This document shows, piece by piece, positions 1 to 64,000 of a DNA stretch of 64,000 bases. A program made the position numbers and the translations under genes. The stretch lies in the IMG/VR virus record IMGVR_UViG_3300030085_004825, positions 32,001-96,000 of that record. The stretch is one strand, 5' to 3'. The DNA is from a virus. How positions within the stretch are numbered: the first letter of the stretch is position 1; each line of letters opens with the position of its first letter. The notes under the pieces are model-generated. The model saw only the letters and a list, made by a program, of their open reading frames with translations, did not search any database and had not been told where the DNA came from.

Positions 1-34
1 AACTAGCTGAAGCTATATTTAATAAACTTAGATC

Positions 35-499
35 ATGACAAGAGAAGCACTACAAAATAGATTAAAAATTTTAATTAAACAAGTGTATGCTAATAAAAGA
101 ATTACACCTGAAGAAGCTGTTCAATATGATGAATTGACTAAGTTTCCTGAATTAAAAGCTGTTATTGTAGATCTTTTAACACCTGAATATGATAATTTTG
201 TAGCTTCAATTGATTGGGTTGCACCACGCCCTTCTACATTTAGAATTAATTTAAAAAATGATCAACTATTCTATTTAATTTATGGTAAAAGAAGTTTTAT
301 TGCTCAAGTTGAAGGCAAAAAATATTACTTATTAAATCTCCCTGAAGAACAACATGCTGCAGAAGCTATTGCTCGCATTTTAAGATTTGGAACCCCAGTA
401 GATGAAGAAAATACTGATAATTTAGGTGATAGTCCTGAAGAAGATTCTCCCCCACCTCCTCCAACAGAAGAAGATACAACAGAAGAACCTGAAACATAA
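35..499 (+). CDS. Hypothetical protein with acidic/Pro-rich tail; possible head-internal protein
   Basis: 154-aa ORF; N-terminal RLKILIKQV resembles the shared leader; DE/P-rich C-terminus. Confidence 0.7.
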   Translation: MTREALQNRLKILIKQVYANKRITPEEAVQYDELTKFPELKAVIVDLLTPEYDNFVASIDWVAPRPSTFRINLKNDQLFYLIYGKRSFIAQVEGKKYYLLNLPEEQHAAEAIARILRFGTPVDEENTDNLGDSPEEDSPPPPPTEEDTTEEPET

Positions 500-503
500 T
501 ATT

Positions 504-947
504 ATGAAAAATTTTGATTTAAAAAAGTTTATAAAAGAAGGTAAATTATATGAAGCAGCAATGGCTTGTCCTACTGCTACTCAAAATCTTGAATTAAATA
601 CCAAAAATAGAGATGCTTCCATCCAAGCAGAATACATCCAGTATGGTCCACTAAATGTAGATGAACCAGGAGACTATTGGAAAGATATAGCTGAATATTG
701 GAATACAACAGAAGAAGCAGCTAGAAAATCATTATGTGGTAATTGTGTTGCTTTTGATATCTCTCCTAGAATGGATGAATGCATGCCCGGCCAAACATCA
801 GATAAAGATGGAAGATTAGGATATTGTTGGATGCACCACTTTAAATGTCATTCTGCAAGAAGTTGTAGAACTTGGGCTAAAGGTGGTCCCATTGTAAAAG
901 ATAGTGTATCTTATGACTGGCAAGAAAGAAACGCAGATAAAGTATAA
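504..947 (+). CDS. Cys/His-rich putative metal-binding (Fe-S or Zn) protein
   Basis: ATG 504 follows the upstream stop at 499 and is preferred over 426. Contains CGNC...C...GYC..H.FKCH...SC..W; leader DLKKFIKEGKLYE. Confidence 0.65.
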   Translation: MKNFDLKKFIKEGKLYEAAMACPTATQNLELNTKNRDASIQAEYIQYGPLNVDEPGDYWKDIAEYWNTTEEAARKSLCGNCVAFDISPRMDECMPGQTSDKDGRLGYCWMHHFKCHSARSCRTWAKGGPIVKDSVSYDWQERNADKV

Positions 948-1870
948 TGGATATTTTAGATAAATTTTTACATAGTATAGCTTATAAGTTTCCTAAAGGG
1001 TATCCTAATATGGATAATCCTAAAGATAAAATTATACTTGAAAATGAATTTAAAAAAATAGGAGTAAGTCTACAAGAACTTACACAGGATGAACATTATA
1101 ACACTCGAAAAAAAGAAAGAGGAGAAGATATTTTATCTATTACTAATTTAAATCAAAAAATGTTAGGAGATAAATATACTGTTAAAGAAATTACTCCTAT
1201 TATCATAGATAAAATTAAAACTGAATTGCAAAAAAGATTATCATATTTTGAAAAAATGAATAATTTTTCTGCTTCTTTTAAAGAAACTATTGGTTATAAA
1301 ATTTTAAAACCTATACTAAAAATAAATGGTAATGAATATGAATTATCTTTAAAAACCCAATATAGTAAAGGTAAAGATAAACAAGGAGAACCTATAATGA
1401 AAGATAATATAGGAACAACTTACATTCTTACTATTTCAAATGATGAATTACTTACTTTACTACTTTACCCAACAATGGATGATTCTAGTATAGAAGATAG
1501 TTTAGAATCTCATGAAAAAAGAAAAGAAAAATCTAAAGGGGTTAGACTATTAACCTTAGGGGATTTTGAATATATTATAGACCTAGATGAACCAGTTAAA
1601 AAACCTGATGAAAAAATTAATTTAGGTGATTTAGATTATAAAGTAAAAGCATCATATAGAAAAGGTTCTACTTTTACTCACAATAAATATGGTGTTGGGG
1701 AGGTAGTTAATGCTGCTTCTGCTGGTACAAGAGCAGGTGAACCTGATAGTAGAGGGATAGTAGATTGGGTTGAAGTAGATTTTGGAAAACCTTATCTTGC
1801 TAGTGGGGAATTAAAGAAAACTCGTATTATAAAAAATGTTTATACTACTTTATCTCCATTAATTTCCTAA
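947..1870 (+). CDS. Hypothetical protein with C-terminal Tudor/SH3-like motif
   Basis: 307 aa, TAATG-coupled to the upstream gene; C-terminal GSTFTHNKYGVGEVV...VEVDFG. Confidence 0.7.
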   Translation: MDILDKFLHSIAYKFPKGYPNMDNPKDKIILENEFKKIGVSLQELTQDEHYNTRKKERGEDILSITNLNQKMLGDKYTVKEITPIIIDKIKTELQKRLSYFEKMNNFSASFKETIGYKILKPILKINGNEYELSLKTQYSKGKDKQGEPIMKDNIGTTYILTISNDELLTLLLYPTMDDSSIEDSLESHEKRKEKSKGVRLLTLGDFEYIIDLDEPVKKPDEKINLGDLDYKVKASYRKGSTFTHNKYGVGEVVNAASAGTRAGEPDSRGIVDWVEVDFGKPYLASGELKKTRIIKNVYTTLSPLIS

Positions 1871-1876
1871 ATAAAA

Positions 1877-1908
1877 TTTGGATCCTTAAAAAAATAGATG
1901 TATATTCA
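1877..1908 (+). promoter_or_regulatory. Bacteroidota sigmaA-type promoter (-33 TTG / -7 TAnnTT)
   Basis: TTTGG(1877)..TATATTCA(1901); 20 nt between TTG and TA, identical spacing at 7 other sites. Confidence 0.7.
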
Positions 1909-1926
1909 TTTAAAATCTATTAGATT

Positions 1927-3024
1927 ATGAAAACAAAAACAAAATCCCTATCATCAGAGATTACTGATAGGATAGTAACAGTAGATGGACTTTTAGAAGC
2001 CCATAATATATCTTTAGATAACTGGGATATAGAAAAACAAATAGTAAATACTTGGGAAGTAGGAACTAAAGGCCCTGATGGTAATATATTAACTACTCCT
2101 TTATTTCAAGTTAAAATTTGGTTAAATAGTAAAACTGAACCCATTGTAAAAAATATTAGAGAAGAATTTATAGAAGATTTAAAAAAGTTATCACCCAAAA
2201 TAGAAAAGATTAAATATAAATCTAAAATAGATAAAGATCCTTTATTACTTGAATTAAACATATTTGATTTACATTTAGGTAAAATCTCCTGGTCTGAAGA
2301 AACAAATCAAGAATATAATTTAGAAGTAGCTAGTGATATTTTTAACCAATGTATTGAGGAATTTATTCAAGAAACTTCAAATAAAAATATAGAAAAAATA
2401 GTATTTCCTATTGGAAATGATTTTTTCAACTCAGATAAATCATACCCATTTAATAGTACAACTAAAGGTACACCACAAGAAGAAGATGCTAGATGGCAAA
2501 AAACATTTCGTTTAGGTAGACAACTTCTTGTAAATGCTATAAACAAATTAACTAATATAGCTCCTGTAGATGTAATTATGGTACCTGGTAATCATGATTT
2601 TGAAAGAAATTTTTATTTAGGGGATTCATTAGAAGGTTGGTTTTACAACAATAAAAATGTAACTGTAGATAATTCCGCTAATCCAAGAAAGTATTATGAA
2701 TACGGGGAAGTATTAATTGGTTATACGCATGGTAATGAAGAAAAAGTAATAGATTTACCATTAATAATGGCAAATGAGAAACCTAAAGAATGGGCTATGT
2801 CTACTTTTAGAGAATTTCATTTAGGTCATGAACATCGCAAAAAAGAAATTAAATTTAAATCTACTGAAGAATATCAAGGGGTAGTTATCAGATATTTTAA
2901 TTCCCTTTCAGCTACTGATTCTTGGCACCATAAAAGAGGATATATAGGAGCTAAAAGGTCTGCTGAAGCATTACTTTGGGATAAAACAAAAGGTTTAAAA
3001 AATAATCTGTATTTTATAGTATAA
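1927..3024 (+). CDS. Calcineurin-like metallophosphoesterase (Mre11/SbcD-like fold)
   Basis: DLHLG, GND, GNHD, THG and GHEH motifs in canonical order. Confidence 0.88.
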   Translation: MKTKTKSLSSEITDRIVTVDGLLEAHNISLDNWDIEKQIVNTWEVGTKGPDGNILTTPLFQVKIWLNSKTEPIVKNIREEFIEDLKKLSPKIEKIKYKSKIDKDPLLLELNIFDLHLGKISWSEETNQEYNLEVASDIFNQCIEEFIQETSNKNIEKIVFPIGNDFFNSDKSYPFNSTTKGTPQEEDARWQKTFRLGRQLLVNAINKLTNIAPVDVIMVPGNHDFERNFYLGDSLEGWFYNNKNVTVDNSANPRKYYEYGEVLIGYTHGNEEKVIDLPLIMANEKPKEWAMSTFREFHLGHEHRKKEIKFKSTEEYQGVVIRYFNSLSATDSWHHKRGYIGAKRSAEALLWDKTKGLKNNLYFIV

Positions 3025-3049
3025 TTTCTAACTTTCTTCTTTTTCTTAG

Positions 3050-3057
3050 TATTTATA
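3050..3057 (+). promoter_or_regulatory. Putative late promoter (TATTTATA)
   Basis: Core of the recurrent ATAT(T/G)TATA motif, 3 nt upstream of ATG 3061. Confidence 0.55.
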
Positions 3058-3060
3058 ACT

Positions 3061-3918
3061 ATGGAACGATTAACTAATCTTATAAAAGAAGTATTATCCA
3101 CCAAACCAAAAGAAAAAGAAGGTTGTAATTGTGGGTGTGGTGGCTGTGATAAACCAGCTTCTAAAGGTATAACTTTAAATGAAAGTATAGCCCCCAAACA
3201 AATACTATCAGAAAATCTTCAATATCACGTACAAAATAAACTACCTTTAACTGAAAACACATTCCGTTATGGTTCTGAATCGTTTATTAATTTATGGGCA
3301 GAAGCTCGTTCTTTATACTTACGTGAAATTATTAATGTAAATGAAGATGATAAAGAAATTTTAAAAGAAACTGATTTAGGCAATTATGGAATATATGAAA
3401 ATATTAAAGTGCCCTTAGATATGCCTCTTTCAGTTAGAGCCAATGAAGTTCCTTTAATGAATATTTTAAGAAGAGCTGAAGAAAAAGGTCAAGAAGGATA
3501 CCCATTTTATAGAGAATTAGCTGATGAATTAAGACAAGAATCTATAGATTTGAACCGAGTTAAAGAAGTTTTAAGGGATTATGGTGTGTATTATGAATAT
3601 GAAGATCTTTTAAACTTAAATGAAGCAGCTAAAAAGAAAAAGAAAAAAGACCCACCTATAGGAAAACCAAAACGTGGGGGTTCTAAAGCATATTATGTTT
3701 ATGTTAGAGACCCTAAAACTAAAAAAGTAAAAAAAGTTTCATTTGGTTCTGGTGGGTTAAAAGCAAAAATTAATAACCCCAAAGCTAGAAAAGCATTTGC
3801 AGCTAGACATAAATGTGCTCAAAAGAAAGATAAAACAAAAGCATCATATTGGTCTTGTAGATTGCCTCGCTATGCTAAATTATTAGGTTTAAAATCATCC
3901 TTTAGTGGATTTTGGTAA
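3061..3918 (+). CDS. Hypothetical protein with very basic Cys-containing C-terminal domain; putative head-internal DNA-binding protein
   Basis: Leader RLTNLIKEVL, CNCGCGGC, several LNE/LSE/LTE sites, K/R-rich KKVSFG...ARKAFAARHKC...YWSC. Confidence 0.7.
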   Translation: MERLTNLIKEVLSTKPKEKEGCNCGCGGCDKPASKGITLNESIAPKQILSENLQYHVQNKLPLTENTFRYGSESFINLWAEARSLYLREIINVNEDDKEILKETDLGNYGIYENIKVPLDMPLSVRANEVPLMNILRRAEEKGQEGYPFYRELADELRQESIDLNRVKEVLRDYGVYYEYEDLLNLNEAAKKKKKKDPPIGKPKRGGSKAYYVYVRDPKTKKVKKVSFGSGGLKAKINNPKARKAFAARHKCAQKKDKTKASYWSCRLPRYAKLLGLKSSFSGFW

Positions 3919-3919
3919 A

Positions 3920-4354
3920 ATGGATAGATTAGAAAAAATAATTAAAGAAGTTCTTACTGAAAAAAAGAAAAAACGAGATAGATGCTTACGCATTGCTGAC
4001 CGTAAATTTAAAAAACCTTCAGCTTACAAATCAGGAGCTGTAGTTAGATGTAGAAAAGGGTCTATTTGGAAAGGATTAAAAGAAGAACAAATACGTGAAG
4101 TAGTTAAAGAATCTTTACGTGATTGGTTTAAAAAAGAAAAATGGGTTCGTATTAACACATCAGGTAATATAACTGGTCCTTGTGGTACAATGAAAAAAGG
4201 TAAAGCTACAACTCGTTGTTTACCTAAAGCTAAAGCACAATCTTTAACTAAAGCTGAAAGAAAATCAACTGTAGCTAAAAAAGTTAGAGGAGGTAAAAAA
4301 GGTAAACAATTTGTAAAAAATACTAAAAAAGCTGAATATAAAAAGAAGTCTTGA
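3920..4354 (+). CDS. Highly basic Cys-containing protein; putative head-internal protein
   Basis: ATG 3920 directly after the stop at 3918; leader MDRLEKIIKEVLTE; two basic modules (PSAYKSG; SLRDWFKKEKWV...CG...CLP). Confidence 0.7.
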   Translation: MDRLEKIIKEVLTEKKKKRDRCLRIADRKFKKPSAYKSGAVVRCRKGSIWKGLKEEQIREVVKESLRDWFKKEKWVRINTSGNITGPCGTMKKGKATTRCLPKAKAQSLTKAERKSTVAKKVRGGKKGKQFVKNTKKAEYKKKS

Positions 4355-4611
4355 AACCCTACATTGATATAGAAGTTACAGATTCCTATATTATTCGTGA
4401 ATTTTCTGAAAATATAGATCCAATAGAATTGTTATGGCATCGTGATGATGAAGATAGAACTTTAGAAATCCTTGGAGAAACAGATTGGAAAATACAACTT
4501 GATAACGAATTGCCAACTTCGTTAAATCAACCGATATTTATACCAAGACACCATTGGCATCGTGTCATAAAAGGAAATAATAAATTAAAATTAAAAATAT
4601 ATAAAAAGTGA
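4351..4611 (+). CDS. Small cupin-fold protein
   Basis: WHRD..DR and FIPRHHWHRVIKG cupin-like motifs; TTG start overlapping the upstream TGA. Confidence 0.6.
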   Translation: MKPYIDIEVTDSYIIREFSENIDPIELLWHRDDEDRTLEILGETDWKIQLDNELPTSLNQPIFIPRHHWHRVIKGNNKLKLKIYKK

Positions 4612-6650
4612 TATTAGACTGGAGAAATTTTGTGTTACGAAGTGATATAAAAAATTTACCTTTAGAGGAGCAGAGAAGAAAATTTTTAAAAGAACAGTTA
4701 GATCATGATAACCTTTTAAGTGAACAAAAACAGAGACAATATGAATTTTATATGTCTCAAATGCAATCCAAAGGAGGAGCAGCAGGAGGAGGTGGGTTTA
4801 CTGGTAATGCAAGTGATGGCCCTATTGCTGGAGCAACTGTAACCAGTAATATTGGAACTACAACTACTGACACATTAGGAAATTTTACCTTCCCAACAAC
4901 CCCTACCTCAGAAATAACAGTAACAGGTGGTACTGATTCTATTACAGGAGTAGCATTTACAGGAGAGCTAAAAGGATTTCCTCAATTTAAAACTGTTTCT
5001 CCATTAACTACATTAGCATTTCATTTAAAAGAAGAGGATGCAAGTCTAACTGCTGATTCAGCTGTGGATCTTTTATTTGCTAGTTCAAGCACATTGTTTG
5101 GAATAGAATTAGAAGTAGCAGACAAAGATATAATGCTTAATAAGGACTATGTAGCAGAATCAATACTAGAAGACAACCAAAAAGCTATTGCGGCTCAATC
5201 AATAGCAACGTATTTAGAGAGTGTTACTGAGATGGTAGGTAGTGCAGTTAAAAGTGCAGATGAAAGTGCAAAAGGATCAAACTTTACAGTTAATAGTGCT
5301 AAAGTTCAAGGCTATAAATCTATTGCCCGGCAAATACAACAAACGAGAGGAGCTAAAACTGAAATAGATCCTGAAGGACTATTTGATCTTGTTCAACGAC
5401 CAGATGGTCAATCTTTTACAAGGGGTAATACTGGAAGTCTTGATATAACAGCACGTCGAACTGTTAAAACATCGATAAATAATGTACGTACACAATTAGC
5501 AGAATTATCAAGATCTGAATTATATAATGCTAATTATTTAACAACACAAATACAAGCAGTTAACAGAGGTGTAAAAGAAGATTATAAAGTTCAAGCAGAA
5601 AGATTAGCCCGAGGTGATTCATCTAATTTTAAAAGCATAAACCAGATAGTAACTGAATCTACAGGAAGTTTGGCTCAAATTGAAAAAGATAAACCAAATG
5701 AAACAGATGCTAATACATCTAAAAAACCATCACGTGAATTTTTCCAATTAGGTGGAATGACTTACACAATGCAAGAAAAAGGACAAGATGCTGTTACACT
5801 TTCATTTAAAAGTGATCCTGGTCAAATGTTTGTAGTAGGAACTGAAATACGAAAAGGACAATTTTTAAACAATGATTCTGGCCCATTTAGACCAAATGAA
5901 GCTGGTAATTTTGTAAAAGCTGCGCCAACTATCATAGCAACACAAGTTACTGCATCAAGTGGTAAAGTATATGAAATAACATTGGCTAATCCTGGATTCC
6001 AAGTATTATCATCTCAATTAAAAGACGCAATAAAATATTTACCTGTTGCTACAGGTGGTTATACAATGCAAACTGAAAATAAAATCGGATGGTCAAACGC
6101 CGCAACACAGCCATTTACAGCTTCAATTGCTGCAAACCAAACAAAATCATCAGCTACTATCTCAGATAAAATTGGTAGCACACTTTATGAAATAGAATAC
6201 AATTCAGGAACAAGTCGATATGAATTTTCAACCACTCCACAGAAAGGAACAAAAACATTACATGCACATATTGCTGATTTTACTAATGAAGCACAATGGA
6301 CTAGTATTGGAAACCCAACTCCACCTGGTATAAGATTTCAAATTAATAATTTTGACACTCATCATATATCTGATAATGGTAGATATAGTATATCAGCCGG
6401 CGGAACAGCAGAAGTAATGTCTAATAAAACATTTAAATTAGGAGGCAGAATTTTAGAAGCTACGCTTACTGTTGGAAAAAGTAAAGTTAATATAGCATTA
6501 GTCCCAACTGATGGTACAAATGCACCTAATGGCCCCTTTACATTTAGAGTTGGATTAGGTAATGTAACAACAACAGCACAATTTACAAACAATGTACTTA
6601 CTGTTGTAGATGAAGACACTACATACACAATAACATATACACCTAAATAA
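4608..6650 (+). CDS. Large beta-rich hypothetical protein (surface-protein-like domain after a short helical N-module)
   Basis: 680 aa; charged N-terminal ~55 aa, Gly linker, then DGPIAGATV...TDTLGNF...GGTD..TG..F.G.L...SPLTTL; Thr/Gly-rich C-terminus. Confidence 0.7.
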   Translation: MILDWRNFVLRSDIKNLPLEEQRRKFLKEQLDHDNLLSEQKQRQYEFYMSQMQSKGGAAGGGGFTGNASDGPIAGATVTSNIGTTTTDTLGNFTFPTTPTSEITVTGGTDSITGVAFTGELKGFPQFKTVSPLTTLAFHLKEEDASLTADSAVDLLFASSSTLFGIELEVADKDIMLNKDYVAESILEDNQKAIAAQSIATYLESVTEMVGSAVKSADESAKGSNFTVNSAKVQGYKSIARQIQQTRGAKTEIDPEGLFDLVQRPDGQSFTRGNTGSLDITARRTVKTSINNVRTQLAELSRSELYNANYLTTQIQAVNRGVKEDYKVQAERLARGDSSNFKSINQIVTESTGSLAQIEKDKPNETDANTSKKPSREFFQLGGMTYTMQEKGQDAVTLSFKSDPGQMFVVGTEIRKGQFLNNDSGPFRPNEAGNFVKAAPTIIATQVTASSGKVYEITLANPGFQVLSSQLKDAIKYLPVATGGYTMQTENKIGWSNAATQPFTASIAANQTKSSATISDKIGSTLYEIEYNSGTSRYEFSTTPQKGTKTLHAHIADFTNEAQWTSIGNPTPPGIRFQINNFDTHHISDNGRYSISAGGTAEVMSNKTFKLGGRILEATLTVGKSKVNIALVPTDGTNAPNGPFTFRVGLGNVTTTAQFTNNVLTVVDEDTTYTITYTPK

Positions 6651-6652
6651 TT

Positions 6653-7375
6653 ATGAAAAGTTTAAAACAAACAAACGAAATAAAATTCAGTTCTTATGGT
6701 GTTTGGGAACTTCTTAGAAAAGTTTACCAAGATAAGGAAGAACTTTTACCAAAACTTGGATTTAAAAAATATGAAGATTTTTTAGATTGGATGAAAACAG
6801 GTGATCAAGATACACAAGATGAATTTGAATCTATAGTTGCTAAACATGAAAAAGAAAAAATGACCCCTATGACAGAAAATAAATTAAAACAAACTATAAA
6901 AGAAGAAATTAAACGTATTTTAAGTGAAAATATGTTTAAAAATGGTGATGTTGTTATGTATATGGGAGAAAAACATACTGTTGTTTCTGATGATGGTTTT
7001 ATTATTAAATTAAAATCTAGTAGAGACAATATTGTTAATCTTAATTATACCCAAGCAAAAGAAAAAGTTCGTAAACAAGATGACTTTAAAGAAGGAAAAA
7101 TTAATTTAAATGAGCATGGAGCAGGAAGAACTCCTGAAATTAGAGGTATGGTGAATATGTTATTTAAAGATGAAAGAATGACTAATGCTCCTTTAGCACT
7201 AGTTAAAGCATTAAATCTTTTAGATGATAAAACAGCCCAAGAACTTAACTTTAAAGTAGCAGAATATTTAAAACCTACTTTTAGCTCAGACCCTAATTCT
7301 CCTTCAAACACTGCTGCTATTAAAGCAATGATTGATATGGATAAAGAAAAAGGTAGAAGACCTAGTTTAGACTAA
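6653..7375 (+). CDS. Hypothetical multi-module protein; putative head-internal protein
   Basis: Internal KLKQTIKEEIKRILSE and LNE motifs; SH3-like segment FKNGDVVMY. Confidence 0.7.
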   Translation: MKSLKQTNEIKFSSYGVWELLRKVYQDKEELLPKLGFKKYEDFLDWMKTGDQDTQDEFESIVAKHEKEKMTPMTENKLKQTIKEEIKRILSENMFKNGDVVMYMGEKHTVVSDDGFIIKLKSSRDNIVNLNYTQAKEKVRKQDDFKEGKINLNEHGAGRTPEIRGMVNMLFKDERMTNAPLALVKALNLLDDKTAQELNFKVAEYLKPTFSSDPNSPSNTAAIKAMIDMDKEKGRRPSLD

Positions 7376-7381
7376 CATACA

Positions 7382-7430
7382 GACTGATTCATAGCCAGTC
7401 GACTTAAAATAAAAATTTTTTAGAGCTGTG
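7382..7430 (+). ncRNA. Candidate H-type pseudoknot RNA (riboswitch/attenuator-like)
   Basis: P1 GACTG(7382-86)/CAGTC(7396-7400); loop CATAGC(7390-95) is complementary to GCTGTG(7425-30) with one G-U; A-rich linker. Confidence 0.45.
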
Positions 7431-7461
7431 GCCTAATCTTTGGATTAGGTCACTTTTTTTT
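7428..7461 (+). terminator. Intrinsic terminator
   Basis: GTGGCCTAATC-TTTG-GATTAGGTCAC 11-bp stem followed by T8. Confidence 0.85.
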
Positions 7462-7470
7462 ATATATTTA
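7439..7470 (+). promoter_or_regulatory. Bacteroidota sigmaA-type promoter
   Basis: TTTGG(7439) in the terminator loop; TTG-N20-TATATTTA(7463). Confidence 0.72.
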
Positions 7471-7487
7471 GCACATAAAATTTACAA

Positions 7488-8843
7488 ATGAATAAAATAG
7501 TAATTGTAGGAGCAGGTGTAGCAGGTATTAATGCTGCAACTAAATTAGTTGATAATGGATATCCTGGTGATAAAATCACTATAATTGACATGGGTAAAGA
7601 CCCATATAATAGATTACCTGAAGAGGTAATGACGGGAATGCTAGGTGCAGGTGGTTGGAGTGATGGTAAATTAACTTACCATACTGAAGTAGGAGGTCAA
7701 TTATCAAAATATTGTGGTAAAGATAAAGCAATGGAATTATTTGATCAAGTTATAGCTAACTTTAAACGATTTCACCCTAAACCAGAAGAAGTACAATGTT
7801 CTGATCCTCAAGCAGAACCTGATTTTATTAAACCATATTTTGGTTTACGCTTATTCCCTGTATGGCATGTTGGAACTGATTATTTACACGAAATAGGTAA
7901 AAATTGGTATGATTATTTAGTTGAAAAGGGTATTAAATTTGTTTGGGAACATAAAGTTTATGACATTAACTTTGATAAACAAGAAGTATCATTAGCAAAT
8001 CATGATTTTGCAGGTGAAATAGAATATGATCATTTAATTTTTGGTGTAGGTAAATCAGGAATTGATTTTGGTAAAAAACTAGCTGAAAAATATAATTTAC
8101 CAACTGAACCTAAAGCAGTACAAATAGGTGTTCGATTTGAAGCACCCCAAAAACATTTCCAAAAATTAATAGATATTAGTTATGATTTTAAATTATATAG
8201 AAAATTTGAAGATAAGGGTGTATCACTACGTTCATTCTGTACAAACAATAACGCCGCTTACGTTGCTGCGGAACATACTTATGGCGATGTAAGTTATAAT
8301 GGACATGCTAAAAAAAATGAAGCATATCGAAATAATATGACTAATTTTGGTATACTAATGGAAATTAGAGGTATAGATAAACCATTTGATTGGTCAAGAG
8401 AGGCAGTTAAAAAATTACAAATTAATGGTGTAGGTACATACTATTCACCAAGTAATAGAACACCATCTAAAACATCAGAAGGTGATTCTGTTAAATGTGT
8501 TAAAGTAGACAACACAGAACCATTATTTGATGCGTTAGGAGAATATGGCAATTATATAGTTGATTTTATTAAAGATATGACAAAAGTATTTCCTACACTT
8601 GGGGATGATTGGGGTATTTATATGCCCGAAGTAAAATATTTGTCACCTGAACCATTAGTAGATTATAATAATCTTAGTTTAACTAAATATTCTAACGTAT
8701 ATTTTGTAGGTGATGCTTTAAGCGCAAGGGGAATTACAGTCTCAGGAGCACAAGGTACTTATGTTGCTGAATCTATATTAATAGATGAAGAAGTAAAAGA
8801 AATGGAAAAAAATTCTTCTGATTTAGAAGATATAGAATTTTAA
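7488..8843 (+). CDS. FAD-dependent oxidoreductase (COG2509-like uncharacterised flavoprotein)
   Basis: N-terminal GAGVAG dinucleotide-binding motif, GAGGWSDGKL, IGVRFE, RSFCTN, C-terminal YFVGDA..RGI..S..QG. Confidence 0.88.
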   Translation: MNKIVIVGAGVAGINAATKLVDNGYPGDKITIIDMGKDPYNRLPEEVMTGMLGAGGWSDGKLTYHTEVGGQLSKYCGKDKAMELFDQVIANFKRFHPKPEEVQCSDPQAEPDFIKPYFGLRLFPVWHVGTDYLHEIGKNWYDYLVEKGIKFVWEHKVYDINFDKQEVSLANHDFAGEIEYDHLIFGVGKSGIDFGKKLAEKYNLPTEPKAVQIGVRFEAPQKHFQKLIDISYDFKLYRKFEDKGVSLRSFCTNNNAAYVAAEHTYGDVSYNGHAKKNEAYRNNMTNFGILMEIRGIDKPFDWSREAVKKLQINGVGTYYSPSNRTPSKTSEGDSVKCVKVDNTEPLFDALGEYGNYIVDFIKDMTKVFPTLGDDWGIYMPEVKYLSPEPLVDYNNLSLTKYSNVYFVGDALSARGITVSGAQGTYVAESILIDEEVKEMEKNSSDLEDIEF

Positions 8844-8860
8844 GTAATATTTATTAGAAA

Positions 8861-9079
8861 ATGGCTAAACTAATAGATTTACTAAATGAATCTTTTTATG
8901 ATTCAAATAAATTATATTCTAAACAATATATACTTAATGTTACGGCAAATGCACCACGAAATATTAAGGATGTAGTAAGAAATTTAAAAATTATTGATTG
9001 TGTTGATTCAAACAATAATAAAAAAGAATGTGTAAAAATACCAGAAGTTTTGTATATTTACATTAGTGGTAAATATTAA
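8861..9079 (+). CDS. Small hypothetical protein
   Basis: 72 aa; starts MAKLIDLLNE; preceded by the ATATTTATT variant motif. Confidence 0.65.
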   Translation: MAKLIDLLNESFYDSNKLYSKQYILNVTANAPRNIKDVVRNLKIIDCVDSNNNKKECVKIPEVLYIYISGKY

Positions 9080-9091
9080 TTAAATAAAATT

Positions 9092-9622
9092 ATGAAAATA
9101 GGTTTTTGTGGTACAATGAGTGTAGGTAAAACTACATTAGTTAATGAACTAAAAAAATTACCTGAATTTAAGGATTATAAATTTGCTACTGAGCGTAGTG
9201 AGTATTTAAGAGATTTAGGTATTCCTTTAAATACTGACTCTACAATTAAGGGTCAAATAATATTTTTAGCAGAACGATCTTCTGAATTGTTACAAGAAAA
9301 CATTATAACAGATAGAACTATAGTAGATGTTATAGCATTTACAAAATCTGCAAAATCTATTTCTTGGACTCAAGGAAAACAATTTCAAGAATTAGCTAAA
9401 AATTTAATTAATGATTATGATTATTTATTTTATGTTTCTCCTAAAGGTGTAGAATTAGAAGATAATGGAGTTAGAACAATAGATAAAGAATATCGAAAAG
9501 AAATTGATGAATCAATTAAAACCATAATAGGTGATAAATTAGGTAAACACCCTAAATACACAGAAATATCTGGTTCTACTGAAGAAAGAATTAAAAAAAT
9601 TAAACAAGTAATATTTTCTTAA
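9092..9622 (+). CDS. P-loop ATPase/nucleotide kinase (NadR/AAA_28-like)
   Basis: GTMSVGKTT Walker A, ITDRT..D, YDYLFYV, EDNGVR. Confidence 0.82.
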   Translation: MKIGFCGTMSVGKTTLVNELKKLPEFKDYKFATERSEYLRDLGIPLNTDSTIKGQIIFLAERSSELLQENIITDRTIVDVIAFTKSAKSISWTQGKQFQELAKNLINDYDYLFYVSPKGVELEDNGVRTIDKEYRKEIDESIKTIIGDKLGKHPKYTEISGSTEERIKKIKQVIFS

Positions 9623-9650
9623 TATTTATAAATAAATAAAAATATACATA

Positions 9651-10454
9651 ATGAAAAAATCTCGTTTACTTGAAATTATTCGTGAAGAAATTTCCTCAAC
9701 TTTAAGTGAAGTTCCTTTCCCTGATGGACCTCTTGATGTTAAAAATCCTGAAGATATAGCAACTCGCCCTGAAGAGCGTGATGAAAAACCTCTTCAAGAT
9801 GCTATTAAAAGTGCTGTAGATATATTAAAAGCAGAATACCCAAATTTAACTAATGATGATTTAGCTAAATTAATTACTAAAGTTAATTCTGATAAAAATA
9901 GACAAGCTGATAAAGACATCAAACAAAAAACATCAGATGGAGAAACTCTAGAAATAGCAGCGGATTCTCAAATTGGAAAAGATTACAAAGCTGCTTTAAA
10001 TGCTATAGCAGATACTATAGAAGATCAAGCTGAAATATACCAAACAAATAAAATTGATGGTTTAATTAGTCAAAAAGGTGTTGATGCTAAAACAGTAGAG
10101 AGATTAGAAAAATTAAAAGAAAGAGGATATACTTATACTTTAGGATTTCCACAAACTTTAAAAGCAGTTGAAAGGGCAGTAGGTGGAGGTGCAACTAGAA
10201 AACCTTCTAAACCAAAAGCAGAAAAAGCAACAGCAACAGAACCAAAAGCAGAAAAAACAACAGCTTCTGAACCTAAAAATGATAGTTTATCTGATTTAAA
10301 AGATGAAGTAGCTAAAGTTACTACAAATATGAAAGATTTAGCTAAAAAATTCTCAAAAGCTGAAGGAGAAGAAAAAGAAGATTTAAAAAATCAACTTAAA
10401 GATCTAAACAAAAAGAAAAAAGAATTAGAAAAAGAATTAGAAAAACAACTGTAA
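9651..10454 (+). CDS. Charged coiled-coil protein; putative head-internal protein
   Basis: Leader MKKSRLLEIIREEISSTLSE; ATATTTATA at 9622; PKAEK repeat and coiled-coil C-terminus. Confidence 0.7.
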   Translation: MKKSRLLEIIREEISSTLSEVPFPDGPLDVKNPEDIATRPEERDEKPLQDAIKSAVDILKAEYPNLTNDDLAKLITKVNSDKNRQADKDIKQKTSDGETLEIAADSQIGKDYKAALNAIADTIEDQAEIYQTNKIDGLISQKGVDAKTVERLEKLKERGYTYTLGFPQTLKAVERAVGGGATRKPSKPKAEKATATEPKAEKTTASEPKNDSLSDLKDEVAKVTTNMKDLAKKFSKAEGEEKEDLKNQLKDLNKKKKELEKELEKQL

Positions 10455-10467
10455 AAAAGTTTTTTTC

Positions 10468-10827
10468 ATGAATAGGGAAGTTAAATTGAAGTTATGGCAT
10501 ATTTTAATATGTGTAACTGTTTTTATACTTTTATTATATTTTACTATTACTACAATAACATCACCTGTTAAAGTTGGAGATTATACTAAACAAAAGCAAA
10601 AGATAGATAGTTTAAATGTTGTTATACTTGGATTAGAAGATAAACAATTGGAATTAAATAAATCTATTATATACCAACAAAATGAAATTGTTATTTTAAA
10701 TAAACAAATTGATAGTACAAATATAGAAATAGTAAAAGTAAAAGAACATTATGGTAAAAAAATTAAAAATATTACTACTTATACTCCTACTCAACTCGAT
10801 AAGTTTTTCACAGAAAGATACCAATAA
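10468..10827 (+). CDS. Membrane-anchored coiled-coil protein (i-spanin-like)
   Basis: N-terminal TM helix (HILICVTVFILLLYFTI) followed by heptad-rich domain. Confidence 0.55.
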   Translation: MNREVKLKLWHILICVTVFILLLYFTITTITSPVKVGDYTKQKQKIDSLNVVILGLEDKQLELNKSIIYQQNEIVILNKQIDSTNIEIVKVKEHYGKKIKNITTYTPTQLDKFFTERYQ

Positions 10828-11179
10828 AATTTGTTTTGATTATAATATTGCTAAAAAAATAGCAGTTGATTTAACTAAAGGTGACTCCGCAATTGCAGAA
10901 CTAACCAAAACCAACCAGTTAATTTTAGAATTAAATGAAAAATCTATTAGACAAGATAGTGTTATAAAAGATTTTGAAACTAAAGATTACAACTATATTC
11001 TTCAAATTGAAAATCATGTTCAAATAAATGAACAAAATTCTTTAATTGTTAAAGGGTTAGAAAAAGATGTTAGTAAATTACAAAAATCAAATAATAGATT
11101 AAAAAAAGGTCTTAAATTTTTAGGTGGAGGTTTTTTGGCTATTTTAACTCCTTTAATTATATTAATAGTACTTAAATAA
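10751..11179 (+). CDS. Exported coiled-coil protein with C-terminal TM helix (possible spanin partner)
   Basis: Signal peptide ...SISFS/Q, coiled coil, C-terminal FLGGGFLAILTPLIILIVL; overlaps the upstream gene by 77 nt. Confidence 0.55.
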   Translation: MVKKLKILLLILLLNSISFSQKDTNKICFDYNIAKKIAVDLTKGDSAIAELTKTNQLILELNEKSIRQDSVIKDFETKDYNYILQIENHVQINEQNSLIVKGLEKDVSKLQKSNNRLKKGLKFLGGGFLAILTPLIILIVLK

Positions 11180-11180
11180 A

Positions 11181-12764
11181 ATGAGCCAAGATCTTAAACA
11201 GAAAATACGAGAAGAATATGTAAAATGTGCTGCTTCCCCTGCATATTTTATGCGTAAGTATTGTTATATTCAACACCCTAAACGTGGAAGAATTCAATTT
11301 AATTTATACCCTTTTCAAGATAAAGTATTAACTTTATTTCAAGAAAATCCTTATTCTATTGTTTTAAAATCTAGACAGTTAGGTATATCTACTTTGACTG
11401 CAGGTTATTCATTATGGATGATGTTATTTAACCAAGATAAAAATATACTCTGTATAGCAACAAAACAAGAAACTGCTAAAAACATGGTTACTAAGGTTAA
11501 ATTTATGTACGATAATTTACCTTCATGGCTTAAAGAAAAACAAAAACCTTCTGAAGATAATAAATTAACTCTTAGACTAAATAATGGCTCCCAAATAAAA
11601 GCCACTTCAGCAAGTTCAGACGCTGGTCGATCAGAAGCAGTTTCTTTATTAATAATTGATGAGGCAGCTTTTATTAACAACATAGGTGAAATATGGGCTT
11701 CAGCACAACAAACATTAGCAACAGGAGGTGGTTGTATAGCATTATCTACCCCTTATGGTACTGGAAATTGGTTTCATAAAACATGGGTTGCAGCTGAATT
11801 AGGTGATAATAGTTTTTTACCTATTAGGTTACCTTGGGAAGTTCATCCTGAACGAAACCAAGCCTGGAGGGATCAACAAGATGCAGATTTAGGAACAAGA
11901 ATGGCAGCACAAGAATGTGATTGTGATTTTTCTACTTCTGGTGATACTGTTTTTTATGCTGAAAATGTTGATTACTATGAAAAAGAATGTATTAGAGAAC
12001 CATTAGAAAAACGTGGATTAGATAAAAATTTGTGGATATGGGAACCGGTTGATTATTCAAGAGATTATTTAGTTGTAGCTGATGTTGCTCGTGGCGATGG
12101 GAAAGATTACTCAGCGTTTCATGTGTTTGATGTTGAAACATTTACACAAGTTGCTGAATATAAAGGTCAAATGGGTACTAAAGATTTTGGTAATTTATTA
12201 GTTGGTATAGCAACTGAGTACAATAATGCTTTACTTGCACCTGAAAATTCAAGTATAGGATGGTCAACTATTCAAACTATCCTTGATAGAGGTTATCAAA
12301 ATTTGTATCATTCACCTAAAGGTAACAGTATGTCTGTAGATAACTATTTTGATCCTTATATGGATTACAGTAAAATGACACCTGGGTTTACAATGGCTTC
12401 AAATACTAGACCAATAGCAATTGGTAAATTTCAAGAGGCAGTACGAGATCGTGGTGTTATGTTTAGATCTGTGCGACTATTAGAAGAAATGAAAGTATTT
12501 ATATGGAGAAATGGTAGAGCTGAAGCCCAAACAGGGTATAATGATGATTTAGTTTTATCTTTTTCTATAGGCTGTTATTTAAGAGAAACAGCATTTAAGT
12601 TAAGACAACAAGGAATGGATATGGCTAAAAGTATGTTAAATAATGTTAGTAATAACGCTTCACCCTATGCAGGTGGATATTCTAATAATAGTACTTTTAA
12701 AAATCCTTATAAAATAGATAACCCTTACTCAAACGGTCAAGAAGATATTTCTTGGTTATTATAA
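11181..12764 (+). CDS. terL: Terminase large subunit (T4 gp17-like)
   Basis: LKSRQLGIST Walker A, LLIIDEAAF Walker B, STPYG, nuclease DVARGDGKDYS and NDDLV. Confidence 0.97.
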   Translation: MSQDLKQKIREEYVKCAASPAYFMRKYCYIQHPKRGRIQFNLYPFQDKVLTLFQENPYSIVLKSRQLGISTLTAGYSLWMMLFNQDKNILCIATKQETAKNMVTKVKFMYDNLPSWLKEKQKPSEDNKLTLRLNNGSQIKATSASSDAGRSEAVSLLIIDEAAFINNIGEIWASAQQTLATGGGCIALSTPYGTGNWFHKTWVAAELGDNSFLPIRLPWEVHPERNQAWRDQQDADLGTRMAAQECDCDFSTSGDTVFYAENVDYYEKECIREPLEKRGLDKNLWIWEPVDYSRDYLVVADVARGDGKDYSAFHVFDVETFTQVAEYKGQMGTKDFGNLLVGIATEYNNALLAPENSSIGWSTIQTILDRGYQNLYHSPKGNSMSVDNYFDPYMDYSKMTPGFTMASNTRPIAIGKFQEAVRDRGVMFRSVRLLEEMKVFIWRNGRAEAQTGYNDDLVLSFSIGCYLRETAFKLRQQGMDMAKSMLNNVSNNASPYAGGYSNNSTFKNPYKIDNPYSNGQEDISWLL

Positions 12765-12776
12765 AAAAATAAAAAA

Positions 12777-14684
12777 ATGGCAGATACTGGATTATTTGGT
12801 AGATTAAAAAGATTATTTTCAACTGATGTAATTATTAGGAATGATGGTGAAGACCAATTAAAAGTAGTTGATATAAATAAAGTTCAAGTTTCAGGTGAAT
12901 ATGAAACAAATGCTTTAATAGATAGATTTAATAGAATTTATACTAATTCTAATACTTCAATTTATGGTTATCAAAGTAGTTTTAACTACTTAATGTTAAG
13001 ACCTCAATTATATTCTGAATATGATGCAATGGATACTGACGCTATTATAGCTTCTGCTTTAGACATTATTTCAGATGAATGTACTTTAAAAAATGATATG
13101 GGGGAAGTACTCCAAATTAAAAGTTCAGATGAAGATGTTCAAAAAATTCTATATAACTTATTTTATGATGTATTAAATATAGAATTTAATTTATGGCCTT
13201 GGATTAGAAATATGTGTAAATATGGGGATTTCTTTTTAAAATTAGAAATTTCTGAAAAATTTGGTGTTTATAATGTTATACCTTACAATGCATTTCATAT
13301 AGAAAGACAGGATGGTTTTGACCCTGATAGACCTGCTGATGTAAGATATAGATTTGATCCAGATGGCATTAACCAAGCATATGGCCAATACTCAGTACCT
13401 ACTTCTAATTATCAAAATAATGATAACGACAAAGCTATCTATTTTGATAACTATGAAGTAGCACACTTTAGGTTACTTTCAGATACTAATTTTTTACCCT
13501 ATGGTAGATCATATTTAGAACCTGGTCGTAAATTATTTAAACAATATACAATGATGGAAGATGCTATGTTAATTCATAGAATCGTCCGTGCTCCTGAAAA
13601 ACGTATATTTTATATTAATGTTGGAAATATTGCACCTGCTGAAGTAGAAAACTTTATGCAAAAGACAATATCAAAAATGAAACGCACCCCTTACATTGAC
13701 CAAGAATCAGGTGATTATAATTTAAAATATAACATGCAAAACTTACTTGAAGATTTTTATATACCAGTAAGAGGCAATGATCAAGCAACTAAAATAGATA
13801 ATTTAGGTGGGTTACAATATGATGGAATTCAAGATGTAGAGTATTTAAGAGATAAATTATTTGCTGCTCTTAAAGTACCTAAAGCATTTATGGGTTATGA
13901 AAAGGATTTAACTGGTAAAGCTACATTAGCAGCTGAAGATATTAGGTTTGCTCGTACAATTGAACGTATACAAAGAATTATAGTTTCTGAACTTAATAAA
14001 ATTGCTTTGGTTCATTTGTATGCTCAAGGTTATAAAGATGATGCTTTAGTAAATTTTGAACTTTCATTAACTAACCCTTCTGTAATTTATGATCAAGAAA
14101 GAGTAGCTTTAATGAGGGATAAAGTAGATTTAGCTAACTCAATAGTAGAAAATAAGTTAATGCCTACTGATTTTATTTATGAACATATATTCCATTTAAG
14201 TGAAGATGAATATGAAGAATATCGTTCTTTAAATGTACAAGATGCTAAACGTAAATTTAGATTAGCTCAAATTGAAAATGAAGGTAATGATCCTCGTGAA
14301 ACAGGAAAATCTTATGGAACACCTCATGATTTAGCTTCATTGTATGGCAGAAATAGGTATGATGGTGGAGAAGTACCTGAAGGGTATGATGAAGATAAAG
14401 AAGCGTTAGGGAGACCAAAAGAAAAAACGTCTAATAGAAATACACAAGATAATGCTTTTGGTAAAGATAGAATAGGAGCTATTGGAATGAAAAAAGATAA
14501 TGATGAATCTGATTCAATAAAGCCTAACTATAAAGGTGGATCTCCTTTAGCTTTAGAAACAAAAAAGAAACGAAATAAAAATCTTAAAATGTTTAATGAC
14601 ATCAAAAACCAGAAAAAACAAATGATATTTGAAAAAGAAATTAAAGGAAATTCATTATTAGATGAAAATCAAATAAAACAATAA
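12777..14684 (+). CDS. Portal protein (T4 gp20-like)
   Basis: MEDAMLIHRIVRAPEKRIFYINVGN, EDFYIPVRG, YLRDKLFAALKVPK; follows the terminase. Confidence 0.96.
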   Translation: MADTGLFGRLKRLFSTDVIIRNDGEDQLKVVDINKVQVSGEYETNALIDRFNRIYTNSNTSIYGYQSSFNYLMLRPQLYSEYDAMDTDAIIASALDIISDECTLKNDMGEVLQIKSSDEDVQKILYNLFYDVLNIEFNLWPWIRNMCKYGDFFLKLEISEKFGVYNVIPYNAFHIERQDGFDPDRPADVRYRFDPDGINQAYGQYSVPTSNYQNNDNDKAIYFDNYEVAHFRLLSDTNFLPYGRSYLEPGRKLFKQYTMMEDAMLIHRIVRAPEKRIFYINVGNIAPAEVENFMQKTISKMKRTPYIDQESGDYNLKYNMQNLLEDFYIPVRGNDQATKIDNLGGLQYDGIQDVEYLRDKLFAALKVPKAFMGYEKDLTGKATLAAEDIRFARTIERIQRIIVSELNKIALVHLYAQGYKDDALVNFELSLTNPSVIYDQERVALMRDKVDLANSIVENKLMPTDFIYEHIFHLSEDEYEEYRSLNVQDAKRKFRLAQIENEGNDPRETGKSYGTPHDLASLYGRNRYDGGEVPEGYDEDKEALGRPKEKTSNRNTQDNAFGKDRIGAIGMKKDNDESDSIKPNYKGGSPLALETKKKRNKNLKMFNDIKNQKKQMIFEKEIKGNSLLDENQIKQ

Positions 14685-14724
14685 TAAATTTTTATATATT
14701 TATAAATAAATAAACTTATTAAGA

Positions 14725-15579
14725 ATGCAAATTAAACATTCAAAGTATAAAAACACAGGTATTTTATTTGAATTATTAGTACGTCAAATTACAACGGATA
14801 CTTTAGAAAATAAAACTTCACCTGCTAAAGATATATTACAAAAATATTTTGTAAAATCTGAATTAGGAAGAGAATATAGACTATATGAATCTCTTTTAAA
14901 AAAAACCTCATTAACTGAAGCTAAAGCCTCTATTACAGTTTCTACTTTAGTTGAATCATCTAAATCATTAAATAGAGGAGCTATTAAAAGACAAAAATAC
15001 AATCTTATTAATGAAATTAAAAAACATTATGATTTAACACACTTTTTTAATCATAAACTTCCTAATTATAAGCCTTTTGCTGCATTTTATACTTTACTAG
15101 AATTAAATAATTCTACCACCCCAAACCCAGAACAATTAATTCAAAATAAAATTACTATTTTAGAACATTTAACTGTTGCTTCTATTAAAGAAAGTAAAGT
15201 TAGAGATGAGGTAATGGATGAAGTAAATAAATCTGATAAAGATACTAAACTTCTTACTTATAAAATTTTAATGGAAAAATTTAATGGTAAGTACGATAAT
15301 TTAGCATCAAAACAGAAATTAATTCTTAAAGAATATATTAACTCAATTGATAATGCTCCTCGTTTAAAAAGATTTTATACAGATAAAATATATGAAATTA
15401 AAAAGGAATTATTAGATTTAAATAAAGGTACTAAAAATAAAGTTACTAAAATAAAAATTGCTGAAGTTGTTTCTTTAATTAAGGTTCCATCTAAAAACTA
15501 TAAACTTAAAGATAAAGATTTAGTTGATTTATTGCAATATTGTGATTTAATAGACGAATTAGAAACAGCTAATGGATAG
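14725..15579 (+). CDS. Head-cluster helical protein of unknown function
   Basis: 284 aa between portal and protease; ATATTTATA at 14696. Confidence 0.7.
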   Translation: MQIKHSKYKNTGILFELLVRQITTDTLENKTSPAKDILQKYFVKSELGREYRLYESLLKKTSLTEAKASITVSTLVESSKSLNRGAIKRQKYNLINEIKKHYDLTHFFNHKLPNYKPFAAFYTLLELNNSTTPNPEQLIQNKITILEHLTVASIKESKVRDEVMDEVNKSDKDTKLLTYKILMEKFNGKYDNLASKQKLILKEYINSIDNAPRLKRFYTDKIYEIKKELLDLNKGTKNKVTKIKIAEVVSLIKVPSKNYKLKDKDLVDLLQYCDLIDELETANG

Positions 15580-16003
15580 AATTAAAGAAATAGTAAGAAA
15601 AAAATTAAAAGAAATGTCCGCTACTAACCAAAGTGGCGCTTCTTTTACCCCAGGTGAAGGGGCTAACTATGCTACTCCAACAGTTTTTAATAAAAATAAA
15701 AACGCTAAAGGAGCTAAAAATATTTATTATTATAAATTAGGATTTAAAAATGTTCCTAATATAAAACCTAAATCATACGACAAGAAAAAATTATGGGAAA
15801 TGAATGATTTCCAAAAACAACGTATAGCTGGGTTAGATGAAATTGAAAAATTAATGAATGAAATAACACCATTAGTTTCTAATGCAAAAAATGATACAAT
15901 TGAATTATATGGTGGAAACGTTGGTTCATATGATATCACACAACCAATAGAAATAGTTAAAAGCTATTTAAAAGAAATAAAAGAACTACTAACAGAAAAA
16001 TAA
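15572..16003 (+). CDS. Hypothetical head-associated protein
   Basis: Leader MDRIKEIVRKKLKE; located in the head cluster. Confidence 0.65.
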   Translation: MDRIKEIVRKKLKEMSATNQSGASFTPGEGANYATPTVFNKNKNAKGAKNIYYYKLGFKNVPNIKPKSYDKKKLWEMNDFQKQRIAGLDEIEKLMNEITPLVSNAKNDTIELYGGNVGSYDITQPIEIVKSYLKEIKELLTEK

Positions 16004-17851
16004 ATGAAAAAGACATTACAAGACCAGTATTTGTTAATTAAAGAAGGTAAAGGCCACAAAGACGTCTTTATTAAGGAAGCTAAACGACAGTTTCCTGGTT
16101 TAATTCGTAACGCTGCTACATATACAGAAGTAGCAAATGTACTTAAAACTAAAAATCTTATTAATGAAAACGTTGTTGGTTTAGAACCAATTAACCAATT
16201 ACAACCTTCTAAAAAAGAATCATTTGAAGTTGCTTTTGAAAACTTTTTAGCTGAAGCAAAGAAAGAACATTTTGATGATGAAAAAGCTGAACTTAAAAAA
16301 CCTTCAAAACAAGTAGAAGAAGATGCTGAAAAGAATTTTGACTATGAGGATAAGAAAAATCCTGATAATTTAATTTTTGATCAGATTATGAAAGGATACT
16401 ACACTGAAATGAAAGATCCTAAAAATGAAAATAAAACAATGGAACAATTAAAAGCCATTGTAATTAAAAATCTTGAAAAAAATCCTATATATTACACTGA
16501 AAAAGGTCAATTCGGTGTAAAAGATTTAGGGTATGCAGTAGACCATCCTGGTTTAGGTGAACCAAAAGAACCTAAAGGAAAATACAAGTCAAGTGGATAC
16601 GGTGATTTAAAAGAGTCTATTCAACCAAAACTTAAAAAAGATGAAGCATCTAAATTATTTGATTACCATGAAAGAACAGGAATACTTCCCCAAGATATAA
16701 CTCCAGAAGAATATAATGAAATAATGTCATATTATGGTATTAAAAGAGATAATGAGGATTTTACTGACCCTTCAGGTGGGAGTGGTTTACATAGCCACTT
16801 AGAAGAAGCTAAATTGCGTAAAGTAATCCGTGAAATGGTTGATTCTGAATTAGAAGAAATGATCAACATCAACCCAGTAAGTGGTGGTGGTGGTAGACGA
16901 AAAATACCTACAAATTATCTTTTACCTGATTCAATTATTAGTAAACTTAATTTAAGTAACCCAGGCCCTAATGCCCCTACATATGATGAATCAGCACAAA
17001 TTCCCCACATTAAAGTATTTTCTAAAGGTGAAGAGGTAATTCTTGCTATATCTGATTTAATGTATATTGCTTTAAAAGGAGTAACAAGAGGTAGATCTAC
17101 AAGAGCTCAAAATGTTGCTAAAGCTACCTTACAAAAAATCCAAGATAATTTTACTGAAAAAGATTGGCCAGCAATTAGAGCATTAATCAAGAAATTTACT
17201 GATGACAGAATTTCAGAATTACCAGTTAAAGGACAAATGAGACCTTACCATATGGTATCCTTCCCTGAGGGGTATTCATTAAAAATAGTTGATGATGGTA
17301 TAATGATAGACTTACCCCCCTATAAACCAGATACTCTACCAGAAGCTAAAATACGAAAAGTAATTAAAGAAAATGTTAATAAAGAATTAGCTGAAATTAA
17401 TAAATTAGCTGAATATGAAGTGTATGAATCTAAATTAGCTAAAATTATGGAGTTAATTGAAAAGAAAAATTCATTTCTTGAAAGAATTAACGAAGATGAA
17501 GACATGAAAGCTTTAACTGATAAAAAGAAAGTTAAAGAACTTAAAAAAGATGTTAAAATTTTAGAAAGAGCTAAAGCTAAAATTGAAAAAGCACTTGCTA
17601 AAGAAGCTAAAAAAATTAAATCTATTCCTAAAAAAGAAGTAATTGATGAAGATGAACCACTTGAAGAATTTGATAATTCTACTGAACAAGCTAAAGAATT
17701 AGATCAAACAGTTGGAGAATTAAACCCAGAAATAGAAAAATTAAAAGATACTATTGATTCTCTTGAAGAAAACTATTCTGAACCATCTGATGAAGATGAA
17801 GACGTAGAGCCGGATTGGGAATGGTTAAATGATATAAGAAGAGGAAGATGA
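16004..17851 (+). CDS. Large charged head-associated protein (possible protease-processed polyprotein)
   Basis: 615 aa; two copies of EAK(L/I)RKVI(R/K)E; many LxE sites; directly upstream of the protease. Confidence 0.7.
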   Translation: MKKTLQDQYLLIKEGKGHKDVFIKEAKRQFPGLIRNAATYTEVANVLKTKNLINENVVGLEPINQLQPSKKESFEVAFENFLAEAKKEHFDDEKAELKKPSKQVEEDAEKNFDYEDKKNPDNLIFDQIMKGYYTEMKDPKNENKTMEQLKAIVIKNLEKNPIYYTEKGQFGVKDLGYAVDHPGLGEPKEPKGKYKSSGYGDLKESIQPKLKKDEASKLFDYHERTGILPQDITPEEYNEIMSYYGIKRDNEDFTDPSGGSGLHSHLEEAKLRKVIREMVDSELEEMININPVSGGGGRRKIPTNYLLPDSIISKLNLSNPGPNAPTYDESAQIPHIKVFSKGEEVILAISDLMYIALKGVTRGRSTRAQNVAKATLQKIQDNFTEKDWPAIRALIKKFTDDRISELPVKGQMRPYHMVSFPEGYSLKIVDDGIMIDLPPYKPDTLPEAKIRKVIKENVNKELAEINKLAEYEVYESKLAKIMELIEKKNSFLERINEDEDMKALTDKKKVKELKKDVKILERAKAKIEKALAKEAKKIKSIPKKEVIDEDEPLEEFDNSTEQAKELDQTVGELNPEIEKLKDTIDSLEENYSEPSDEDEDVEPDWEWLNDIRRGR

Positions 17852-18480
17852 GTAAAGAACTCTTAATAGAAACTAGACAATTTAAACCAAGTCCTGTTCA
17901 ACTTGTAGAAGGGTTAAACAGAGGTGGAAACATTTTTGTTGAAGGTATCCTAGCTACTGTTGAAGTTAAAAACGGTAATGGTAGATACTATAAAAAAGAG
18001 TTATGGGAGCGTGAATTAGCAAACTTTCAAAAGAAAATAGATCAAAAATCAACTGAAACGTGTGGTGAATTAGATCATCCTGACTCTCAAATAATTAATT
18101 TAAAAAATGCATCGCATGCTATTAGAGAAATAAGATGGGATGGTGATGAAATTTTAGGTACTGTTGAAATATTTTGTGATCCCGGAGATAAAGGAACTGA
18201 ATCTGGCCGTATAGCAGGAGCATTAGTTAAAAATGGTTTAATTATAGGTATATCTTCTCGTGGAATGGGTTCACTAAAACAAATGGGTGAAGTAATGGAA
18301 GTACAAGATGACTTTGAATTACTTACTTGGGATTTAGTATCTAACCCATCAAACCCAGATTCTTGGATGAAAAATGGTCAATTAAATGAATCTAGATCTA
18401 CATTCCTTCATCCATATGCGCGCACTAATTCAATTATTACCGAAATATTATGCGCTAAGGGCACCTGTCCTGTAATGTAA
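17848..18480 (+). CDS. Prohead protease (T4 gp21-like)
   Basis: KNGNGRYY, GELDHPD, IGISSRGMGS, WDLVSNPS motifs. Confidence 0.96.
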   Translation: MSKELLIETRQFKPSPVQLVEGLNRGGNIFVEGILATVEVKNGNGRYYKKELWERELANFQKKIDQKSTETCGELDHPDSQIINLKNASHAIREIRWDGDEILGTVEIFCDPGDKGTESGRIAGALVKNGLIIGISSRGMGSLKQMGEVMEVQDDFELLTWDLVSNPSNPDSWMKNGQLNESRSTFLHPYARTNSIITEILCAKGTCPVM

Positions 18481-18498
18481 ATGCGACTTTAATTCCTC

Positions 18499-18580
18499 CT
18501 CATATATGTATATGAGAATATGCCACGATTCTATGTGGCATCGCAATTAATTATTCTATTACGTTTTTTAAATAAACGTA
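18499..18580 (+). promoter_or_regulatory. Palindromic late promoter plus structured leader of the scaffold/capsid operon
   Basis: CTCATATA-TG-TATATGAG inverted repeat containing ATATGTATA; hairpins ATGCCAC/GTGGCAT and TACGTTT/AAACGTA. Confidence 0.55.
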
Positions 18581-18608
18581 CTTTCCCAACAAAATAAAAT
18601 TTAGGAAA

Positions 18609-19778
18609 ATGGCAACAAACAGAGATTTGCTTAAAGAAGCAATCGCAGATGCTAAAGCTGTAAAAGAAATGGCAATAGCAAACGCTAAAGAAGCTTTAGA
18701 AGAAGCCTTTACACCTCGTTTAAAAGAAATGTTATCTGCTAAAATCCAAGAAATGGAATATGAAGAAGATGATGTTAAAGAAATGAAATCTTACGATGAA
18801 GATGATTCTAAAATGGAAGAAGCTATGCATGACGAAGATGATTCTAAAGATAGTATGGAAGAAATGAAATACGAAGAAGATGATTCTAAAAATAGCATGG
18901 AAGAAGACATAGACGAGATGAATTTGGAAGAACTATTAGCTGAATTAGAAGAAGAAGAAAAAGTGGAAGAAGGAAAAAAATCCGACGACGAAGAAAAAGT
19001 AGAAGAAGGAAAAAAATCCGACGACGAAGAAAAAGAAGATGTTAAAGAAGCTATGGATGAAGAAGATGATGACATGGCTGGTGATGACATGGATGAAGAA
19101 GGAGAACCACTTGATCTTGAGGACATGACTGATGAAGACCTTAAAAAGATGATTGAAGACGTAATCGCTGACATGATTGAATCAGGGGAACTTGAAGCAG
19201 GTGAAGGCGCTGAGGAAGAATCAGAAGAAGAAGGTGAAGAAATGGAAATGTCTGATGAAGAAGAAGTTGATTTAACAGAATTATTGAAAGAAATTGAAGC
19301 AGAAGAAATTTCTGAAAGGAAAAAAAGTAGTGCTAAAAAAGATGCTACTAAAAAAGATGCTGCTGAAGAAGAAGTTGAAGACACTAAGAAAAAGCTTAAA
19401 GAAGCTGAACTTAAAATTGAATCTTTAGAAAATAAACTTCAAGAAAAGGATCTTCAATTAAATGAAGCTGTTAAAGAAACAAATACATCTAACTTGTTAA
19501 ATGCAAAACTTCTTTATTCAAATAAAATTTTCAAGTCTAAAAACTTGAATGAAAGTCAAAAAGTGAAAGTATTAAGTTCGTTTGATAAAGCAAATACCGT
19601 TAAGGAAGCTAAATTAGTGTACGAAACTTTAAGCGAAGGTTTAAAAGTTAAAAAGAACACTATTAAAGAAAACTTAGGTAGAGCTTCTAAAACAACAACA
19701 ATACCAACAACTAAAAAACCAATTGTTGAATCTAACGAAGTATTCGCTAGAATGCAAAAATTGGCAGGTATTAAATAA
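18609..19778 (+). CDS. Prohead core scaffold protein (T4 gp22-like)
   Basis: Extremely acidic coiled-coil protein between protease and MCP; NLLNAKLLY; C-terminal RMQKLAGI. Confidence 0.88.
   Translation: MATNRDLLKEAIADAKAVKEMAIANAKEALEEAFTPRLKEMLSAKIQEMEYEEDDVKEMKSYDEDDSKMEEAMHDEDDSKDSMEEMKYEEDDSKNSMEEDIDEMNLEELLAELEEEEKVEEGKKSDDEEKVEEGKKSDDEEKEDVKEAMDEEDDDMAGDDMDEEGEPLDLEDMTDEDLKKMIEDVIADMIESGELEAGEGAEEESEEEGEEMEMSDEEEVDLTELLKEIEAEEISERKKSSAKKDATKKDAAEEEVEDTKKKLKEAELKIESLENKLQEKDLQLNEAVKETNTSNLLNAKLLYSNKIFKSKNLNESQKVKVLSSFDKANTVKEAKLVYETLSEGLKVKKNTIKENLGRASKTTTIPTTKKPIVESNEVFARMQKLAGIK
18954..19035 (+). repeat. In-frame 36-nt tandem repeat (EEKVEEGKKSDD x2.3)
   Basis: gaagaaaaagtRgaagaaggaaaaaaatccgacgac at 18954 and 18990, partial copy at 19026. 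Confidence 0.85.
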
Positions 19779-19807
19779 ATTTAAAAACGACAAAAACTAA
19801 AAAACAA

Positions 19808-21487
19808 ATGTCAACAATTAATTCATTACTCGAAAACTCTGCAAATAGTTATAAAAACTTGCAGAGCGATGCTGCTAAAATGGCATCAAAATGGGGTAAA
19901 ACCGGATTGTTAGAAGGTCTCGGAGGCGAGATTGAAAAAAACAATATGGCGATGATCCTCGAAAACCAAGCTAAACAGCTTGTAACTGAAGCTTCTGCTA
20001 CTAACCAAGGTGGCGGTACCTTTTCAGTAGGACAAGGTGAACAATGGGCTGGTGTAGCACTTCCATTGGTAAGAAAAGTATTTGGATCTTTATCTACTAA
20101 AGAATTCATGTCTGTTCAACCAATGAACCTACCTTCAGGTCTTGTATTTTTCCTTGATTTCCAATATGGACAACAAAAAGAACTAGACTTCGGTCCTGCA
20201 GGAGATGTTTATACTGCTGGTTCTTCAATGTATGGTAATACTGACCCAGGTGCTAATGCTGACCCATCAGGTGGTCTTTATGGTGCTGGTAGATTTGCTT
20301 ATTCAATTAACCAAAGATCAGCTTCATTAGACGGTACTATTTCTTCAGCTACTTGGGCACAAGTTGATTATGATTCTGCTAAATCTGCTTCTATAGCAGC
20401 AGGAGTTACATATTCAGCGGTTGCTATTGATATGTCAACGTTAACTGGATCTGGTGCTACAAACCCAGATTTTAAAGGAGCTAGAGCATTTACTGCTACT
20501 TCAGCTTCTATTGCTACAACTTCAAATATCTTACCACAATATACTTCTGTTAATGCAGCTACTGGTACTGTAACATTTATTTATGAACAATCTTCAGCTT
20601 CATTTGCTGATTTAGATGAGCCATTCTATGTTACTTATAACCTACAACCAACTGATAACAACAGAGGTGATTTTGAAGATACTACTGGAGGTGGATTCCC
20701 TAATGCTGAATCAACAACTGCTGATCAATTAGCAATCCCTCAAATTGATATCAAAATGAAATCTGAAGCTATTGTTGCTAAAACACGTAAGTTAAAAGCA
20801 CAATGGACACCAGAATTTGCTCAAGATTTGAACGCTTACCAATCTTTGGATGCTGAAGCGGAATTAACTTCAATCATGAGTGAATATATTGCATTAGAAA
20901 TTGATTTGGAAAACTTGGATATGTTGATTCAAGATGCATCTGCTGCTGATGAGTATTGGTATGCACAAAACAATAGAGTTCTAAATGCTAACAGTGATGG
21001 ATATGATAATCCTGGATTCTTTAATACACAAGGACAATGGTTCCAAACTTTAGGAACTAAAATGCAGAAAGTATCTAACAAGATTCACCAAAAGACCCTT
21101 AGAGGTGGTGCTAACTGGTTAGTATGTTCTCCATCAGTTGCTACAGTCCTAGAATCAATTCCTGGATTTGCTTCAACATCTGATGGTGATGCTGCAAAAG
21201 CGTCTTATGCATTTGGTATCCAAAAAGCAGGTAACTTGAATAACCGTTATACGGTTTACAAGAACCCATACATGACTGAAAATGTAATCCTAATGGGTTA
21301 TAGAGGTTCTCAATTCTTGGAAACAGGAGCAGTATTTGCACCATATGTTCCATTAATTATGACTCCTCTAGTATACGATCCAGATACATTTACACCACGT
21401 AAAGGTCTCTTGACTCGTTACGCGAAGAAGATGATTCGACCTGAATTCTTCGGACGTATCTTTGTAAATGATTTACATCAACTATAA
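19808..21487 (+). CDS. Major capsid protein (T4 gp23-like)
   Basis: VQPMNLPSGLVFFLDF, AKTRKLKAQWTPEFAQDL, APYVPL, FTPRKGLLTRY; likely maturation site LVTE/A. Confidence 0.97.
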   Translation: MSTINSLLENSANSYKNLQSDAAKMASKWGKTGLLEGLGGEIEKNNMAMILENQAKQLVTEASATNQGGGTFSVGQGEQWAGVALPLVRKVFGSLSTKEFMSVQPMNLPSGLVFFLDFQYGQQKELDFGPAGDVYTAGSSMYGNTDPGANADPSGGLYGAGRFAYSINQRSASLDGTISSATWAQVDYDSAKSASIAAGVTYSAVAIDMSTLTGSGATNPDFKGARAFTATSASIATTSNILPQYTSVNAATGTVTFIYEQSSASFADLDEPFYVTYNLQPTDNNRGDFEDTTGGGFPNAESTTADQLAIPQIDIKMKSEAIVAKTRKLKAQWTPEFAQDLNAYQSLDAEAELTSIMSEYIALEIDLENLDMLIQDASAADEYWYAQNNRVLNANSDGYDNPGFFNTQGQWFQTLGTKMQKVSNKIHQKTLRGGANWLVCSPSVATVLESIPGFASTSDGDAAKASYAFGIQKAGNLNNRYTVYKNPYMTENVILMGYRGSQFLETGAVFAPYVPLIMTPLVYDPDTFTPRKGLLTRYAKKMIRPEFFGRIFVNDLHQL

Positions 21488-21510
21488 GATATAAATTATA
21501 AAGATTAAAT

Positions 21511-21537
21511 AAGCCTGGCGAAAGCCAGGCTTTTTTT
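21511..21537 (+). terminator. Intrinsic terminator after the MCP gene
   Basis: AAGCCTGGC-GAAA-GCCAGGCTT with T7; immediately followed by ATATGTATA. Confidence 0.92.
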
Positions 21538-21564
21538 GTATATGTATAATCAAATGTTATAATA

Positions 21565-22227
21565 ATGGCTAAATCAAATATAGAAAAAACCCCACCAAAA
21601 GGAGCAGTTAAATTTTCAATAACACTTTCTGAAGAACAAAAATCAGCTAAACAAGCAATGTTTCATCATCCTTATAATTTTATTGTAGGTAAAGCAGGTA
21701 GTGGTAAAACAATGTTAGCATGTCAAGTTGCACTTGATATGTTTTTTAAAAGAATGATAAATAAAATTATTATAACTCGTCCTACTGTTTCAACTGAAGA
21801 CAATGGTTTTTTACCTGGTGATGAAAAAGAAAAAATGGAACCATGGTTAGTACCTATTCGTTCTAATATGAGAAAGGTGTATAATAAACCTGCTATTTTA
21901 GAAAAAATGGAAGCAGATGAAAATATTGAATTAGTTTCTTTAGCTCATTTTAGAGGTAGAACATTTGAAAATTCTGTAGTAATAGTAGATGAATTTCAAA
22001 ATTTAACCCGCTCACAATTAGGAATGGCTTTAGGTAGATTAGGTAAAGGTTCTACAATGATATTTTGTGGTGATAATCAACAAATAGATTTAAAAGATAA
22101 AAATTATTCTGCAATACATGATATGGCAAAAATTGTAGAATCTGAATATGTGTATAAAAGAATTTTACATGATAACCACAGACACCCAGCAATTGATGAA
22201 GTCTTTGAAATGTTAAGTGGGATGTAA
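21565..22227 (+). CDS. phoH: PhoH-family ATPase
   Basis: GKAGSGKT, IIITRP, GFLPGD..EK, RGRTF, IVDEFQN, GDNQQIDL. Confidence 0.95.
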   Translation: MAKSNIEKTPPKGAVKFSITLSEEQKSAKQAMFHHPYNFIVGKAGSGKTMLACQVALDMFFKRMINKIIITRPTVSTEDNGFLPGDEKEKMEPWLVPIRSNMRKVYNKPAILEKMEADENIELVSLAHFRGRTFENSVVIVDEFQNLTRSQLGMALGRLGKGSTMIFCGDNQQIDLKDKNYSAIHDMAKIVESEYVYKRILHDNHRHPAIDEVFEMLSGM

Positions 22228-22263
22228 GTTTTCCAACATTTTTTATATTTATAATAAAAAATA

Positions 22264-22665
22264 ATGGCTGCAGGAAAATATTCTTTTACTATTGAACAAG
22301 GAACTACTACAAATTTTGAAATCCAATATAAAGATTCAAATAACACCCCAGTTGATTTAACTAATTATTCAGGTAGACTGCAAATTAGATCTACTTATGC
22401 TCAAGATAGTGGTGAACTATTTTTAACATTATCATCTTCTTTAAATTCTGATGGAACTGGATTAAATTTTAGTGGTTCAAACGGATCTACTTCCCCCACA
22501 TCAGGATCAATAGGTATTTATATTGCAGCTTGCACTAGTTCAGCTTTAATTTTTAATGAAGCAAAGTACGACCTTGAACTTTATTCAGGAAGTGGTGAAT
22601 GTCCCTTTACTATAAGATTATTAGAAGGGAACGTAAAATTAAGTAAAGAAGTAACTCGAATATGA
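22264..22665 (+). CDS. Virion structural protein (BppU-N-like adaptor)
   Basis: IEQGTT..F, PVDLTNYSGRLQIR, YDLEL, RLLEG.V.LSKEVT pattern; late motif at 22245. Confidence 0.6.
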   Translation: MAAGKYSFTIEQGTTTNFEIQYKDSNNTPVDLTNYSGRLQIRSTYAQDSGELFLTLSSSLNSDGTGLNFSGSNGSTSPTSGSIGIYIAACTSSALIFNEAKYDLELYSGSGECPFTIRLLEGNVKLSKEVTRI

Positions 22666-24329
22666 GTAAAATAAGCATTTCAAGTCAAAATGTCCAAGTA
22701 ACCCCTACAGTTACAGAAAATAAGGTTGAAATAAAAACATCTAACCATAATGATGTTACTATAACTCAACCAAATACTGAAATTGTTGAAATAGTTACAG
22801 GACCACAAGGGGCTAGAGGTCTCCAAGGCCCTTCAGGTTCTCAAGGCCCTTCAGGTTCTCAAGGATTGATTGGTCCCCAAGGTCCTTCAGGTTCTCAAGG
22901 CATCCCAGGCCCAATAGCTAATACAGGTTCATTTGTTACAAATGATCAAACATCTTCAATGTCAGTATTAACTGCTTCATATGCTTTAAATGTTGAAACT
23001 TTTGATCCTTTCCCATATACTGGAAGTGCTATAATTACAGGTAGTTTAGATGTAATAGGACCTGTTACATTAGCTCATGATGGAGGAACTAATTTAACTC
23101 TTGAAACAACTAACACTTATGGAGAAATATCATTCACAGGTAGTGGTGTAGCAAACATAATTAGTAAAGAATCTGATTTACGCCTAAAAGGAGGCTCAGG
23201 AAATCAATTATGGTTAGGTGCTAATGATGTAAATGGGTTATTTAGAATTATTGAAGATGGTAATGCAAATATAAAGGGTGGATTAAGAAATGTTAAAATA
23301 AGAGCAGATGAAGGATTTACTTTAGGTTTAGGAGCAAATAATGTAAATGATATTCTTCTTATTAGTAGCAGTACCACCTCTATCTCAGGATCACAAATTG
23401 TATATGGAAGTACACCTTCTGAACTTGTAAGAATTACTCAAACAGGAACTGGCCCTGCTCTTTTAGTAGAAGACTCAGCAAACCCTGATTCAACCCCAAC
23501 TATCATAACTAAAGATGGGGATGTATTTATAGGATCTGGGTCTGCCCCTGCAACATTAGGAGGGTTAACCCCTAAGCTATATATTAAAAATGGAGATAGT
23601 GGATATGATTCACATTTAGCTATTGATACTGCAATGTTATTTGAAGGGCAAGGAGCTACATATTTTGCAACATTAACCCAAGACTCAGTTGTTGGTGGTT
23701 TTTATATGGGCAGCAATTCAGACCCATTTGGAGCTGTAGTAAGATGGGGATACGATGCTGGTAATTTAGAACTTATAGCTGCATCTGTAGGACATGGTAT
23801 TACATTTCAAGTTGGAAATAAACCAACTGCTTCAATGACATTACAACCTATTAGTAGTGGTACCTCTGACCCAACAGCTGTTTTAAATGTAACAGGAAGT
23901 ATAATAACAAATAATATAACAGCATCAAATAATATTAGTGCTAGTAATATTGTAACAGGTTTAACGGGCTCATTTGGATTATTAACGGGTTTATCTCCTA
24001 TAATAGTTAGAGATCAAATAACATTTGAACAACCTATTACAGCATCATCTAATATAAGTGCAAGTGGAACTATAGAATCTGCAGGTAACATAACAAATGG
24101 AACATCAAGAACCTTATTTACCACAGCAAGTATAGTTTATAGTGGAAGCAATGTTACACAAGTAACACAAAGTTTTGGTGCAACCCAACAAATAACAAAC
24201 ATAATATACTCAGGATCATTTGAAGATGGAAATCCTTTATCAGTATCCGTGACTGGATCAGATGGGGTTAATAAATTATACACTCTAACATATAGCGCAA
24301 GTTTAGTTACACAAATAATACAAAGTTAA
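22662..24329 (+). CDS. Collagen-repeat fibre protein
   Basis: Gly-X-Y run then S/T/G-rich beta-type fibre sequence. Confidence 0.75.
   Translation: MSKISISSQNVQVTPTVTENKVEIKTSNHNDVTITQPNTEIVEIVTGPQGARGLQGPSGSQGPSGSQGLIGPQGPSGSQGIPGPIANTGSFVTNDQTSSMSVLTASYALNVETFDPFPYTGSAIITGSLDVIGPVTLAHDGGTNLTLETTNTYGEISFTGSGVANIISKESDLRLKGGSGNQLWLGANDVNGLFRIIEDGNANIKGGLRNVKIRADEGFTLGLGANNVNDILLISSSTTSISGSQIVYGSTPSELVRITQTGTGPALLVEDSANPDSTPTIITKDGDVFIGSGSAPATLGGLTPKLYIKNGDSGYDSHLAIDTAMLFEGQGATYFATLTQDSVVGGFYMGSNSDPFGAVVRWGYDAGNLELIAASVGHGITFQVGNKPTASMTLQPISSGTSDPTAVLNVTGSIITNNITASNNISASNIVTGLTGSFGLLTGLSPIIVRDQITFEQPITASSNISASGTIESAGNITNGTSRTLFTTASIVYSGSNVTQVTQSFGATQQITNIIYSGSFEDGNPLSVSVTGSDGVNKLYTLTYSASLVTQIIQS
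22800..22913 (+). repeat. Collagen-like Gly-X-Y repeat (GPSGSQ units)
   Basis: GPQGARGLQGPSGSQGPSGSQGLIGPQGPSGSQGIPGP; 18-nt unit caaggYccttcaggttct x3. Confidence 0.9.
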
Positions 24330-24347
24330 TATTTATAATAAAGAATT

Positions 24348-24638
24348 ATGGCAACATACACACTACCAAATGGATCAACATGGAACACCGGTTTAGATTA
24401 TTTTAATCAAACCGACCAAAACGTGTATCAATTTATTAAAGAAGTAGAAACAGCAAATACTCCTGTTAAAACATTTATTTCTGGAGCTAATGCTAATATA
24501 CCAAGAATGACTCAACAACAATGGACTGAGTCTTCATACGACAATTATAACTATATACGCAATACTGTCTACACATACAAGGATAACACATACACTAGAC
24601 AGCATGTAACAGAAACATTTGAAATACAAAGTAAATAA
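24348..24638 (+). CDS. Hypothetical structural protein
   Basis: 96 aa; late motif at 24329. Confidence 0.65.
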   Translation: MATYTLPNGSTWNTGLDYFNQTDQNVYQFIKEVETANTPVKTFISGANANIPRMTQQQWTESSYDNYNYIRNTVYTYKDNTYTRQHVTETFEIQSK

Positions 24639-24640
24639 TT

Positions 24641-26068
24641 ATGGCATGGACATTATCAGGTGATTATTATGTAGACGCAGTAGCCGGTGATGACGGTAAT
24701 GCAGGAACATCTACAGCACCATTTAAAACAATACCTGCAGCAATAGCAGCTGCTGAAGCAGAAGCCTCTGGATATTATGACATCATAGTTGGAGCTGGAA
24801 CATACACAGACAGACTAGTATCTGGAAATAGTTCTAGATACATGTGCCTTAAAGCAGATGGTGAAGTAATATTTGACGCTAGTAGCACCGGCGACAGTGC
24901 ATTTTACAACGGTAAGTTTTGGGTAGTAGAAGGATTTAAAATAATTGATGTTGAACAAGCACTACAAAAATCAACTAGCGATGCAAATCGAGTAAATTTT
25001 CACAAATGCTATATAAAAAATTGTGCTGATTGGTATATAGATTTAACAATGAATGAACTATCATTTTATAACGACACTGGTTGTATATTTGAAAACGTTG
25101 GAAGCACAAACCTAAGCACATCACACTATGCTCGCTATTTTAATTTTTATAATTGTATGTTTATTAATAGTTGGATGCCAGGTTATAGAGATACTGGTGG
25201 TCAGTTTAGTAGTAATACTTATCAACCATCAGCCAATGAATGTGTATTTGTAAACACTGAAAATAATGGAATCACTAATTATTATTCTGGACCAGCTTCT
25301 GTAGCTTATGGAAATGTTAGAAATAGCGTATTTAATGAATTTGCTGTATACAGGGATAAAAACGCCATAAAACGATCAGGATCTGCATTAGCCGAATTCT
25401 TTGACACAGGCAACAACGGCAATTACTGGGAAGCTGGAGCTAAAGTTGTCAGTATGTCATTTAACACAGATATATCTGGATCTAATATGATGTCAGACGC
25501 AATATACACTCTATCTGGTGTTGCATCTAATAAAGATTATTTCCAAAATTCCCGTATGGGTAATACTAGATTTGCTGGTACTAACAACATGGCAACAGCT
25601 TATGGATATCAAGACATTGCATCCAATCCATTTCACACTGCCGGTGGAGCAACTTGGACGAATATTACTGCATCAGATGTAGGAGGCCTACAAATTTCAG
25701 CATCAACTGTACCAACTGGTACAATAGAGTCTGCAGTTATAGATCAAGGGAGTGTTAAAGTTATACGACAAATTAAAACTTCATTTACTTCTACAGAACT
25801 AGGAGCAACAGGTATATCAGTACACACTGCAAGTGTAGACAATAAATTCCCAACCAGACAAACATTTGAAATGCGTTATGGAAATACTTCTGATTTATCT
25901 AGTACTCCATATCAAATATTTGATACTAGTTTACCAACATATATAGATTCAAATGGTAGTGGAAGTGGTGATATAACATTTAACTCTGGTAGTAACTTTA
26001 ATTTTCCAAGTGCAAGATATTTACAACTTAAATTTACATTAAGAACCAACATGACTGGATCAACCTAA
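24641..26068 (+). CDS. Beta-helix (pectin-lyase-like) spike/fibre protein
   Basis: YYVDAVAGDDGNAGTSTAPFKTIPAAI...IIVGAGTY opening motif typical of right-handed beta-helix proteins; NC.F.N repeats. Confidence 0.65.
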   Translation: MAWTLSGDYYVDAVAGDDGNAGTSTAPFKTIPAAIAAAEAEASGYYDIIVGAGTYTDRLVSGNSSRYMCLKADGEVIFDASSTGDSAFYNGKFWVVEGFKIIDVEQALQKSTSDANRVNFHKCYIKNCADWYIDLTMNELSFYNDTGCIFENVGSTNLSTSHYARYFNFYNCMFINSWMPGYRDTGGQFSSNTYQPSANECVFVNTENNGITNYYSGPASVAYGNVRNSVFNEFAVYRDKNAIKRSGSALAEFFDTGNNGNYWEAGAKVVSMSFNTDISGSNMMSDAIYTLSGVASNKDYFQNSRMGNTRFAGTNNMATAYGYQDIASNPFHTAGGATWTNITASDVGGLQISASTVPTGTIESAVIDQGSVKVIRQIKTSFTSTELGATGISVHTASVDNKFPTRQTFEMRYGNTSDLSSTPYQIFDTSLPTYIDSNGSGSGDITFNSGSNFNFPSARYLQLKFTLRTNMTGST

Positions 26069-26547
26069 TGGCAGTAGATGATAGAATATTATTTTATGGT
26101 GCAGCTATACAAAGCGATACTCCTAGATTTTATGGAGCATCTATAGTTGCAGATACACCTCGTTTTTATGGTGCTTCTATAGTTACAAATAATTACATGA
26201 ATGGAGATATACTTGTAATTGATGGGGAAACATCCGAACCTATTAATGGAGCAACCATAACTATAACATCTACACAAACAAATCCTATACATTATGTTGG
26301 AAATTTATCTGGCACAACTAATAGTGATGGTATATTTACAGCAACAGGTTCATCAACAACTGGAACTACCCTAACCATTGAAGCAAATGGATTTACAACA
26401 TATACAGGACCATTAACATCTACAGATTATGATTTTGGATTAACTATACCTTTATTTAAAGGTGGAGGAACATCTAAAAAGATATATACTACAAATAAAG
26501 GTAATATCCTTATTAATCCTAATGATACTGTTCTTATAGAACTCTAG
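26068..26547 (+). CDS. Structural protein with 12-aa repeats and a carboxypeptidase-regulatory-like domain
   Basis: FYGA(A/S)I..DTPR x3, then VIDGETSEPINGATI...TTNSDG.F...IEANGF. Confidence 0.6.
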   Translation: MAVDDRILFYGAAIQSDTPRFYGASIVADTPRFYGASIVTNNYMNGDILVIDGETSEPINGATITITSTQTNPIHYVGNLSGTTNSDGIFTATGSSTTGTTLTIEANGFTTYTGPLTSTDYDFGLTIPLFKGGGTSKKIYTTNKGNILINPNDTVLIEL

Positions 26548-26579
26548 GTTTTTTTTAATATTTATAACAAAATACTAAC

Positions 26580-27734
26580 ATGGCAAATATACCTATATGG
26601 CCAGGATCAAGTAGTTTCTTCCCAGGAGCTACACCTTTTGGCTTTTATGATAATGATTCTCAATTCCAACAAGATACTGATAGATTTGCTAAGTTTGCAG
26701 CTCAACGTTTAGGATATCCTCTTGTAGAAGTTGAATTGCAAGATTTAAATTTTTATACAGCATTTGAAGAAGCGATTACAACTTATGGGAATGAGTTATA
26801 TGCTTATCAAGTAGCAGATAATTTATTGTCTTTTCAAGGTGCTTCTTCCTCTATTGGTCCTGCTAATGAAGAATTACCTCAAGAAAATTTTTCTGAAATA
26901 GTACGTCTTTCTAATCAATATGGAACTGAAGCAGGAGTAGGTGGAACTGTAACATACCATAAAGGAATATTACCTCTAGAACCAGGAAAACAAACTTATG
27001 ATTTAAATGAATGGGCTATAAGTGAATCAATTGAAGGTAGGATTGAAGTTAAACGAGTTTACTATGAAATTTCTCCTGCAATTATGAGATACTTTGACCC
27101 ATATGCAGGCACAGGTGTAGGAATGCAACAAATGATGGATTCATTTGGTTGGGGGTCATTTTCTCCTGCTATCAATTTTATGTTAATGCCTATTAATTAT
27201 GATATGCAAAAAATCCAAGCAATTGAATTTAATGATCAAATTAGAAAATCTCAATATACTTTTGAATTAGTAAATAACCAATTAAAAGTTTTTCCAATTC
27301 CAATACAAAGAAGTATAAAAGCATTATGTTTTCAATATGTTAAATTAAATGATACAAACCAACCTTATTACGATAGAGATGGTAGAGAAATTATAACCAA
27401 CGCTTCTAACGTACCATATGAAAATCCTAACTATACACGCATTAACTCAGTTGGTAGGCAATGGATATTTGAGTATGGTTTAGCAATTGTAAAAGAAATT
27501 TTAGGATATGTTAGAGGAAAATATTCACAAATACCCATCCCTGGATCTGAAGTAACTCTAAACCAATCAGATTTAATTTCTGCTGCAACAGCTGAAAAAG
27601 GAGCATTAATAGAAAGATTAAGAGCATATTTTGAAACAACCTCTCGTAAAACATTACTTGAGAAAAAAGCAGCAGAAGGTGAAGCACAAAATAAAACTTT
27701 AGGGCAAGCCCCTATGACAATTTTTATAGGATAA
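26580..27734 (+). CDS. Neck protein (T4 gp13-like)
   Basis: RLGYPLVEVEL, KEILGYVRGKYS.IPIPG.EVTLN...L motifs; position in the structural cluster. Confidence 0.8.
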   Translation: MANIPIWPGSSSFFPGATPFGFYDNDSQFQQDTDRFAKFAAQRLGYPLVEVELQDLNFYTAFEEAITTYGNELYAYQVADNLLSFQGASSSIGPANEELPQENFSEIVRLSNQYGTEAGVGGTVTYHKGILPLEPGKQTYDLNEWAISESIEGRIEVKRVYYEISPAIMRYFDPYAGTGVGMQQMMDSFGWGSFSPAINFMLMPINYDMQKIQAIEFNDQIRKSQYTFELVNNQLKVFPIPIQRSIKALCFQYVKLNDTNQPYYDRDGREIITNASNVPYENPNYTRINSVGRQWIFEYGLAIVKEILGYVRGKYSQIPIPGSEVTLNQSDLISAATAEKGALIERLRAYFETTSRKTLLEKKAAEGEAQNKTLGQAPMTIFIG

Positions 27735-27735
27735 T

Positions 27736-28245
27736 ATGGCACTATTTGGTACACAACGTGATGTTTCTTTAATAAAAAAAATAAACAGAGAGTTATTAGG
27801 AGATATAATAACTCAACAATGTGCTGTGTATAAACTAAATATTTCCGAAACTAAAGTAAACATATATGGTGAAGCATCAGGAGAAAAATACTATCAAGAT
27901 CCTGTATTATTTAATGTTTTAATTGAAAGAGGTGATCAAACTTATTCTACAGGAGATATGGGTGTTGATTATGGAAGAGAAATGGAGTTTAGGTTCTTTA
28001 GAGATGATTTAGTTGATGCTAGTGTAGTTATGGAACCTGGAGATATTATTATGTACTATGAAGCATATTTTGAAGTAGATAGTGTAGTAGATAACCAACT
28101 ATTTGTTGGTAAAGACCCAAGATATCCATATAATGAAAATCCACTAAACCCAGGACTAGAAAATTTTGGTGCTAATGAATCAATAATATGTAAAACTCAT
28201 CATGTACCTGCTGATAAAGTACAAATTACTAGAGAAAGATTATAA
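27736..28245 (+). CDS. Neck/head-closure protein (T4 gp14-like)
   Basis: NIYGE..K.Y, EPGDII.Y..YFEV pattern; follows the gp13-like gene. Confidence 0.65.
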   Translation: MALFGTQRDVSLIKKINRELLGDIITQQCAVYKLNISETKVNIYGEASGEKYYQDPVLFNVLIERGDQTYSTGDMGVDYGREMEFRFFRDDLVDASVVMEPGDIIMYYEAYFEVDSVVDNQLFVGKDPRYPYNENPLNPGLENFGANESIICKTHHVPADKVQITRERL

Positions 28246-28248
28246 AAT

Positions 28249-29151
28249 ATGCCCCAATCAAGAAAACCTAACCCCAAATCACAAAAAGAAATATCTAATA
28301 ACCAGATAGACCCTTATGTTTTTCCTGAAACAGGGCAAACTCTTGGGAATCCTAATACTCCCTTAGATTATAAACCATTCACTGATAAAAATCAAAGTGG
28401 TTTAGATTTTAATAGATCTGAAAAATTATCTTTAAAAGGTGATAAAGTAAAAAAATTTTCAATAGGTTTACAAGATATAGATGAATCTATAATGTATTAT
28501 TTTAATAATGTAATACGTCCTTTTGTTTATCAAAACACAGACAGAATACCTGTACCTGTAATATATGGTTCCCCTGAAAAATGGAAATCAGTACAAAAAG
28601 ATGGTTATTATAGAGATAAAAATGGAGCTATAATGTCTCCTTTAATAATGTTTAAAAGAGATACAATAGATAAAAATAGATCTTTAGCTAATAAATTAGA
28701 TGCCAATCACCCTCATGTATACACCACCCATAAATCAGTATACAATAAAAAAAATGCTTATTCTAATTTTAATGTTTTAAATAATCGTATACCTACAGAA
28801 CAATTTATAGTAAATGTTGTACCTGATTATGTTACTTTAACTTATTCATGTGTTGTACAAACTTATTATTTTGATCAACTAAATAAAATTTTAGAAGCTA
28901 TTAATTATGCTTCAGATGCATATTGGGGTGACCCTGAACGTTTTAAATTTAAAGCTTCAATAGATAGTTATTCAACAACTGTAGAAGTTTCTGATAATAC
29001 TGATAGAATTGTAAGAGGTAGTTTTTCTATAAAATTGTTTGGGTATATAGTTCCTGATAATATCCAAAAAGAATTAACAGCTATTAAAAAATATAACAGT
29101 AAAAGTAAAATTGTAATAGGGATTGAGTCTGTTGATACTCTTCCTAAATAA
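28249..29151 (+). CDS. Tail terminator/sheath stabiliser (T4 gp15-like)
   Basis: IPVPVIYGSPEKW, VPDYVTLTY...QLNKILE pattern; synteny. Confidence 0.7.
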   Translation: MPQSRKPNPKSQKEISNNQIDPYVFPETGQTLGNPNTPLDYKPFTDKNQSGLDFNRSEKLSLKGDKVKKFSIGLQDIDESIMYYFNNVIRPFVYQNTDRIPVPVIYGSPEKWKSVQKDGYYRDKNGAIMSPLIMFKRDTIDKNRSLANKLDANHPHVYTTHKSVYNKKNAYSNFNVLNNRIPTEQFIVNVVPDYVTLTYSCVVQTYYFDQLNKILEAINYASDAYWGDPERFKFKASIDSYSTTVEVSDNTDRIVRGSFSIKLFGYIVPDNIQKELTAIKKYNSKSKIVIGIESVDTLPK

Positions 29152-29163
29152 TTTTTATAAATT

Positions 29164-29646
29164 ATGGCTGAACCTAGTAAACCTACTTTATATAATCATA
29201 GATTTAGAGCTAGCAAATTAGATAGTTTTGCTTTAAAAGATACTCCTATACCAACTGCATCTAAAGCCATATTTGCTGAAAGTGGAGATGGCAATTTTAG
29301 TGGTAATTTTACAGGTAATGGGTCAGGTTTAACTAACTTACAAAGACCTATTTCAAATTCTATTTCAACCCATTTTACAGCAAGCAATTTAAATGCAGGG
29401 TTTTATTTTAGAGTAGGTGGAAATGTGACTTGTTCTATTCAATCTTCTTCATTAGTAACTTGTGATGTAGGAAATGAATTTAAACTTTTTCAAACCTCAT
29501 CAGCAGGGCAAACTTTAATTTTAACAGGTAGTGGTGTAACTTTAAATTCTAAAAATGGTAATATTAATCTTAATGGTCAATTTTCTTTAGCAACTTTAAA
29601 AAAAGTTGGAAACGATGAGTGGGATTTAACAGGAGATATAAAATAG
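29164..29646 (+). CDS. Short fibre-like structural protein
   Basis: F.GNGSGLTNL fibre motif; C-terminal GQFSLATLKKVG.DEW.LTGD domain. Confidence 0.65.
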   Translation: MAEPSKPTLYNHRFRASKLDSFALKDTPIPTASKAIFAESGDGNFSGNFTGNGSGLTNLQRPISNSISTHFTASNLNAGFYFRVGGNVTCSIQSSSLVTCDVGNEFKLFQTSSAGQTLILTGSGVTLNSKNGNINLNGQFSLATLKKVGNDEWDLTGDIK

Positions 29647-29703
29647 AAAATTGGAATATCAAAAAATTTTACGTATTATAAAATAAACAAATAAAAATAA
29701 ATT

Positions 29704-29976
29704 ATGGCAATAGTTACAAATCAAAAAGAAAAAGTTTTTTTAACAGAGGAAGAACTTAAAACATTAAGAGATATTCAATCCCAAACTAAGGGAATAATTT
29801 TAGAATTAGGAGAAATCCAAGTAATGAAACTTCAATTAGAAACTAGAGAAAAAAATGCTAAATCTATTTTTGAACAAACTCTTAAAAAAGAAAATGATTT
29901 TACCCAACTCCTTTTAAAAACCTATGGTACTAGTGAATTAAACCCAGAAACTGGGGAAATTATTAAAAGTGTTTAA
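29704..29976 (+). CDS. Small coiled-coil protein
   Basis: 90 aa ending YG..ELNPETGEI; preceded by TTG(29651)-N20-TATTAT. Confidence 0.65.
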   Translation: MAIVTNQKEKVFLTEEELKTLRDIQSQTKGIILELGEIQVMKLQLETREKNAKSIFEQTLKKENDFTQLLLKTYGTSELNPETGEIIKSV

Positions 29977-30012
29977 TTTAATTATATTTATAACAAAACT
30001 TAATAAAATAAT

Positions 30013-32211
30013 ATGTCTGAAATTATTATTTCTCCTGGAGTAGACGTAACAGAAAATGATCAAACTTTTAATTTTCAACAACCTGCTCAAGCTGATGTTG
30101 CTATTATAGGCCCTACAGTAAGGGGAAAAATTAATATTCCTACTATAGTTACTTCATATGAAGATTATATACAAAAATATGGTGATGATTTTTTAAGTGG
30201 GAGTAGTAATTATAACTATTTTACTTCTTTAGCAACGTATAACTTTTTTCAGAATTTAGGAGATGCACCTGGATCAGTCTTAATAACTCGTGTTGTAAGT
30301 GGTAGTACAGTAACAGATTGGACTCCTGCTACATCTTCTAGAATAGAAACTTCTTTTACAGAAATACAAGCTTCAGCAAGTGTTCCTTTTACACCATTTT
30401 TTCCATCATCATCATTTTTTATTTCCCAAGGTGCTTCTTCTGATAATCTTACAGGAACTTTTTCAATAAATGGTATAACTTTAGTTATTACAGGTAGTGC
30501 TCATAATTCTTCTTATAGTGGAAACTTTACTAATACTTCTACTTTAATATATGTCCCTTCAGGTTCAAATGTTGCTAATACGGTAATCTCAGCTTCAGAA
30601 CATTTAGCTGCTAGTAGTTCTTTACCAGCTTATAGTTCTTCTTTAGGAAATATATCATCCTCAGCAGACACAAATAATTTATTATTAACATATATTGGAC
30701 AAAACTCTGCAGGTATAGGAAATAACCAAGTATTTACTTCAGGAAGTACTGCTAGTGGTAACATTACATATACTTTTTCAGGTGGTGTAAATACAGAAGC
30801 ATTTGTGCTAGAAACTATATCTGAGGGAGAAATAATGAATAGTGAGGGTCCTACAGGACCAGATGGTACTTTATTAAGTGGGTCTGAAAATAATTACAGA
30901 TACCAAATAACATCTCCAAATGTAGAAGATGGGACTTTTAATTTACTTATTAGAAAAGGTAATGATACTACAACTTTTCCTTCTGTATTACACACAATAG
31001 GTCCTATTTCATTAGATCCTAATTCTTCAAATTATATTGAAAAAGTAATAGGAAACCAAATTCATACTTTAACCCAAGATAGTACAACAAGTGAGTATTT
31101 CATTCAAACCACAGGCAATTACCCTAACAGATACCCTACTATTAGAGTTAAACAAGTAAATGCTACTACTGTAGATTATTTTAATAATGATGGAACTGTA
31201 AAATCTGAATATACAAGTTCAATGCCTCTTACTCAAAGTGGGGTATTTGGAGGAGCTTTAGGAAATAATATACCAACAAATGCTGCTGGTAACTATTATG
31301 AAAATATTACTGATTCAAACATTCAAGGTCTTTCTCCTAGTAACTATTCTGAATCTATTTCTTTATTATCTAATAAAGATGCTTATAGATATAACACTAT
31401 AATCACTCCTGGATTAATAGCTGATCCTAATTTTTACCCTAATAGTAATATTATTGTTTCTCAATTAATATCTATGGTAGAAAATAGAGGAGATTGTATG
31501 GCTATAATAGATATTTCTAAATACAATGAAAACACTGGCCAGATAATAGCTAATGCTCAAACTAGAAATACTTCATATGCTGCTACTTATTGGCCTTGGG
31601 TGCAAACACCTCTTCCTAATAATCTTTCTACTTTAGTATGGGCTCCTACATCTACTTTTATCCCTGGAGTATATGCCTTTAATGACTCAAATGGTTACCC
31701 TTGGCTTGCCCCTGCAGGCATAAATAGAGGAATTATTAGTAATGCTACTCAAACTGAAAAAGTATTAACTCAAGGTATTAGAGATACATTATATCAAAAT
31801 AGAATTAATCCTGTGACTACTTTTATAACTCCTCAAGGGAATTCTATTGTTGTATTTGGACAAAAAACTTTACAAAAACGTAATACTTCTTTAACACGTA
31901 TTAATGTAAGACGTTTGTTAATTAATTTAAAAAATTACATATCTCGGGTAGCAAATGAATTTGTTTTTGAACAAAATACCCCTGAAACTAGAGAAGATTT
32001 TCTTTCTCAAATTAATCCTTATTTATCTCTTGTCCAACAACAAGAAGGTTTAACAGCTTTTGAAGTAATAATGGATGAAACAAACAATACCCCAGAAATT
32101 ATAGATAACAATAAATTAGTAGGTCAAATTTACATTCAACCTACACGAACAGCTGAATTTATTTTATTAGATTTTAATATCTTACCAACAGGAGCAGAAT
32201 TTCCTAGTTAA
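30013..32211 (+). CDS. Tail sheath protein 1 (T4 gp18-like)
   Basis: ISPGV...E.D, PWLAPAGINRG, RINVRRLL, FVFEQN, IQPTRTAEFI. Confidence 0.95.
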   Translation: MSEIIISPGVDVTENDQTFNFQQPAQADVAIIGPTVRGKINIPTIVTSYEDYIQKYGDDFLSGSSNYNYFTSLATYNFFQNLGDAPGSVLITRVVSGSTVTDWTPATSSRIETSFTEIQASASVPFTPFFPSSSFFISQGASSDNLTGTFSINGITLVITGSAHNSSYSGNFTNTSTLIYVPSGSNVANTVISASEHLAASSSLPAYSSSLGNISSSADTNNLLLTYIGQNSAGIGNNQVFTSGSTASGNITYTFSGGVNTEAFVLETISEGEIMNSEGPTGPDGTLLSGSENNYRYQITSPNVEDGTFNLLIRKGNDTTTFPSVLHTIGPISLDPNSSNYIEKVIGNQIHTLTQDSTTSEYFIQTTGNYPNRYPTIRVKQVNATTVDYFNNDGTVKSEYTSSMPLTQSGVFGGALGNNIPTNAAGNYYENITDSNIQGLSPSNYSESISLLSNKDAYRYNTIITPGLIADPNFYPNSNIIVSQLISMVENRGDCMAIIDISKYNENTGQIIANAQTRNTSYAATYWPWVQTPLPNNLSTLVWAPTSTFIPGVYAFNDSNGYPWLAPAGINRGIISNATQTEKVLTQGIRDTLYQNRINPVTTFITPQGNSIVVFGQKTLQKRNTSLTRINVRRLLINLKNYISRVANEFVFEQNTPETREDFLSQINPYLSLVQQQEGLTAFEVIMDETNNTPEIIDNNKLVGQIYIQPTRTAEFILLDFNILPTGAEFPS

Positions 32212-32258
32212 CTAGTAACTTTTAACAAAAAAACTAATATTTATAATAAAAATATAAA

Positions 32259-34232
32259 ATGGCAAATTTCACACCCTCACCAGGAGTAACCCTTAATGAA
32301 CTAGACCAGACGTTTCTTACTAGCCAACCTATCCAAGCAGGTGCAGCTATTATAGGCCCTACAGTAAAAGGACCTAATGAATTACCTACTTTAGTAACCT
32401 CTTATTCAGAATATCAAACTACATTTGGAGATATTTTTATTAGTGGTGGTAATTCTCACTCATATTTAACATCTATAGCAGCTTATAATTATTTTAATTA
32501 TGGTGGTGAATCACTTTTAGTTACTCGAGTAACAAGTGGTTCTTTTTCTAGTGCTACATCAAATGTCCCCTCAGGTGCAGAATCTGGTATATTATCTACA
32601 AATGCAGATGCTTTATTATCTTCATTTACTAGCGTAAGTGCCTCAGCAGGTACATATACTAGTTTAGGAACCACAGGTAGTATATCAGGTACAGGAGCAG
32701 TATTATCTGTTACTTTAGATACTACTTCTTCGATAAGTTCAGTTACTGTAACCTCAGGAGGATCAGGATATGCAATTGGAGAAACTTTATCAGTAACAGG
32801 AAGTTTAATTACAGGAGGAGTAACAGATTTAATATTTACTTTAAATGCTGGTGATATTGTTAACCAAAATGTATTTACTTTAGAAACAATAAGTGAAGGT
32901 GTTATTATGAACAATGGAACCCTAGAAACAGGAGGCACACTATCTTCAGGATCAAAAGATAATATAAGATGGGAAGTTACTCAAGTAAATACTGGGTCTG
33001 GTAATTTTAATTTAATTGTAAGAAGGGGGGATGATAATACTACTAACAAAGTTATTCTTGAATCATATAATGGAATTAATTTAGATCCTGAATCTCCAAG
33101 ATTTATTTCTAAAATAATAGGAGACCAGAAATTAGCCTATAATGCTACAACTAACCAAATGGAGACAACAGGTAACTACCCTAACAGGTCCCGATTTGTT
33201 CGTGTAAAAAGTGTAAATTCTTTAACCCCCAATTATCTAAACTCCCTTGGAGAAATTTCAGATTCTTCTTTTACTAGTAAGTTACCTTTAGTAGGTAGTG
33301 GATCTTTTGCTAATGGTGTAGGTGATGTAAATACTACAATAAATTTATATGATGCTATAAACACTAATACTCAAGGATTAGCAGGTAGTGATTATGATAA
33401 CATGATAAACTTACATGGAAATCGTGAAGCTTACCAATTTAATCTTTTATTTACTCCTGGATTATTAAATGATACTCATCCAACCCAAATAACAAACATT
33501 ATTTCTAAAACTCAAGAAAGGGGAGATAATATGTTTGTTTTAGATTTAACAAAATATGACGGTAATTTAGCTGATGCTATAGGAGAAGCCCAAGGAAAAG
33601 ATACTTCATATGCTGCTACTTATTGGCCATGGGTTCGTATAATTGACCCCACAACTGGAAAACATATATGGTCACCAGCTTCAACTTTAATTCCTGGTGT
33701 ATATGCATTTAATGATAAAGTAGCTGCCCCATGGTTTGCCCCAGCAGGTATAAACAGAGGAGGATTATCTAGTGTTCTACAAGCTAAATTTAAATTAACT
33801 CAAGGTAACAAAAATGACTTGTATGAAAATAACATTAACCCAATTGCTACATTCCCTAAACAAGGAGTAGTTGTATTTGGACAAAAAACACTTCAAAAAC
33901 AAGCATCCGCTTTAGATAGAGTTAATGTGCGACGTTTAATGATTGAATTAAAAAATTATATCCGTCAAATAGCAGACACAGTAGTATTTGAACAAAATAC
34001 TTTAGAAACTAGAGGATCTTTTCTTTCTAGAGTAAATCCATATTTAGATGGTATCCAACAAAAACAAGGACTACATGCTTATAAAGTAGTAATGGATGAA
34101 ACAAATAATGGCCCTGCTGTTATTGATCAAAACCAATTAGTAGGTCAAATTTACATTCAACCTACACGAACAGCTGAATTCATTTCTTTAGATTTTATTT
34201 TATTACCAACAGGAGCAGAATTCCCAGCATAA
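32259..34232 (+). CDS. Tail sheath protein 2 (T4 gp18-like)
   Basis: SPGV..NE.D, PWFAPAGINRG, DRVNVRRL, IQPTRTAEFI. Confidence 0.95.
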   Translation: MANFTPSPGVTLNELDQTFLTSQPIQAGAAIIGPTVKGPNELPTLVTSYSEYQTTFGDIFISGGNSHSYLTSIAAYNYFNYGGESLLVTRVTSGSFSSATSNVPSGAESGILSTNADALLSSFTSVSASAGTYTSLGTTGSISGTGAVLSVTLDTTSSISSVTVTSGGSGYAIGETLSVTGSLITGGVTDLIFTLNAGDIVNQNVFTLETISEGVIMNNGTLETGGTLSSGSKDNIRWEVTQVNTGSGNFNLIVRRGDDNTTNKVILESYNGINLDPESPRFISKIIGDQKLAYNATTNQMETTGNYPNRSRFVRVKSVNSLTPNYLNSLGEISDSSFTSKLPLVGSGSFANGVGDVNTTINLYDAINTNTQGLAGSDYDNMINLHGNREAYQFNLLFTPGLLNDTHPTQITNIISKTQERGDNMFVLDLTKYDGNLADAIGEAQGKDTSYAATYWPWVRIIDPTTGKHIWSPASTLIPGVYAFNDKVAAPWFAPAGINRGGLSSVLQAKFKLTQGNKNDLYENNINPIATFPKQGVVVFGQKTLQKQASALDRVNVRRLMIELKNYIRQIADTVVFEQNTLETRGSFLSRVNPYLDGIQQKQGLHAYKVVMDETNNGPAVIDQNQLVGQIYIQPTRTAEFISLDFILLPTGAEFPA

Positions 34233-34280
34233 AAAAATAAAAAAATAATATTTATAATTAGAACATAAAACTAACCCAAA

Positions 34281-34772
34281 ATGCCCATTTTAGATAATAA
34301 CCAAATATTTTATACAACGTTTGAACCTAAACAAACAAATCGTTTTTATTTAAGTTTAATACCTGGTATTCCTGCTTACTTAGTAAAAGGAGTAGGTGCC
34401 ATATCTCTTACACAAAACGCTGTAGCACTTAACCATATTAACCTACAACGTTATGTAAAAGGTAAAACTATTTGGAATACTATTTCATTTACTCTATATG
34501 ATGCTATTACACCTTCAGGAGCTCAATCAGTAATGGAATGGGTTCGTTTAGGGCATGAATCAGTAACAGGTAGAGATGGTTATTCAGATTTTTATAAAAA
34601 AGATCTTACTTTTAACGTAGTAGGACCTGTAGGTGATTATGTTTCTGAATGGGTAATAAAAGGGGCTCAAATCACAGAAACTAGTTTTGGTGATTATAGT
34701 TGGGATGATGATGGAACTCCTGTAAATATAAACGTAACAGTTCAACCTGATTATTGTATATTAAATTACTAA
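34281..34772 (+). CDS. Tail tube protein (T4 gp19-like)
   Basis: FEPKQTNRF, KGKTIW, VMEW, YKKD, EWVIKGA; follows the sheath genes. Confidence 0.9.
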   Translation: MPILDNNQIFYTTFEPKQTNRFYLSLIPGIPAYLVKGVGAISLTQNAVALNHINLQRYVKGKTIWNTISFTLYDAITPSGAQSVMEWVRLGHESVTGRDGYSDFYKKDLTFNVVGPVGDYVSEWVIKGAQITETSFGDYSWDDDGTPVNINVTVQPDYCILNY

Positions 34773-34790
34773 AAATTAAAAATTATTTTT

Positions 34791-34821
34791 AAAAGCTCCA
34801 CTTATGTGGGGCTTTTTTTTT
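34791..34821 (+). terminator. Intrinsic terminator after the tail tube gene
   Basis: AAAAGCTCCAC-TTAT-GTGGGGCTTTT with T9. Confidence 0.88.
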
Positions 34822-34850
34822 GGAATCTAAAGAAAAAATTTGTATATTTA
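34819..34850 (+). promoter_or_regulatory. Bacteroidota sigmaA-type promoter
   Basis: TTTGG formed from the terminator T-tract; TTG-N20-TATATTTA(34843). Confidence 0.72.
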
Positions 34851-34865
34851 AGAAAATTAAAGGTT

Positions 34866-36074
34866 ATGCAAAATACATTAAATTTATTCTTTTTATTAGT
34901 TTATAATATTATATGGTCTCAATGTCCTTATTTAGGACCTGATCAAGTATTACCAACAAATACACAATTAACAACATTATTTGCTGATACAAGCAATTGT
35001 ATTGAATATCCTAAAAAAATCATTGATTATAATGTATATGAAATACCATATACACAAATAGAAAATAATGGAATTGAAGTTTACGTTTGGAACCACACAG
35101 ATGCTATAAATATAGGCTTTGATTTTACTTTTTATGAAAACACATATTCAGAATTTTACATATACCGAAAAGGTAGAATTGGATTTTCCCAACCAAATAA
35201 TTCAGGGTTTGAAACTGATGATCCCATTCCTTGGGCTAATATGTACTCTCCTAAAAATTCTATTTTAATAACTGGACGTTATGGTGATACTCAAGATGGG
35301 GGTTCTTTTAAATATGAAACTCAAGGTAGTGCCCCATATAGAAAATGTATTATTTCTTACGATGTACCCTATTATACTAATCAATGGTTATGTCCCGAAA
35401 TATTTAAATTTCATATTATATTATATGAAACAACAAACATAATAGAGCATTTTATAGATTCTAAACCCTTTGAATGTTCAAATTTAGGTAGTATACAAGG
35501 AATACAAAATATTAATGGAACTATAGCAACCACAGTACCAGGTAGAAATGGTGAATTATTTGAGGCATATGAAGAAGCATGGAGATTTGCACCACAAGAA
35601 ATAAAATATTATCCTGAACTAGAATGGTATGAAGTAGGTAACCCTAATATATTAGAAACAGGTGAAGAAATAGAAGTAACACCAACAATAAATGGCACTT
35701 ATTATACATGTCATCCTAAATATGAAAATGGATATATTACACCTAACCTTGATACTATATTTATACAATTAACTCCACCTCATAATATTGTTTCACCTAT
35801 TGAAGAAGAATTAACTATTGAAAGTTATTATATACCTAATGCTTTTACACCTAATGGAGATGAATATAATAATTCATGGGGGCCTGTTTTTTCACCTAGA
35901 TTTGAAATAAAAAACTATCATTTAGAAATTTATAATAAATGGGGAAATAAAATTTGGGAATCATATAATCCTAATATAAAATGGAGTGGTACTAATTATT
36001 TAGAAAATATTTATATTTGGAAAATAGATTTAAACGAAAAAAGTTTTTACGGGCATGTAACACTTATTAAATAG
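34866..36074 (+). CDS. Exported protein with T9SS type B (gliding motility-associated/CHU_C-like) C-terminal domain
   Basis: ATG 34866 lies downstream of the promoter; signal peptide ...IIWS/QCP; C-terminal YIPNAFTPNGD..N...IYNKWG..IWES...W.G...Y.WKI...GHVTLIK. Confidence 0.85.
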   Translation: MQNTLNLFFLLVYNIIWSQCPYLGPDQVLPTNTQLTTLFADTSNCIEYPKKIIDYNVYEIPYTQIENNGIEVYVWNHTDAINIGFDFTFYENTYSEFYIYRKGRIGFSQPNNSGFETDDPIPWANMYSPKNSILITGRYGDTQDGGSFKYETQGSAPYRKCIISYDVPYYTNQWLCPEIFKFHIILYETTNIIEHFIDSKPFECSNLGSIQGIQNINGTIATTVPGRNGELFEAYEEAWRFAPQEIKYYPELEWYEVGNPNILETGEEIEVTPTINGTYYTCHPKYENGYITPNLDTIFIQLTPPHNIVSPIEEELTIESYYIPNAFTPNGDEYNNSWGPVFSPRFEIKNYHLEIYNKWGNKIWESYNPNIKWSGTNYLENIYIWKIDLNEKSFYGHVTLIK

Positions 36075-36093
36075 TAATATATTTATAACATAT

Positions 36094-36465
36094 ATGAAAA
36101 TAGAAAATCTACGTACATTAGTAAAAGAAGAGTTAGAAAAAACTCTAAACGAAGACTATCAAGATAAATTTAAAATGGTAGGTACTTTAATTACTAATAT
36201 TAAAGAACGCCCCCAAAAAGAAATTTATTCTGATATTAGAGCCATCCCTGGTATAACAGTAATATCTTCCACAGAACCCTTAGAATATAGTGAACAAGAT
36301 AAAACTAAATTTAAAACCATCCTTTCGGTTAAAGTAGATGGTTATCCTTGGATTACAAAAGGTGGATTTAATAGAGAAAAATTAAAAGATATAGCCCAAG
36401 ACATAAAACAAGTACCAGGAGTTAAAGCTTTCTTTACAAAGGATGAAAATATTTCTACCCTTTAA
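36094..36465 (+). CDS. Hypothetical protein with shared leader; putative head-internal protein
   Basis: MKIENLRTLVKEELEKTLNE; duplicated IRAIPGI/IKQVPGV; late motif at 36079. Confidence 0.7.
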   Translation: MKIENLRTLVKEELEKTLNEDYQDKFKMVGTLITNIKERPQKEIYSDIRAIPGITVISSTEPLEYSEQDKTKFKTILSVKVDGYPWITKGGFNREKLKDIAQDIKQVPGVKAFFTKDENISTL

Positions 36466-36507
36466 TATATGTATATAAAAACAAATAAAGTTATTTAAAT
36501 AAAAATT

Positions 36508-37236
36508 ATGAGTGAATTTACAATCCCAACAGAAAAGGTTACCTTACCTTCAAAAGGTTTAATTTATCCAACTGATAGCGAATTATCAAAAGGTTATATT
36601 GAAATGAAATATATGACTGCTAAAGAAGAAGATATTCTTCTTAATCAAAGGTATATTAAAGAAGGAATTGCTATTGATAAATTATTACAATCTTTAGTAG
36701 TAACCAAATTTGATTATAATGATTTAATTTTAGGAGATAAAAATGCTATTATGGTAGCTGCTCGTGTTTTAGGTTATGGTGGTGAGTATAAATTTGATTA
36801 TGGTGGTGAAGAACATAATATTGATTTATCTCAAATAGACCCTAAACCTATAGATGAATCATTGTTTGCTGCTGGTAATAATGAATTTGAATATGTTCTT
36901 CCTTTTTCAAAAACTAATATTACTTTTAAAATTTTAACTCATAGAGATGAAACTAAATTGTTAAGAGAATTAGAAGGTCTTAAAAAGATTAATAAAAATA
37001 TCTCATCTGAAATTTCTACTAGAATGAAATATATTATTACATCTGTAGAAAATGATAGAGAAATTAAAACAATTAGAGATTTCGTTGATAAAAAATTATT
37101 AGCTAGAGACTCTCAAGCATTAAGAAAACACCTTAAAGAAATCCAACCAGACATAGATCTGACTTTTTTCCCCTCCTCAGATTCAGAAAGAGTTGCTATC
37201 CCAATCGGGGTTAACTTTTTTTGGCCTGACGTCTAA
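36508..37236 (+). CDS. Tail/baseplate hub assembly chaperone (T4 gp26-like)
   Basis: LPSKGLIY, MTAKEEDIL, GDKNAIMVAAR.LGYG, ends FFWPD; upstream of the tape measure gene. Confidence 0.8.
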   Translation: MSEFTIPTEKVTLPSKGLIYPTDSELSKGYIEMKYMTAKEEDILLNQRYIKEGIAIDKLLQSLVVTKFDYNDLILGDKNAIMVAARVLGYGGEYKFDYGGEEHNIDLSQIDPKPIDESLFAAGNNEFEYVLPFSKTNITFKILTHRDETKLLRELEGLKKINKNISSEISTRMKYIITSVENDREIKTIRDFVDKKLLARDSQALRKHLKEIQPDIDLTFFPSSDSERVAIPIGVNFFWPDV

Positions 37237-37507
37237 TCAACCGGAACAAATTAAAGAATACAGATTTGATTTGTATAGACAAATACATCAAATCTGTTTT
37301 CATGGAAAAGGTGGGTATAGCTGGCCTATAGTATATGCTATGCCCTCTTATTTAAGAAAATTCATCTTTGATGAAATTAAAACTCATTATGAAGAAGAAA
37401 ATAAAGCAAGTTCTTCTTCAAAATCATCTAACACTAAAACCCTCCACCCAGGTTCTAATTCTAAACCTACAAAGCCTATATCTACCCCTAATTTTTCTAA
37501 AGGATAA
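37220..37507 (+). CDS. Frameshift extension of the tail chaperone (lambda gpGT analogue)
   Basis: +1-frame ORF overlapping the chaperone end at a T7 run (37216-22); no ATG until YAMP; IHQICFHGKGGY.W..VYAMP..LR.F. Confidence 0.65.
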   Translation, partial: FGLTSNQPEQIKEYRFDLYRQIHQICFHGKGGYSWPIVYAMPSYLRKFIFDEIKTHYEEENKASSSSKSSNTKTLHPGSNSKPTKPISTPNFSKG

Positions 37508-37555
37508 ATTATAAATAAACTTTTATATTTTTAATATTTATAATAAACCCATTCA

Positions 37556-39985
37556 ATGGCTAAAAATTTATACGGAAGACTAAAAGAATCTAAAATTGAA
37601 GCTCAAGAACTTCAAAGTTTAATTGAAAGGATCAATATTCAAGCTAACAGTATAGATTTTGATCCTGAAGGAAGTTTAAAAAATACAGTTGGTGACCTAA
37701 AAGAAATAAATTCTTTAGCTGATCAATTTTATAGTTACCAAAAAAGTATAGCACTTGGTGGTCAAAAGAATAAAAGTCTTACCGCTGATCAAGTAAAAGA
37801 TTTATCTAAACAAGTTAGTTTAAAAAAAGCAGCTTTAAAAGCTGATCAAAAAGCATTTAATCAAAACCTAAAATCTTTACAAGCCCAAATATCAGCTACA
37901 CAGAAAAAAGGAGTTTTAGAAAAAGCTGAAATGGACAAGCTTAACCAACAGATAAAAACTAAAAACTACCTTGCTAGTAAACAAGAAGAAATAAATAAAA
38001 GTCTTAAAAAAGGGGTTAAAGAAACTGAAAATTTAGAAAAGGAACTTAGAAAAGCAGCAAAACAAGCTACATATTTTGAACGATCAAATAAAGCTTTAGA
38101 AAAAATGAATAAACTCATGGAAGCTATTCCTTTTACTAGTATGCTTAATCCTCTAACAGCCTTTAATACTATAATATCATTTATAGTAAAATCATTTGTA
38201 GAAATAGACACATCCACCGCTGCTGCAGCTAAAAGCTTAAATAGAAGCTACAGAGAAGTAGAGAATATAAGGTTAGGGATGAGAGAAATAGCTATGGATT
38301 CTGGTAACCAATTAGTTAATACTAGAGATATGTTAGAGGTTTTTGTTGCTATAAATGAAGATTTAGGAACAACATTAGATTTTACTAAAGGACTGACTGA
38401 AGAACAACAAAAAGGAGTAGCATTTCTTGGAAAAATGTATAAATTTTCTGGTTTAACTCTTGATGAAGTTAAAGGTTTACAAAAGCTTTCTTTTTTTCAA
38501 CGTAAAGATGTAGAAAAAATGTCTGGTGAACTAATGTCTCAATATAAATTATCCGGATTAAGATATAAAGTAGCTTTAAATGAGAAAAAAGTTTTAAAAG
38601 ACATACAAAATACCTCAGCATTTTTTAAAATTAATATTGAAGGTGGAGCAGTTGGGTTAGCTGATGCATTAGCTGCTACCCAAGCATTAGCTGTATCTTT
38701 AGATCAAGTTAAAAATACTGCAGGGGGACTATTAAGTTTTGAACAATCAATAGAAAAAGAATTATCAGCCGAATTACTTTTAGGTAAAAAAATAAATGGG
38801 GAGTACATGAGAACTCTTGCATTTAATAAGGATTATAAAGCATTAGCTGAAGAAATTAGAAATACTGTTGGTAGTTCTAGAGAAGAATTTGAAAGAAATG
38901 CTATTCAATCTCAAGCTTTAGCTGACTTTTTAGGAATGAGTGTTGAAAGTATGGCTCAAATGGTTTTTGATTCTGAAGCAGCACAAGAAGCTTCAAAAGA
39001 GACTGTTAATATTGAACAACAGAAAGTAAATTTACTTGGAAGTCAAACAGCAATAGCACAAGAACAATTAGAACTACAAAACCAACAAGTAGGTTTACTT
39101 GATACATTTGATGCTATACTCCAAAAATTCATAGACACTCAACTCCCTGGAATATTTGCAGGATTAGAGCTTATGAAAACTGCACTTAGTGATGCTGGGG
39201 GATTTATGGAAAAAATATTAAGTACTTTTGACCTAATAAAAACCGCCATATCAGTAGCTGCAGGTCTTATAGCAGGAAAATTTATATTTCAAATAGCAAA
39301 TGCTATTACTAAAGGGGTTATTCAATATAAACAAAATCAAGCAATAGAACAATCCTTAAATAGACAAAATTTATTAATAGCAGAACAAACTAGATTACAA
39401 GGATTATTATCATTAGAAAAAACTGAAGAAAGCCTTGTTACAGCAGCAACTTTACAGGCAGAAAGAGCAAAAGGAAATACTATATCACAAAATATTATAA
39501 AACAATCAACTTTAACATCTGGAGCAGTAGTTGAAGCAGGAGCAAAATCTACAGCAGCTGTAGCAGGATCAGCTGGTCTTCTATTACCTGTTATATTAGG
39601 TGGTATTGCTGCAGTTGCATCAGCTATGGCTGTTTTTTCAGCAATGGATGATGGTGTTATAGGCCCGGGATATGGCAGTAGAGTACTTTTAACTCCACAA
39701 GGGGGAATAGCATTTAATAATAAAGATACTATTGTAGCAGGTACTAATTTAACTAAAGGAAATGATGTAATATCTTCTCCTGAAGGTTCTATTAGTTTAG
39801 GTGGTGGTAGTGATCCACGTTTACTTGAAGAAATAATGAAAATGAATAGAAACATAGAAAATCTAGCTAGTAGACCTGTAGATATAACAACTAATATTGA
39901 TGGAGAACCTTTAATAAACATAAAAGGTAATTTTCCTAATGAAGATGCTTTAGTTTCTGCTAAAGATAGTTTTAAAATATCATAA
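37556..39985 (+). CDS. Tape measure protein
   Basis: 809 aa, Ala/Leu/Gln-rich helical with hydrophobic stretches; between chaperone and baseplate genes. Confidence 0.85.
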   Translation: MAKNLYGRLKESKIEAQELQSLIERINIQANSIDFDPEGSLKNTVGDLKEINSLADQFYSYQKSIALGGQKNKSLTADQVKDLSKQVSLKKAALKADQKAFNQNLKSLQAQISATQKKGVLEKAEMDKLNQQIKTKNYLASKQEEINKSLKKGVKETENLEKELRKAAKQATYFERSNKALEKMNKLMEAIPFTSMLNPLTAFNTIISFIVKSFVEIDTSTAAAAKSLNRSYREVENIRLGMREIAMDSGNQLVNTRDMLEVFVAINEDLGTTLDFTKGLTEEQQKGVAFLGKMYKFSGLTLDEVKGLQKLSFFQRKDVEKMSGELMSQYKLSGLRYKVALNEKKVLKDIQNTSAFFKINIEGGAVGLADALAATQALAVSLDQVKNTAGGLLSFEQSIEKELSAELLLGKKINGEYMRTLAFNKDYKALAEEIRNTVGSSREEFERNAIQSQALADFLGMSVESMAQMVFDSEAAQEASKETVNIEQQKVNLLGSQTAIAQEQLELQNQQVGLLDTFDAILQKFIDTQLPGIFAGLELMKTALSDAGGFMEKILSTFDLIKTAISVAAGLIAGKFIFQIANAITKGVIQYKQNQAIEQSLNRQNLLIAEQTRLQGLLSLEKTEESLVTAATLQAERAKGNTISQNIIKQSTLTSGAVVEAGAKSTAAVAGSAGLLLPVILGGIAAVASAMAVFSAMDDGVIGPGYGSRVLLTPQGGIAFNNKDTIVAGTNLTKGNDVISSPEGSISLGGGSDPRLLEEIMKMNRNIENLASRPVDITTNIDGEPLINIKGNFPNEDALVSAKDSFKIS

Positions 39986-40021
39986 AATATAATATTTATA
40001 ATAAAATAATAACTAAAAAAC

Positions 40022-40375
40022 ATGGGACTTAAAGAAAAATTAACTACTGATGGGTCAAAATTTACATACCCTGCTGATGGAGCTGTAGCTCAACCTTACA
40101 ATGAAGATTTTACCCCTTCAACTAATGTATTAGCAACCAAAAATTCAGCTTTACATGCTACTAATAATGGTGAAGTAGGATACTCTCTTACAGGAGCTAA
40201 TCCTAGCATGGAAAACCCAGGAGGAGGTAGCTCTACAGTTACTAATGCTTCTGCTGAATATAAAGATGGAAATACTATATCTGATTTACCTAATGCTAGT
40301 ACTTTAGATTTAAATGGTGGATTTGGACCTAATGGTAAATATGAAGATAATGCGCCTGAAGGAGCTAATTTTTAA
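40022..40375 (+). CDS. Small tail/baseplate protein (paralog A)
   Basis: Shares EDFTP...LATK.S.LH...GYS..G...LPN.S.L.L with the next ORF. Confidence 0.7.
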   Translation: MGLKEKLTTDGSKFTYPADGAVAQPYNEDFTPSTNVLATKNSALHATNNGEVGYSLTGANPSMENPGGGSSTVTNASAEYKDGNTISDLPNASTLDLNGGFGPNGKYEDNAPEGANF

Positions 40376-40386
40376 TATAAACTCTA

Positions 40387-40758
40387 ATGGGAGACATTTT
40401 AAATACTTTAATAAGTACAGGCTCTTTATACACTTATAATGCTGTAAATGGTACTCCCCAAGTTTACCCTGAAGATTTTACTCCTCCAATTAGTCCATTA
40501 GCAACTAAAGATTCAACTTTACATTTTAACCCTAATGCTAAAAAAAATAAATTAGGTTATTCTACTATAGGCACAGCAATGAGTAACTATAATACCTTTT
40601 TTCAAGATTGGGTTTCATCTAATAATAACACAGCTTACCTCCCTAACCCTTCAAATTTAGAACTTACAGATCCTGAAGGGTCAGACATTAAAAATAAACC
40701 TAAGTACAATTATATAAAAGGAAATAGATACCAAGACCAAAACTTTAAAATAGACTAA
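40387..40758 (+). CDS. Small tail/baseplate protein (paralog B)
   Basis: Paralog of 40022..40375. Confidence 0.7.
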   Translation: MGDILNTLISTGSLYTYNAVNGTPQVYPEDFTPPISPLATKDSTLHFNPNAKKNKLGYSTIGTAMSNYNTFFQDWVSSNNNTAYLPNPSNLELTDPEGSDIKNKPKYNYIKGNRYQDQNFKID

Positions 40759-42303
40759 ATGGGATTATTTGAAATATTAACAAACCCCCCTGAAGGATTT
40801 ACTTATTATTCTCAAACAGTATTTCCTAATCCTAATGCTGTATCTACACCTGATACATTTGGTCAAAGAAGCATAGATAGTAGTAATAAACCTAAATATA
40901 AAGCCCCTAATAAAGTAGTAAAATTACCAAATGTAATAGGTAACAGTTATTCTAATCCTTTAGATAGAATAAGATATAATTCTAAATCATGGGGCCCTGA
41001 TTTTATAACTCGAGGAAATCAATTTGGTACTGTAAGAACAGCAGATGATATAGAAAGATTTGTTAAATATTTTTTTCCTATTTCTGCTCAACAAAATTCT
41101 GATCTTAGCACTACAATCTCATTAGAAGGATTTCAAAGAGGAGGAATATCAGGTTTATCTTTTATTTTAAAACAAAATTTACTGTCTCAATTATTTGGTG
41201 ATAAAACTATATATACTCCTTTATCTACTTTAACTCAAATTGGTATAAGTTTATCTGGTACATCTGTTAAAAAACAAGGATTTTTAAATAAAAAACTTAA
41301 AAAAGATGATTATGGTATTCAACCTGATTTTAGAAAAAAGATTTTAGGTCCTAACAAAAATGAAAAAACTGATTATCTTAGTGCATCACCTAATTATCAA
41401 GGAAATGGAAATATTGAAAAAAGAATTAATTTTAGAAGTGGAGGGACTAGAGGTAATGTATCTGATTATACCCAAGGAAAAAAGATATTTAAAGGAACTG
41501 AACCTCTTGGTCCATTAGATAAAATAAATGCTTCTCCAATATATGAATCTGAGCAAGCTTCAAATAATCCTATTTTTAAAGATTTATGCGATTTTAGGAT
41601 AGCTATTATTAATAATAATTCTATCCAAGAATCAACTTTAAAAAACTATTATTTACATTTTAGAGCTTATATAGAAAATTTTAGTGATTCTTTTGATGCT
41701 AAATGGAAAGGAATTGATTATATGGGTAGAGCAGAAGAGTTTTACAGGTATAGTGGATTTAAAAGAAAAATTAATTTATCATTTATGTTAGCTGCTTCTT
41801 CTAAAGAAGAATTATTACCTATGTATAAAAAATTAAATTTCCTTGCTTCCTCTTTAGCCCCTAGCTACTCAGAAAATGGCTATATGAGAGGTAATTTATC
41901 TAAAATAACAGTAGGAGATTATTTACATGAACAACCTGGCTTTATAGATAATATTAGTGTAACCATCCCAGATAATTCTCCTTGGGAAGTTAACTTAGGA
42001 TTAGATGGTGAACCCTTATCTGATTTAAGACAATTGCCTCACCATTTAAAAGTTAAAATGAACTTCGTACCAATCCATGAATTTAGGCCTGAAATAATGA
42101 AATTAACTGAGCTAAAAAATCCTACAGATTTTACAGGAGACAACTTAAAAATAAAAGAACCTAGGTATGGTAAACAAAGATTTATATCTTTAAAAAACTC
42201 TACTGATGGCACTAAAGGAAGTTGGGGAACAGAAGACAATTCAGATTTAAATCTTAATAATTTTCAATCCCCTGGTAGTTTTATTAATGATGAATTTGCT
42301 TAA
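40759..42303 (+). CDS. Baseplate/tail tube initiator-like protein (gp48/gp54-like)
   Basis: FRAYI..FSDSF.A.W...YMGRAE.FY.Y.GF.R.I..SF, LNFLAS..AP.Y, TVGDY...PG.I tube-like fold. Confidence 0.65.
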   Translation: MGLFEILTNPPEGFTYYSQTVFPNPNAVSTPDTFGQRSIDSSNKPKYKAPNKVVKLPNVIGNSYSNPLDRIRYNSKSWGPDFITRGNQFGTVRTADDIERFVKYFFPISAQQNSDLSTTISLEGFQRGGISGLSFILKQNLLSQLFGDKTIYTPLSTLTQIGISLSGTSVKKQGFLNKKLKKDDYGIQPDFRKKILGPNKNEKTDYLSASPNYQGNGNIEKRINFRSGGTRGNVSDYTQGKKIFKGTEPLGPLDKINASPIYESEQASNNPIFKDLCDFRIAIINNNSIQESTLKNYYLHFRAYIENFSDSFDAKWKGIDYMGRAEEFYRYSGFKRKINLSFMLAASSKEELLPMYKKLNFLASSLAPSYSENGYMRGNLSKITVGDYLHEQPGFIDNISVTIPDNSPWEVNLGLDGEPLSDLRQLPHHLKVKMNFVPIHEFRPEIMKLTELKNPTDFTGDNLKIKEPRYGKQRFISLKNSTDGTKGSWGTEDNSDLNLNNFQSPGSFINDEFA

Positions 42304-42312
42304 TATAATTTT

Positions 42313-42624
42313 ATGAATAGATACTCTACAGCCAGAATATTACCTGCTACAGATGAAATAAAAAGAAGATATTCTAATATAAAATACCCTTCTATTTTAC
42401 CTTCATCTAATGATATATATGTTCTTACTTCTTTAGGAGATAGGTATGATGTTTTAGCTTTAAATTATTATAGTGATACATCTTTATGGTGGATTATTTC
42501 TAAAGCTAATTCTTCTCAATCTACGGATTCATTATATCCAACAGTAGGTTCTCAAATTCGGATTCCATCACCTAGTAGGATTCCAACTATATTAGCTGAT
42601 TTTAAAAATTTAAATATATACTAA
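42313..42624 (+). CDS. LysM-like baseplate wedge protein (gp53-like)
   Basis: GDRYDVLA..YY.D.SLWWII..AN...G.QIRIP. Confidence 0.8.
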   Translation: MNRYSTARILPATDEIKRRYSNIKYPSILPSSNDIYVLTSLGDRYDVLALNYYSDTSLWWIISKANSSQSTDSLYPTVGSQIRIPSPSRIPTILADFKNLNIY

Positions 42625-42638
42625 ATTTTAAATAAGTT

Positions 42639-45600
42639 ATGCCTAAAAAAATTCTTAAAAAAAATGTAGTAGGAGAAGAACTTCAATCTTACGTCTCTAA
42701 TCAAATTAAAAGAAGACAAAAAACTCATGGTAGTGGAGTACTTTCATCTAGAACAACAGAACAATTAGTTCAATTAAATTCTACTAATTCTTGGGTTAAA
42801 CTTGCATCAGGAGTAGCAGTCACAGATAAAAAACTACAAGATTTAGGTATTTTTGCAGGTACTGGGTTAGAAGCTTTTAGAGGGATGGGTCTCGCTAAAA
42901 ACCATATTTTATTTGGTGGAGTTTCTAATTTAACAAATAATGGTGATAATTACAAATTAAACCAGCAAAATGATTTTATAGGTACTTATGAACCTGAACA
43001 AGATTTTGGGATAGTACCTATGCCTGGAATAAAAGATTTAACAATAAAAGCTTTAAATAGAGGTTCTTTAAAGAAAGCTATTATAAAAATTAAAGCCCAA
43101 AACAGAAATCAGTTAAATATTTTAGATGCACTTTATTTAAGATTAGGTTATACTGTATTATTAGAATGGGGAAATAGTAATTTTTTAACTAATGAAGAAG
43201 GAAGACTAGAAAAAGTACAAGATACTATTTTAGAAAATAAAGAATTATTTTTTAATGAAGGTTGGCAAAACAAAGCCTATGATGATATTTTAAGAAAAGT
43301 TGAAGAATATAGAGTCCAATATCAAGGAAATTATGATGGAATGTTGGGTAAAGTATCTAACTTTGATTGGAAATTTAATAGTGATGGTTCTTATGATATA
43401 ACATTAACTGTATTAAGTTATGGAGATATCATTGAATCTTTAAAAACCAATATAACAGCCCCTTCAAGTACATATACTTTTATTGATCAAAATAGTATAG
43501 CATCACAAGAAGGAACTTCTGTAAATGATAATAGATCAAGTAACATTATCTTTACTTTATTACAAACTTTTAAAATAGTATCTAACTTAGAAAATGGCAA
43601 ATACTTAACCCCTACAGTTACTATAAATAAAAATACTCCTAAAAAAATAGGAGATTTTATAGAACCTGGCCCTGAAACAATCATTACAGGTAAAAAAGAA
43701 TTTTATTATAAAACAATAGCTAGACTTAAAAGAACCCTTAATAGTAAAGAAGTAACAAGTGATGAGCTTAAATATTATAAAATAACTCCTAATTCAAGTG
43801 AATTAGATAAAAGATTTAAAGAATTAGCAACAGCAGATGTTGATGCTTTTAAAACTGTACCTTGGAATACTGTTGAAAAATTAGGAAATAAACTAATAGT
43901 TAGAGAACCTAATGATGGGTGGGCACCTGCACAAGCTATCCCCTATAATGGTGGAAACTTACTTCGTTGGATAGTAAATGCAGGGACTGAAGAAATTGCA
44001 GATAAAGAATTTGAAATAAGAGCTTATGGGTTTGAATTAGAAGAATCAAGCACATTAAAAAATGATATCTGCAACCCCTCAGTACCAAATCATACTCAAA
44101 AGTTTTTTATTCCTGAATTTGAAGATAACTTTAAAGAAACAGTACTTAATAAAAGCAATTTAGGCTCTCCTAACTCATTATTTAAAAAAATTAGAAGAGA
44201 CAATGTAGAATCACTTCTTAAAAATAAAAATACTATTTATGAACTTAATAGAACAGAACCTAACCAACCTAATAACAAAAATAAATTTATCTATGTAGAG
44301 GATGTTAGAGAAGAACCATGTGGGGATTGGAATAGTGATTTATTTGAAAGTTATGATAAGTTTAATGGTGTAGGTAAAGAACTAACATTAGATTTAGAAA
44401 AAGTTAAAGAAAAAATAAGATCATTAACAAAATTTAGGGATGTAAAGGGTAATATAATTGATATAAAGATTAAACTTGATAGAACTATTAGAGTAAGCGG
44501 AGATACAATAATTAAAGACGATAATGTAAAAAATAAAGATATATTTCCTATCCAATTTAATCCAAAACAAAAAGCTGATTTTAGATTAACAGATCCTATA
44601 ATAAATAAAAGAGTAATTGATATAAGAGTTAAATGGAAAAAAAGAGTAACTAATTTTGAATTTTTAAATTGGGAACTCCCTTCTCCTGGGTATATAGGGT
44701 TAAAATCTTATACTGATATTAGTAATTCTAATTATAATGTTAATGATATAGGTAAAATATTTTATCCTGCTAATTTTCCTAATTTAGATAGAGAAGATAT
44801 TGAATATTATTCATTAAAAAGTCTTTTAAGTAAAGAGGAAAAAAAGACTTATATAGCAGTAGATAGTGAAAAATTTAAACAAGGTAAAAGAGATAACTTA
44901 TTAGTAAACGTAAAAAATGATTTTGATGTAATAGAATACCCTCAAGATTTTACAATACAAAAAGATAATTTAGGAGATTTTAATATTATAGATGAAAATA
45001 GATATTTTACTTATCCTATTCAAAACTCTACTTTAACAACTAATTCATCCCCAAGATTAAAGCGCTATAAAAGTGAAACTACAGCTTCTTACCCATCTGA
45101 ATCTAATGATCTTAGAGACCCTAAAGTTAACTACCATTACCAACACCCTTATATAGTCTGGGGCCTATCAGGTTCTACAATTAATATAGATAGTAACGGT
45201 TTTCAAATAGAAAGAGAAAAAGTTATATTTGATGGTTTAGAAAAAGGATATGGAGGAGAATCTAGAGGGGAAAGATTTACAGAGTTACCTATTATAGAAA
45301 AAACACCTTTTGAGTTTACACCAGGTAGGGGACCTGCTTATTCTAGTGCAACTTTTAATGATCCTGCTTTTAAAGATAAATATAACGATGATTTTGAAAC
45401 TTATAAAAGTAACCAAGGAAATATTTTAGATAGTTACCCAAAACCCGAATACGATACAGAAGGTAACATAGTAAAAGATGGATATGAATTTTTTCATAGG
45501 TTTGTAGGAGAAACCCAAGAAAAAGCAAAATCAGATAAAAAGCCCTTTTATTGGGACTTATCATTTGAACAAGAAATAACCACTTTAAGTACTGGAGAAG

Positions 45601-47720
45601 CAGAAAATCCTTTAAAATTTATAGAACCTTTTGATGAAAAAGGAGTAGTAGTATTTAATACTAGTCCTAGAAAATATTATATAAGATTTGGGTTTCTTTT
45701 ACAACTTGTAAGAGATAAAACATTAATAAAAATAGACACTAAAAAATCTGATTATAAAGATAATCCTCCTATATTTGATATATCTTATCAACAAGGAATT
45801 TCTGATATGTTATGTATGCCTAATCAAATGTCTTTTGATTTAAATAAATGCTTTGTAAGAAATGATAGTGTAAAATATTTTAAAGACGATAAAGAGGAAA
45901 ACTACAGTTTATTTTCTGAAACTTACCCTTGGGACCATAAAAACATCTCTAACCCAGATAAATATTTTGAATCAGTAAAAACTAATTTAGAATTATTTGA
46001 CCCTGATATAAATTACACATCACCAGTAGCTAAAGGAAAAGATAAAAATGTAGCTGATACTATGAACATATATTTAGAATTTGATTTTGTAGGGAACTGT
46101 ATGTTATCCTCTACAGATGAAAGAGGAAATATGTCAACATATGATTTTGTTAATAATATATGTATAGGTTTAAATAAAGCCTTAGGGGGTGTAAATAACC
46201 TTGAACCTGTTATAGATGAAATAGATAATATTTTATATGTTATAGATTCCTCACCTAAATATGATTCTAAAAAATTAGATTCCTCTGATAACCAAACCTC
46301 AGATTATATTCTACAAGTATTAGGATACACCTCAGAAAATAATATTTTTGGTGTAGAATCTACTTTTTCACGAAAAATAGATTTAAAAACTGCTATTACT
46401 CCTGAATATGCTACTATGATAGCAGTTGGAGCAACTGCAGCAGGTTATGCTAAAGGTATTGAAGCAACTTCTTTTGCTACATGGAATAAGGGACTTATAG
46501 ATAGATTTAAAGCTAATTTTTTACCCCCTGAAAAACCTAAATCAGGTAGTATTTCTGAAGAAGGAAGTATTGAAACATTTAAAGAAGAAGTTATACAAAC
46601 TTATCAACAAATGATGTCTTTAGATATTAATAACAATAACTATAATAGTTTAGCTATAATACCTAATGGTAATAAAAGAGAATTTGATGTTTCTAAAGCA
46701 AGTGAGAATGTTTCTATAGCTACTGAATATTATAAATTTTTATTTGGTAATAGAGCTGCTAAAGAACCTAATAAATTTGTTGGTGGTGGAACAGGATTTA
46801 TACCTTTTAAACTAAATATAACCCTAGATGGAATTTCAGGTTTTAAAATATATCAAAAATTAAAAGTTGATACTGATTTTTTACCTGATGGGTATGCTGT
46901 AACTACCGAATTTATTATTACTGGAGTAGATCATGTTTTAAGAGATAACGATTGGGAAACTAATTTAAAATTAATTATGCTTCCTAAATTTGAAGATTAT
47001 AAAGAAATTGTAACTTTAGATACTTTTAGATCAACTGCTGTAACATATAATACTGAAACTATTAGTAGCCAACAAAAAAACACAGTTAAAGATGATTCAA
47101 GTTGGGCTGATTTAGTAGTTGAAGCAACAGAATGTGTTTTTAACAATAACCCAGTACCTACAATAGCTTTCTGTGCTAAATATTCTACTATGATTGCTAA
47201 ATCTATAGTAAGTAAAATTAATAATGGTGATTGTAATAATGTAACTGGTGGATGGGGTGATGCTAATAATCCAAATTATAAAGACAAAATAGAATCCACA
47301 GGAAAATATGTATTACAAAATAGTGGTATAATAAAAGGTCCTGATCTTGCAACTAAAATGGTAGATTTCTTTAATAACTCTAATTGGGAATATGGAGATG
47401 TAGTTCAATATTATTTACTCCCAAATCCTAACAGTAGTGATCCAAATGAAGTAAATGGTTATAATAAATATGTAACAGATGTTACACAATGGGAAGCAGG
47501 TAATGGTACTAAAGTAAAAAGAAATGGTAGTGCTGCTTACCATATCCAAGTCTATACAGGAAAATACTCTAAAAATAATAGCGGAACAGGATGGACTACA
47601 GATAAGAAAAATAATTATGGAACTGCATTTGTATATAAATCAAAAACCTATCTTGAAGGAGACGAATACCAAATAAATGTATTCAAAGTAAAAGATAATA
47701 TTGTAAATACTTATAACTAA
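42639..47720 (+). CDS. Large baseplate hub protein with a C-terminal CHAP/NlpC-like hydrolase domain
   Basis: PMPGI, LYLRLGYTVLLEWG, NYDGMLGKVSNF.W, IPFKLNITLDGISG..I, FIITGVDH...W.T; C-terminal CAKY...G.AN...GDVV.Y...HIQVY. Confidence 0.7.
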   Translation: MPKKILKKNVVGEELQSYVSNQIKRRQKTHGSGVLSSRTTEQLVQLNSTNSWVKLASGVAVTDKKLQDLGIFAGTGLEAFRGMGLAKNHILFGGVSNLTNNGDNYKLNQQNDFIGTYEPEQDFGIVPMPGIKDLTIKALNRGSLKKAIIKIKAQNRNQLNILDALYLRLGYTVLLEWGNSNFLTNEEGRLEKVQDTILENKELFFNEGWQNKAYDDILRKVEEYRVQYQGNYDGMLGKVSNFDWKFNSDGSYDITLTVLSYGDIIESLKTNITAPSSTYTFIDQNSIASQEGTSVNDNRSSNIIFTLLQTFKIVSNLENGKYLTPTVTINKNTPKKIGDFIEPGPETIITGKKEFYYKTIARLKRTLNSKEVTSDELKYYKITPNSSELDKRFKELATADVDAFKTVPWNTVEKLGNKLIVREPNDGWAPAQAIPYNGGNLLRWIVNAGTEEIADKEFEIRAYGFELEESSTLKNDICNPSVPNHTQKFFIPEFEDNFKETVLNKSNLGSPNSLFKKIRRDNVESLLKNKNTIYELNRTEPNQPNNKNKFIYVEDVREEPCGDWNSDLFESYDKFNGVGKELTLDLEKVKEKIRSLTKFRDVKGNIIDIKIKLDRTIRVSGDTIIKDDNVKNKDIFPIQFNPKQKADFRLTDPIINKRVIDIRVKWKKRVTNFEFLNWELPSPGYIGLKSYTDISNSNYNVNDIGKIFYPANFPNLDREDIEYYSLKSLLSKEEKKTYIAVDSEKFKQGKRDNLLVNVKNDFDVIEYPQDFTIQKDNLGDFNIIDENRYFTYPIQNSTLTTNSSPRLKRYKSETTASYPSESNDLRDPKVNYHYQHPYIVWGLSGSTINIDSNGFQIEREKVIFDGLEKGYGGESRGERFTELPIIEKTPFEFTPGRGPAYSSATFNDPAFKDKYNDDFETYKSNQGNILDSYPKPEYDTEGNIVKDGYEFFHRFVGETQEKAKSDKKPFYWDLSFEQEITTLSTGEAENPLKFIEPFDEKGVVVFNTSPRKYYIRFGFLLQLVRDKTLIKIDTKKSDYKDNPPIFDISYQQGISDMLCMPNQMSFDLNKCFVRNDSVKYFKDDKEENYSLFSETYPWDHKNISNPDKYFESVKTNLELFDPDINYTSPVAKGKDKNVADTMNIYLEFDFVGNCMLSSTDERGNMSTYDFVNNICIGLNKALGGVNNLEPVIDEIDNILYVIDSSPKYDSKKLDSSDNQTSDYILQVLGYTSENNIFGVESTFSRKIDLKTAITPEYATMIAVGATAAGYAKGIEATSFATWNKGLIDRFKANFLPPEKPKSGSISEEGSIETFKEEVIQTYQQMMSLDINNNNYNSLAIIPNGNKREFDVSKASENVSIATEYYKFLFGNRAAKEPNKFVGGGTGFIPFKLNITLDGISGFKIYQKLKVDTDFLPDGYAVTTEFIITGVDHVLRDNDWETNLKLIMLPKFEDYKEIVTLDTFRSTAVTYNTETISSQQKNTVKDDSSWADLVVEATECVFNNNPVPTIAFCAKYSTMIAKSIVSKINNGDCNNVTGGWGDANNPNYKDKIESTGKYVLQNSGIIKGPDLATKMVDFFNNSNWEYGDVVQYYLLPNPNSSDPNEVNGYNKYVTDVTQWEAGNGTKVKRNGSAAYHIQVYTGKYSKNNSGTGWTTDKKNNYGTAFVYKSKTYLEGDEYQINVFKVKDNIVNTYN

Positions 47721-47724
47721 TAAA

Positions 47725-48402
47725 ATGTATTACCCTAAATCACAAATAAAAACTGGATTTATTACTAATGGTAATGAGTATATTTTATCTACTACTTTAG
47801 AAAATTATAAAGGTTCTTATTTTAAAACCTCAACAGGAAAAGTATTTACTGGTAAAAACCCAAATAAGTCTTCAATTAAATTATTACCTTTTAATTCTAG
47901 ATATAATACCGCAACAGATTCAAATTCTCCTACTTTATCTAATAAAACTAACCCCGAAAAAACAATTGCACCTGTTACAAAACAAGCTGCTATTTTATCT
48001 CCTGAAGATTTTAAAAAATATGCTAAATATGATTCTAACTCTTCTGTATATAGTAATACTGTTGATATTAAAACAAGAGTTATACCCCAATTTAGTCCTA
48101 CCTACCCAACAGAACAAGAAAAAGAAAAAGGTATATTTACTAGATATTTTTGTAAAAAGAATAATGAACGTAAATATATTGAAATATCTAAAGCTTCTCA
48201 TGATAAACTTACAAATAAGGATGATAGTATAGCTTGGGATTTATATACAAGTTTTTCTTTTTCTTGGAAAATAAAAGGAGATAGAAATAAAACTTATATT
48301 AGAAACCAATCCTCAGTTTCTAAAATTGAATCCCAACTAAACTATATAGGATTTTCAAAATACTTTAAAGGTAAATTTTTACAATATTTCTTGGAAGATT
48401 AA
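47725..48402 (+). CDS. Hypothetical baseplate-region protein
   Basis: 225 aa, MYYPKSQI...G.FTRYF.KK.N; last gene of the tail block. Confidence 0.7.
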   Translation: MYYPKSQIKTGFITNGNEYILSTTLENYKGSYFKTSTGKVFTGKNPNKSSIKLLPFNSRYNTATDSNSPTLSNKTNPEKTIAPVTKQAAILSPEDFKKYAKYDSNSSVYSNTVDIKTRVIPQFSPTYPTEQEKEKGIFTRYFCKKNNERKYIEISKASHDKLTNKDDSIAWDLYTSFSFSWKIKGDRNKTYIRNQSSVSKIESQLNYIGFSKYFKGKFLQYFLED

Positions 48403-48421
48403 AGAAACCTTAGTATCTTAA
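48391..48421 (+). promoter_or_regulatory. Bacteroidota sigmaA-type promoter
   Basis: TTGG(48391); TTG-N20-TATCTTAA(48414). Confidence 0.65.
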
Positions 48422-48425
48422 TCTT

Positions 48426-49691
48426 ATGTATTGGCTTATAGAAAATCAAACTAAGATAGATCATCTTTGTCAAATAAAACACAAAGAAGCATATGTTGAA
48501 GTAATCCCAACATCACCATTTCTACACCCTGTAGAAAATAGTATATGTGCTATTTACATTAGACCAATAACTGATACAAAAGGGTATATTATCCCAATAA
48601 ACCATAGTGAAACAATAAATTTTGATATAGAAGAGGGAATAAAAGTACTAAACAGCATAAAAAAAATCTATATAAGAGATAAAAAAGAATTCCTACATTA
48701 CATAAAAGAAATACCACTTAGCAACTTACTACAACCAACCCCATCCCCTACTACGTATATACCAGAATTAACACCTGCCCACAACCATATTAACCAAAAT
48801 AGTGGTGGACGTGTGCATACTAACCCGTTAATACCAATAGTTAAACACTATGAGGTATGTGAACAAAACTATAATGAGTTTAATATAGGGGAACCAAATT
48901 TATTTTACAATAATAGAGCATCAATTGTGTTTAATATGATAGAACAAGCGGGAATCAAAGCAGATAACACGCTATATCAACATTATTTTGATAAAGACAC
49001 CAACGATGGTTATGTATACACACAATATAATTTTAACACAACAACTACGAGACCCTCTAATAGATATGGAGGTGTAAATTACTCGGCATTAAATAAAGAA
49101 AATGGAGAAAGAAAATGTTTTAAACCGCGCAATGATTTATTTATCGAAATGGATATTAGTGCTTACCATCCTACCCTTTTGGCTAGTCTCTGTGATTATA
49201 ACTTTTATACTATGGATATTCATGAGTCTTTTGCTGAAATGTATGGAGTTGACTACAAAAAAGCCAAAGAAATTACGTTTAAGCAAATCTATGGAGGGAT
49301 TTGGGAAAAATATGAACATCTTCCGTACTTTAAAAAAGTAAAAGTATATACAAATGAGTTATGGGAAGAGTTTCAAATAAAAGGGTATATTGAGTGCCCA
49401 ACATCTAAATATAGATTTGAGAAAGATAAACTGGATAATATGAATCCACAAAAACTTTTAAATTATCTATTACAAAATTTGGAAACCTCAACTAATGTTC
49501 TTATATTATGGGACATATTTAAACTTTTACGAGGAAAAAATACAAAACTTGTACTATATGTTTATGATTCGTTTTTATTAGATTATGATGAAACCGAAAC
49601 AGAAATTTTAGAACAAATTAAAGAAATATTTAAACAAAGAAAATTACAAATTAAAACAAAAATAGGTAAAGATTATAGCTTTACAAAATAA
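48426..49691 (+). CDS. Divergent minimal family-A DNA polymerase-like protein
   Basis: TTTTRPSN (cf. TGRLSS), motif A DISAYHP, motif B KKAKEITFKQIYGG, NYLLQ, motif C LYVYDSFL. Confidence 0.82.
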   Translation: MYWLIENQTKIDHLCQIKHKEAYVEVIPTSPFLHPVENSICAIYIRPITDTKGYIIPINHSETINFDIEEGIKVLNSIKKIYIRDKKEFLHYIKEIPLSNLLQPTPSPTTYIPELTPAHNHINQNSGGRVHTNPLIPIVKHYEVCEQNYNEFNIGEPNLFYNNRASIVFNMIEQAGIKADNTLYQHYFDKDTNDGYVYTQYNFNTTTTRPSNRYGGVNYSALNKENGERKCFKPRNDLFIEMDISAYHPTLLASLCDYNFYTMDIHESFAEMYGVDYKKAKEITFKQIYGGIWEKYEHLPYFKKVKVYTNELWEEFQIKGYIECPTSKYRFEKDKLDNMNPQKLLNYLLQNLETSTNVLILWDIFKLLRGKNTKLVLYVYDSFLLDYDETETEILEQIKEIFKQRKLQIKTKIGKDYSFTK

Positions 49692-49695
49692 ACTT

Positions 49696-50157
49696 ATGCT
49701 TAATACTTTAAAAGAATCACCCAATACGTATAACATATATGACTTTAATAGTGCTGTAGACCTTACGTTGATGAATAATAGATTGTTTTGTACTTTTACT
49801 ACTTTAGAAGATTTAGATAATCTTATTGAACAACTATCTAGCAAATACGTTATAATGTATAATAAAATGTTTGTTTTAAAAGTACAAAGTAACGAAGAGT
49901 ATACAGTTACATATAACGTTGATCAAGGTAATGTTAATGATATACCTGAAAATACTATTCTTGTACATAGAAAAAAAGAATCAAACACTTTATATACAAT
50001 AAATGCTCTTAATGAGTTAATAAAAAAATTAAATGGGGGAGTAGTAGATACAAAGTTTCCAATTAGTTGGCAACATTATAAAAATTGTATTCTACTTACT
50101 CAACATAATGAAATTAAACAACTAAATACAAAAATTCATAAGATTATTGAATTATAA
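49696..50157 (+). CDS. Hypothetical protein between polymerase and SSB
   Basis: 153 aa (alternative start 49771); LFCTF, TYNVD, HRKKESNTLYTINALN. Confidence 0.75.
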   Translation: MLNTLKESPNTYNIYDFNSAVDLTLMNNRLFCTFTTLEDLDNLIEQLSSKYVIMYNKMFVLKVQSNEEYTVTYNVDQGNVNDIPENTILVHRKKESNTLYTINALNELIKKLNGGVVDTKFPISWQHYKNCILLTQHNEIKQLNTKIHKIIEL

Positions 50158-50189
50158 TTTGGTTATTTAAATAAAGGTTAATATATTTA
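50158..50189 (+). promoter_or_regulatory. Bacteroidota sigmaA-type promoter
   Basis: TTTGG(50158); TTG-N20-TATATTTA(50182). Confidence 0.72.
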
Positions 50190-50219
50190 CAGTTATAAAT
50201 TTTAAAATAAAGTTATATT

Positions 50220-51050
50220 ATGAATCTAGATGCAATCAAGAAAAAGCTTGACACACTACAAAAATCCTCTAATAATAATGGAGGTAACAAAAGCGATTAT
50301 ATTCCGCTAAACAAATTTAAACCTTCAGTAGGTAAACAAACAGTAAGAGTTGTACCTTTTAAGTACAATAAAGACTACCCTTTTACAGAAATGCAATTTT
50401 ACTATAATATTGGTAAATTTAGAACTCTTGCTTCTCCATTAAATTGGGGTGAAAAAGACCCAATTGCAGAATTTGCAAAACAACTTAGAGGTACTAATGA
50501 TAAAGAAAATTGGAAGCTAGCTAAAAAACTAGACCCTAAAACTCGTATCTTTGTTCCTGTAATTGTTAGAGGGCAAGAAGCAGAAGGAGTTCAAATGTGG
50601 GAATTTGGTAAATTAGTTTACACAGAATTTTTAAATTTAGCTGCTGATGAAGAAGTTGGTGATTTTACAGATATTGTAAATGGTAGAGATATTAAATTAG
50701 TTACTACTAGCCCTGATCAAAATGGTACTAAATACAATAGTACTTCTATTTCACCTTCTATGAAACAAACACCTTTATCATCTGATAAAGCACAAGTTGA
50801 AGCATGGTTAGAAGATCAACAAAACCCTAAAGAAACATTTAAACCACTTCCGTTTGATACTCTTAAAGGTGCTCTTCAAGAATGGTTATCACCTGAGGAA
50901 GATGAAGAAGGAGAAATTTCTTCTGAACCTGCTGTAGAATTTGATGATGAAAAAACTGATTCAAATTATAGCCTTTCTACTAAAAAGAAACAAACTAAAG
51001 TAGATAAGTTTGATGAAATGTTTGATAAAGAAGACGGTTTACCATTTTAA
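50220..51050 (+). CDS. Single-stranded DNA-binding protein (T4 gp32-like)
   Basis: VRVVP, DPIAE, GVQMWEFGK.VY, D..NGRDI; acidic tail ending DGLPF. Confidence 0.85.
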   Translation: MNLDAIKKKLDTLQKSSNNNGGNKSDYIPLNKFKPSVGKQTVRVVPFKYNKDYPFTEMQFYYNIGKFRTLASPLNWGEKDPIAEFAKQLRGTNDKENWKLAKKLDPKTRIFVPVIVRGQEAEGVQMWEFGKLVYTEFLNLAADEEVGDFTDIVNGRDIKLVTTSPDQNGTKYNSTSISPSMKQTPLSSDKAQVEAWLEDQQNPKETFKPLPFDTLKGALQEWLSPEEDEEGEISSEPAVEFDDEKTDSNYSLSTKKKQTKVDKFDEMFDKEDGLPF

Positions 51051-51060
51051 ATAAAGTTAT

Positions 51061-52140
51061 ATGCCAAGAAATAGAAAATCACTGTCAGAAGCAGTAGATA
51101 ATGAATTAAAATCAGATTTTAATTTAAATAGTTTTAAAAATAAAAAAGGTTTAGCATCTAATGTTAAATTTAAAGCCCAAGATTGGGTTCCACTCTCCCC
51201 AGCATTCCAAGAAGTAACATCAGTACCAGGAATACCTTTAGGTCATATTGTTTTACTTAGAGGCCACTCAGATACAGGAAAAACTACCGCGTTACTTGAG
51301 GCAGCAGTTGCTGCCCAAAAACGTGGTATACTACCTGTTTTTATCATTACAGAAATGAAATGGTCTTGGGAGCATGCTAAAATGATGGGTTTTGAAGTTA
51401 ATGAAGTATTTGATAAAGAAACAGGTGAGTTAATTGATTATGAAGGTCAATTTCTTTATGTTGATAGAGAAACTATTAATACTATAGAAGATGTTGCAGC
51501 ATTTGTTTTAGATTTAATGGATGAACAGAAAAAAGGTAATTTACCTTATGATTTAATGTTTTTATGGGATTCAATTGGTTCAGTACCTTGTGAAATGTCT
51601 GTTAAATCAAATAAAAATAATAACGAATGGAATGCAGGTGCTATGTCAACCCAATTTGGGAATAATGTTAATCAACGTATTACATTATCCCGTAAAGAAA
51701 GTTCAAAATATACGAATACTTTAGTTTGTGTTAATAAAGTTTGGGCGGCTAAACCTGCTGTACCTATGGGACAGCCTAAATTAATGAATAAAGGTGGTTT
51801 TGCAATGTGGTTTGATGCAACTTTTGTAGTAACATTTGGAAACATTGCAGATTCTGGTACGTCTAAATTAAAAGCTATTAAAGATGGTAAACAAGTAGAA
51901 TTTGCTAAACGGACAAATTTACAAATTGATAAAAATCATATTAATGGTATACAATCTAGAGGAAAAATTGTTATGACACCTCATGGGTTTATTTTAGATA
52001 ATGATAAAGATCTAAAAGATTATAAAGATTCACAAAAAGAAGAATGGAAAAAAGTATTAGGAGGAGGAGATTTTAATATAATCGAAGAAAATTCTGATAC
52101 TTCACAGGTTGAATCTTTTATTACTGAACCTGAAATATGA
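51061..52140 (+). CDS. uvsX: RecA/UvsX-like recombinase
   Basis: GIPLG, GHSDTGKTT Walker A, FLWDSIG Walker B, KGG.A..F. Confidence 0.88.
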   Translation: MPRNRKSLSEAVDNELKSDFNLNSFKNKKGLASNVKFKAQDWVPLSPAFQEVTSVPGIPLGHIVLLRGHSDTGKTTALLEAAVAAQKRGILPVFIITEMKWSWEHAKMMGFEVNEVFDKETGELIDYEGQFLYVDRETINTIEDVAAFVLDLMDEQKKGNLPYDLMFLWDSIGSVPCEMSVKSNKNNNEWNAGAMSTQFGNNVNQRITLSRKESSKYTNTLVCVNKVWAAKPAVPMGQPKLMNKGGFAMWFDATFVVTFGNIADSGTSKLKAIKDGKQVEFAKRTNLQIDKNHINGIQSRGKIVMTPHGFILDNDKDLKDYKDSQKEEWKKVLGGGDFNIIEENSDTSQVESFITEPEI

Positions 52141-53165
52141 AAAAAGATCTTTTAAATCTTTTAGATAATATACAAGAAACAGAAAAAGAATTACCTCAAT
52201 TTGAACGTTATATATTAATTGATGGACTTAATTTATTTTTTAGAAGTTTTAGTGCTATAAATGCTGTTAACCCTAAAGGAGCTCATGTAGGTGGTTTAGG
52301 AGGGTTTTTCCGCTCATTAGGGTTTTTAATTCGTCAAATTCAACCAACTAAAGTATTTGTTATATTTGATGGAAAAGGTTCTTCTAATAATAGAAAAAAT
52401 TTAATACCTGAATATAAAGCGAATCGAAATACTTCTCGAATTACTAATTGGGAAGTATTTGAAAGTTTAGAAGAAGAAGATGATTCTAAAATTGATCAAA
52501 TTGTTAGAATTATTCAATATCTAAAAACACTACCTGTAAAAACTATATCAATTGATAAAGTAGAAGCTGATGATATAATTGCATACCTAAGCAAAACCCT
52601 ACCAAATAACCCTAATGATAGAACTTTTATAGTATCAAGTGATAAAGACTATCTTCAATTAGTATCAGAACAAGTTATTGTTTATAGACCTATAGAAAAA
52701 GAATTTTATACTGAACAAACAGTAAAAGATAAATTTAATGTTACCCCTAACAATTTTCTCTTATATAAACTACTAATGGGTGATAACTCAGATGGAATCC
52801 CAGGTATTAAAGGTTTAGGCCTTAAAAAATTATATAAACTATTTCCTGAATTAACAGGAAAAAATATGGAGCTAGATGATTTATTAGATTTATGTGAAAA
52901 TAAATTAAAAGATCATGTAATATATGCTCGTGTTTTACATGATGTAGAATTATTAGAAAATAAACATAAAGTTATGGATTTATCAAACCCAATGATAGAT
53001 GATAAAGATAAAATGTTTATAGATAAATTTGTAAAAGATGAATCTCTTAATTATTTACCATCTCAATTTATTGAAATGTACAAACAAGATCAACTTGGAG
53101 GTATTATAAGAAATGTTGACATTTGGCTTAAAGATAATTTTGAAAATTTATTGGAAAACAAATAA
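52137..53165 (+). CDS. 5'-3' exonuclease / flap endonuclease (Pol I N-domain, T4 RNase H-like)
   Basis: LIDGLNLFFR, FDGKG, YKANR, EADDIIA, SSDKD, GDNSDGIPGIKGLG.K. Confidence 0.93.
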   Translation: MKKDLLNLLDNIQETEKELPQFERYILIDGLNLFFRSFSAINAVNPKGAHVGGLGGFFRSLGFLIRQIQPTKVFVIFDGKGSSNNRKNLIPEYKANRNTSRITNWEVFESLEEEDDSKIDQIVRIIQYLKTLPVKTISIDKVEADDIIAYLSKTLPNNPNDRTFIVSSDKDYLQLVSEQVIVYRPIEKEFYTEQTVKDKFNVTPNNFLLYKLLMGDNSDGIPGIKGLGLKKLYKLFPELTGKNMELDDLLDLCENKLKDHVIYARVLHDVELLENKHKVMDLSNPMIDDKDKMFIDKFVKDESLNYLPSQFIEMYKQDQLGGIIRNVDIWLKDNFENLLENK

Positions 53166-53181
53166 ATTATTGTTATATTTA
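53151..53181 (+). promoter_or_regulatory. Bacteroidota sigmaA-type promoter
   Basis: TTGG(53151); TTG-N20-TATATTTA(53174). Confidence 0.72.
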
Positions 53182-53198
53182 AATAAAAGTTATAAAAA

Positions 53199-54557
53199 AT
53201 GACGTTAAAATCAATTGACGAATACGGCTCAATCTTTCAAATGAAGGTTATTTCTTCATTACTAACACATAAGAATTTTTTACAAAACATAAATGATGTT
53301 TTAGATAGTGAGTATTTTACTAACCCTGCACATAAATGGGTTATAAATGAAATATTAGATTACTACGAAAAATATCATACTACTATTTCAATGGATATTT
53401 TAAAAGTTGAAATGAAAAAAGTAGAAAATGAAGTACTTCAAGTTTCAATTAGAGAACAACTTCGTGAAGCATATAAAGCAGATATAGATGATTTAACTTA
53501 TGTTCAAGAAGAATTTTCTGCATTTTGTAAAAATCAACAACTTAAAAAAGCATTATTAAATAGTGTAGATTTACTTAAAGCAGGTGATTATGATTCTATA
53601 AAATATATGATTGAAGCTGCTATGAAAGCAGGCCAAGATAAGAATATAGGACATGAATATAGAAAAGATGTAGAATCTAGATATAGGGAAGATCATAGAA
53701 CAACTGTACCAACACCTTGGGAACCTATAAACCAATTAATACAAGGTGGTTTAGGTAATGGTGATTTAGGGTTAATATTTGGAAATCCTGGTGGAGGTAA
53801 ATCTTGGACACTAGTTGCTTTAGGTGGGTTTGCTGTAAAAATGGGTTATAATGTAATCCATTATACTTTAGAACTAAGTGAATCATACACAGGTAGACGA
53901 TATGATGCTTTTTTTACTAATGTTCCTGTAGATAATTTAGAAAAACATAAAACCAAAGTAGAAGAAATAATACCTGAACTTCCAGGTGAATTAATAATCA
54001 AAGAATATCCTATGGGTAAAACTACTATGTCTACAATAGAAGCCCATATTAAAAAGGTTACAGATTTAGGAATAAAACCTGATTTAATTATTATTGATTA
54101 TATTGATCTTCTTTCAACAAAAAAGAAAACTGTTGACCGTAAGGGAGAAATAGATGATATTTATACTAGTACTAAAGGATTAGCAAGACAACTTAACATA
54201 CCAATATGGTCAGTTTCTCAAGTAAATCGTGCAGGCGCTAAAGATAATGTTATAGAAGGAGATAAAGCAGCTGGTAGTTACGATAAAATGATGATCACAG
54301 ATTTGTCTATATCCTTATCAAGAAAAAAAGAAGATAAAGTAAACGGAACAGGAAGATTTCACATTATGAAAAATCGATATGGGATGGATGGCCTTACTTA
54401 CCAAGTTAATGTTGATACAACTATTGGTAAAATAGAAATTGGTGATGTATATGATGATGAAGCTGATACTGTTACCCCTAGTTCTCCAAACAATGAAAAT
54501 TTTGACAATTTAGATCGTAAAATGTTAAAAAAGAAGTTTTTTGAATTAAATTCATAA
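53199..54557 (+). CDS. dnaB: Replicative DnaB-like helicase (T4 gp41-like)
   Basis: GNPGGGKS, YTLELSE, IIIDYIDL, SQVNR, MKNRYG. Confidence 0.93.
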   Translation: MTLKSIDEYGSIFQMKVISSLLTHKNFLQNINDVLDSEYFTNPAHKWVINEILDYYEKYHTTISMDILKVEMKKVENEVLQVSIREQLREAYKADIDDLTYVQEEFSAFCKNQQLKKALLNSVDLLKAGDYDSIKYMIEAAMKAGQDKNIGHEYRKDVESRYREDHRTTVPTPWEPINQLIQGGLGNGDLGLIFGNPGGGKSWTLVALGGFAVKMGYNVIHYTLELSESYTGRRYDAFFTNVPVDNLEKHKTKVEEIIPELPGELIIKEYPMGKTTMSTIEAHIKKVTDLGIKPDLIIIDYIDLLSTKKKTVDRKGEIDDIYTSTKGLARQLNIPIWSVSQVNRAGAKDNVIEGDKAAGSYDKMMITDLSISLSRKKEDKVNGTGRFHIMKNRYGMDGLTYQVNVDTTIGKIEIGDVYDDEADTVTPSSPNNENFDNLDRKMLKKKFFELNS

Positions 54558-54575
54558 CCCTAAATTTTTATTAAA

Positions 54576-55565
54576 ATGCCAAAAAAAACAAACCTATTAG
54601 AAGAAAGAATAGTCTATAAACCTTTTGAATATCCTCAAGCTTTTGACTATTGGATGAAACAACAACAAGCACATTGGTTACACACAGAAGTCCCAATGAT
54701 GTCAGATATTAATGATTGGAAACAAAACCTAAACGAAACAGAAAAAAATATAATAGGTTCTATTTTAAAAGGATTTGCACAAACAGAAACTGTTGTAAAT
54801 GATTATTGGACAGGGTTAGTAACAAAATGGTTTAGGAAACCCGAAGTTATAGCAATGGCTACTACTTTTGGGGCTATGGAAACAATACATGCAGAAGCTT
54901 ATTCATTATTAAATGAAGAATTAGGTTTAGATGATTTTAGTGAGTTTTTAGAAGATGAAACTACAATGGCTAAAATAGAAACATTAATGAATGTTAGAGA
55001 TAGTTTTGATGGTGAAGTAGATTGGCATGAAAGAGCCAAATCATTAGCTATATTTTCAGCATTTACAGAAGGTGTAAATTTATTTTCTTCATTTGCTGTT
55101 TTACTTTCATTTAAAATGAGAAATAAATTAAAAGGAGTAGGGCAAATTGTAGAATGGAGTATTAGAGATGAATCAATGCACTCAGAAGCTGGATGTTGGT
55201 TATTTAGAACATTATTAGAAGAAAACCCACATTTAAAAACACCTGAATTAGAAGCATCTATTAATGAAGCAGCTTTACTTTCTCTTCAACTTGAATTAGA
55301 TTTTATAGAGAAAGTTTATGAATTAGGTGATCTTGAAGGGTGTTCAAAATATGACCTACAAAACTTTATTAAAAATAGAGTAAATACAAAATTAGCAGAT
55401 TTAGGATATAACCCTATCATTTTAGATGTTGATATGACAGCAGTTAAAAATATGAAATGGTTTGATTCATTAAGTGCTGGAAAACAACACACAGACTTTT
55501 TTGCAAATAGAGTAACAAATTATAGTAAAGGACATTTAGAGTGGGATTCCACTTCAATATTTTAA
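54576..55565 (+). CDS. nrdB: Ribonucleotide reductase class I beta subunit
   Basis: YKPFEYP, ETIHAEAY, TEGVNLFSSF, RDESMH, DFFANRVTNY. Confidence 0.96.
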   Translation: MPKKTNLLEERIVYKPFEYPQAFDYWMKQQQAHWLHTEVPMMSDINDWKQNLNETEKNIIGSILKGFAQTETVVNDYWTGLVTKWFRKPEVIAMATTFGAMETIHAEAYSLLNEELGLDDFSEFLEDETTMAKIETLMNVRDSFDGEVDWHERAKSLAIFSAFTEGVNLFSSFAVLLSFKMRNKLKGVGQIVEWSIRDESMHSEAGCWLFRTLLEENPHLKTPELEASINEAALLSLQLELDFIEKVYELGDLEGCSKYDLQNFIKNRVNTKLADLGYNPIILDVDMTAVKNMKWFDSLSAGKQHTDFFANRVTNYSKGHLEWDSTSIF

Positions 55566-55570
55566 AAGTT

Positions 55571-57280
55571 ATGGATAACAATTTAATTGCAGATTACACA
55601 CAATGGGAAAGAGGTAAAGATTACCCTGAGTTTTTAGATGAAGTAGCTTTATCAACAATTTCAAAAGGATATCTCCTTCCAGGTGAAACACCTAAAAAAG
55701 CATATAGAAGAGTAGCTAATGCAGTAGCAGATAGATTAAATAGACCTGATTTAGCAAATAAATTTTTTAAGTATATTTGGAATGGGTGGATTGGTTTAGC
55801 TTCACCTGTACTATCTAATACAGGAACTGATAGAGGTTTACCTATTTCATGTTTTGGAATTGATACACCTGACTCAATTAGAGGTATTGGTTTAACAAAT
55901 GCTGAATTAATGAGATTAACTTCTTATGGTGGTGGAGTTGGTATTTCTTTATCTAAAATTAGAGGAAGAGGAGAACCTATTAGGGGAAATGGTAAAAGTG
56001 AAGGTGTAGTGCCTTGGGCTAAAATTTATGATTCAACTATTATAGCAACCAATCAAGGATCTGTAAGAAGAGGAGCAGCATCTGTTAATCTAAACATCAA
56101 CCACCCAGACATAAAAGAATTTTTGCAAATTCGTAGACCTAAAGGTGACCCAAATAGACAATGTTTAAATTTACATCAATGTATAATTGTCGATGATGCT
56201 TTTATGAGACGATTAAATGATCGAGATCAAGAAGCAATGGATTTATGGTTAGAAATTTTAAAATCACGAGTTGAAACAGGTGAACCATATATTATGTTTG
56301 AAGATAATGTTAATAAAGATAACCCTATGGCATATTTAATGAATAACCTAAATGTGTCTATGACTAATATTTGCTCTGAAATAACACTACATACAGATGA
56401 AGAACATTCATTTATATGTTGTTTATCTTCATTAAATTTAGCAAAGTATGATGAATGGAAAGACACAGATGTAGTTGAAACTGCTATTTATTTCTTAGAT
56501 GGTGTAATGCAAGAATTTATAGATAAAACTAGTGGTCAAGAATCTATGAAACGTACTCATAGGCATGCTTCAAAAGGTAGAGCATTAGGATTAGGAGTAA
56601 TGGGTTGGCATACATTTTTACAAAAGAAAAATTTACCATTTAACTCTATTGCTTCCACAGCTTGGACACATACCATTTTTAGTAATATAAAACTTAAAGC
56701 AGAAGCAGCAAGTAGACAATTAGCCCAAGAATATGGTGAACCTTTATGGTGTAGAGGAACAGGTATGAGAAACACTCATTTACTTGCAATTGCCCCTACC
56801 GTTTCAAATTCTAGAATTAGTAATTGTTCAGCTGGTATTGAACCTTACCCTGCTAATATGTACACATTTAACGGAGCTAAAGGTACATTTATTGTTAAAA
56901 ACCCAGATCTACAGAATATTCTAAAAGAAAAAGGATATGATACAGATAAAGTATGGGACCAAATTTTAGCTGATGATGGATCTGTTCAAAATTTACCAAG
57001 TGAGGTATTAAGTGAAGATGATAAAGAAGTATTTTTAACTTTTGCAGAAATTAATCAATTAGGTTTAGTTCAACAAGCCGCTATTAGACAAAAATATATA
57101 GACCAAACTCAATCTCTTAATTTATGTTTTTCACCTACTGATTCACCAAGGTGGATAAACCAAGTTCATATAGAAGCATGGAAACTAGGAGTAAAAACTC
57201 TTTATTACTTAAGAACAGACTCAGTAATTAAAGGAGATCTAGGTTCCCGTACAGTAGATTGTATAAGTTGTGATGGGTGA
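55571..57280 (+). CDS. nrdA: Ribonucleotide reductase class I alpha subunit (no ATP cone)
   Basis: PISCF, GGGVG, QGSVRRGA, TNICSEI, CCLSSLN, APTVS, YYLR, C-terminal CISCDG; ATG 55571 preferred over GTG 55541. Confidence 0.96.
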   Translation: MDNNLIADYTQWERGKDYPEFLDEVALSTISKGYLLPGETPKKAYRRVANAVADRLNRPDLANKFFKYIWNGWIGLASPVLSNTGTDRGLPISCFGIDTPDSIRGIGLTNAELMRLTSYGGGVGISLSKIRGRGEPIRGNGKSEGVVPWAKIYDSTIIATNQGSVRRGAASVNLNINHPDIKEFLQIRRPKGDPNRQCLNLHQCIIVDDAFMRRLNDRDQEAMDLWLEILKSRVETGEPYIMFEDNVNKDNPMAYLMNNLNVSMTNICSEITLHTDEEHSFICCLSSLNLAKYDEWKDTDVVETAIYFLDGVMQEFIDKTSGQESMKRTHRHASKGRALGLGVMGWHTFLQKKNLPFNSIASTAWTHTIFSNIKLKAEAASRQLAQEYGEPLWCRGTGMRNTHLLAIAPTVSNSRISNCSAGIEPYPANMYTFNGAKGTFIVKNPDLQNILKEKGYDTDKVWDQILADDGSVQNLPSEVLSEDDKEVFLTFAEINQLGLVQQAAIRQKYIDQTQSLNLCFSPTDSPRWINQVHIEAWKLGVKTLYYLRTDSVIKGDLGSRTVDCISCDG

Positions 57281-57306
57281 TATATGTATAATTAAAAATA
57301 ATAAGT

Positions 57307-57591
57307 ATGGAAAATGTAAAAATTGCTTTATTAATAGTTTTATCATATATTAAAAAAGCTTTTAAATGGGTTGGAAGAAAAATTAAAAGTTTCTTTGTAT
57401 GGGTATTTAGTAAAACAACTATTGACGAAAAAGTTATAGAAGTTGCAGAAGAAATATCTGATCGAGCAAAAGTTGTAAAAGAAGAATTAAAAGATGTAAA
57501 AAAGGCTCTTGGTAATGTTGTAGACCAAACAAAAGATGTAGCAGGAGCAGTAAAAGGTAAAAAAAGAAGAGGCAGACCTAAAAAATCCTAA
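57307..57591 (+). CDS. Small membrane-associated protein with basic tail
   Basis: Hydrophobic/amphipathic N-terminus, coiled coil, KKRRGRPKK tail; ATATGTATA at 57282. Confidence 0.65.
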   Translation: MENVKIALLIVLSYIKKAFKWVGRKIKSFFVWVFSKTTIDEKVIEVAEEISDRAKVVKEELKDVKKALGNVVDQTKDVAGAVKGKKRRGRPKKS

Positions 57592-57612
57592 TAAACTTAA
57601 ATATTTTTATTC

Positions 57613-57640
57613 AAAAGGTGTACATTTGTATACCTTTTTT
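57613..57640 (+). terminator. Intrinsic terminator
   Basis: AAAAGGTGTAC-ATTT-GTATACCTTTT with T6; directly followed by ATATTTATA(57641). Confidence 0.7.
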
Positions 57641-57681
57641 ATATTTATACTCAACACACGTTTTATTTTAAATAGTTTTTT

Positions 57682-57951
57682 ATGAAAATTTACAAATATA
57701 TAAAAAGTAGAATTATGGCTTTTAAAGACATGTTTAAAGACAATAATGATGTAAATGAAAAAAACGTAATAGGATTTTTATCATTTGCAGTAATGGTATT
57801 ATTTGCTCTTGCTGATTTAATAACAGGATATTTAGGTAAAGATTTAGTAGTTCAAGAATTTATTTATAATTCTTTTCTAGTAATTACTTTAGGATGTTTT
57901 GGGATAGCAGGAATTGAAAAAATATTTTCTAAAAAAGATAACGAAGAATAA
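57682..57951 (+). CDS. Two-TM membrane protein (holin candidate)
   Basis: Two hydrophobic helices, charged C-terminus, two possible starts (57682/57715); upstream of the endolysin operon. Confidence 0.55.
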   Translation: MKIYKYIKSRIMAFKDMFKDNNDVNEKNVIGFLSFAVMVLFALADLITGYLGKDLVVQEFIYNSFLVITLGCFGIAGIEKIFSKKDNEE

Positions 57952-57953
57952 AT

Positions 57954-60752
57954 ATGAAAAAGTTTTTATTATTATTATTGTGTTTAACTACATTTTTTAG
58001 TTTTTCACAAGAAGTAGCACCAGTTACTTTTAGATTAGATTTAAATGAGGTTATAGATAATGTACCTAATTACGGAGAAGCTCAAGTATTTATACAAACT
58101 AATGTTGCTAATTGGGTTGATATACCAATGGAAGATATAGGTGGAAATGGCATATATAGAAAAAATATTAATATAACCCACCCAGAAGATGAAAATATAG
58201 ATGTATTTTATAGATTTAAAGTAACATCTTTTGGAACTAATGGTTTACCCTATACTTTATGGGAAGGAGGAGTAAATTCAGACCCAACCTGTCTTTTTGA
58301 TCCTAGTACTCAAGGTTTAGCCGGGGGAGATATAAGGAAAGTAGTAGTACCACAAGAACTAATTGATAATGGTACCTATGTTAACCCAACTGGAGAATTT
58401 AAATTAACGCATTGTTTTAATGTATGTGGTAATGCATCATGCCCACCAGAACCTTGTATAAATGGTTTAACTTCAACTAATGCTTATCAACAATGCATTA
58501 ATGGAGGATCCCAAGCTCTTATAGTTTTTGAATGGCAAACTGAATGTGAAATACAATCTGTTGAATATACTAATGCTGAAGGAGTAGGCCCATTTACATA
58601 CCCAGTTAACCCTGATGCTTTAAATTTTGGAGTATATGCAGGAACACCGAATATGCCACCAAATTGGTCTGTAGAACACCAATTAACAGTTAATTTTGCT
58701 GATGGAACCCAATCTGCTCCTATTTTTTATACCCCACAACCATGCATCCCAGGTTGTACTGATCCTAATTCAGTATCATATAATCCATGGGCTAATCAAG
58801 ATGATGGTACATGTTTAAATGCCGGTGGGGGAGAAAATTGTGACCCAGGAGATTATGAAATAACAATATCGGTAACTTTAGATAATTGGCCAGGAGAAAC
58901 ATCATGGACATTAGTGTCGTTGTCTGATGGAGGAATTCCTATACAAATGCCACAAGGAGAATATGATTATTCAGATGTAGGTCAAACATATGATTATACA
59001 GTTTGTATTGATGGTCAAGGAGTTGAACTCATTATAAATGATTCATATGGTGATGGATTAGTAGGTGGTAATACTCCTGGAAATGTTGTTATAACAGACT
59101 GTGATGGTAATATTTTATGGACTTTAACTGATGTTGCACCAAATCTTGATTTTGACTATGTAGCATATTCAGGACCTGTATTTGGAAATGCGTGCAGTGG
59201 AATAACACCTGTTCTAGGATGCACAAACCCAGCATATCAAGAGTATGACCCTACAGCAACAATAGATGATGGTAGTTGTGCAAATTTACATGTATATGGA
59301 TGTATAGATACTACGGCTTATAATTACAATCCTAATGCTACTATGCAAGAAATAATTCCTACTTGCGATTATGAGTTGTGGATTGGAGATGCCGCTGCTG
59401 ATGGTTGGGGTAATTCATACATTGGTATAACCCAAGGAACAAACCAATGGACATTTACAATGGGGCCAGGTTCTTACAGTCAAACATTCCCTTTAACATT
59501 AGACACAGATAAACCTGTCGAAGTTTATTATTTTGAAATAGCGGCTCCACAACAACAAGCACAAGAAGTTGAATTTCAAACATGGCAAAATTCATTTAAA
59601 CTAACTAACGCAGATGGAGTAGTATTAATGCATGAAGGTTCTAATCCTTTTGCAAATAATGGACTAGGAGCTCTACAGCCATTTGAAGGTCCATTTTATG
59701 AAAAATATCAAGCAATACCTTTTTGTGGTGATTTATGTGTTCCTGTCATACTTGGATGTACTGATTCAACATCACTAAATTACAACCCAAACGCAAACAC
59801 AGATGATGGTTCTTGTATTCCAATTATATATGGTTGTACTAATGAATTAGCATTTAATTACAACCCTGATGCTACAGTAGATGATGGTAGTTGTATACCA
59901 ACTATTTATGGATGCACCGACCCATCTTCTTGGAATTACAACCCAGATGCAAATGTTGATGATGGTTCATGTATATATTTTGGTTGTACTGACTCTACAG
60001 CTTTAAATTATAATCCTGCTGCAAATGTAGATAATGGAACTTGTATATACCCAATATATGGCTGCACAGATCCTGAAGCATTTAATTACAACCCTGAAGC
60101 AAATGTTGATGATGGTTCATGTATACCTGTAATTTATGGTTGTATGGATCCTACAATGTTTAATTTTAACCCTATAGCAAACACTGATAATGGTTCATGT
60201 ATACCTGTAATATTTGGTTGTACTGACTCTACAGCTTTAAATTATGACCCAATGGCTAATACAGATAATGGAACTTGTATATTACCACTTACAGGGTGTA
60301 CAGACCCAAATGCTTATAATTACGACCCAACAGCAAATGTACCAGATTCAACAGCATGTTTATATGATGCAGGTTGTATTGGGGGGCCTGGTGAACCTTA
60401 TTGGTTAAATAATCCATGTTTTGCTTGGGTAATAGATGTTGATATTTATTGTTGTGAAGTAGAATGGGATGCTTCATGTCAATCAATGTATAATTACTGT
60501 GTTGATGGTTGGCCTGTAGGAATAGATGAAATGGATATAAATGGAATTATAGTTTACCCAAACCCAACAGATAATATTTTAAACATTGAAACTCATTTAT
60601 CATTTAAATATGAATTAAGAGATGCAATGGGTAAATTAGTATTAACAGGAGAAGATAAACGTTTAGAATTAGGAAAATATGATGATGGAGTTTATTTTTT
60701 AACTATAATTCATAACGAGAAAAAATTTAATAAAAGAATCATAAAACAATGA
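57954..60752 (+). CDS. Exported Cys-rich repeat protein with T9SS type A C-terminal sorting domain
   Basis: Signal peptide ...FSFS/Q; 11 GC(T)D...NY(N/D)P.A..D(D/N)G(S/T)C repeats; C-terminal VYPNP..NILNI...YELRD.MGK.V...L.....GVYFL.I......KRIIK. Confidence 0.9.
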   Translation: MKKFLLLLLCLTTFFSFSQEVAPVTFRLDLNEVIDNVPNYGEAQVFIQTNVANWVDIPMEDIGGNGIYRKNINITHPEDENIDVFYRFKVTSFGTNGLPYTLWEGGVNSDPTCLFDPSTQGLAGGDIRKVVVPQELIDNGTYVNPTGEFKLTHCFNVCGNASCPPEPCINGLTSTNAYQQCINGGSQALIVFEWQTECEIQSVEYTNAEGVGPFTYPVNPDALNFGVYAGTPNMPPNWSVEHQLTVNFADGTQSAPIFYTPQPCIPGCTDPNSVSYNPWANQDDGTCLNAGGGENCDPGDYEITISVTLDNWPGETSWTLVSLSDGGIPIQMPQGEYDYSDVGQTYDYTVCIDGQGVELIINDSYGDGLVGGNTPGNVVITDCDGNILWTLTDVAPNLDFDYVAYSGPVFGNACSGITPVLGCTNPAYQEYDPTATIDDGSCANLHVYGCIDTTAYNYNPNATMQEIIPTCDYELWIGDAAADGWGNSYIGITQGTNQWTFTMGPGSYSQTFPLTLDTDKPVEVYYFEIAAPQQQAQEVEFQTWQNSFKLTNADGVVLMHEGSNPFANNGLGALQPFEGPFYEKYQAIPFCGDLCVPVILGCTDSTSLNYNPNANTDDGSCIPIIYGCTNELAFNYNPDATVDDGSCIPTIYGCTDPSSWNYNPDANVDDGSCIYFGCTDSTALNYNPAANVDNGTCIYPIYGCTDPEAFNYNPEANVDDGSCIPVIYGCMDPTMFNFNPIANTDNGSCIPVIFGCTDSTALNYDPMANTDNGTCILPLTGCTDPNAYNYDPTANVPDSTACLYDAGCIGGPGEPYWLNNPCFAWVIDVDIYCCEVEWDASCQSMYNYCVDGWPVGIDEMDINGIIVYPNPTDNILNIETHLSFKYELRDAMGKLVLTGEDKRLELGKYDDGVYFLTIIHNEKKFNKRIIKQ
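59748..60359 (+). repeat. Eight tandem ~24-27-aa Cys-rich repeats
   Basis: For example GCTDSTSLNYNPNANTDDGSC and GCTDPEAFNYNPEANVDDGSC; three further dispersed copies upstream. Confidence 0.92.
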
Positions 60753-61810
60753 AAAAACTTTTAATTTTATTTCTATTATTACCTGTAATTACATTTAGTC
60801 AAACAGAATCTAAATTTAAAAAAACAGTTAAAAAGATTTTTAAGTATTCTACTTTTTATGGTGCTGTTACTGGTGGTAATTCTATATCTGATGTTAATGT
60901 TTATTCTGTAACAAATGGTTTAGAAACTTCAATTGTTAAAACCCCTTTTGATTATTCAATTGCATTAGGAGTTAGAAAAATAGCTAGATTTGGTTATGAA
61001 AATAGAGCTAATGTATTTTTTGATGGAACAGAAAAAACATATGGTGATGCTGCTACAATTGGTAAGATAAATGGATTTGAATATTTATTTGAAGCAGATT
61101 GGACAAGACAACAAGGTACATCATTTTTAAATCAAGACTATTTTTTAAGATATGTAGCAAAAAATTGGATTGCTAAAGCAGAATATTTAGAAGATGGATT
61201 TGCTGACATTAGATACTTTGAATCCTCAGAAAGATATAGACAAAAAATAGGAAATAAACTATCTTTTAATATAGGTGCAGTACAGCGTATAGCAGAACCT
61301 TATGGTTATAATCCATTAGATCAATGGTTATTATCAAATGGTAGTTTGCATTACACTGACTTAGCACTACAAGAAGGGTATTCTATTGAATTTGATGGTA
61401 ATGGAGGTGTAAATTATTTTAACCCTAATGGAGAATTAGTAGCAGAAAACACCCAAGTATGGGAAGCAGTAACTATACCAGAAGTATTAGCTGAATACAC
61501 AGAAAGAGAAAGAAAAGCATTAAAATATCAATGGAATCATTCATTAGTAATAGGTTTTGATTTTTATCACTATACTAAAGATTTTTGGGTGCATTCATGG
61601 GGTAATGTAATGCCTTTACATTTAGAAACTAAAAGTGATTACTCATACCATAAATTTAATGGTGGGCAATGGATAGATTACTCAGGTGGTTTAATATTTG
61701 GATATAAAATTACTAAAAATTTAGGAGTATTTTTAGAAGGTAAATATAACAAATATTGGAATAGAAAATGGCACGATTTTAGTGTTGGAGTAAATTATAT
61801 AATTTTATAA
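60749..61810 (+). CDS. Putative outer-membrane beta-barrel protein
   Basis: Signal peptide ...ITFS/Q; aromatic-rich alternating strands; ends GLIFGYKITKNLGVFLEGKY...FSVGVNYIIL; ATGA-coupled to the upstream gene. Confidence 0.7.
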   Translation: MKKLLILFLLLPVITFSQTESKFKKTVKKIFKYSTFYGAVTGGNSISDVNVYSVTNGLETSIVKTPFDYSIALGVRKIARFGYENRANVFFDGTEKTYGDAATIGKINGFEYLFEADWTRQQGTSFLNQDYFLRYVAKNWIAKAEYLEDGFADIRYFESSERYRQKIGNKLSFNIGAVQRIAEPYGYNPLDQWLLSNGSLHYTDLALQEGYSIEFDGNGGVNYFNPNGELVAENTQVWEAVTIPEVLAEYTERERKALKYQWNHSLVIGFDFYHYTKDFWVHSWGNVMPLHLETKSDYSYHKFNGGQWIDYSGGLIFGYKITKNLGVFLEGKYNKYWNRKWHDFSVGVNYIIL

Positions 61811-61811
61811 A

Positions 61812-62096
61812 ATGGCAAAAGAATTAAACGAAGACACAGGTTTTAAAGTAAGTATAAAAACTTTAATAGGTATTGCATTTGCAATAGCAACAGTAGTAGC
61901 AATGTGGTATGCGTTACAAGCTGATATACAAGAAGCAAAAGAATTACCCAAACCCCCTGAACCAGAAGTAACTAGAATGGAATTTGACATGAAAGATCAA
62001 ATAGTTAGACAAACTATTATGACAACTCAAGAAGATGTCAAAGAACTTAAAGAAGATATGGATCGCATAGAAGAAAAAATTGATAACCTAAAGTAA
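61812..62096 (+). CDS. Single-TM coiled-coil membrane protein
   Basis: TM LIGIAFAIATVVAMWYAL, Pro-rich linker, C-terminal coiled coil. Confidence 0.7.
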   Translation: MAKELNEDTGFKVSIKTLIGIAFAIATVVAMWYALQADIQEAKELPKPPEPEVTRMEFDMKDQIVRQTIMTTQEDVKELKEDMDRIEEKIDNLK

Positions 62097-62102
62097 ATTA
62101 TT

Positions 62103-62432
62103 ATGAAAAAGGTATTTTTGCTATTATTTAGCATATTTTTTACAATAAGTTGTTATACTCAGATTACTATTAAACATTTTAATGCTTCATGGAATGCTAC
62201 AAATAATGTTACATGGCTTAAAAGCTTAACTGATTGTAGTGTAAAATACTATGACATAACTAAATCTCCTGAACTACAGAAAAAATATAAAGTAGTTGTT
62301 GTTCCAACTATTATAGTATTTCAAGATGGAGAAGAAATAGAGAGATATCAAGCAGATATCTCTTTTAAAATGCCCGCTACAAAAGATGAAGTACAAGAAG
62401 CTATTGATGAAGCTATAATGGGTGGATTTTAA
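62103..62432 (+). CDS. Exported thioredoxin-fold protein lacking CxxC
   Basis: Signal peptide ...CYT/Q; HFNASWNATN replaces F.A.WC..C; KYKV.VVPTIIVFQDGEEI.R. Confidence 0.75.
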   Translation: MKKVFLLLFSIFFTISCYTQITIKHFNASWNATNNVTWLKSLTDCSVKYYDITKSPELQKKYKVVVVPTIIVFQDGEEIERYQADISFKMPATKDEVQEAIDEAIMGGF

Positions 62433-62450
62433 AATTTATAAATATAAAAT

Positions 62451-63368
62451 ATGTTACTAAAAAAAGGATCAAAAGGTAAAGAAGTAAAAGAACTTCAAAA
62501 AGCTCTAGAAATAGGAGCAGATGGTATATTTGGCTCTGGAACAGAATCAGCAGTTAAAAAATTCCAAAAAGATAATGGATTAATAGCTGATGGAATAGTA
62601 GGCCCTGCTACCTGGGAAGCTATAGGAATAGATACAGATACAGATACTACAGCTGAAGAAACAGAGTATACAACTAAAGACGGTTTAATAATTGAACGTC
62701 AATATTTAGATAAAAATGAGTATGTAAGAGATTATGGTAAAATAGAACCACTAGGTTTTTTCCTTCACCATACTGCTGGTTGGGATAACCCATTCGCATG
62801 TGTAAATAGTTGGAATAAAGATAAAAGAGGTAGAGTTGCTACTCAATATGTTATAGGAGGAACTAATGTAAAAGGTAAAGAAGCTAAGTATGATGGTGTA
62901 GTAGTAGAATGTTTCCCAAATAATTATCTAGGATGGCACTTAGGAAAAGTAGGAAATTTTAAAATATCAAAATTATCAGGTGGCGTAGAACTTAATAATT
63001 TTGGTTACTTAACTAAAAAAGGAGATAAATATTATACTTATGTTAATACAGAAGTTAAACCTGAATTTGTTTGTGACTTAGGATATAAATTTAGAGGACA
63101 CCAATACTGGCACGCATACTCAGATAAACAAATTGAATCACTTCGATTATTAATTTTACACTTAAAAGATATTTATCCAAAAATGGATTTAGAAAATGGA
63201 CTTCCAAAATTATTAAAAGAAGGAGTTCATCCAAAAGATGCGTTTGAATTTAATTTAGATGCTTATAATGCAAAACAATTTGGTTTATGGACACACACAA
63301 ATGTTCGTAAAGATAAATTTGATTGCTTCCCTCAACATGAATTAGTTGAGATGCTTAAAGGTTTGTAA
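62451..63368 (+). CDS. Endolysin: peptidoglycan-binding domain plus N-acetylmuramoyl-L-alanine amidase (Amidase_2-like)
   Basis: LKKGSKG.EV..LQ..L...DG.FG..T..AV..FQ...GL.ADGIVG..TW; LHHTAG, WHLG, GVEL.N.G, THTNV...K.DC.P. Confidence 0.9.
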   Translation: MLLKKGSKGKEVKELQKALEIGADGIFGSGTESAVKKFQKDNGLIADGIVGPATWEAIGIDTDTDTTAEETEYTTKDGLIIERQYLDKNEYVRDYGKIEPLGFFLHHTAGWDNPFACVNSWNKDKRGRVATQYVIGGTNVKGKEAKYDGVVVECFPNNYLGWHLGKVGNFKISKLSGGVELNNFGYLTKKGDKYYTYVNTEVKPEFVCDLGYKFRGHQYWHAYSDKQIESLRLLILHLKDIYPKMDLENGLPKLLKEGVHPKDAFEFNLDAYNAKQFGLWTHTNVRKDKFDCFPQHELVEMLKGL

Positions 63369-63389
63369 AATTACATTTTTTAAAAATAC

Positions 63390-63420
63390 TTGGAGTCCCA
63401 AAAGGGACTCCTTATTTTAC
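63390..63420 (+). promoter_or_regulatory. SigmaA-type promoter overlapping a GC-rich hairpin (probable terminator)
   Basis: TTG(63390)-N20-TATTTTAC(63413); GGAGTCCC-AAAA-GGGACTCC at 63392-63411. Confidence 0.55.
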
Positions 63421-63425
63421 ATGCT

Positions 63426-64000
63426 ATGAAACGATTTTTTCCAATATTAATTTTAATAGCAGCTTTAAGTTTAGCAACTGTAGCTGCTTACTATAGTGTT
63501 TTTGGTATTAGTAAACTATTTTCTTCTCAAGCTAGTGCTGTGATATTAATGGCTGCTATACTTGAGGCCTCTAAACTTATTACTGCTTCTTATTTAGAAA
63601 GATTTTGGCAAACTATTCATTGGGTAAGAAAAACTTATTTAATTTCTGCTTTAATAGCATTAATGGCTATAACTTCACTTGGAATTTATGGGTTTTTAGT
63701 TTCTGCTTATCAAGAAACTGCATATAAAATGCAAGCAATAGATAAACAAGTTGAAGTAAAAGCTAAAAAACGTGATAGATACCAACAACAAATAAAAGAT
63801 ATATCTAAAGAACAAAAAGATATAAACACACAAATAATTGAATTAAGTGAAAGTCTAGGTAATAATGTTATTCAATATACTAATAGTGAAGGACAACTTA
63901 TAACCACACAATCCTCAGCAACACGTAAAATTATCCAACAACAATTAGATGTTCAAACATCTAGAAGAGATAGCTTAACTATTAAACAAGATATTTTAAA
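63426..64000 (+). CDS. Multi-TM membrane protein with coiled coil (partial, runs off the window)
   Basis: Not in the ORF track; translates MKRFFPILILIAALSLATVAAYYSVFGISKLF...LEASKL...ITSLGIYGFL.SAYQ, then coiled coil. Confidence 0.8.
   Translation, partial: MKRFFPILILIAALSLATVAAYYSVFGISKLFSSQASAVILMAAILEASKLITASYLERFWQTIHWVRKTYLISALIALMAITSLGIYGFLVSAYQETAYKMQAIDKQVEVKAKKRDRYQQQIKDISKEQKDINTQIIELSESLGNNVIQYTNSEGQLITTQSSATRKIIQQQLDVQTSRRDSLTIKQDIL

Follow-up and report, generated by a model that had tools for sequence, protein, structure and literature searches.

A conserved pseudoknot sharing nucleotides with an intrinsic terminator upstream of a phage flavoprotein gene: a candidate orphan ON riboswitch

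Is the segment that separates a 240-aa open reading frame (ORF) from a flavoprotein gene in this phage a regulatory RNA, and if so, what could it respond to? The window under study (64,000 nt, bases 32001 to 96000 of a 122-kb IMG/VR record with an estimated completeness of 75%) belongs to a large myovirus in which all called genes are on the + strand. The phage encodes a terminase, a portal protein, a major head protein, two tail-sheath paralogues, RNR, PhoH, a gp32-like protein, PolB, and GroES/GroEL. Type-IX-secretion sorting domains were detected in two of its proteins and are among the grounds that suggest a Bacteroidota host.

Layout and covariation of the element

The upstream ORF (6653 to 7375; this and all features below are on the + strand) ends with a TAA stop codon at 7373 to 7375, 6 nt 5' of the first stem, P1. 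Between them lies a conserved flank, CATACA (7376 to 7381), the last base of which, A7381, adjoins P1 and is invariant in alignment A1. P1 is formed by GACUG (7382 to 7386; G7386 is the helix-closing base) and CAGUC (7396 to 7400), exactly as the initial annotation had read it from the sequence. The 9-nt P1 loop, ATTCATAGC (7387 to 7395), consists of the conserved, unpaired L1 AU (7387 to 7388), the 5' strand of the second helix, P2 (UCAUAG, 7389 to 7394), and a single junction C (7395) that abuts the P1 3' strand. The A/U-rich linker L3 (7401 to 7425) starts with a conserved G7401, ends with an invariant A7424 and a variable G/U7425, and leads to the P2 3' strand CUGUGG (7426 to 7431). Nucleotides 7428 to 7431 double as the stem base of an intrinsic terminator hairpin (7428 to 7453). 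Its arms, 7428 to 7438 and 7443 to 7453, form 11 bp with 5 G-C pairs around a UUUG loop (TTTG in the DNA), and a U-tract (T8, 7454 to 7461) follows directly 3' of the hairpin. The stem covaries among relatives, and the hairpin is the highest-ranked terminator-like site in window positions 1 to 20000. Farther 3' are the gene for the FAD-dependent oxidoreductase (7488 to 8843; 451 aa, VP0956/COG2509-like) and a P-loop kinase gene (9092 to 9622; AAA_28, NadR/nucleoside-kinase-like), which is the conserved partner 3' of the flavoprotein gene.

Some details of the initial annotation had to be revised. It had placed P2 at CATAGC (7390 to 7395) and GCTGTG (7425 to 7430). These strands are indeed complementary, with one G-U pair, but the register conserved in relatives is that of 7389 to 7394 with 7426 to 7431. 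The pair C7395-G7425 of the earlier register lies outside the conserved helix; its G is not conserved, and of 96 sequences, 65 have C-G at this pair and 31 have no pairing. The 24 nt of L3 from 7401 to 7424 are as A/U-rich as described (12.5% GC). The proposed GC enrichment did not hold for the element as a whole (29.5%, versus 29.9% for the window), and only the helices are enriched (47 to 48%).

The MFE nested fold of 7370 to 7470 consists of P1 and the terminator (-23 kcal/mol, z = -3.64), and its energy was matched by 1 of 200 shuffles. Among random 9-nt loops, 34% found at least six contiguous pairs in 7401 to 7438, and 6.6% did so with an overlap with the terminator arm. Because 6.6% of random loops match it, the loop-terminator pairing is not significant in a single sequence. 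The pseudoknot becomes significant because P1 and P2 covary in relatives.

More than 588 relatives of the flavoprotein were found in viral contigs. In the 160 nt upstream of the best 80 of them, the element recurred almost without exception, including at loci with a different upstream gene. We pooled 155 distinct cores from three sets of marine viral contigs and counted covariation in a MAFFT alignment (A7) of 96 distinct cores. P1 was paired in 480 of 480 cells of this alignment, and all five pairs changed on both sides; in a smaller, model-fitted alignment, it was 100% paired in 350 cells. The 155 cores contained 37 P1 variants, with a stem of 5 bp in 125 cores, 6 bp in 29, and a stem mismatch in 1. 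The closing G-C pair was retained in 95 of the 96 aligned sequences.

The six P2 pairs (alignment columns 17 to 22 and 61 to 66) were paired in 576 of 576 cells. The pair counts, in order, were UG 86, UA 9, and CG 1; CG 86 and UA 10; AU 96; UG 95 and CG 1; AU 96; and GC 83, AU 6, UA 5, and GU 2. Two pairs thus show compensatory changes, and two others show exchanges among G-U, A-U, and C-G. None of 500 shuffles reached the observed pairing or covariation score, and sliding the partner strand by 1 to 3 columns lowered the pairing to 25 to 47%. An earlier covariation test on 60 sequences agrees with the 96-core result. Across all 155 cores, the 6 bp of P2 occurred as nine haplotypes, each fully paired. 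All copies belong to one phage lineage, and by our own reading of the haplotype table, P2 is backed by about 6 to 7 independent substitutions, not dozens. In window-type copies, the covarying pair 7394/7426 falls outside the terminator stem, and therefore the terminator cannot explain the P2 covariation. Furthermore, the conserved G-U pairs fix the strand, so the RNA is read from the + strand. Conservation and covariation of P1 and P2 in relatives, on which the initial annotation had made its reading depend, were both found.

While the stems vary, L1, the junction C, and an A at position -2 from the P2 3' strand stay invariant or nearly so, which is a riboswitch-like pattern of conservation. 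L1 was AU in 153 and UU in 2 of the 155 cores. The junction C, a single-nucleotide L2, and the A at -2 were present in all 155, and the first base 3' of P1 was G in 149. The length of L3 ranged from 19 to 32 nt, with small hairpins inserted within it in some relatives. Two further pairings were considered and rejected, those of the loop with the start codon and of the 5' flank with the TATATT box (see below); judged by eye, neither is conserved.

Competition with the terminator and a putative nested promoter

P2 and the full terminator stem are mutually exclusive. In all 67 distinct copies that were folded, the P2 3' strand and the terminator 5' arm overlap (by 4 nt in 39 copies, 5 nt in 7, 6 nt in 18, and 2 nt in 3), and a hairpin with a U-tract is kept, with differing stem sequence and length. 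The 11-bp terminator beside the U-tract and its overlap with P2, both described earlier for the window, were confirmed. In the window, the full terminator has a calculated energy of -16.9 kcal/mol and the upper 7 bp that are compatible with P2 one of -8.5 kcal/mol; the difference of approximately 8.4 kcal/mol is what the contested lower 4 bp contribute. P2 is worth 4.0 (6 bp) to 7.4 kcal/mol (7 bp), before P1 stacking or tertiary terms. By this calculation, P2 and the lower terminator stem are near balance, and therefore a few kcal/mol of stabilization could decide the outcome. As modeled, such near-balanced energetics are an ON-switch design.

We infer that read-through at this site is regulated. 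The element would act in cis, as a two-state RNA at the 3' end of the transcript arriving from upstream. The P1 hairpin would form during transcription, and its loop would then pair with 7426 to 7431 to give a compact H-type pseudoknot. In this state, P2 would occupy the four bottom nucleotides of the terminator 5' arm, so that only the upper 7 bp could form, and as long as the pseudoknot held, RNA polymerase would continue into the flavoprotein and kinase genes. If P2 were displaced, the full 11-bp hairpin with its U-tract would form and transcription would stop. The explanation that we favor, with about an even chance of being correct, is an effector-stabilized pseudoknot antiterminator, i.e., an orphan ON-riboswitch candidate whose effector is most likely a small molecule. 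The effector would bind at the P1/P2 junction, where the invariant U7388, C7395, and A7424 could form the site above a floor provided by the G7386-C7396 pair. Since it would stabilize the pseudoknot, the element would be an ON riboswitch.

The pseudoknot could also work with no effector, as a brake that sets a fixed, partial read-through of a strong terminator or as a device that senses only transcription speed, temperature, or Mg2+. The closeness in energy of P2 and the lower terminator stem makes a kinetic split plausible. Moreover, of the 155 cores, 105 have G and 50 have U at -1 from the P2 3' strand. Pairing of this G with the junction C is possible and would extend P2 to 7 bp, stacked on P1, and fill the putative pocket in cis, which counts against the effector reading. 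However, the strict retention of L1, C7395, and A7424 across 155 cores exceeds the needs of a simple competing helix, and the 50 cores with U leave C7395 unpaired but still invariant. We therefore consider an element devoid of any effector decidedly unlikely.

Alternatively, the same two-state RNA could answer to a macromolecule, either a phage or host RNA-binding protein or a ribosome finishing the upstream ORF. In the latter case, P1 would melt under the footprint of the ribosome, which would tip the balance and result in translation-coupled attenuation. As for a protein, the invariant bases of the loop and flank could just as well be what it recognizes. In addition, the element is always located at the end of an ORF and never behind its own promoter, and in 84 of 148 contexts the stop codon lies 2 to 12 nt 5' of P1 (mode, 6 nt), where a terminating ribosome could reach the stem. 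In the other 64 contexts, however, the stop codon is 13 to 56 nt from P1, and thus ribosome coupling is not universal. Among the genes linked to the element, none is a candidate for an RNA-binding protein; the upstream neighbors represent 32 families among 95 ORFs. Compact pseudoknots with an invariant junction C and A are more typical of small-molecule aptamers. On balance, control by a macromolecule seems unlikely.

No conserved promoter or processing site was seen upstream of the element. For a riboswitch, it is unusual to trail an upstream ORF instead of having its own conserved promoter, and this counts against the riboswitch reading.

A promoter-like sequence is nested in the terminator, which is a new observation that the initial annotation did not mention. 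In the 67 distinct copies, the terminator loop always holds TTTGG, and a TATATT box is located 3' of the U-tract. The spacing TTGGnn-17-TATATT was exact in 60 of these copies, despite variable stem and U-tract lengths. Three further copies were missed by the spacing pattern, among them the window, in which TTGGAT (7440 to 7445) and TATATT (7463 to 7468) are 17 nt apart. The complete upstream box of the window, TTTGGAT (7439 to 7445; -35/-33-like), lies in the terminator loop, and the downstream box (-10/-7-like) is 20 nt 5' of the ATG. On the + strand of the window there are six exact TTTG-N20-TATATT sites, five of which are 18 to 33 nt 5' of ORF starts (1927, 7488, 11181, 34866, and 50220), and TTTGG-N19-TATATT also precedes four other ORF starts in the window. 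The TTTGG/TATATT site was absent from the list produced by a simple sigma-70 scan of the window. The promoter pattern of Bacteroidota is -33 TTTG/-7 TAnnTTTG. TTTGG-N19-TATATT resembles this pattern and looks like a host-type phage promoter, as predicted from the sequence.

Since the predicted promoter sits between the switch and the gene, the flavoprotein gene would not depend on read-through alone, and the switch would govern only transcription arriving from upstream. In the effector-controlled scheme that we favor, the host-type promoter within the terminator loop, 3' arm, and U-tract would provide a separate, unregulated entry to the gene. Such an intervening promoter would make read-through dispensable for flavoprotein expression and leave the gain from regulating it doubtful, which counts against the effector reading.

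Gene linkage, copy number, and occurrence in RNA libraries

We searched with two covariance models, one of the element (R1) and one of the aptamer only (R2). R1 gave exactly one strong match per locus and one copy each in the source phage (G000) and in five related records of 77 to 160 kb, three of which are at least 96% complete. The same single-copy result was obtained with R2 for G000 to G004. A motif-only scan gave at least 120 matches, and among the matches listed, R1 confirmed all 80. The flavoprotein was encoded downstream in all 78 evaluable loci among these listed matches, 2 of the 80 being cut. Its distance from the motif (best HSP) was at most 1.2 kb in 73 of them and 1.3 to 2.2 kb in 5, and in two of the latter (L340 and L342), the flavoprotein gene is interrupted by inserted ORFs. 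In 109 of 118 model hits, which were located via the flavoprotein, the next ORF of at least 40 aa after the element was the flavoprotein. At the other nine loci, a small inserted ORF came first (49 to 51 aa in six cases, DenV-like and 156 aa in two, and a P-loop kinase of 194 aa in one). Of 194 loci with at least 1500 nt of room (loci not de-duplicated by contig), 191 had the AAA_28 kinase downstream of the flavoprotein. The placement before the FAD oxidoreductase and kinase genes, noted initially for the window, is thus kept among relatives. Judging by these sequence comparisons, we conclude that the pseudoknot, like its competition with the terminator, is real and conserved. The element is a cis RNA absent from Rfam that occurs once per genome and is specific to one gene and to one phage lineage.

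The cultured relative immuto_2-6A was found to carry neither the element (best score, 25 bits) nor the flavoprotein, and no element was detected at a Campylobacter phage locus with a 26%-identical flavoprotein homologue. Megablast of positions 6600 to 8900 against cultured phages gave no match. Applied to 151 Flavobacteriaceae genomes, R2 found nothing convincing (best score, 28.4 bits, versus 73 to 77 bits for true copies). A loose pattern (16 fixed bases, variable gap) had listed 80 loci of unrelated bacteria; these were discarded, as R2 confirmed none of them (best score, 19.8 bits, versus 73 to 77 bits).

The segment might be conserved mainly as DNA, for example as a terminator-promoter insulator, a recombination boundary, or a PeSL-like cassette, the P2 complementarity being incidental. 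The exact spacing of 17 nt between the promoter boxes constrains the DNA itself, and the upstream genes are freely exchanged. Cargo ORFs are inserted after the element at about one locus in ten, and locus L251 has an additional half copy, comprising P1 and the linker only, before an inserted ORF. The PeSL cassettes of T4-type phages combine a promoter with a stem-loop, occur in many dispersed copies per genome, and flank variable genes. Similar to them, our element has a stem-loop fused to a host-type promoter, lies at the edge of a variable region, and shows signs of nearby gene insertion. Unlike the dispersed cassettes, it is present in one copy per genome (G000 to G005) and contains an extra covarying hairpin and a pseudoknot, for which a DNA cassette would have no use. 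P1 and P2 covary with pairing preserved, and G-U pairs as well as G-C to G-U to A-U paths are unexpected from DNA repeats. All this makes a purely or mainly DNA-level role extremely improbable.

Contigs that are at least 85% like the element plus gene were detected in two marine metatranscriptome runs of one study (X16 and X17). One contig of 157 nt covers 7373 to 7523, and several connect 7402 with approximately 7498 to 7509. The summed depth over 7351 to 7432 was 15,559 and 10,528 (two bins) in X16 and 1,589 and 1,443 in X17, and it dipped to 705 and 466 at 7433 to 7473, the most variable stretch of the element. The contigs show only that the element region occurs in RNA libraries; they show neither ends nor strand, and DNA carry-over is possible.

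This depth profile would fit a stable RNA end, in which P1 and the terminator would give rise to a small RNA derived from the 3' UTR or to a structure that protects the 3' end, with P2 serving folding or processing. However, the dip falls on the part that varies most, and contigs cannot reveal ends. Furthermore, because P2 and the terminator are mutually exclusive, a terminated RNA would lack P2, and the exclusive linkage to the downstream gene indicates action in cis. ToxI antitoxins consist of tandem repeats of approximately 36 nt beside a toxN-like gene; in contrast, no tandem repeat was found in 6900 to 7900. The option of a small stable RNA, which the initial annotation had left standing, is disfavored by the single copy, the lack of tandem repeats, and the lack of a conserved promoter or processing site 5' of the element, and we regard a stable RNA end as very improbable.

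Relation to known RNA families and the 7-deazaguanine context

A search of Rfam 15 at an E value of ≤10 returned 6 matches for 6800 to 8000 and 13 for 7365 to 7480, none of which was relevant, in agreement with the initial statement that the element matches no recognized aptamer. The best matches were terminator look-alikes such as ctRNA_pT181 (25.5 bits, versus a gathering score of 56). The preQ1-I family (RF00522) was absent from the matches at an E value of ≤10, both on 1.2 kb and on 116 nt.

In the fluoride/crcB and ZTP/pfl ON riboswitches, the 3' strand of the pseudoknot is the terminator 5' arm. Our element is similar in that pseudoknot formation withholds the base of the terminator stem, but its fold and sequence are unrelated, neither family was among the Rfam matches, and its terminator also bears a promoter. 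SAM-II and SAM-V riboswitches, the latter known from marine metagenomes, are compact classical H-type pseudoknots with loop-helix triplexes. The element shares with them the compact H-type pseudoknot, but differs in its consensus, gave no Rfam match to them, and has no methionine or SAM genes nearby. Full-text searches of article bodies on pseudoknot riboswitches of phages and metagenomes and on riboswitches and 7-deazaguanine in phages gave no description of such an element. In the main text of the 224-motif paper, "phage" is mentioned four times, and none of these mentions concerns this element.

According to the sections of the two papers considered here, preQ1-I riboswitches are H-type pseudoknots with a 5-bp P1 that has a conserved closing G and with a 2-nt L1 (PMC10639078, PMC11625349); the C before the P1 3' strand is the specificity base that pairs with preQ1, and the G of the closing pair is the floor of the pocket (PMC11625349). 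Compared with this description, our element has the same H-type pseudoknot, a 5-bp P1 closed by a conserved G-C pair, a 2-nt L1 containing U, a cytosine directly 5' of the P1 3' strand, an A-rich L3, and an A near the P2 3' strand. In addition, the phage itself makes the ligand family (see below). There are also differences. In the element, L2 is 1 nt (4 to 6 nt in preQ1-I), P2 is 6 bp (3 to 4 bp), and L3 is 19 to 32 nt (approximately 6 to 8 nt). Immediately 5' of the C, the element has a base that pairs within P2, whereas preQ1-I has a free A or U there, and in 65 of 96 sequences the C itself can pair with G7425. The proposed logic of the element is ON (antiterminator), while that of preQ1-I is OFF, and the element adjoins flavoprotein and kinase genes, not queCDEF, queT, or yhhQ.

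The source phage encodes FolE2 and QueD-like, QueE-like, and QueC-like proteins, i.e., the preQ0 pathway. The QueC, QueD, and QueE genes are located approximately 58 kb from the element, and QueC was found in five of five long related records. QueF gave no match in G000 to G003, whereas immuto_2-6A has QueF. In PMC10516641, the guanines of immuto_2-6A are described as replaced by a preQ1 derivative. A Pfam search for TGT/DpdA gave no match in G000 to G003, and a candidate 327-aa ORF beside the QueE-like gene had no phage match. A link of the Campylobacter phages (Fletchervirus) that carry a distant homologue of the flavoprotein to 7-deazaguanine DNA was dropped, since PMC10516641 assigns ADG to CP220.

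The structure model of the flavoprotein is confident (pLDDT 95.5). Profile and fold searches both led only to the uncharacterized VP0956 (3NLC), and a sequence search against the PDB gave no match. Of the 8000 database proteins scored, 7933 matched the flavoprotein, and its very large family is named only "uncharacterized FAD-dependent dehydrogenase." The identity of the regulated gene thus gives no clue to an effector, which counts against the effector reading.

In a specific form of the effector reading, the element would represent a new class of riboswitch and would sense a phage-made 7-deazaguanine base (preQ0 or a close derivative) in a pocket resembling that of preQ1-I; we consider this unlikely. 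In such an RNA, G7386-C7396 would be the floor of the pocket, C7395 the specificity base, and U7388 and A7424 the side contacts. As the base accumulated, the pseudoknot would lock and transcription would enter the flavoenzyme-kinase pair, which might process the base for DNA hypermodification, replacing the QueF branch of the cultured relative.

Riboswitch-type RNAs that are a phage's own, not borrowed from the host, are few, and the candidate described here is abundant (at least 120 motif matches). It has strong covariation support and no counterpart in Rfam, and in marine RNA libraries it looks expressed. It also offers a small, clean model of a pseudoknot-versus-terminator decision with a nested promoter, as well as a way to approach what the flavoprotein-kinase pair, very common in phages, does. 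Were the effector a 7-deazapurine, RNA sensing would be tied to phage DNA hypermodification, and as a 7-deazaguanine sensor, the element would be a virus-encoded metabolite sensor that coordinates a DNA-modification pathway.

Variants of the element and insertions around it

Among the viral contig loci compared with the window, L251 and L081 carry altered forms of the element (window 7376-7470), which comprises the P1 hairpin, the loop/P2 pseudoknot, an A/U-rich linker and an intrinsic terminator. At L251:561-633, a partial second copy retains P1, the loop and an A-rich linker, and is without the P2 3' strand and the terminator. This partial copy leads directly into a 92-aa ORF, after which a full copy follows, and the presence of both copies in L251 hints at recombination inside the element. 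The natural variant at L081:822-917 has kept the terminator together with the TATATT box, while P1 and the loop are absent; it could act as a natural "switch-less" control. At two loci (L002:2543-3013 and L035:2543-3013), an ORF for a DenV-like pyrimidine-dimer glycosylase (PF03013, E=5e-7) has been inserted between the element and the flavoprotein gene. On the upstream side, the neighboring ORF is closed by a cysteine-rich short tail of the type C-N-C-G-T-S-C-x-C-x-C-C-N-C in L011, L015, L037, L045, L058, L066 and L073.

The TATATT box belongs to the motif TTTGG-N19-TATATT nested in the terminator. This motif recurs in the window at 1877-1906, 11134-11163, 34819-34848 and 50158-50187, each time 18-33 nt upstream of a further ORF start, and is likely a promoter consensus of this phage.

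Abundance and splitting of the flavoprotein gene

The family of the FAD-dependent oxidoreductase (window 7488-8843) is very large: when 8000 candidates were scored, 7933 matched at the threshold of E<=1e-5. In two marine metatranscriptome runs, the summed contig depth for this gene was very high. The gene is split at L340:995-3202 and L342:5420-7860 into an N-terminal piece of 172-175 aa and a C-terminal piece of 259-269 aa, with unannotated ORFs of 76-267 aa between the halves. These ORFs are possibly a mobile insertion.

Genome context and probable host

Among the phage genes that lie beyond the window are those for QueC-like, QueD-like, QueE-like and FolE2 proteins (L212:2557-4744 and L212:14062-15690, corresponding to ~98.0-100.2 kb and ~109.6-111.2 kb of the whole virus record, G000); as a set, these proteins constitute the preQ0 pathway. 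QueF and TGT had no Pfam match in G000 and the related phage records G001-G003. The phage DNA is probably 7-deazaguanine-modified. Also outside the window, PolB is adjoined by a MazG-like pyrophosphohydrolase, and GroES and GroEL homologues are encoded at L213:1342-3271 (G000 ~115.3-117.3 kb).

Within the window, two tail-sheath paralogues lie side by side (30013-32211, 732 aa; 32259-34232, 657 aa), each matching phrog_23. Two further phage proteins (34866-36074 and 57954-60752) carry C-terminal type-IX-secretion sorting domains (CHU_C, Por_Secre_tail), which points to a Bacteroidota host.

Follow-up and report, generated by a model that had tools for sequence, protein, structure and literature searches.

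A conserved, phage-specific four-gene envelope module with a T9SS-tagged cargo among the lysis genes of a large, uncultured marine myovirus

Phage open reading frames (ORFs) with a type IX secretion system (T9SS) C-terminal sorting domain (CTD) are already known, from Bellas et al. 2020 and, for crAss-like cluster 2, from de Jonge et al. 2019, as far as the accessible portions of both reports go. From similarly partial texts, type B T9SS cargo genes frequently have a gene for a dedicated outer-membrane carrier linked to them (Paillat 2025; Liu 2025), and PorV, a general carrier, serves type A cargo, which requires no private one (Liu 2025). Here, we analyzed a window of 64,000 nucleotides of viral DNA (positions 32,001 to 96,000 of the IMG/VR record IMGVR_UViG_3300030085_004825) and found that it carries a conserved, phage-specific four-gene envelope module, made up of a T9SS-tagged cargo, an outer-membrane barrel, a protein with one transmembrane segment (1-TM), and a thioredoxin-like (Trx-like) protein. 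The module lies within the lysis cassette of a myovirus that is large, marine, and uncultured, and whose host most likely belongs to the Bacteroidota. A sequence-only reading of the same DNA had stated that no phage system like this was described; as regards the cargo, the passages seen in Bellas et al. 2020 and de Jonge et al. 2019 show this to be an overstatement. For the trio of barrel, 1-TM, and Trx-like genes that accompanies it, no description turned up in our literature search.

The stretch at 57682-63368 consisted of six tightly packed genes on the plus strand, flanked by two terminator-like hairpins on that same strand. The 5' boundary is an 11-pair stem followed by a T-run at the end of the upstream gene (57613..57638), and the 3' boundary an 8-pair stem with 6 G-C pairs, directly 3' of the amidase stop (63392..63411). 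The ORF listing returned the same coordinates as the earlier reading, with intergenic spacings of +2, -4, +1, +6, and +18 nt, in agreement with the range of -4 to 18 nt given there. The supposedly 'late' motif before the cassette is genuinely recurrent: the promoter-like TATTTATA (57642..57649, plus strand), within TATATTTATA at 57640-57649, was found in 16 of the 33 intergenic gaps of at least 35 nt, about 8-fold enriched over the genome. The first gene encodes an 89-aa protein with two hydrophobic segments (2-TM; 57682..57951, plus strand), 51% identical (E 2e-27) to immuto26A_79 of Flavobacterium phage immuto, a gene that immediately precedes those for an endolysin-like 'putative chitinase' and an annotated holin. 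The last one encodes a 305-aa amidase endolysin (62451..63368, plus strand) that matched both PG_binding_1 (59 bits) and Amidase_2 (27.2 bits, cut-off 26). When viral loci were anchored on the barrel, the 2-TM gene accompanied the module in only 22/80 and the amidase was adjacent in only 12/80; for the 2-TM gene, the figure was 38/79 in the 1-TM-anchored set. Hence, from the six-gene cassette originally proposed, the four-gene core holds, and the outer two are flanking lysis genes: the 2-TM protein is a lysis-cassette membrane protein outside the conserved module, a candidate holin or antiholin, and the amidase happens to flank the module here.

The 932-aa cargo (57954..60752, plus strand) was composed of a predicted signal peptide (aa 1-19), a variable N-terminal part (aa 20 to approximately 600), eight tandem Cys-rich repeats of 26 aa (aa 601-802), a Cys-rich knot (aa 803-860), and a type A T9SS CTD in the last 66 residues (aa 867-932; 60552..60749, plus strand). 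It contains 43 Cys, and three further dispersed repeats bring the total to the 11 counted before. The CTD scored above the curated cut-offs of both PF18962 (34.7 bits, cut-off 27) and TIGR04183 (35.9 bits, cut-off 23), and gave 40.2 bits in a six-frame genome search, bearing out the type A assignment. Among the homologs, PF18962 matched the C-terminus in 65/74, a type B CHU_C domain was present in five, and every homolog listed had a signal-peptide-like N-terminus. The HMM match and the signal peptide suggest that the cargo would use the host T9SS. No recognisable enzyme domain was found in the cargo; its homologs, of 700-1100 aa, have a variable tip and adhesion-type domains, including MAM domains in some. 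In the nearest relative (L003), the cargo was 74% identical and the flanking genes 93-97%; an additional domain is present in our cargo at aa 20-171, divergence is higher up to about aa 600, and the two are near-identical from there to the end. The stronger divergence of the cargo suggests that the module is a conserved machinery with a variable payload.

The signal peptide, an AlphaFold2 model (mean pLDDT 76.7, pTM 0.69), fold searches, and covariation ladders in the family indicated that the 353-aa product (60749..61810, plus strand) is an outer-membrane beta-barrel of the 12-strand class, and the agreement of the model with two fold searches upholds its previous description as a signal-bearing, beta-barrel-like protein. 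The fold matches included Tsx (VIA Z 13.3, rmsd 3.7 over 186 residues), KdgM (13.0), the EstA beta-domain (VIA Z 12.8), and NanC (12.6; Foldseek E 8.8e-7), and autotransporter beta-domains were matched too; a fold shared with Tsx/KdgM/NanC-type barrels is no proof of shared function. The protein has zero Cys and 18% aromatic residues, and the last residue was hydrophobic or aromatic in 74/77 homologs. Searches of Pfam, NCBIfam, PHROG, and PDB sequences gave no match for the barrel, which belongs to a new, phage-restricted outer-membrane family. No kinship was detected either with PorV (hhalign 2%) or with PorP/SprF (no PF11751 match; hhalign 22% over 37 columns). The former idea of a phage-encoded PorV-like shuttle was an analogy from gene order only and is not sustained. 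The absence of detectable homology to either carrier type, together with the published sufficiency of PorV for type A cargo, speaks against the explanation that we favor below.

The two remaining partners are small. The 94-aa product (61812..62096, plus strand) is predicted to be a bitopic inner-membrane protein with one transmembrane segment at about aa 17-40, as noted before, a short cytoplasmic N-terminal part, and about 54 conserved, charged periplasmic residues; 22 columns were invariant in an alignment of 35 sequences, and relatives of this gene were found in at least 529 viral contigs. The 109-aa exported protein (62103..62432, plus strand) matched Thioredoxin PF00085 with 23.5 bits, exactly at the cut-off, and has NxxN at the CxxC position, within a conserved FNAxWNxxN. 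This agrees with the CxxC-less thioredoxin fold already recognised in the sequence; the redox site has been lost. The VVVPT cis-Pro loop is retained and the C-terminal ...MSDF/GGF is conserved. No conserved Cys follows the signal peptide, indicating that the protein is not consistently a lipoprotein.

The four genes travel together, and the synteny check proposed in the earlier reading came out strongly in its favor. Among the 80 barrel-anchored viral loci, the cargo was present in 76, the 1-TM gene in 76, and the Trx-like gene in 73, and the misses were mostly at contig ends. When anchored on the 1-TM gene, all 39 loci with 5 kb or more to either side had the cargo and the Trx-like gene, and 37 the barrel. 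The order was occasionally permuted, with the cargo after the trx gene, and the linkage was kept. Exactly one PF18962 protein above the cut-off was detected here and in each of five other records (138-173 kb), and in 6/6 records searched this was the module's cargo, adjoining the trio. The same gene set was found on more than 100 viral contigs, and the Atlas clusters containing the barrel were 100% viral. In 50,697 phage records, no tblastn match to the barrel was obtained, and no cultured phage there carries it. On the bacterial side, among 185,579 species genomes, only eight MAG contigs of incongruent taxonomy contained the barrel, and they look mis-binned. The four genes are thus restricted to viral contigs, with a single cargo in each genome. 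The phages that carry the module form a large, uncultured marine group, and lysis genes are often next to it.

This distribution also bears on whether the region could be a chimera made in assembly or a piece of host chromosome that was captured recently. The cargo gene has a slightly higher G+C content, 0.356 at 58001-60000, against about 0.29 in its flanks, and would fit such an origin, which we nevertheless regard as extremely improbable, given the recurrence of the set on viral contigs and the scarcity of the barrel in bacterial genomes. Moreover, G+C values of 0.33-0.35 were also observed in structural genes at 18-26 kb, and an independent study yielded contigs that span every gene junction at 0 mismatches, showing that the assembly is not chimeric. 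Expression is weakly indicated, by RNA-library contigs that came only from relatives of 90-95% and in which DNA carry-over is possible.

The explanation that we consider the most likely, held with even confidence, is that the module remodels the surface of the infected cell via the host T9SS. The cargo would be exported by Sec, and its folding and disulfide formation would take place in the periplasm; the host T9SS would then recognise the type A CTD and move the cargo across the outer membrane. The three small conserved partners could be an accessory apparatus that the phage itself supplies for this one cargo, namely, an outer-membrane anchor or assembly platform, an inner-membrane tether, and a periplasmic holder, and the host surface would be remodelled shortly before or at lysis. 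The physical association of the four proteins, the timing, and the biological purpose are inferred, and so are the roles of folding helper, inner-membrane partner, and surface-displayed adhesin; adhesion or aggregation, receptor masking, and superinfection exclusion are possible purposes. Rather improbable, in our judgement, is that two unrelated functions share one site, with a stand-alone cargo using only host T9SS parts, as proposed for 'Cryophage', and a trio doing something else, e.g., superinfection blocking or envelope sensing. The need of a type A cargo for PorV only (Liu 2025, in the portion available), the barrel's lack of homology to T9SS carriers, the cargo's occasional location on the other side of the trio, and the variable phage T9SS cargo genes of 'Cryophage', with no partners noted in the accessible text of Bellas et al. 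2020, would all fit this; the near-complete co-occurrence from both anchors (76/80 and 39/39), the single CTD protein adjoining the trio in 6/6 records, and the persistence of linkage upon permutation argue against it.

The main rival of surface remodelling, which we rate as unlikely though less so than a split of functions, is that the module is accessory lysis machinery breaching the outer membrane, as spanins or disruptins do elsewhere. The 1-TM protein, with its i-spanin layout (N-terminal TM, charged periplasmic tail), would form the arm in the inner membrane, and the barrel, together with the Trx-like protein, that in the outer membrane; in its boldest version, the bulky disulfide-rich cargo would engage or jam the T9SS translocon, helping to open the outer membrane. 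Within the window, a holin-like gene precedes the four genes and an endolysin gene follows them, all in one hairpin-bounded unit. Endolysin-type genes of different, non-homologous families were within 3 kb in 42/80 loci (Amidase_2, 12; Peptidase_M15_3, 14; phrog_33083-like, 6; DUF5675, 10) and in 21/43 with full flanks, and the holin family phrog_3427 or the 2-TM gene in 31/80. This frequent neighbourhood fits a lysis role at least as naturally as surface remodelling. However, another 21/43 full-flank loci had no endolysin- or holin-type gene within 3 kb, indicating that lysis genes neighbour the module frequently, not constantly. A periplasmic tail of about 54 residues is short for a protein that has to span the periplasm, the Trx-like family is not uniformly made up of lipoproteins, and neither Pfam nor PHROGs gave a match to a spanin family. 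Furthermore, cultured phages in the 50,697-record collection lyse without the barrel, and it is not obvious why membrane disruption should require a cargo of 700-1100 aa that has a variable tip and domains of the adhesion type. In favor of a lysis role, the accessible text of Bartlau 2021 reports spanins annotated in few cultured flavobacterial phages only, and the outer-membrane lysis step is therefore mostly without an assigned gene in this host group.

Compared with described systems, the cargo resembles the phage ORFs with a type A T9SS sorting domain of 'Cryophage' and crAss-like cluster 2, which are likewise variable among close phages, and for which the authors proposed hijacking of the T9SS. 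In the portions of those reports available, the cargo are enzymes (endoglucanase, GH39, PA14 protein) or BACON proteins, and no conserved partners are mentioned, whereas here a cargo with no recognisable enzyme domain is locked to a three-gene set. The SprB/SprF pair of Flavobacterium johnsoniae likewise places a large repeat-rich exported T9SS protein beside a barrel gene of about 300-350 aa, and type B cargo with PorP/SprF-like carriers have one barrel per cargo, as in the module (Paillat 2025; Liu 2025; Gorasia 2022, as far as the accessible texts go). Unlike SprB, the cargo family is predominantly type A; the phage barrel is not PorP/SprF, the 1-TM and Trx-like genes lack a counterpart in that pair, and the module is phage-borne. 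Small 12-strand barrels such as Tsx, the KdgM/NanC porins, autotransporter beta-domains, and FapF have a fold in common with the phage barrel, at 5-14% identity with no sequence-level match, and the latter differs in that one loop carries an insert of about 70 residues (aa 185-256) and that aa 79-106 form a segment of high conservation, which was poorly modelled. Finally, as in the two-component spanins (lambda Rz/Rz1), the genes are in or beside a lysis cassette and encode a small inner-membrane protein (N-terminal TM, charged periplasmic tail) together with an outer-membrane partner; in contrast to Rz/Rz1, there is no spanin family match, the charged tail is short, an integral barrel of 353 aa takes the place of the small outer-membrane lipoprotein, and a T9SS cargo and a Trx-like protein are added.

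The source record, from an uncultured virus, is 122,391 bp long (the window being its bases 32001-96000), with an IMG/VR completeness estimate of 75%, and 127 of its 130 called ORFs lie on one strand. It was identified as a myovirus from its genes for a major head protein, a head-tail adaptor, a tail-fibre-like protein, and two tail-sheath paralogs; the latter are adjacent, at window positions 30013-32211 and 32259-34232, and both fell into phrog_23 (E 5e-66 and 5e-71). No tRNA genes were found in the window. The six ORFs listed in the sequence-only reading were all recovered on the (+) strand at 57682-63368, with spacings of +2, -4, +1, +6, and +18 nt, and these encode a 2-TM protein (89 aa), a 932-aa protein that we call the cargo, a barrel protein (353 aa), a 1-TM protein (94 aa), a thioredoxin-like (Trx-like) protein (109 aa), and an amidase (305 aa). 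The six are bracketed by terminator-like hairpins at 57613-57638 and 63392-63411, and the recurrent intergenic motif TATTTATA, present in 16 of 33 intergenic gaps (an enrichment of about 8-fold), was located at 57642-57649. Proteins of this genome bearing a signal peptide or TM segments cluster at 57.7-64.5 kb. The G+C content was 0.356 at window 58001-60000, in the cargo gene, vs about 0.29 in the flanks, and this may be explained by repeats rich in Cys, Gly, and Asp; similar values were also observed in structural genes at 18-26 kb. Contigs from an independent study bridged, with 0 mismatches, the junctions 2-TM/cargo, cargo/barrel, barrel/1-TM, Trx/amidase, and amidase/next gene. Since every one of these junctions was bridged, the chimeric origin that had been raised as a concern was rejected. 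Contigs from RNA libraries covered parts of the cassette at 90-95% identity only and were not counted as proof of transcription. Outside the window, a 544-aa ORF (G000:C1:115636-117270 of the whole record) showed by eye a GroEL-like N-terminus; the cultured Flavobacterium phage immuto encodes GroES and GroEL.

Analysis of the cargo showed 43 Cys among its 932 aa, and the Cys-rich repeats noticed earlier were resolved into 8 tandem 26-residue units (aa 601-802) and 3 dispersed ones. The N-terminus (MKKF...FSFSQ), with a hydrophobic segment at aa 4-22, was signal-peptide-like according to the simple criteria used for the call. The proposed type A C-terminal sorting domain (CTD) for the Bacteroidota type IX secretion system (T9SS) was upheld by HMM searches, with PF18962 scoring 34.7 bits (cut-off 27) and TIGR04183 35.9 bits (cut-off 23), and the match spanned aa 867-932, at the extreme C-terminus. 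When the last 110 residues were surveyed in the window's cargo and in 73 homolog ORFs (5 of 78 ORFs were shorter than 400 aa and had been dropped), PF18962 was found in 65/74 at E<=0.01 and the type B domain CHU_C in 5/74. Moreover, this record and five others of 138-173 kb had one PF18962 match above the cut-off each, and each time this was the cargo. In the nearest relative, locus L003, the cargo was 74% identical, vs 93-97% for the neighbouring genes. The signal peptides of both cargo proteins agreed at 18/19 residues, the window's version had an extra domain at aa 20-171, and divergence was greater up to about aa 600, with the repeats, Cys knot, and CTD nearly identical. Judged from the two sequences, this pattern is that of a surface protein whose distal tip would be under diversifying pressure, joined to conserved machinery. 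The cargo middle region had at least 1233 relatives and, among the matches listed, nearly all carried PF18962 and some MAM domains. An Atlas look-alike search with aa 295-590 gave only scores <0.9, and a PDB sequence search with the whole cargo returned nothing useful, with one chance match at E 0.85. The 26-residue repeat, GCTDxxAxNYNPxANxDDGSC (window 59754-60359), recurs in a protein of Synechococcus phage S-CAM3 that carries the annotation 'virion structural protein' (identity 52.9%, query coverage 11%), and therefore is common to exported and virion proteins of marine phages.

No match to the barrel protein was found in Pfam, PHROGs, NCBIfam, or PDB sequences; using a 40-sequence profile did not change this, and against PDB sequences the profile had nothing at E<=10. 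AlphaFold2 on the 40-sequence alignment (mean pLDDT 76.7, pTM 0.69) generated a meander of long strands, with an insert at aa 185-256 made of helices and small sheets. The VIA fold search aligned this model with Tsx (Z 13.3, rmsd 3.7, 186 aligned), KdgM (13.0), the EstA autotransporter domain (12.8), and NanC (12.6), and Foldseek with NanC (E 8.8e-7); the top ranks of both searches contained outer-membrane barrels only. The best matches are 12-strand barrels (Z 12.6-13.3), and a FadL homologue, representing the barrel type expected of the T9SS carrier PorV, appeared at Z 6.9. The protein has zero Cys and 18% aromatic residues, and in 74/77 homologs the last residue was the hydrophobic or aromatic F, L, Y, or I. 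Collectively, the strand meander, fold matches, and C-terminal residue bear out the signal-bearing beta-barrel predicted earlier and assign it to the outer membrane. The nearest named Atlas clusters were outer-membrane barrel families (0.92-0.93, lead level only). Covariation ladders joined neighbouring strands in exactly the strand pairs of the model, with pair 72-353 ranking 27th; this is modest support because the alignment held 276 sequences, with a Meff of 85.5 for 353 columns. Among the top 100 pairs, 18 had antiparallel support, vs 5.6 ± 3.2 (maximum 16) in 500 controls, and parallel-type support likewise reached 18, vs 7.4 ± 3.5 (maximum 21). As both counts were 18, they indicate contact clustering and do not fix strand orientation. 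Residues 79-106 (window 60980-61066; GVRKIARFGYENRAN...DGTE...) were the best conserved yet the worst modelled stretch (pLDDT <50), and nearby covariation suggests a hairpin in which 75-88 pairs with 97-110; this is a candidate partner-binding or plug element. A family of tiny ORFs of 49-62 aa (...INWINSW..KKEKY...FRFM..N.GFE) adjoins the barrel gene in 24/80 of the loci surveyed, e.g., L022:1760-1939 and L014:4566-4715, and matched nothing in Pfam or PHROG.

Both small partners are conserved as well. In the 1-TM protein, a single TM segment is joined to a periplasmic tail, about 54 residues long, that is very conserved; 22 columns of the protein are invariant in 35 sequences. The Trx-like protein, proposed to be a thioredoxin fold lacking CxxC, scored 23.5 bits against PF00085, exactly the cut-off of 23.5, and 22.2 bits against PF13098. 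In agreement with the proposal, W-N-x-x-N replaces W-C-x-x-C, the two Asn residues (N31 and N34) hardly vary among 40 sequences, and the VVVPT cis-Pro loop is conserved.

A scan of viral contigs for the barrel gave 111 contigs, of which 80 were kept. In these 80 loci, tblastn detected the barrel in 80, the cargo in 76, the 1-TM protein in 76, the Trx-like protein in 73, the 2-TM protein in 22, and the amidase in 12. Thus, the six-gene unit first suggested was reduced to cargo, barrel, 1-TM, and Trx-like genes, which do occur together and which we call the module, as 2-TM was found in only 22/80 loci and the amidase in 12/80. The commonest order was cargo-barrel-1TM-Trx, and the cargo gene was 3' of the Trx-like gene in several loci. 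A separate scan, with the 1-TM protein as anchor, placed relatives in at least 529 IMG/VR contigs, and in the new loci with at least 5 kb on each side (39 of 79), the cargo and the Trx-like protein were detected in 39/39 and the barrel in 37/39. The barrel had at least 4000 relatives in a 5.8-billion-protein set from public metagenomes, none of which, among the matches listed, bore a name beyond 'hypothetical protein', and 342 representative clusters at E<=0.001 in a 1.84-billion-protein library. The Atlas clusters containing it were 100% viral, and tblastn against 50,697 deposited phage records, immuto included, gave no match. An earlier scan of genome contigs with single-sequence patterns for the barrel found no relative. 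When one genome from each of 185,579 species was searched, the barrel appeared at 8 loci only (L083-L090), every one on a MAG contig, and the MAGs were labelled Nitrosopelagicus, Flavobacteriales, Parvibaculum, Sphingobacteriales, Rickettsiales, and Woesearchaeota. This taxonomic spread makes mis-binned phage contigs the best explanation. The comparison of phages with bacterial genomes recommended in the sequence-only reading therefore found the four genes together on viral contigs, these 8 MAG loci being the bacterial matches of the barrel. The module contigs in such MAGs look like viral contamination of public MAGs. A complex prediction for the barrel (aa 20-353) and the cargo C-terminus gave 0.00 vs a mark of 0.32; it was run without controls and speaks neither for nor against binding. 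A reading in which the cargo and the other three proteins serve separate functions at one site has to be set beside the recurrence of the four genes together, and we hold it to be quite improbable. The gene 3' of the amidase, running from window 63390-64000 to G000:C1:96472 of the whole record (L001:7250-8332), specifies a protein of 360 aa in which four segments are hydrophobic and a long region is charged; it had no PHROGs family match and was detected by tblastn alongside the module in 5/80 and 18/79 loci. As the TTG given as its start in the annotation overlaps the terminator-like hairpin, translation probably begins at an ATG a few codons downstream (MKRFF...).

The position of the module next to lysis genes was then considered. 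The amidase was confirmed as an endolysin, with PG_binding_1 at 59 bits (cut-off 23), Amidase_2 at 27.2 bits (cut-off 26), and E values down to 3e-17 against PHROG endolysin families. The 2-TM protein has two TM segments, matched no holin family, its sole match being TssN (21.7 bits, below the cut-off of 30.3), and is 51% identical (E 2e-27) to the product of an immuto gene that immediately precedes an endolysin-like gene and an annotated holin. Since the 2-TM homolog stands beside lysis genes in immuto, which lacks the barrel, the 2-TM and amidase genes represent a lysis cassette into which the module was inserted here. Clustering of the 720 ORFs located up to 3 kb from the module across the 80 loci revealed as recurrent neighbours the holin family phrog_3427 (22/80), Peptidase_M15_3 endolysins (14/80), the amidase type (12/80), DUF5675 (10/80, a putative endolysin-type assignment), and a phrog_33083-like family (6/80). 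An endolysin-type gene was found within 3 kb in 42/80 loci, and in 21/43 of those with full flanks; thus, the link to unrelated lysis-gene families is recurrent but holds for about half of the loci only, and in the remaining ones the module sits among structural-looking genes. Assignment of family p200 as the immuto GH19-like 'chitinase' was rejected (E 0.54), as was that of the immuto holin to the ~130-aa holin family adjoining the module, these being unrelated. Because the module often lies beside lysis genes, it is a candidate for the outer-membrane step of lysis in Bacteroidota phages, and the main rival to the reading we prefer is that it is an accessory for this step, which we consider rather unlikely. 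Spanins are annotated in few cultured flavobacterial phages only, according to the available text of Bartlau 2021, and the 1-TM protein fits the i-spanin layout of a two-component spanin. A small lipoprotein (o-spanin) partner is absent: in the Trx-like protein, the signal peptide is not followed by a conserved Cys, and this protein is not consistently a lipoprotein. Nor did any module protein match the spanin families in Pfam or PHROGs, and for lack of both the partner and a family match the two-component spanin was rejected.

Taken as a whole, the observation behind the sequence-only reading was confirmed and its interpretation supported in part: the CTD and the synteny stood, the six-gene unit did not, and no sequence kinship of the barrel to PorV was detected. 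The most likely reading, to which we give about an even chance, is that the phage supplies a T9SS cargo along with a dedicated accessory set of three proteins, by which the infected cell would be remodelled at its surface. What we infer, beyond the genes, domains, folds, and co-occurrence, comprises export via the T9SS, contacts between the four proteins, timing, and purpose. A bolder reading, improbable in our estimate, is a self-contained plug-in for the host T9SS that would combine one cargo with its own, newly evolved carrier in the outer membrane, a tether in the inner membrane, and a holder in the periplasm, all switched on along with the lysis genes. It would give a virus a novel means of acting on the Bacteroidota envelope. 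Such a plug-in might open the outer membrane at lysis through or beside the T9SS translocon, or its variable adhesin might coat the dying cell and debris, steering what progeny virions meet. Sorting domains for the T9SS on phage ORFs were reported by Bellas et al. 2020, who called this a unique occurrence, and by de Jonge et al. 2019, and the available text of both papers does not mention partner genes. No account of the set formed by the barrel, 1-TM, and Trx-like proteins turned up in our literature search; the supplements of these two papers may mention it. The earlier statement that no phage system like this had been described therefore applies, within the text available, to these three proteins and not to the CTD-bearing ORFs, which are in print. 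The module is common among IMG/VR viruses and in public metagenomes, and if the cargo really exits via the host T9SS, this would amount to widespread viral exploitation of a phylum-specific secretion system with the virus's own accessory proteins. The degradation of algal bloom carbon falls mainly to marine Flavobacteriia, most of whose phages have not been cultured. The barrel, the 1-TM protein, and the redox-dead thioredoxin each represent a protein family that is new and well conserved, and their genetic context is clear, so the question is directly testable in Flavobacterium johnsoniae, for which T9SS mutants exist.

Finally, the barrel was compared with the known T9SS carriers. Neither the barrel nor any of 40 family members matched the PorV family NF033710 in NCBIfam at E<=0.1, and the profile-profile comparison with PorV, built from 8 Flavobacteriales sequences of 9 extracted (one wrong ORF was dropped), gave a probability of 2.1%. 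Similarly, the barrel had no Pfam match to PorP/SprF (PF11751), and hhalign against 22 Flavobacteriales sequences from 25 ORFs (three containing X were dropped) gave 22.4% over 37 columns, in the last hairpin only. With these values, the barrel is, by sequence, no detectable member of either carrier family. SprF is tied to GldK by a disulfide via twin cysteines in its C-terminal tail, according to the available text of Liu 2025. In some barrel homologs (L014:7980-9065, L026:7971-9056, L067:8001-9050, and L081:7980-9059), the N-terminus is lipoprotein-like and precedes a motif with twin cysteines (...SCAVPKKCCAQ...). These cysteines recall those of SprF, but they are N-terminal rather than in a C-terminal tail, and the window's barrel has no Cys. 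Compared with the type B cargo/carrier pairs, as presented in the available text of Paillat 2025 and Liu 2025, the likeness of the module is one of gene arrangement only: PorP/SprF genes adjoin type B cargo genes, whereas the barrel gene adjoins a cargo that is mostly of type A (65/74, with type B in 5).
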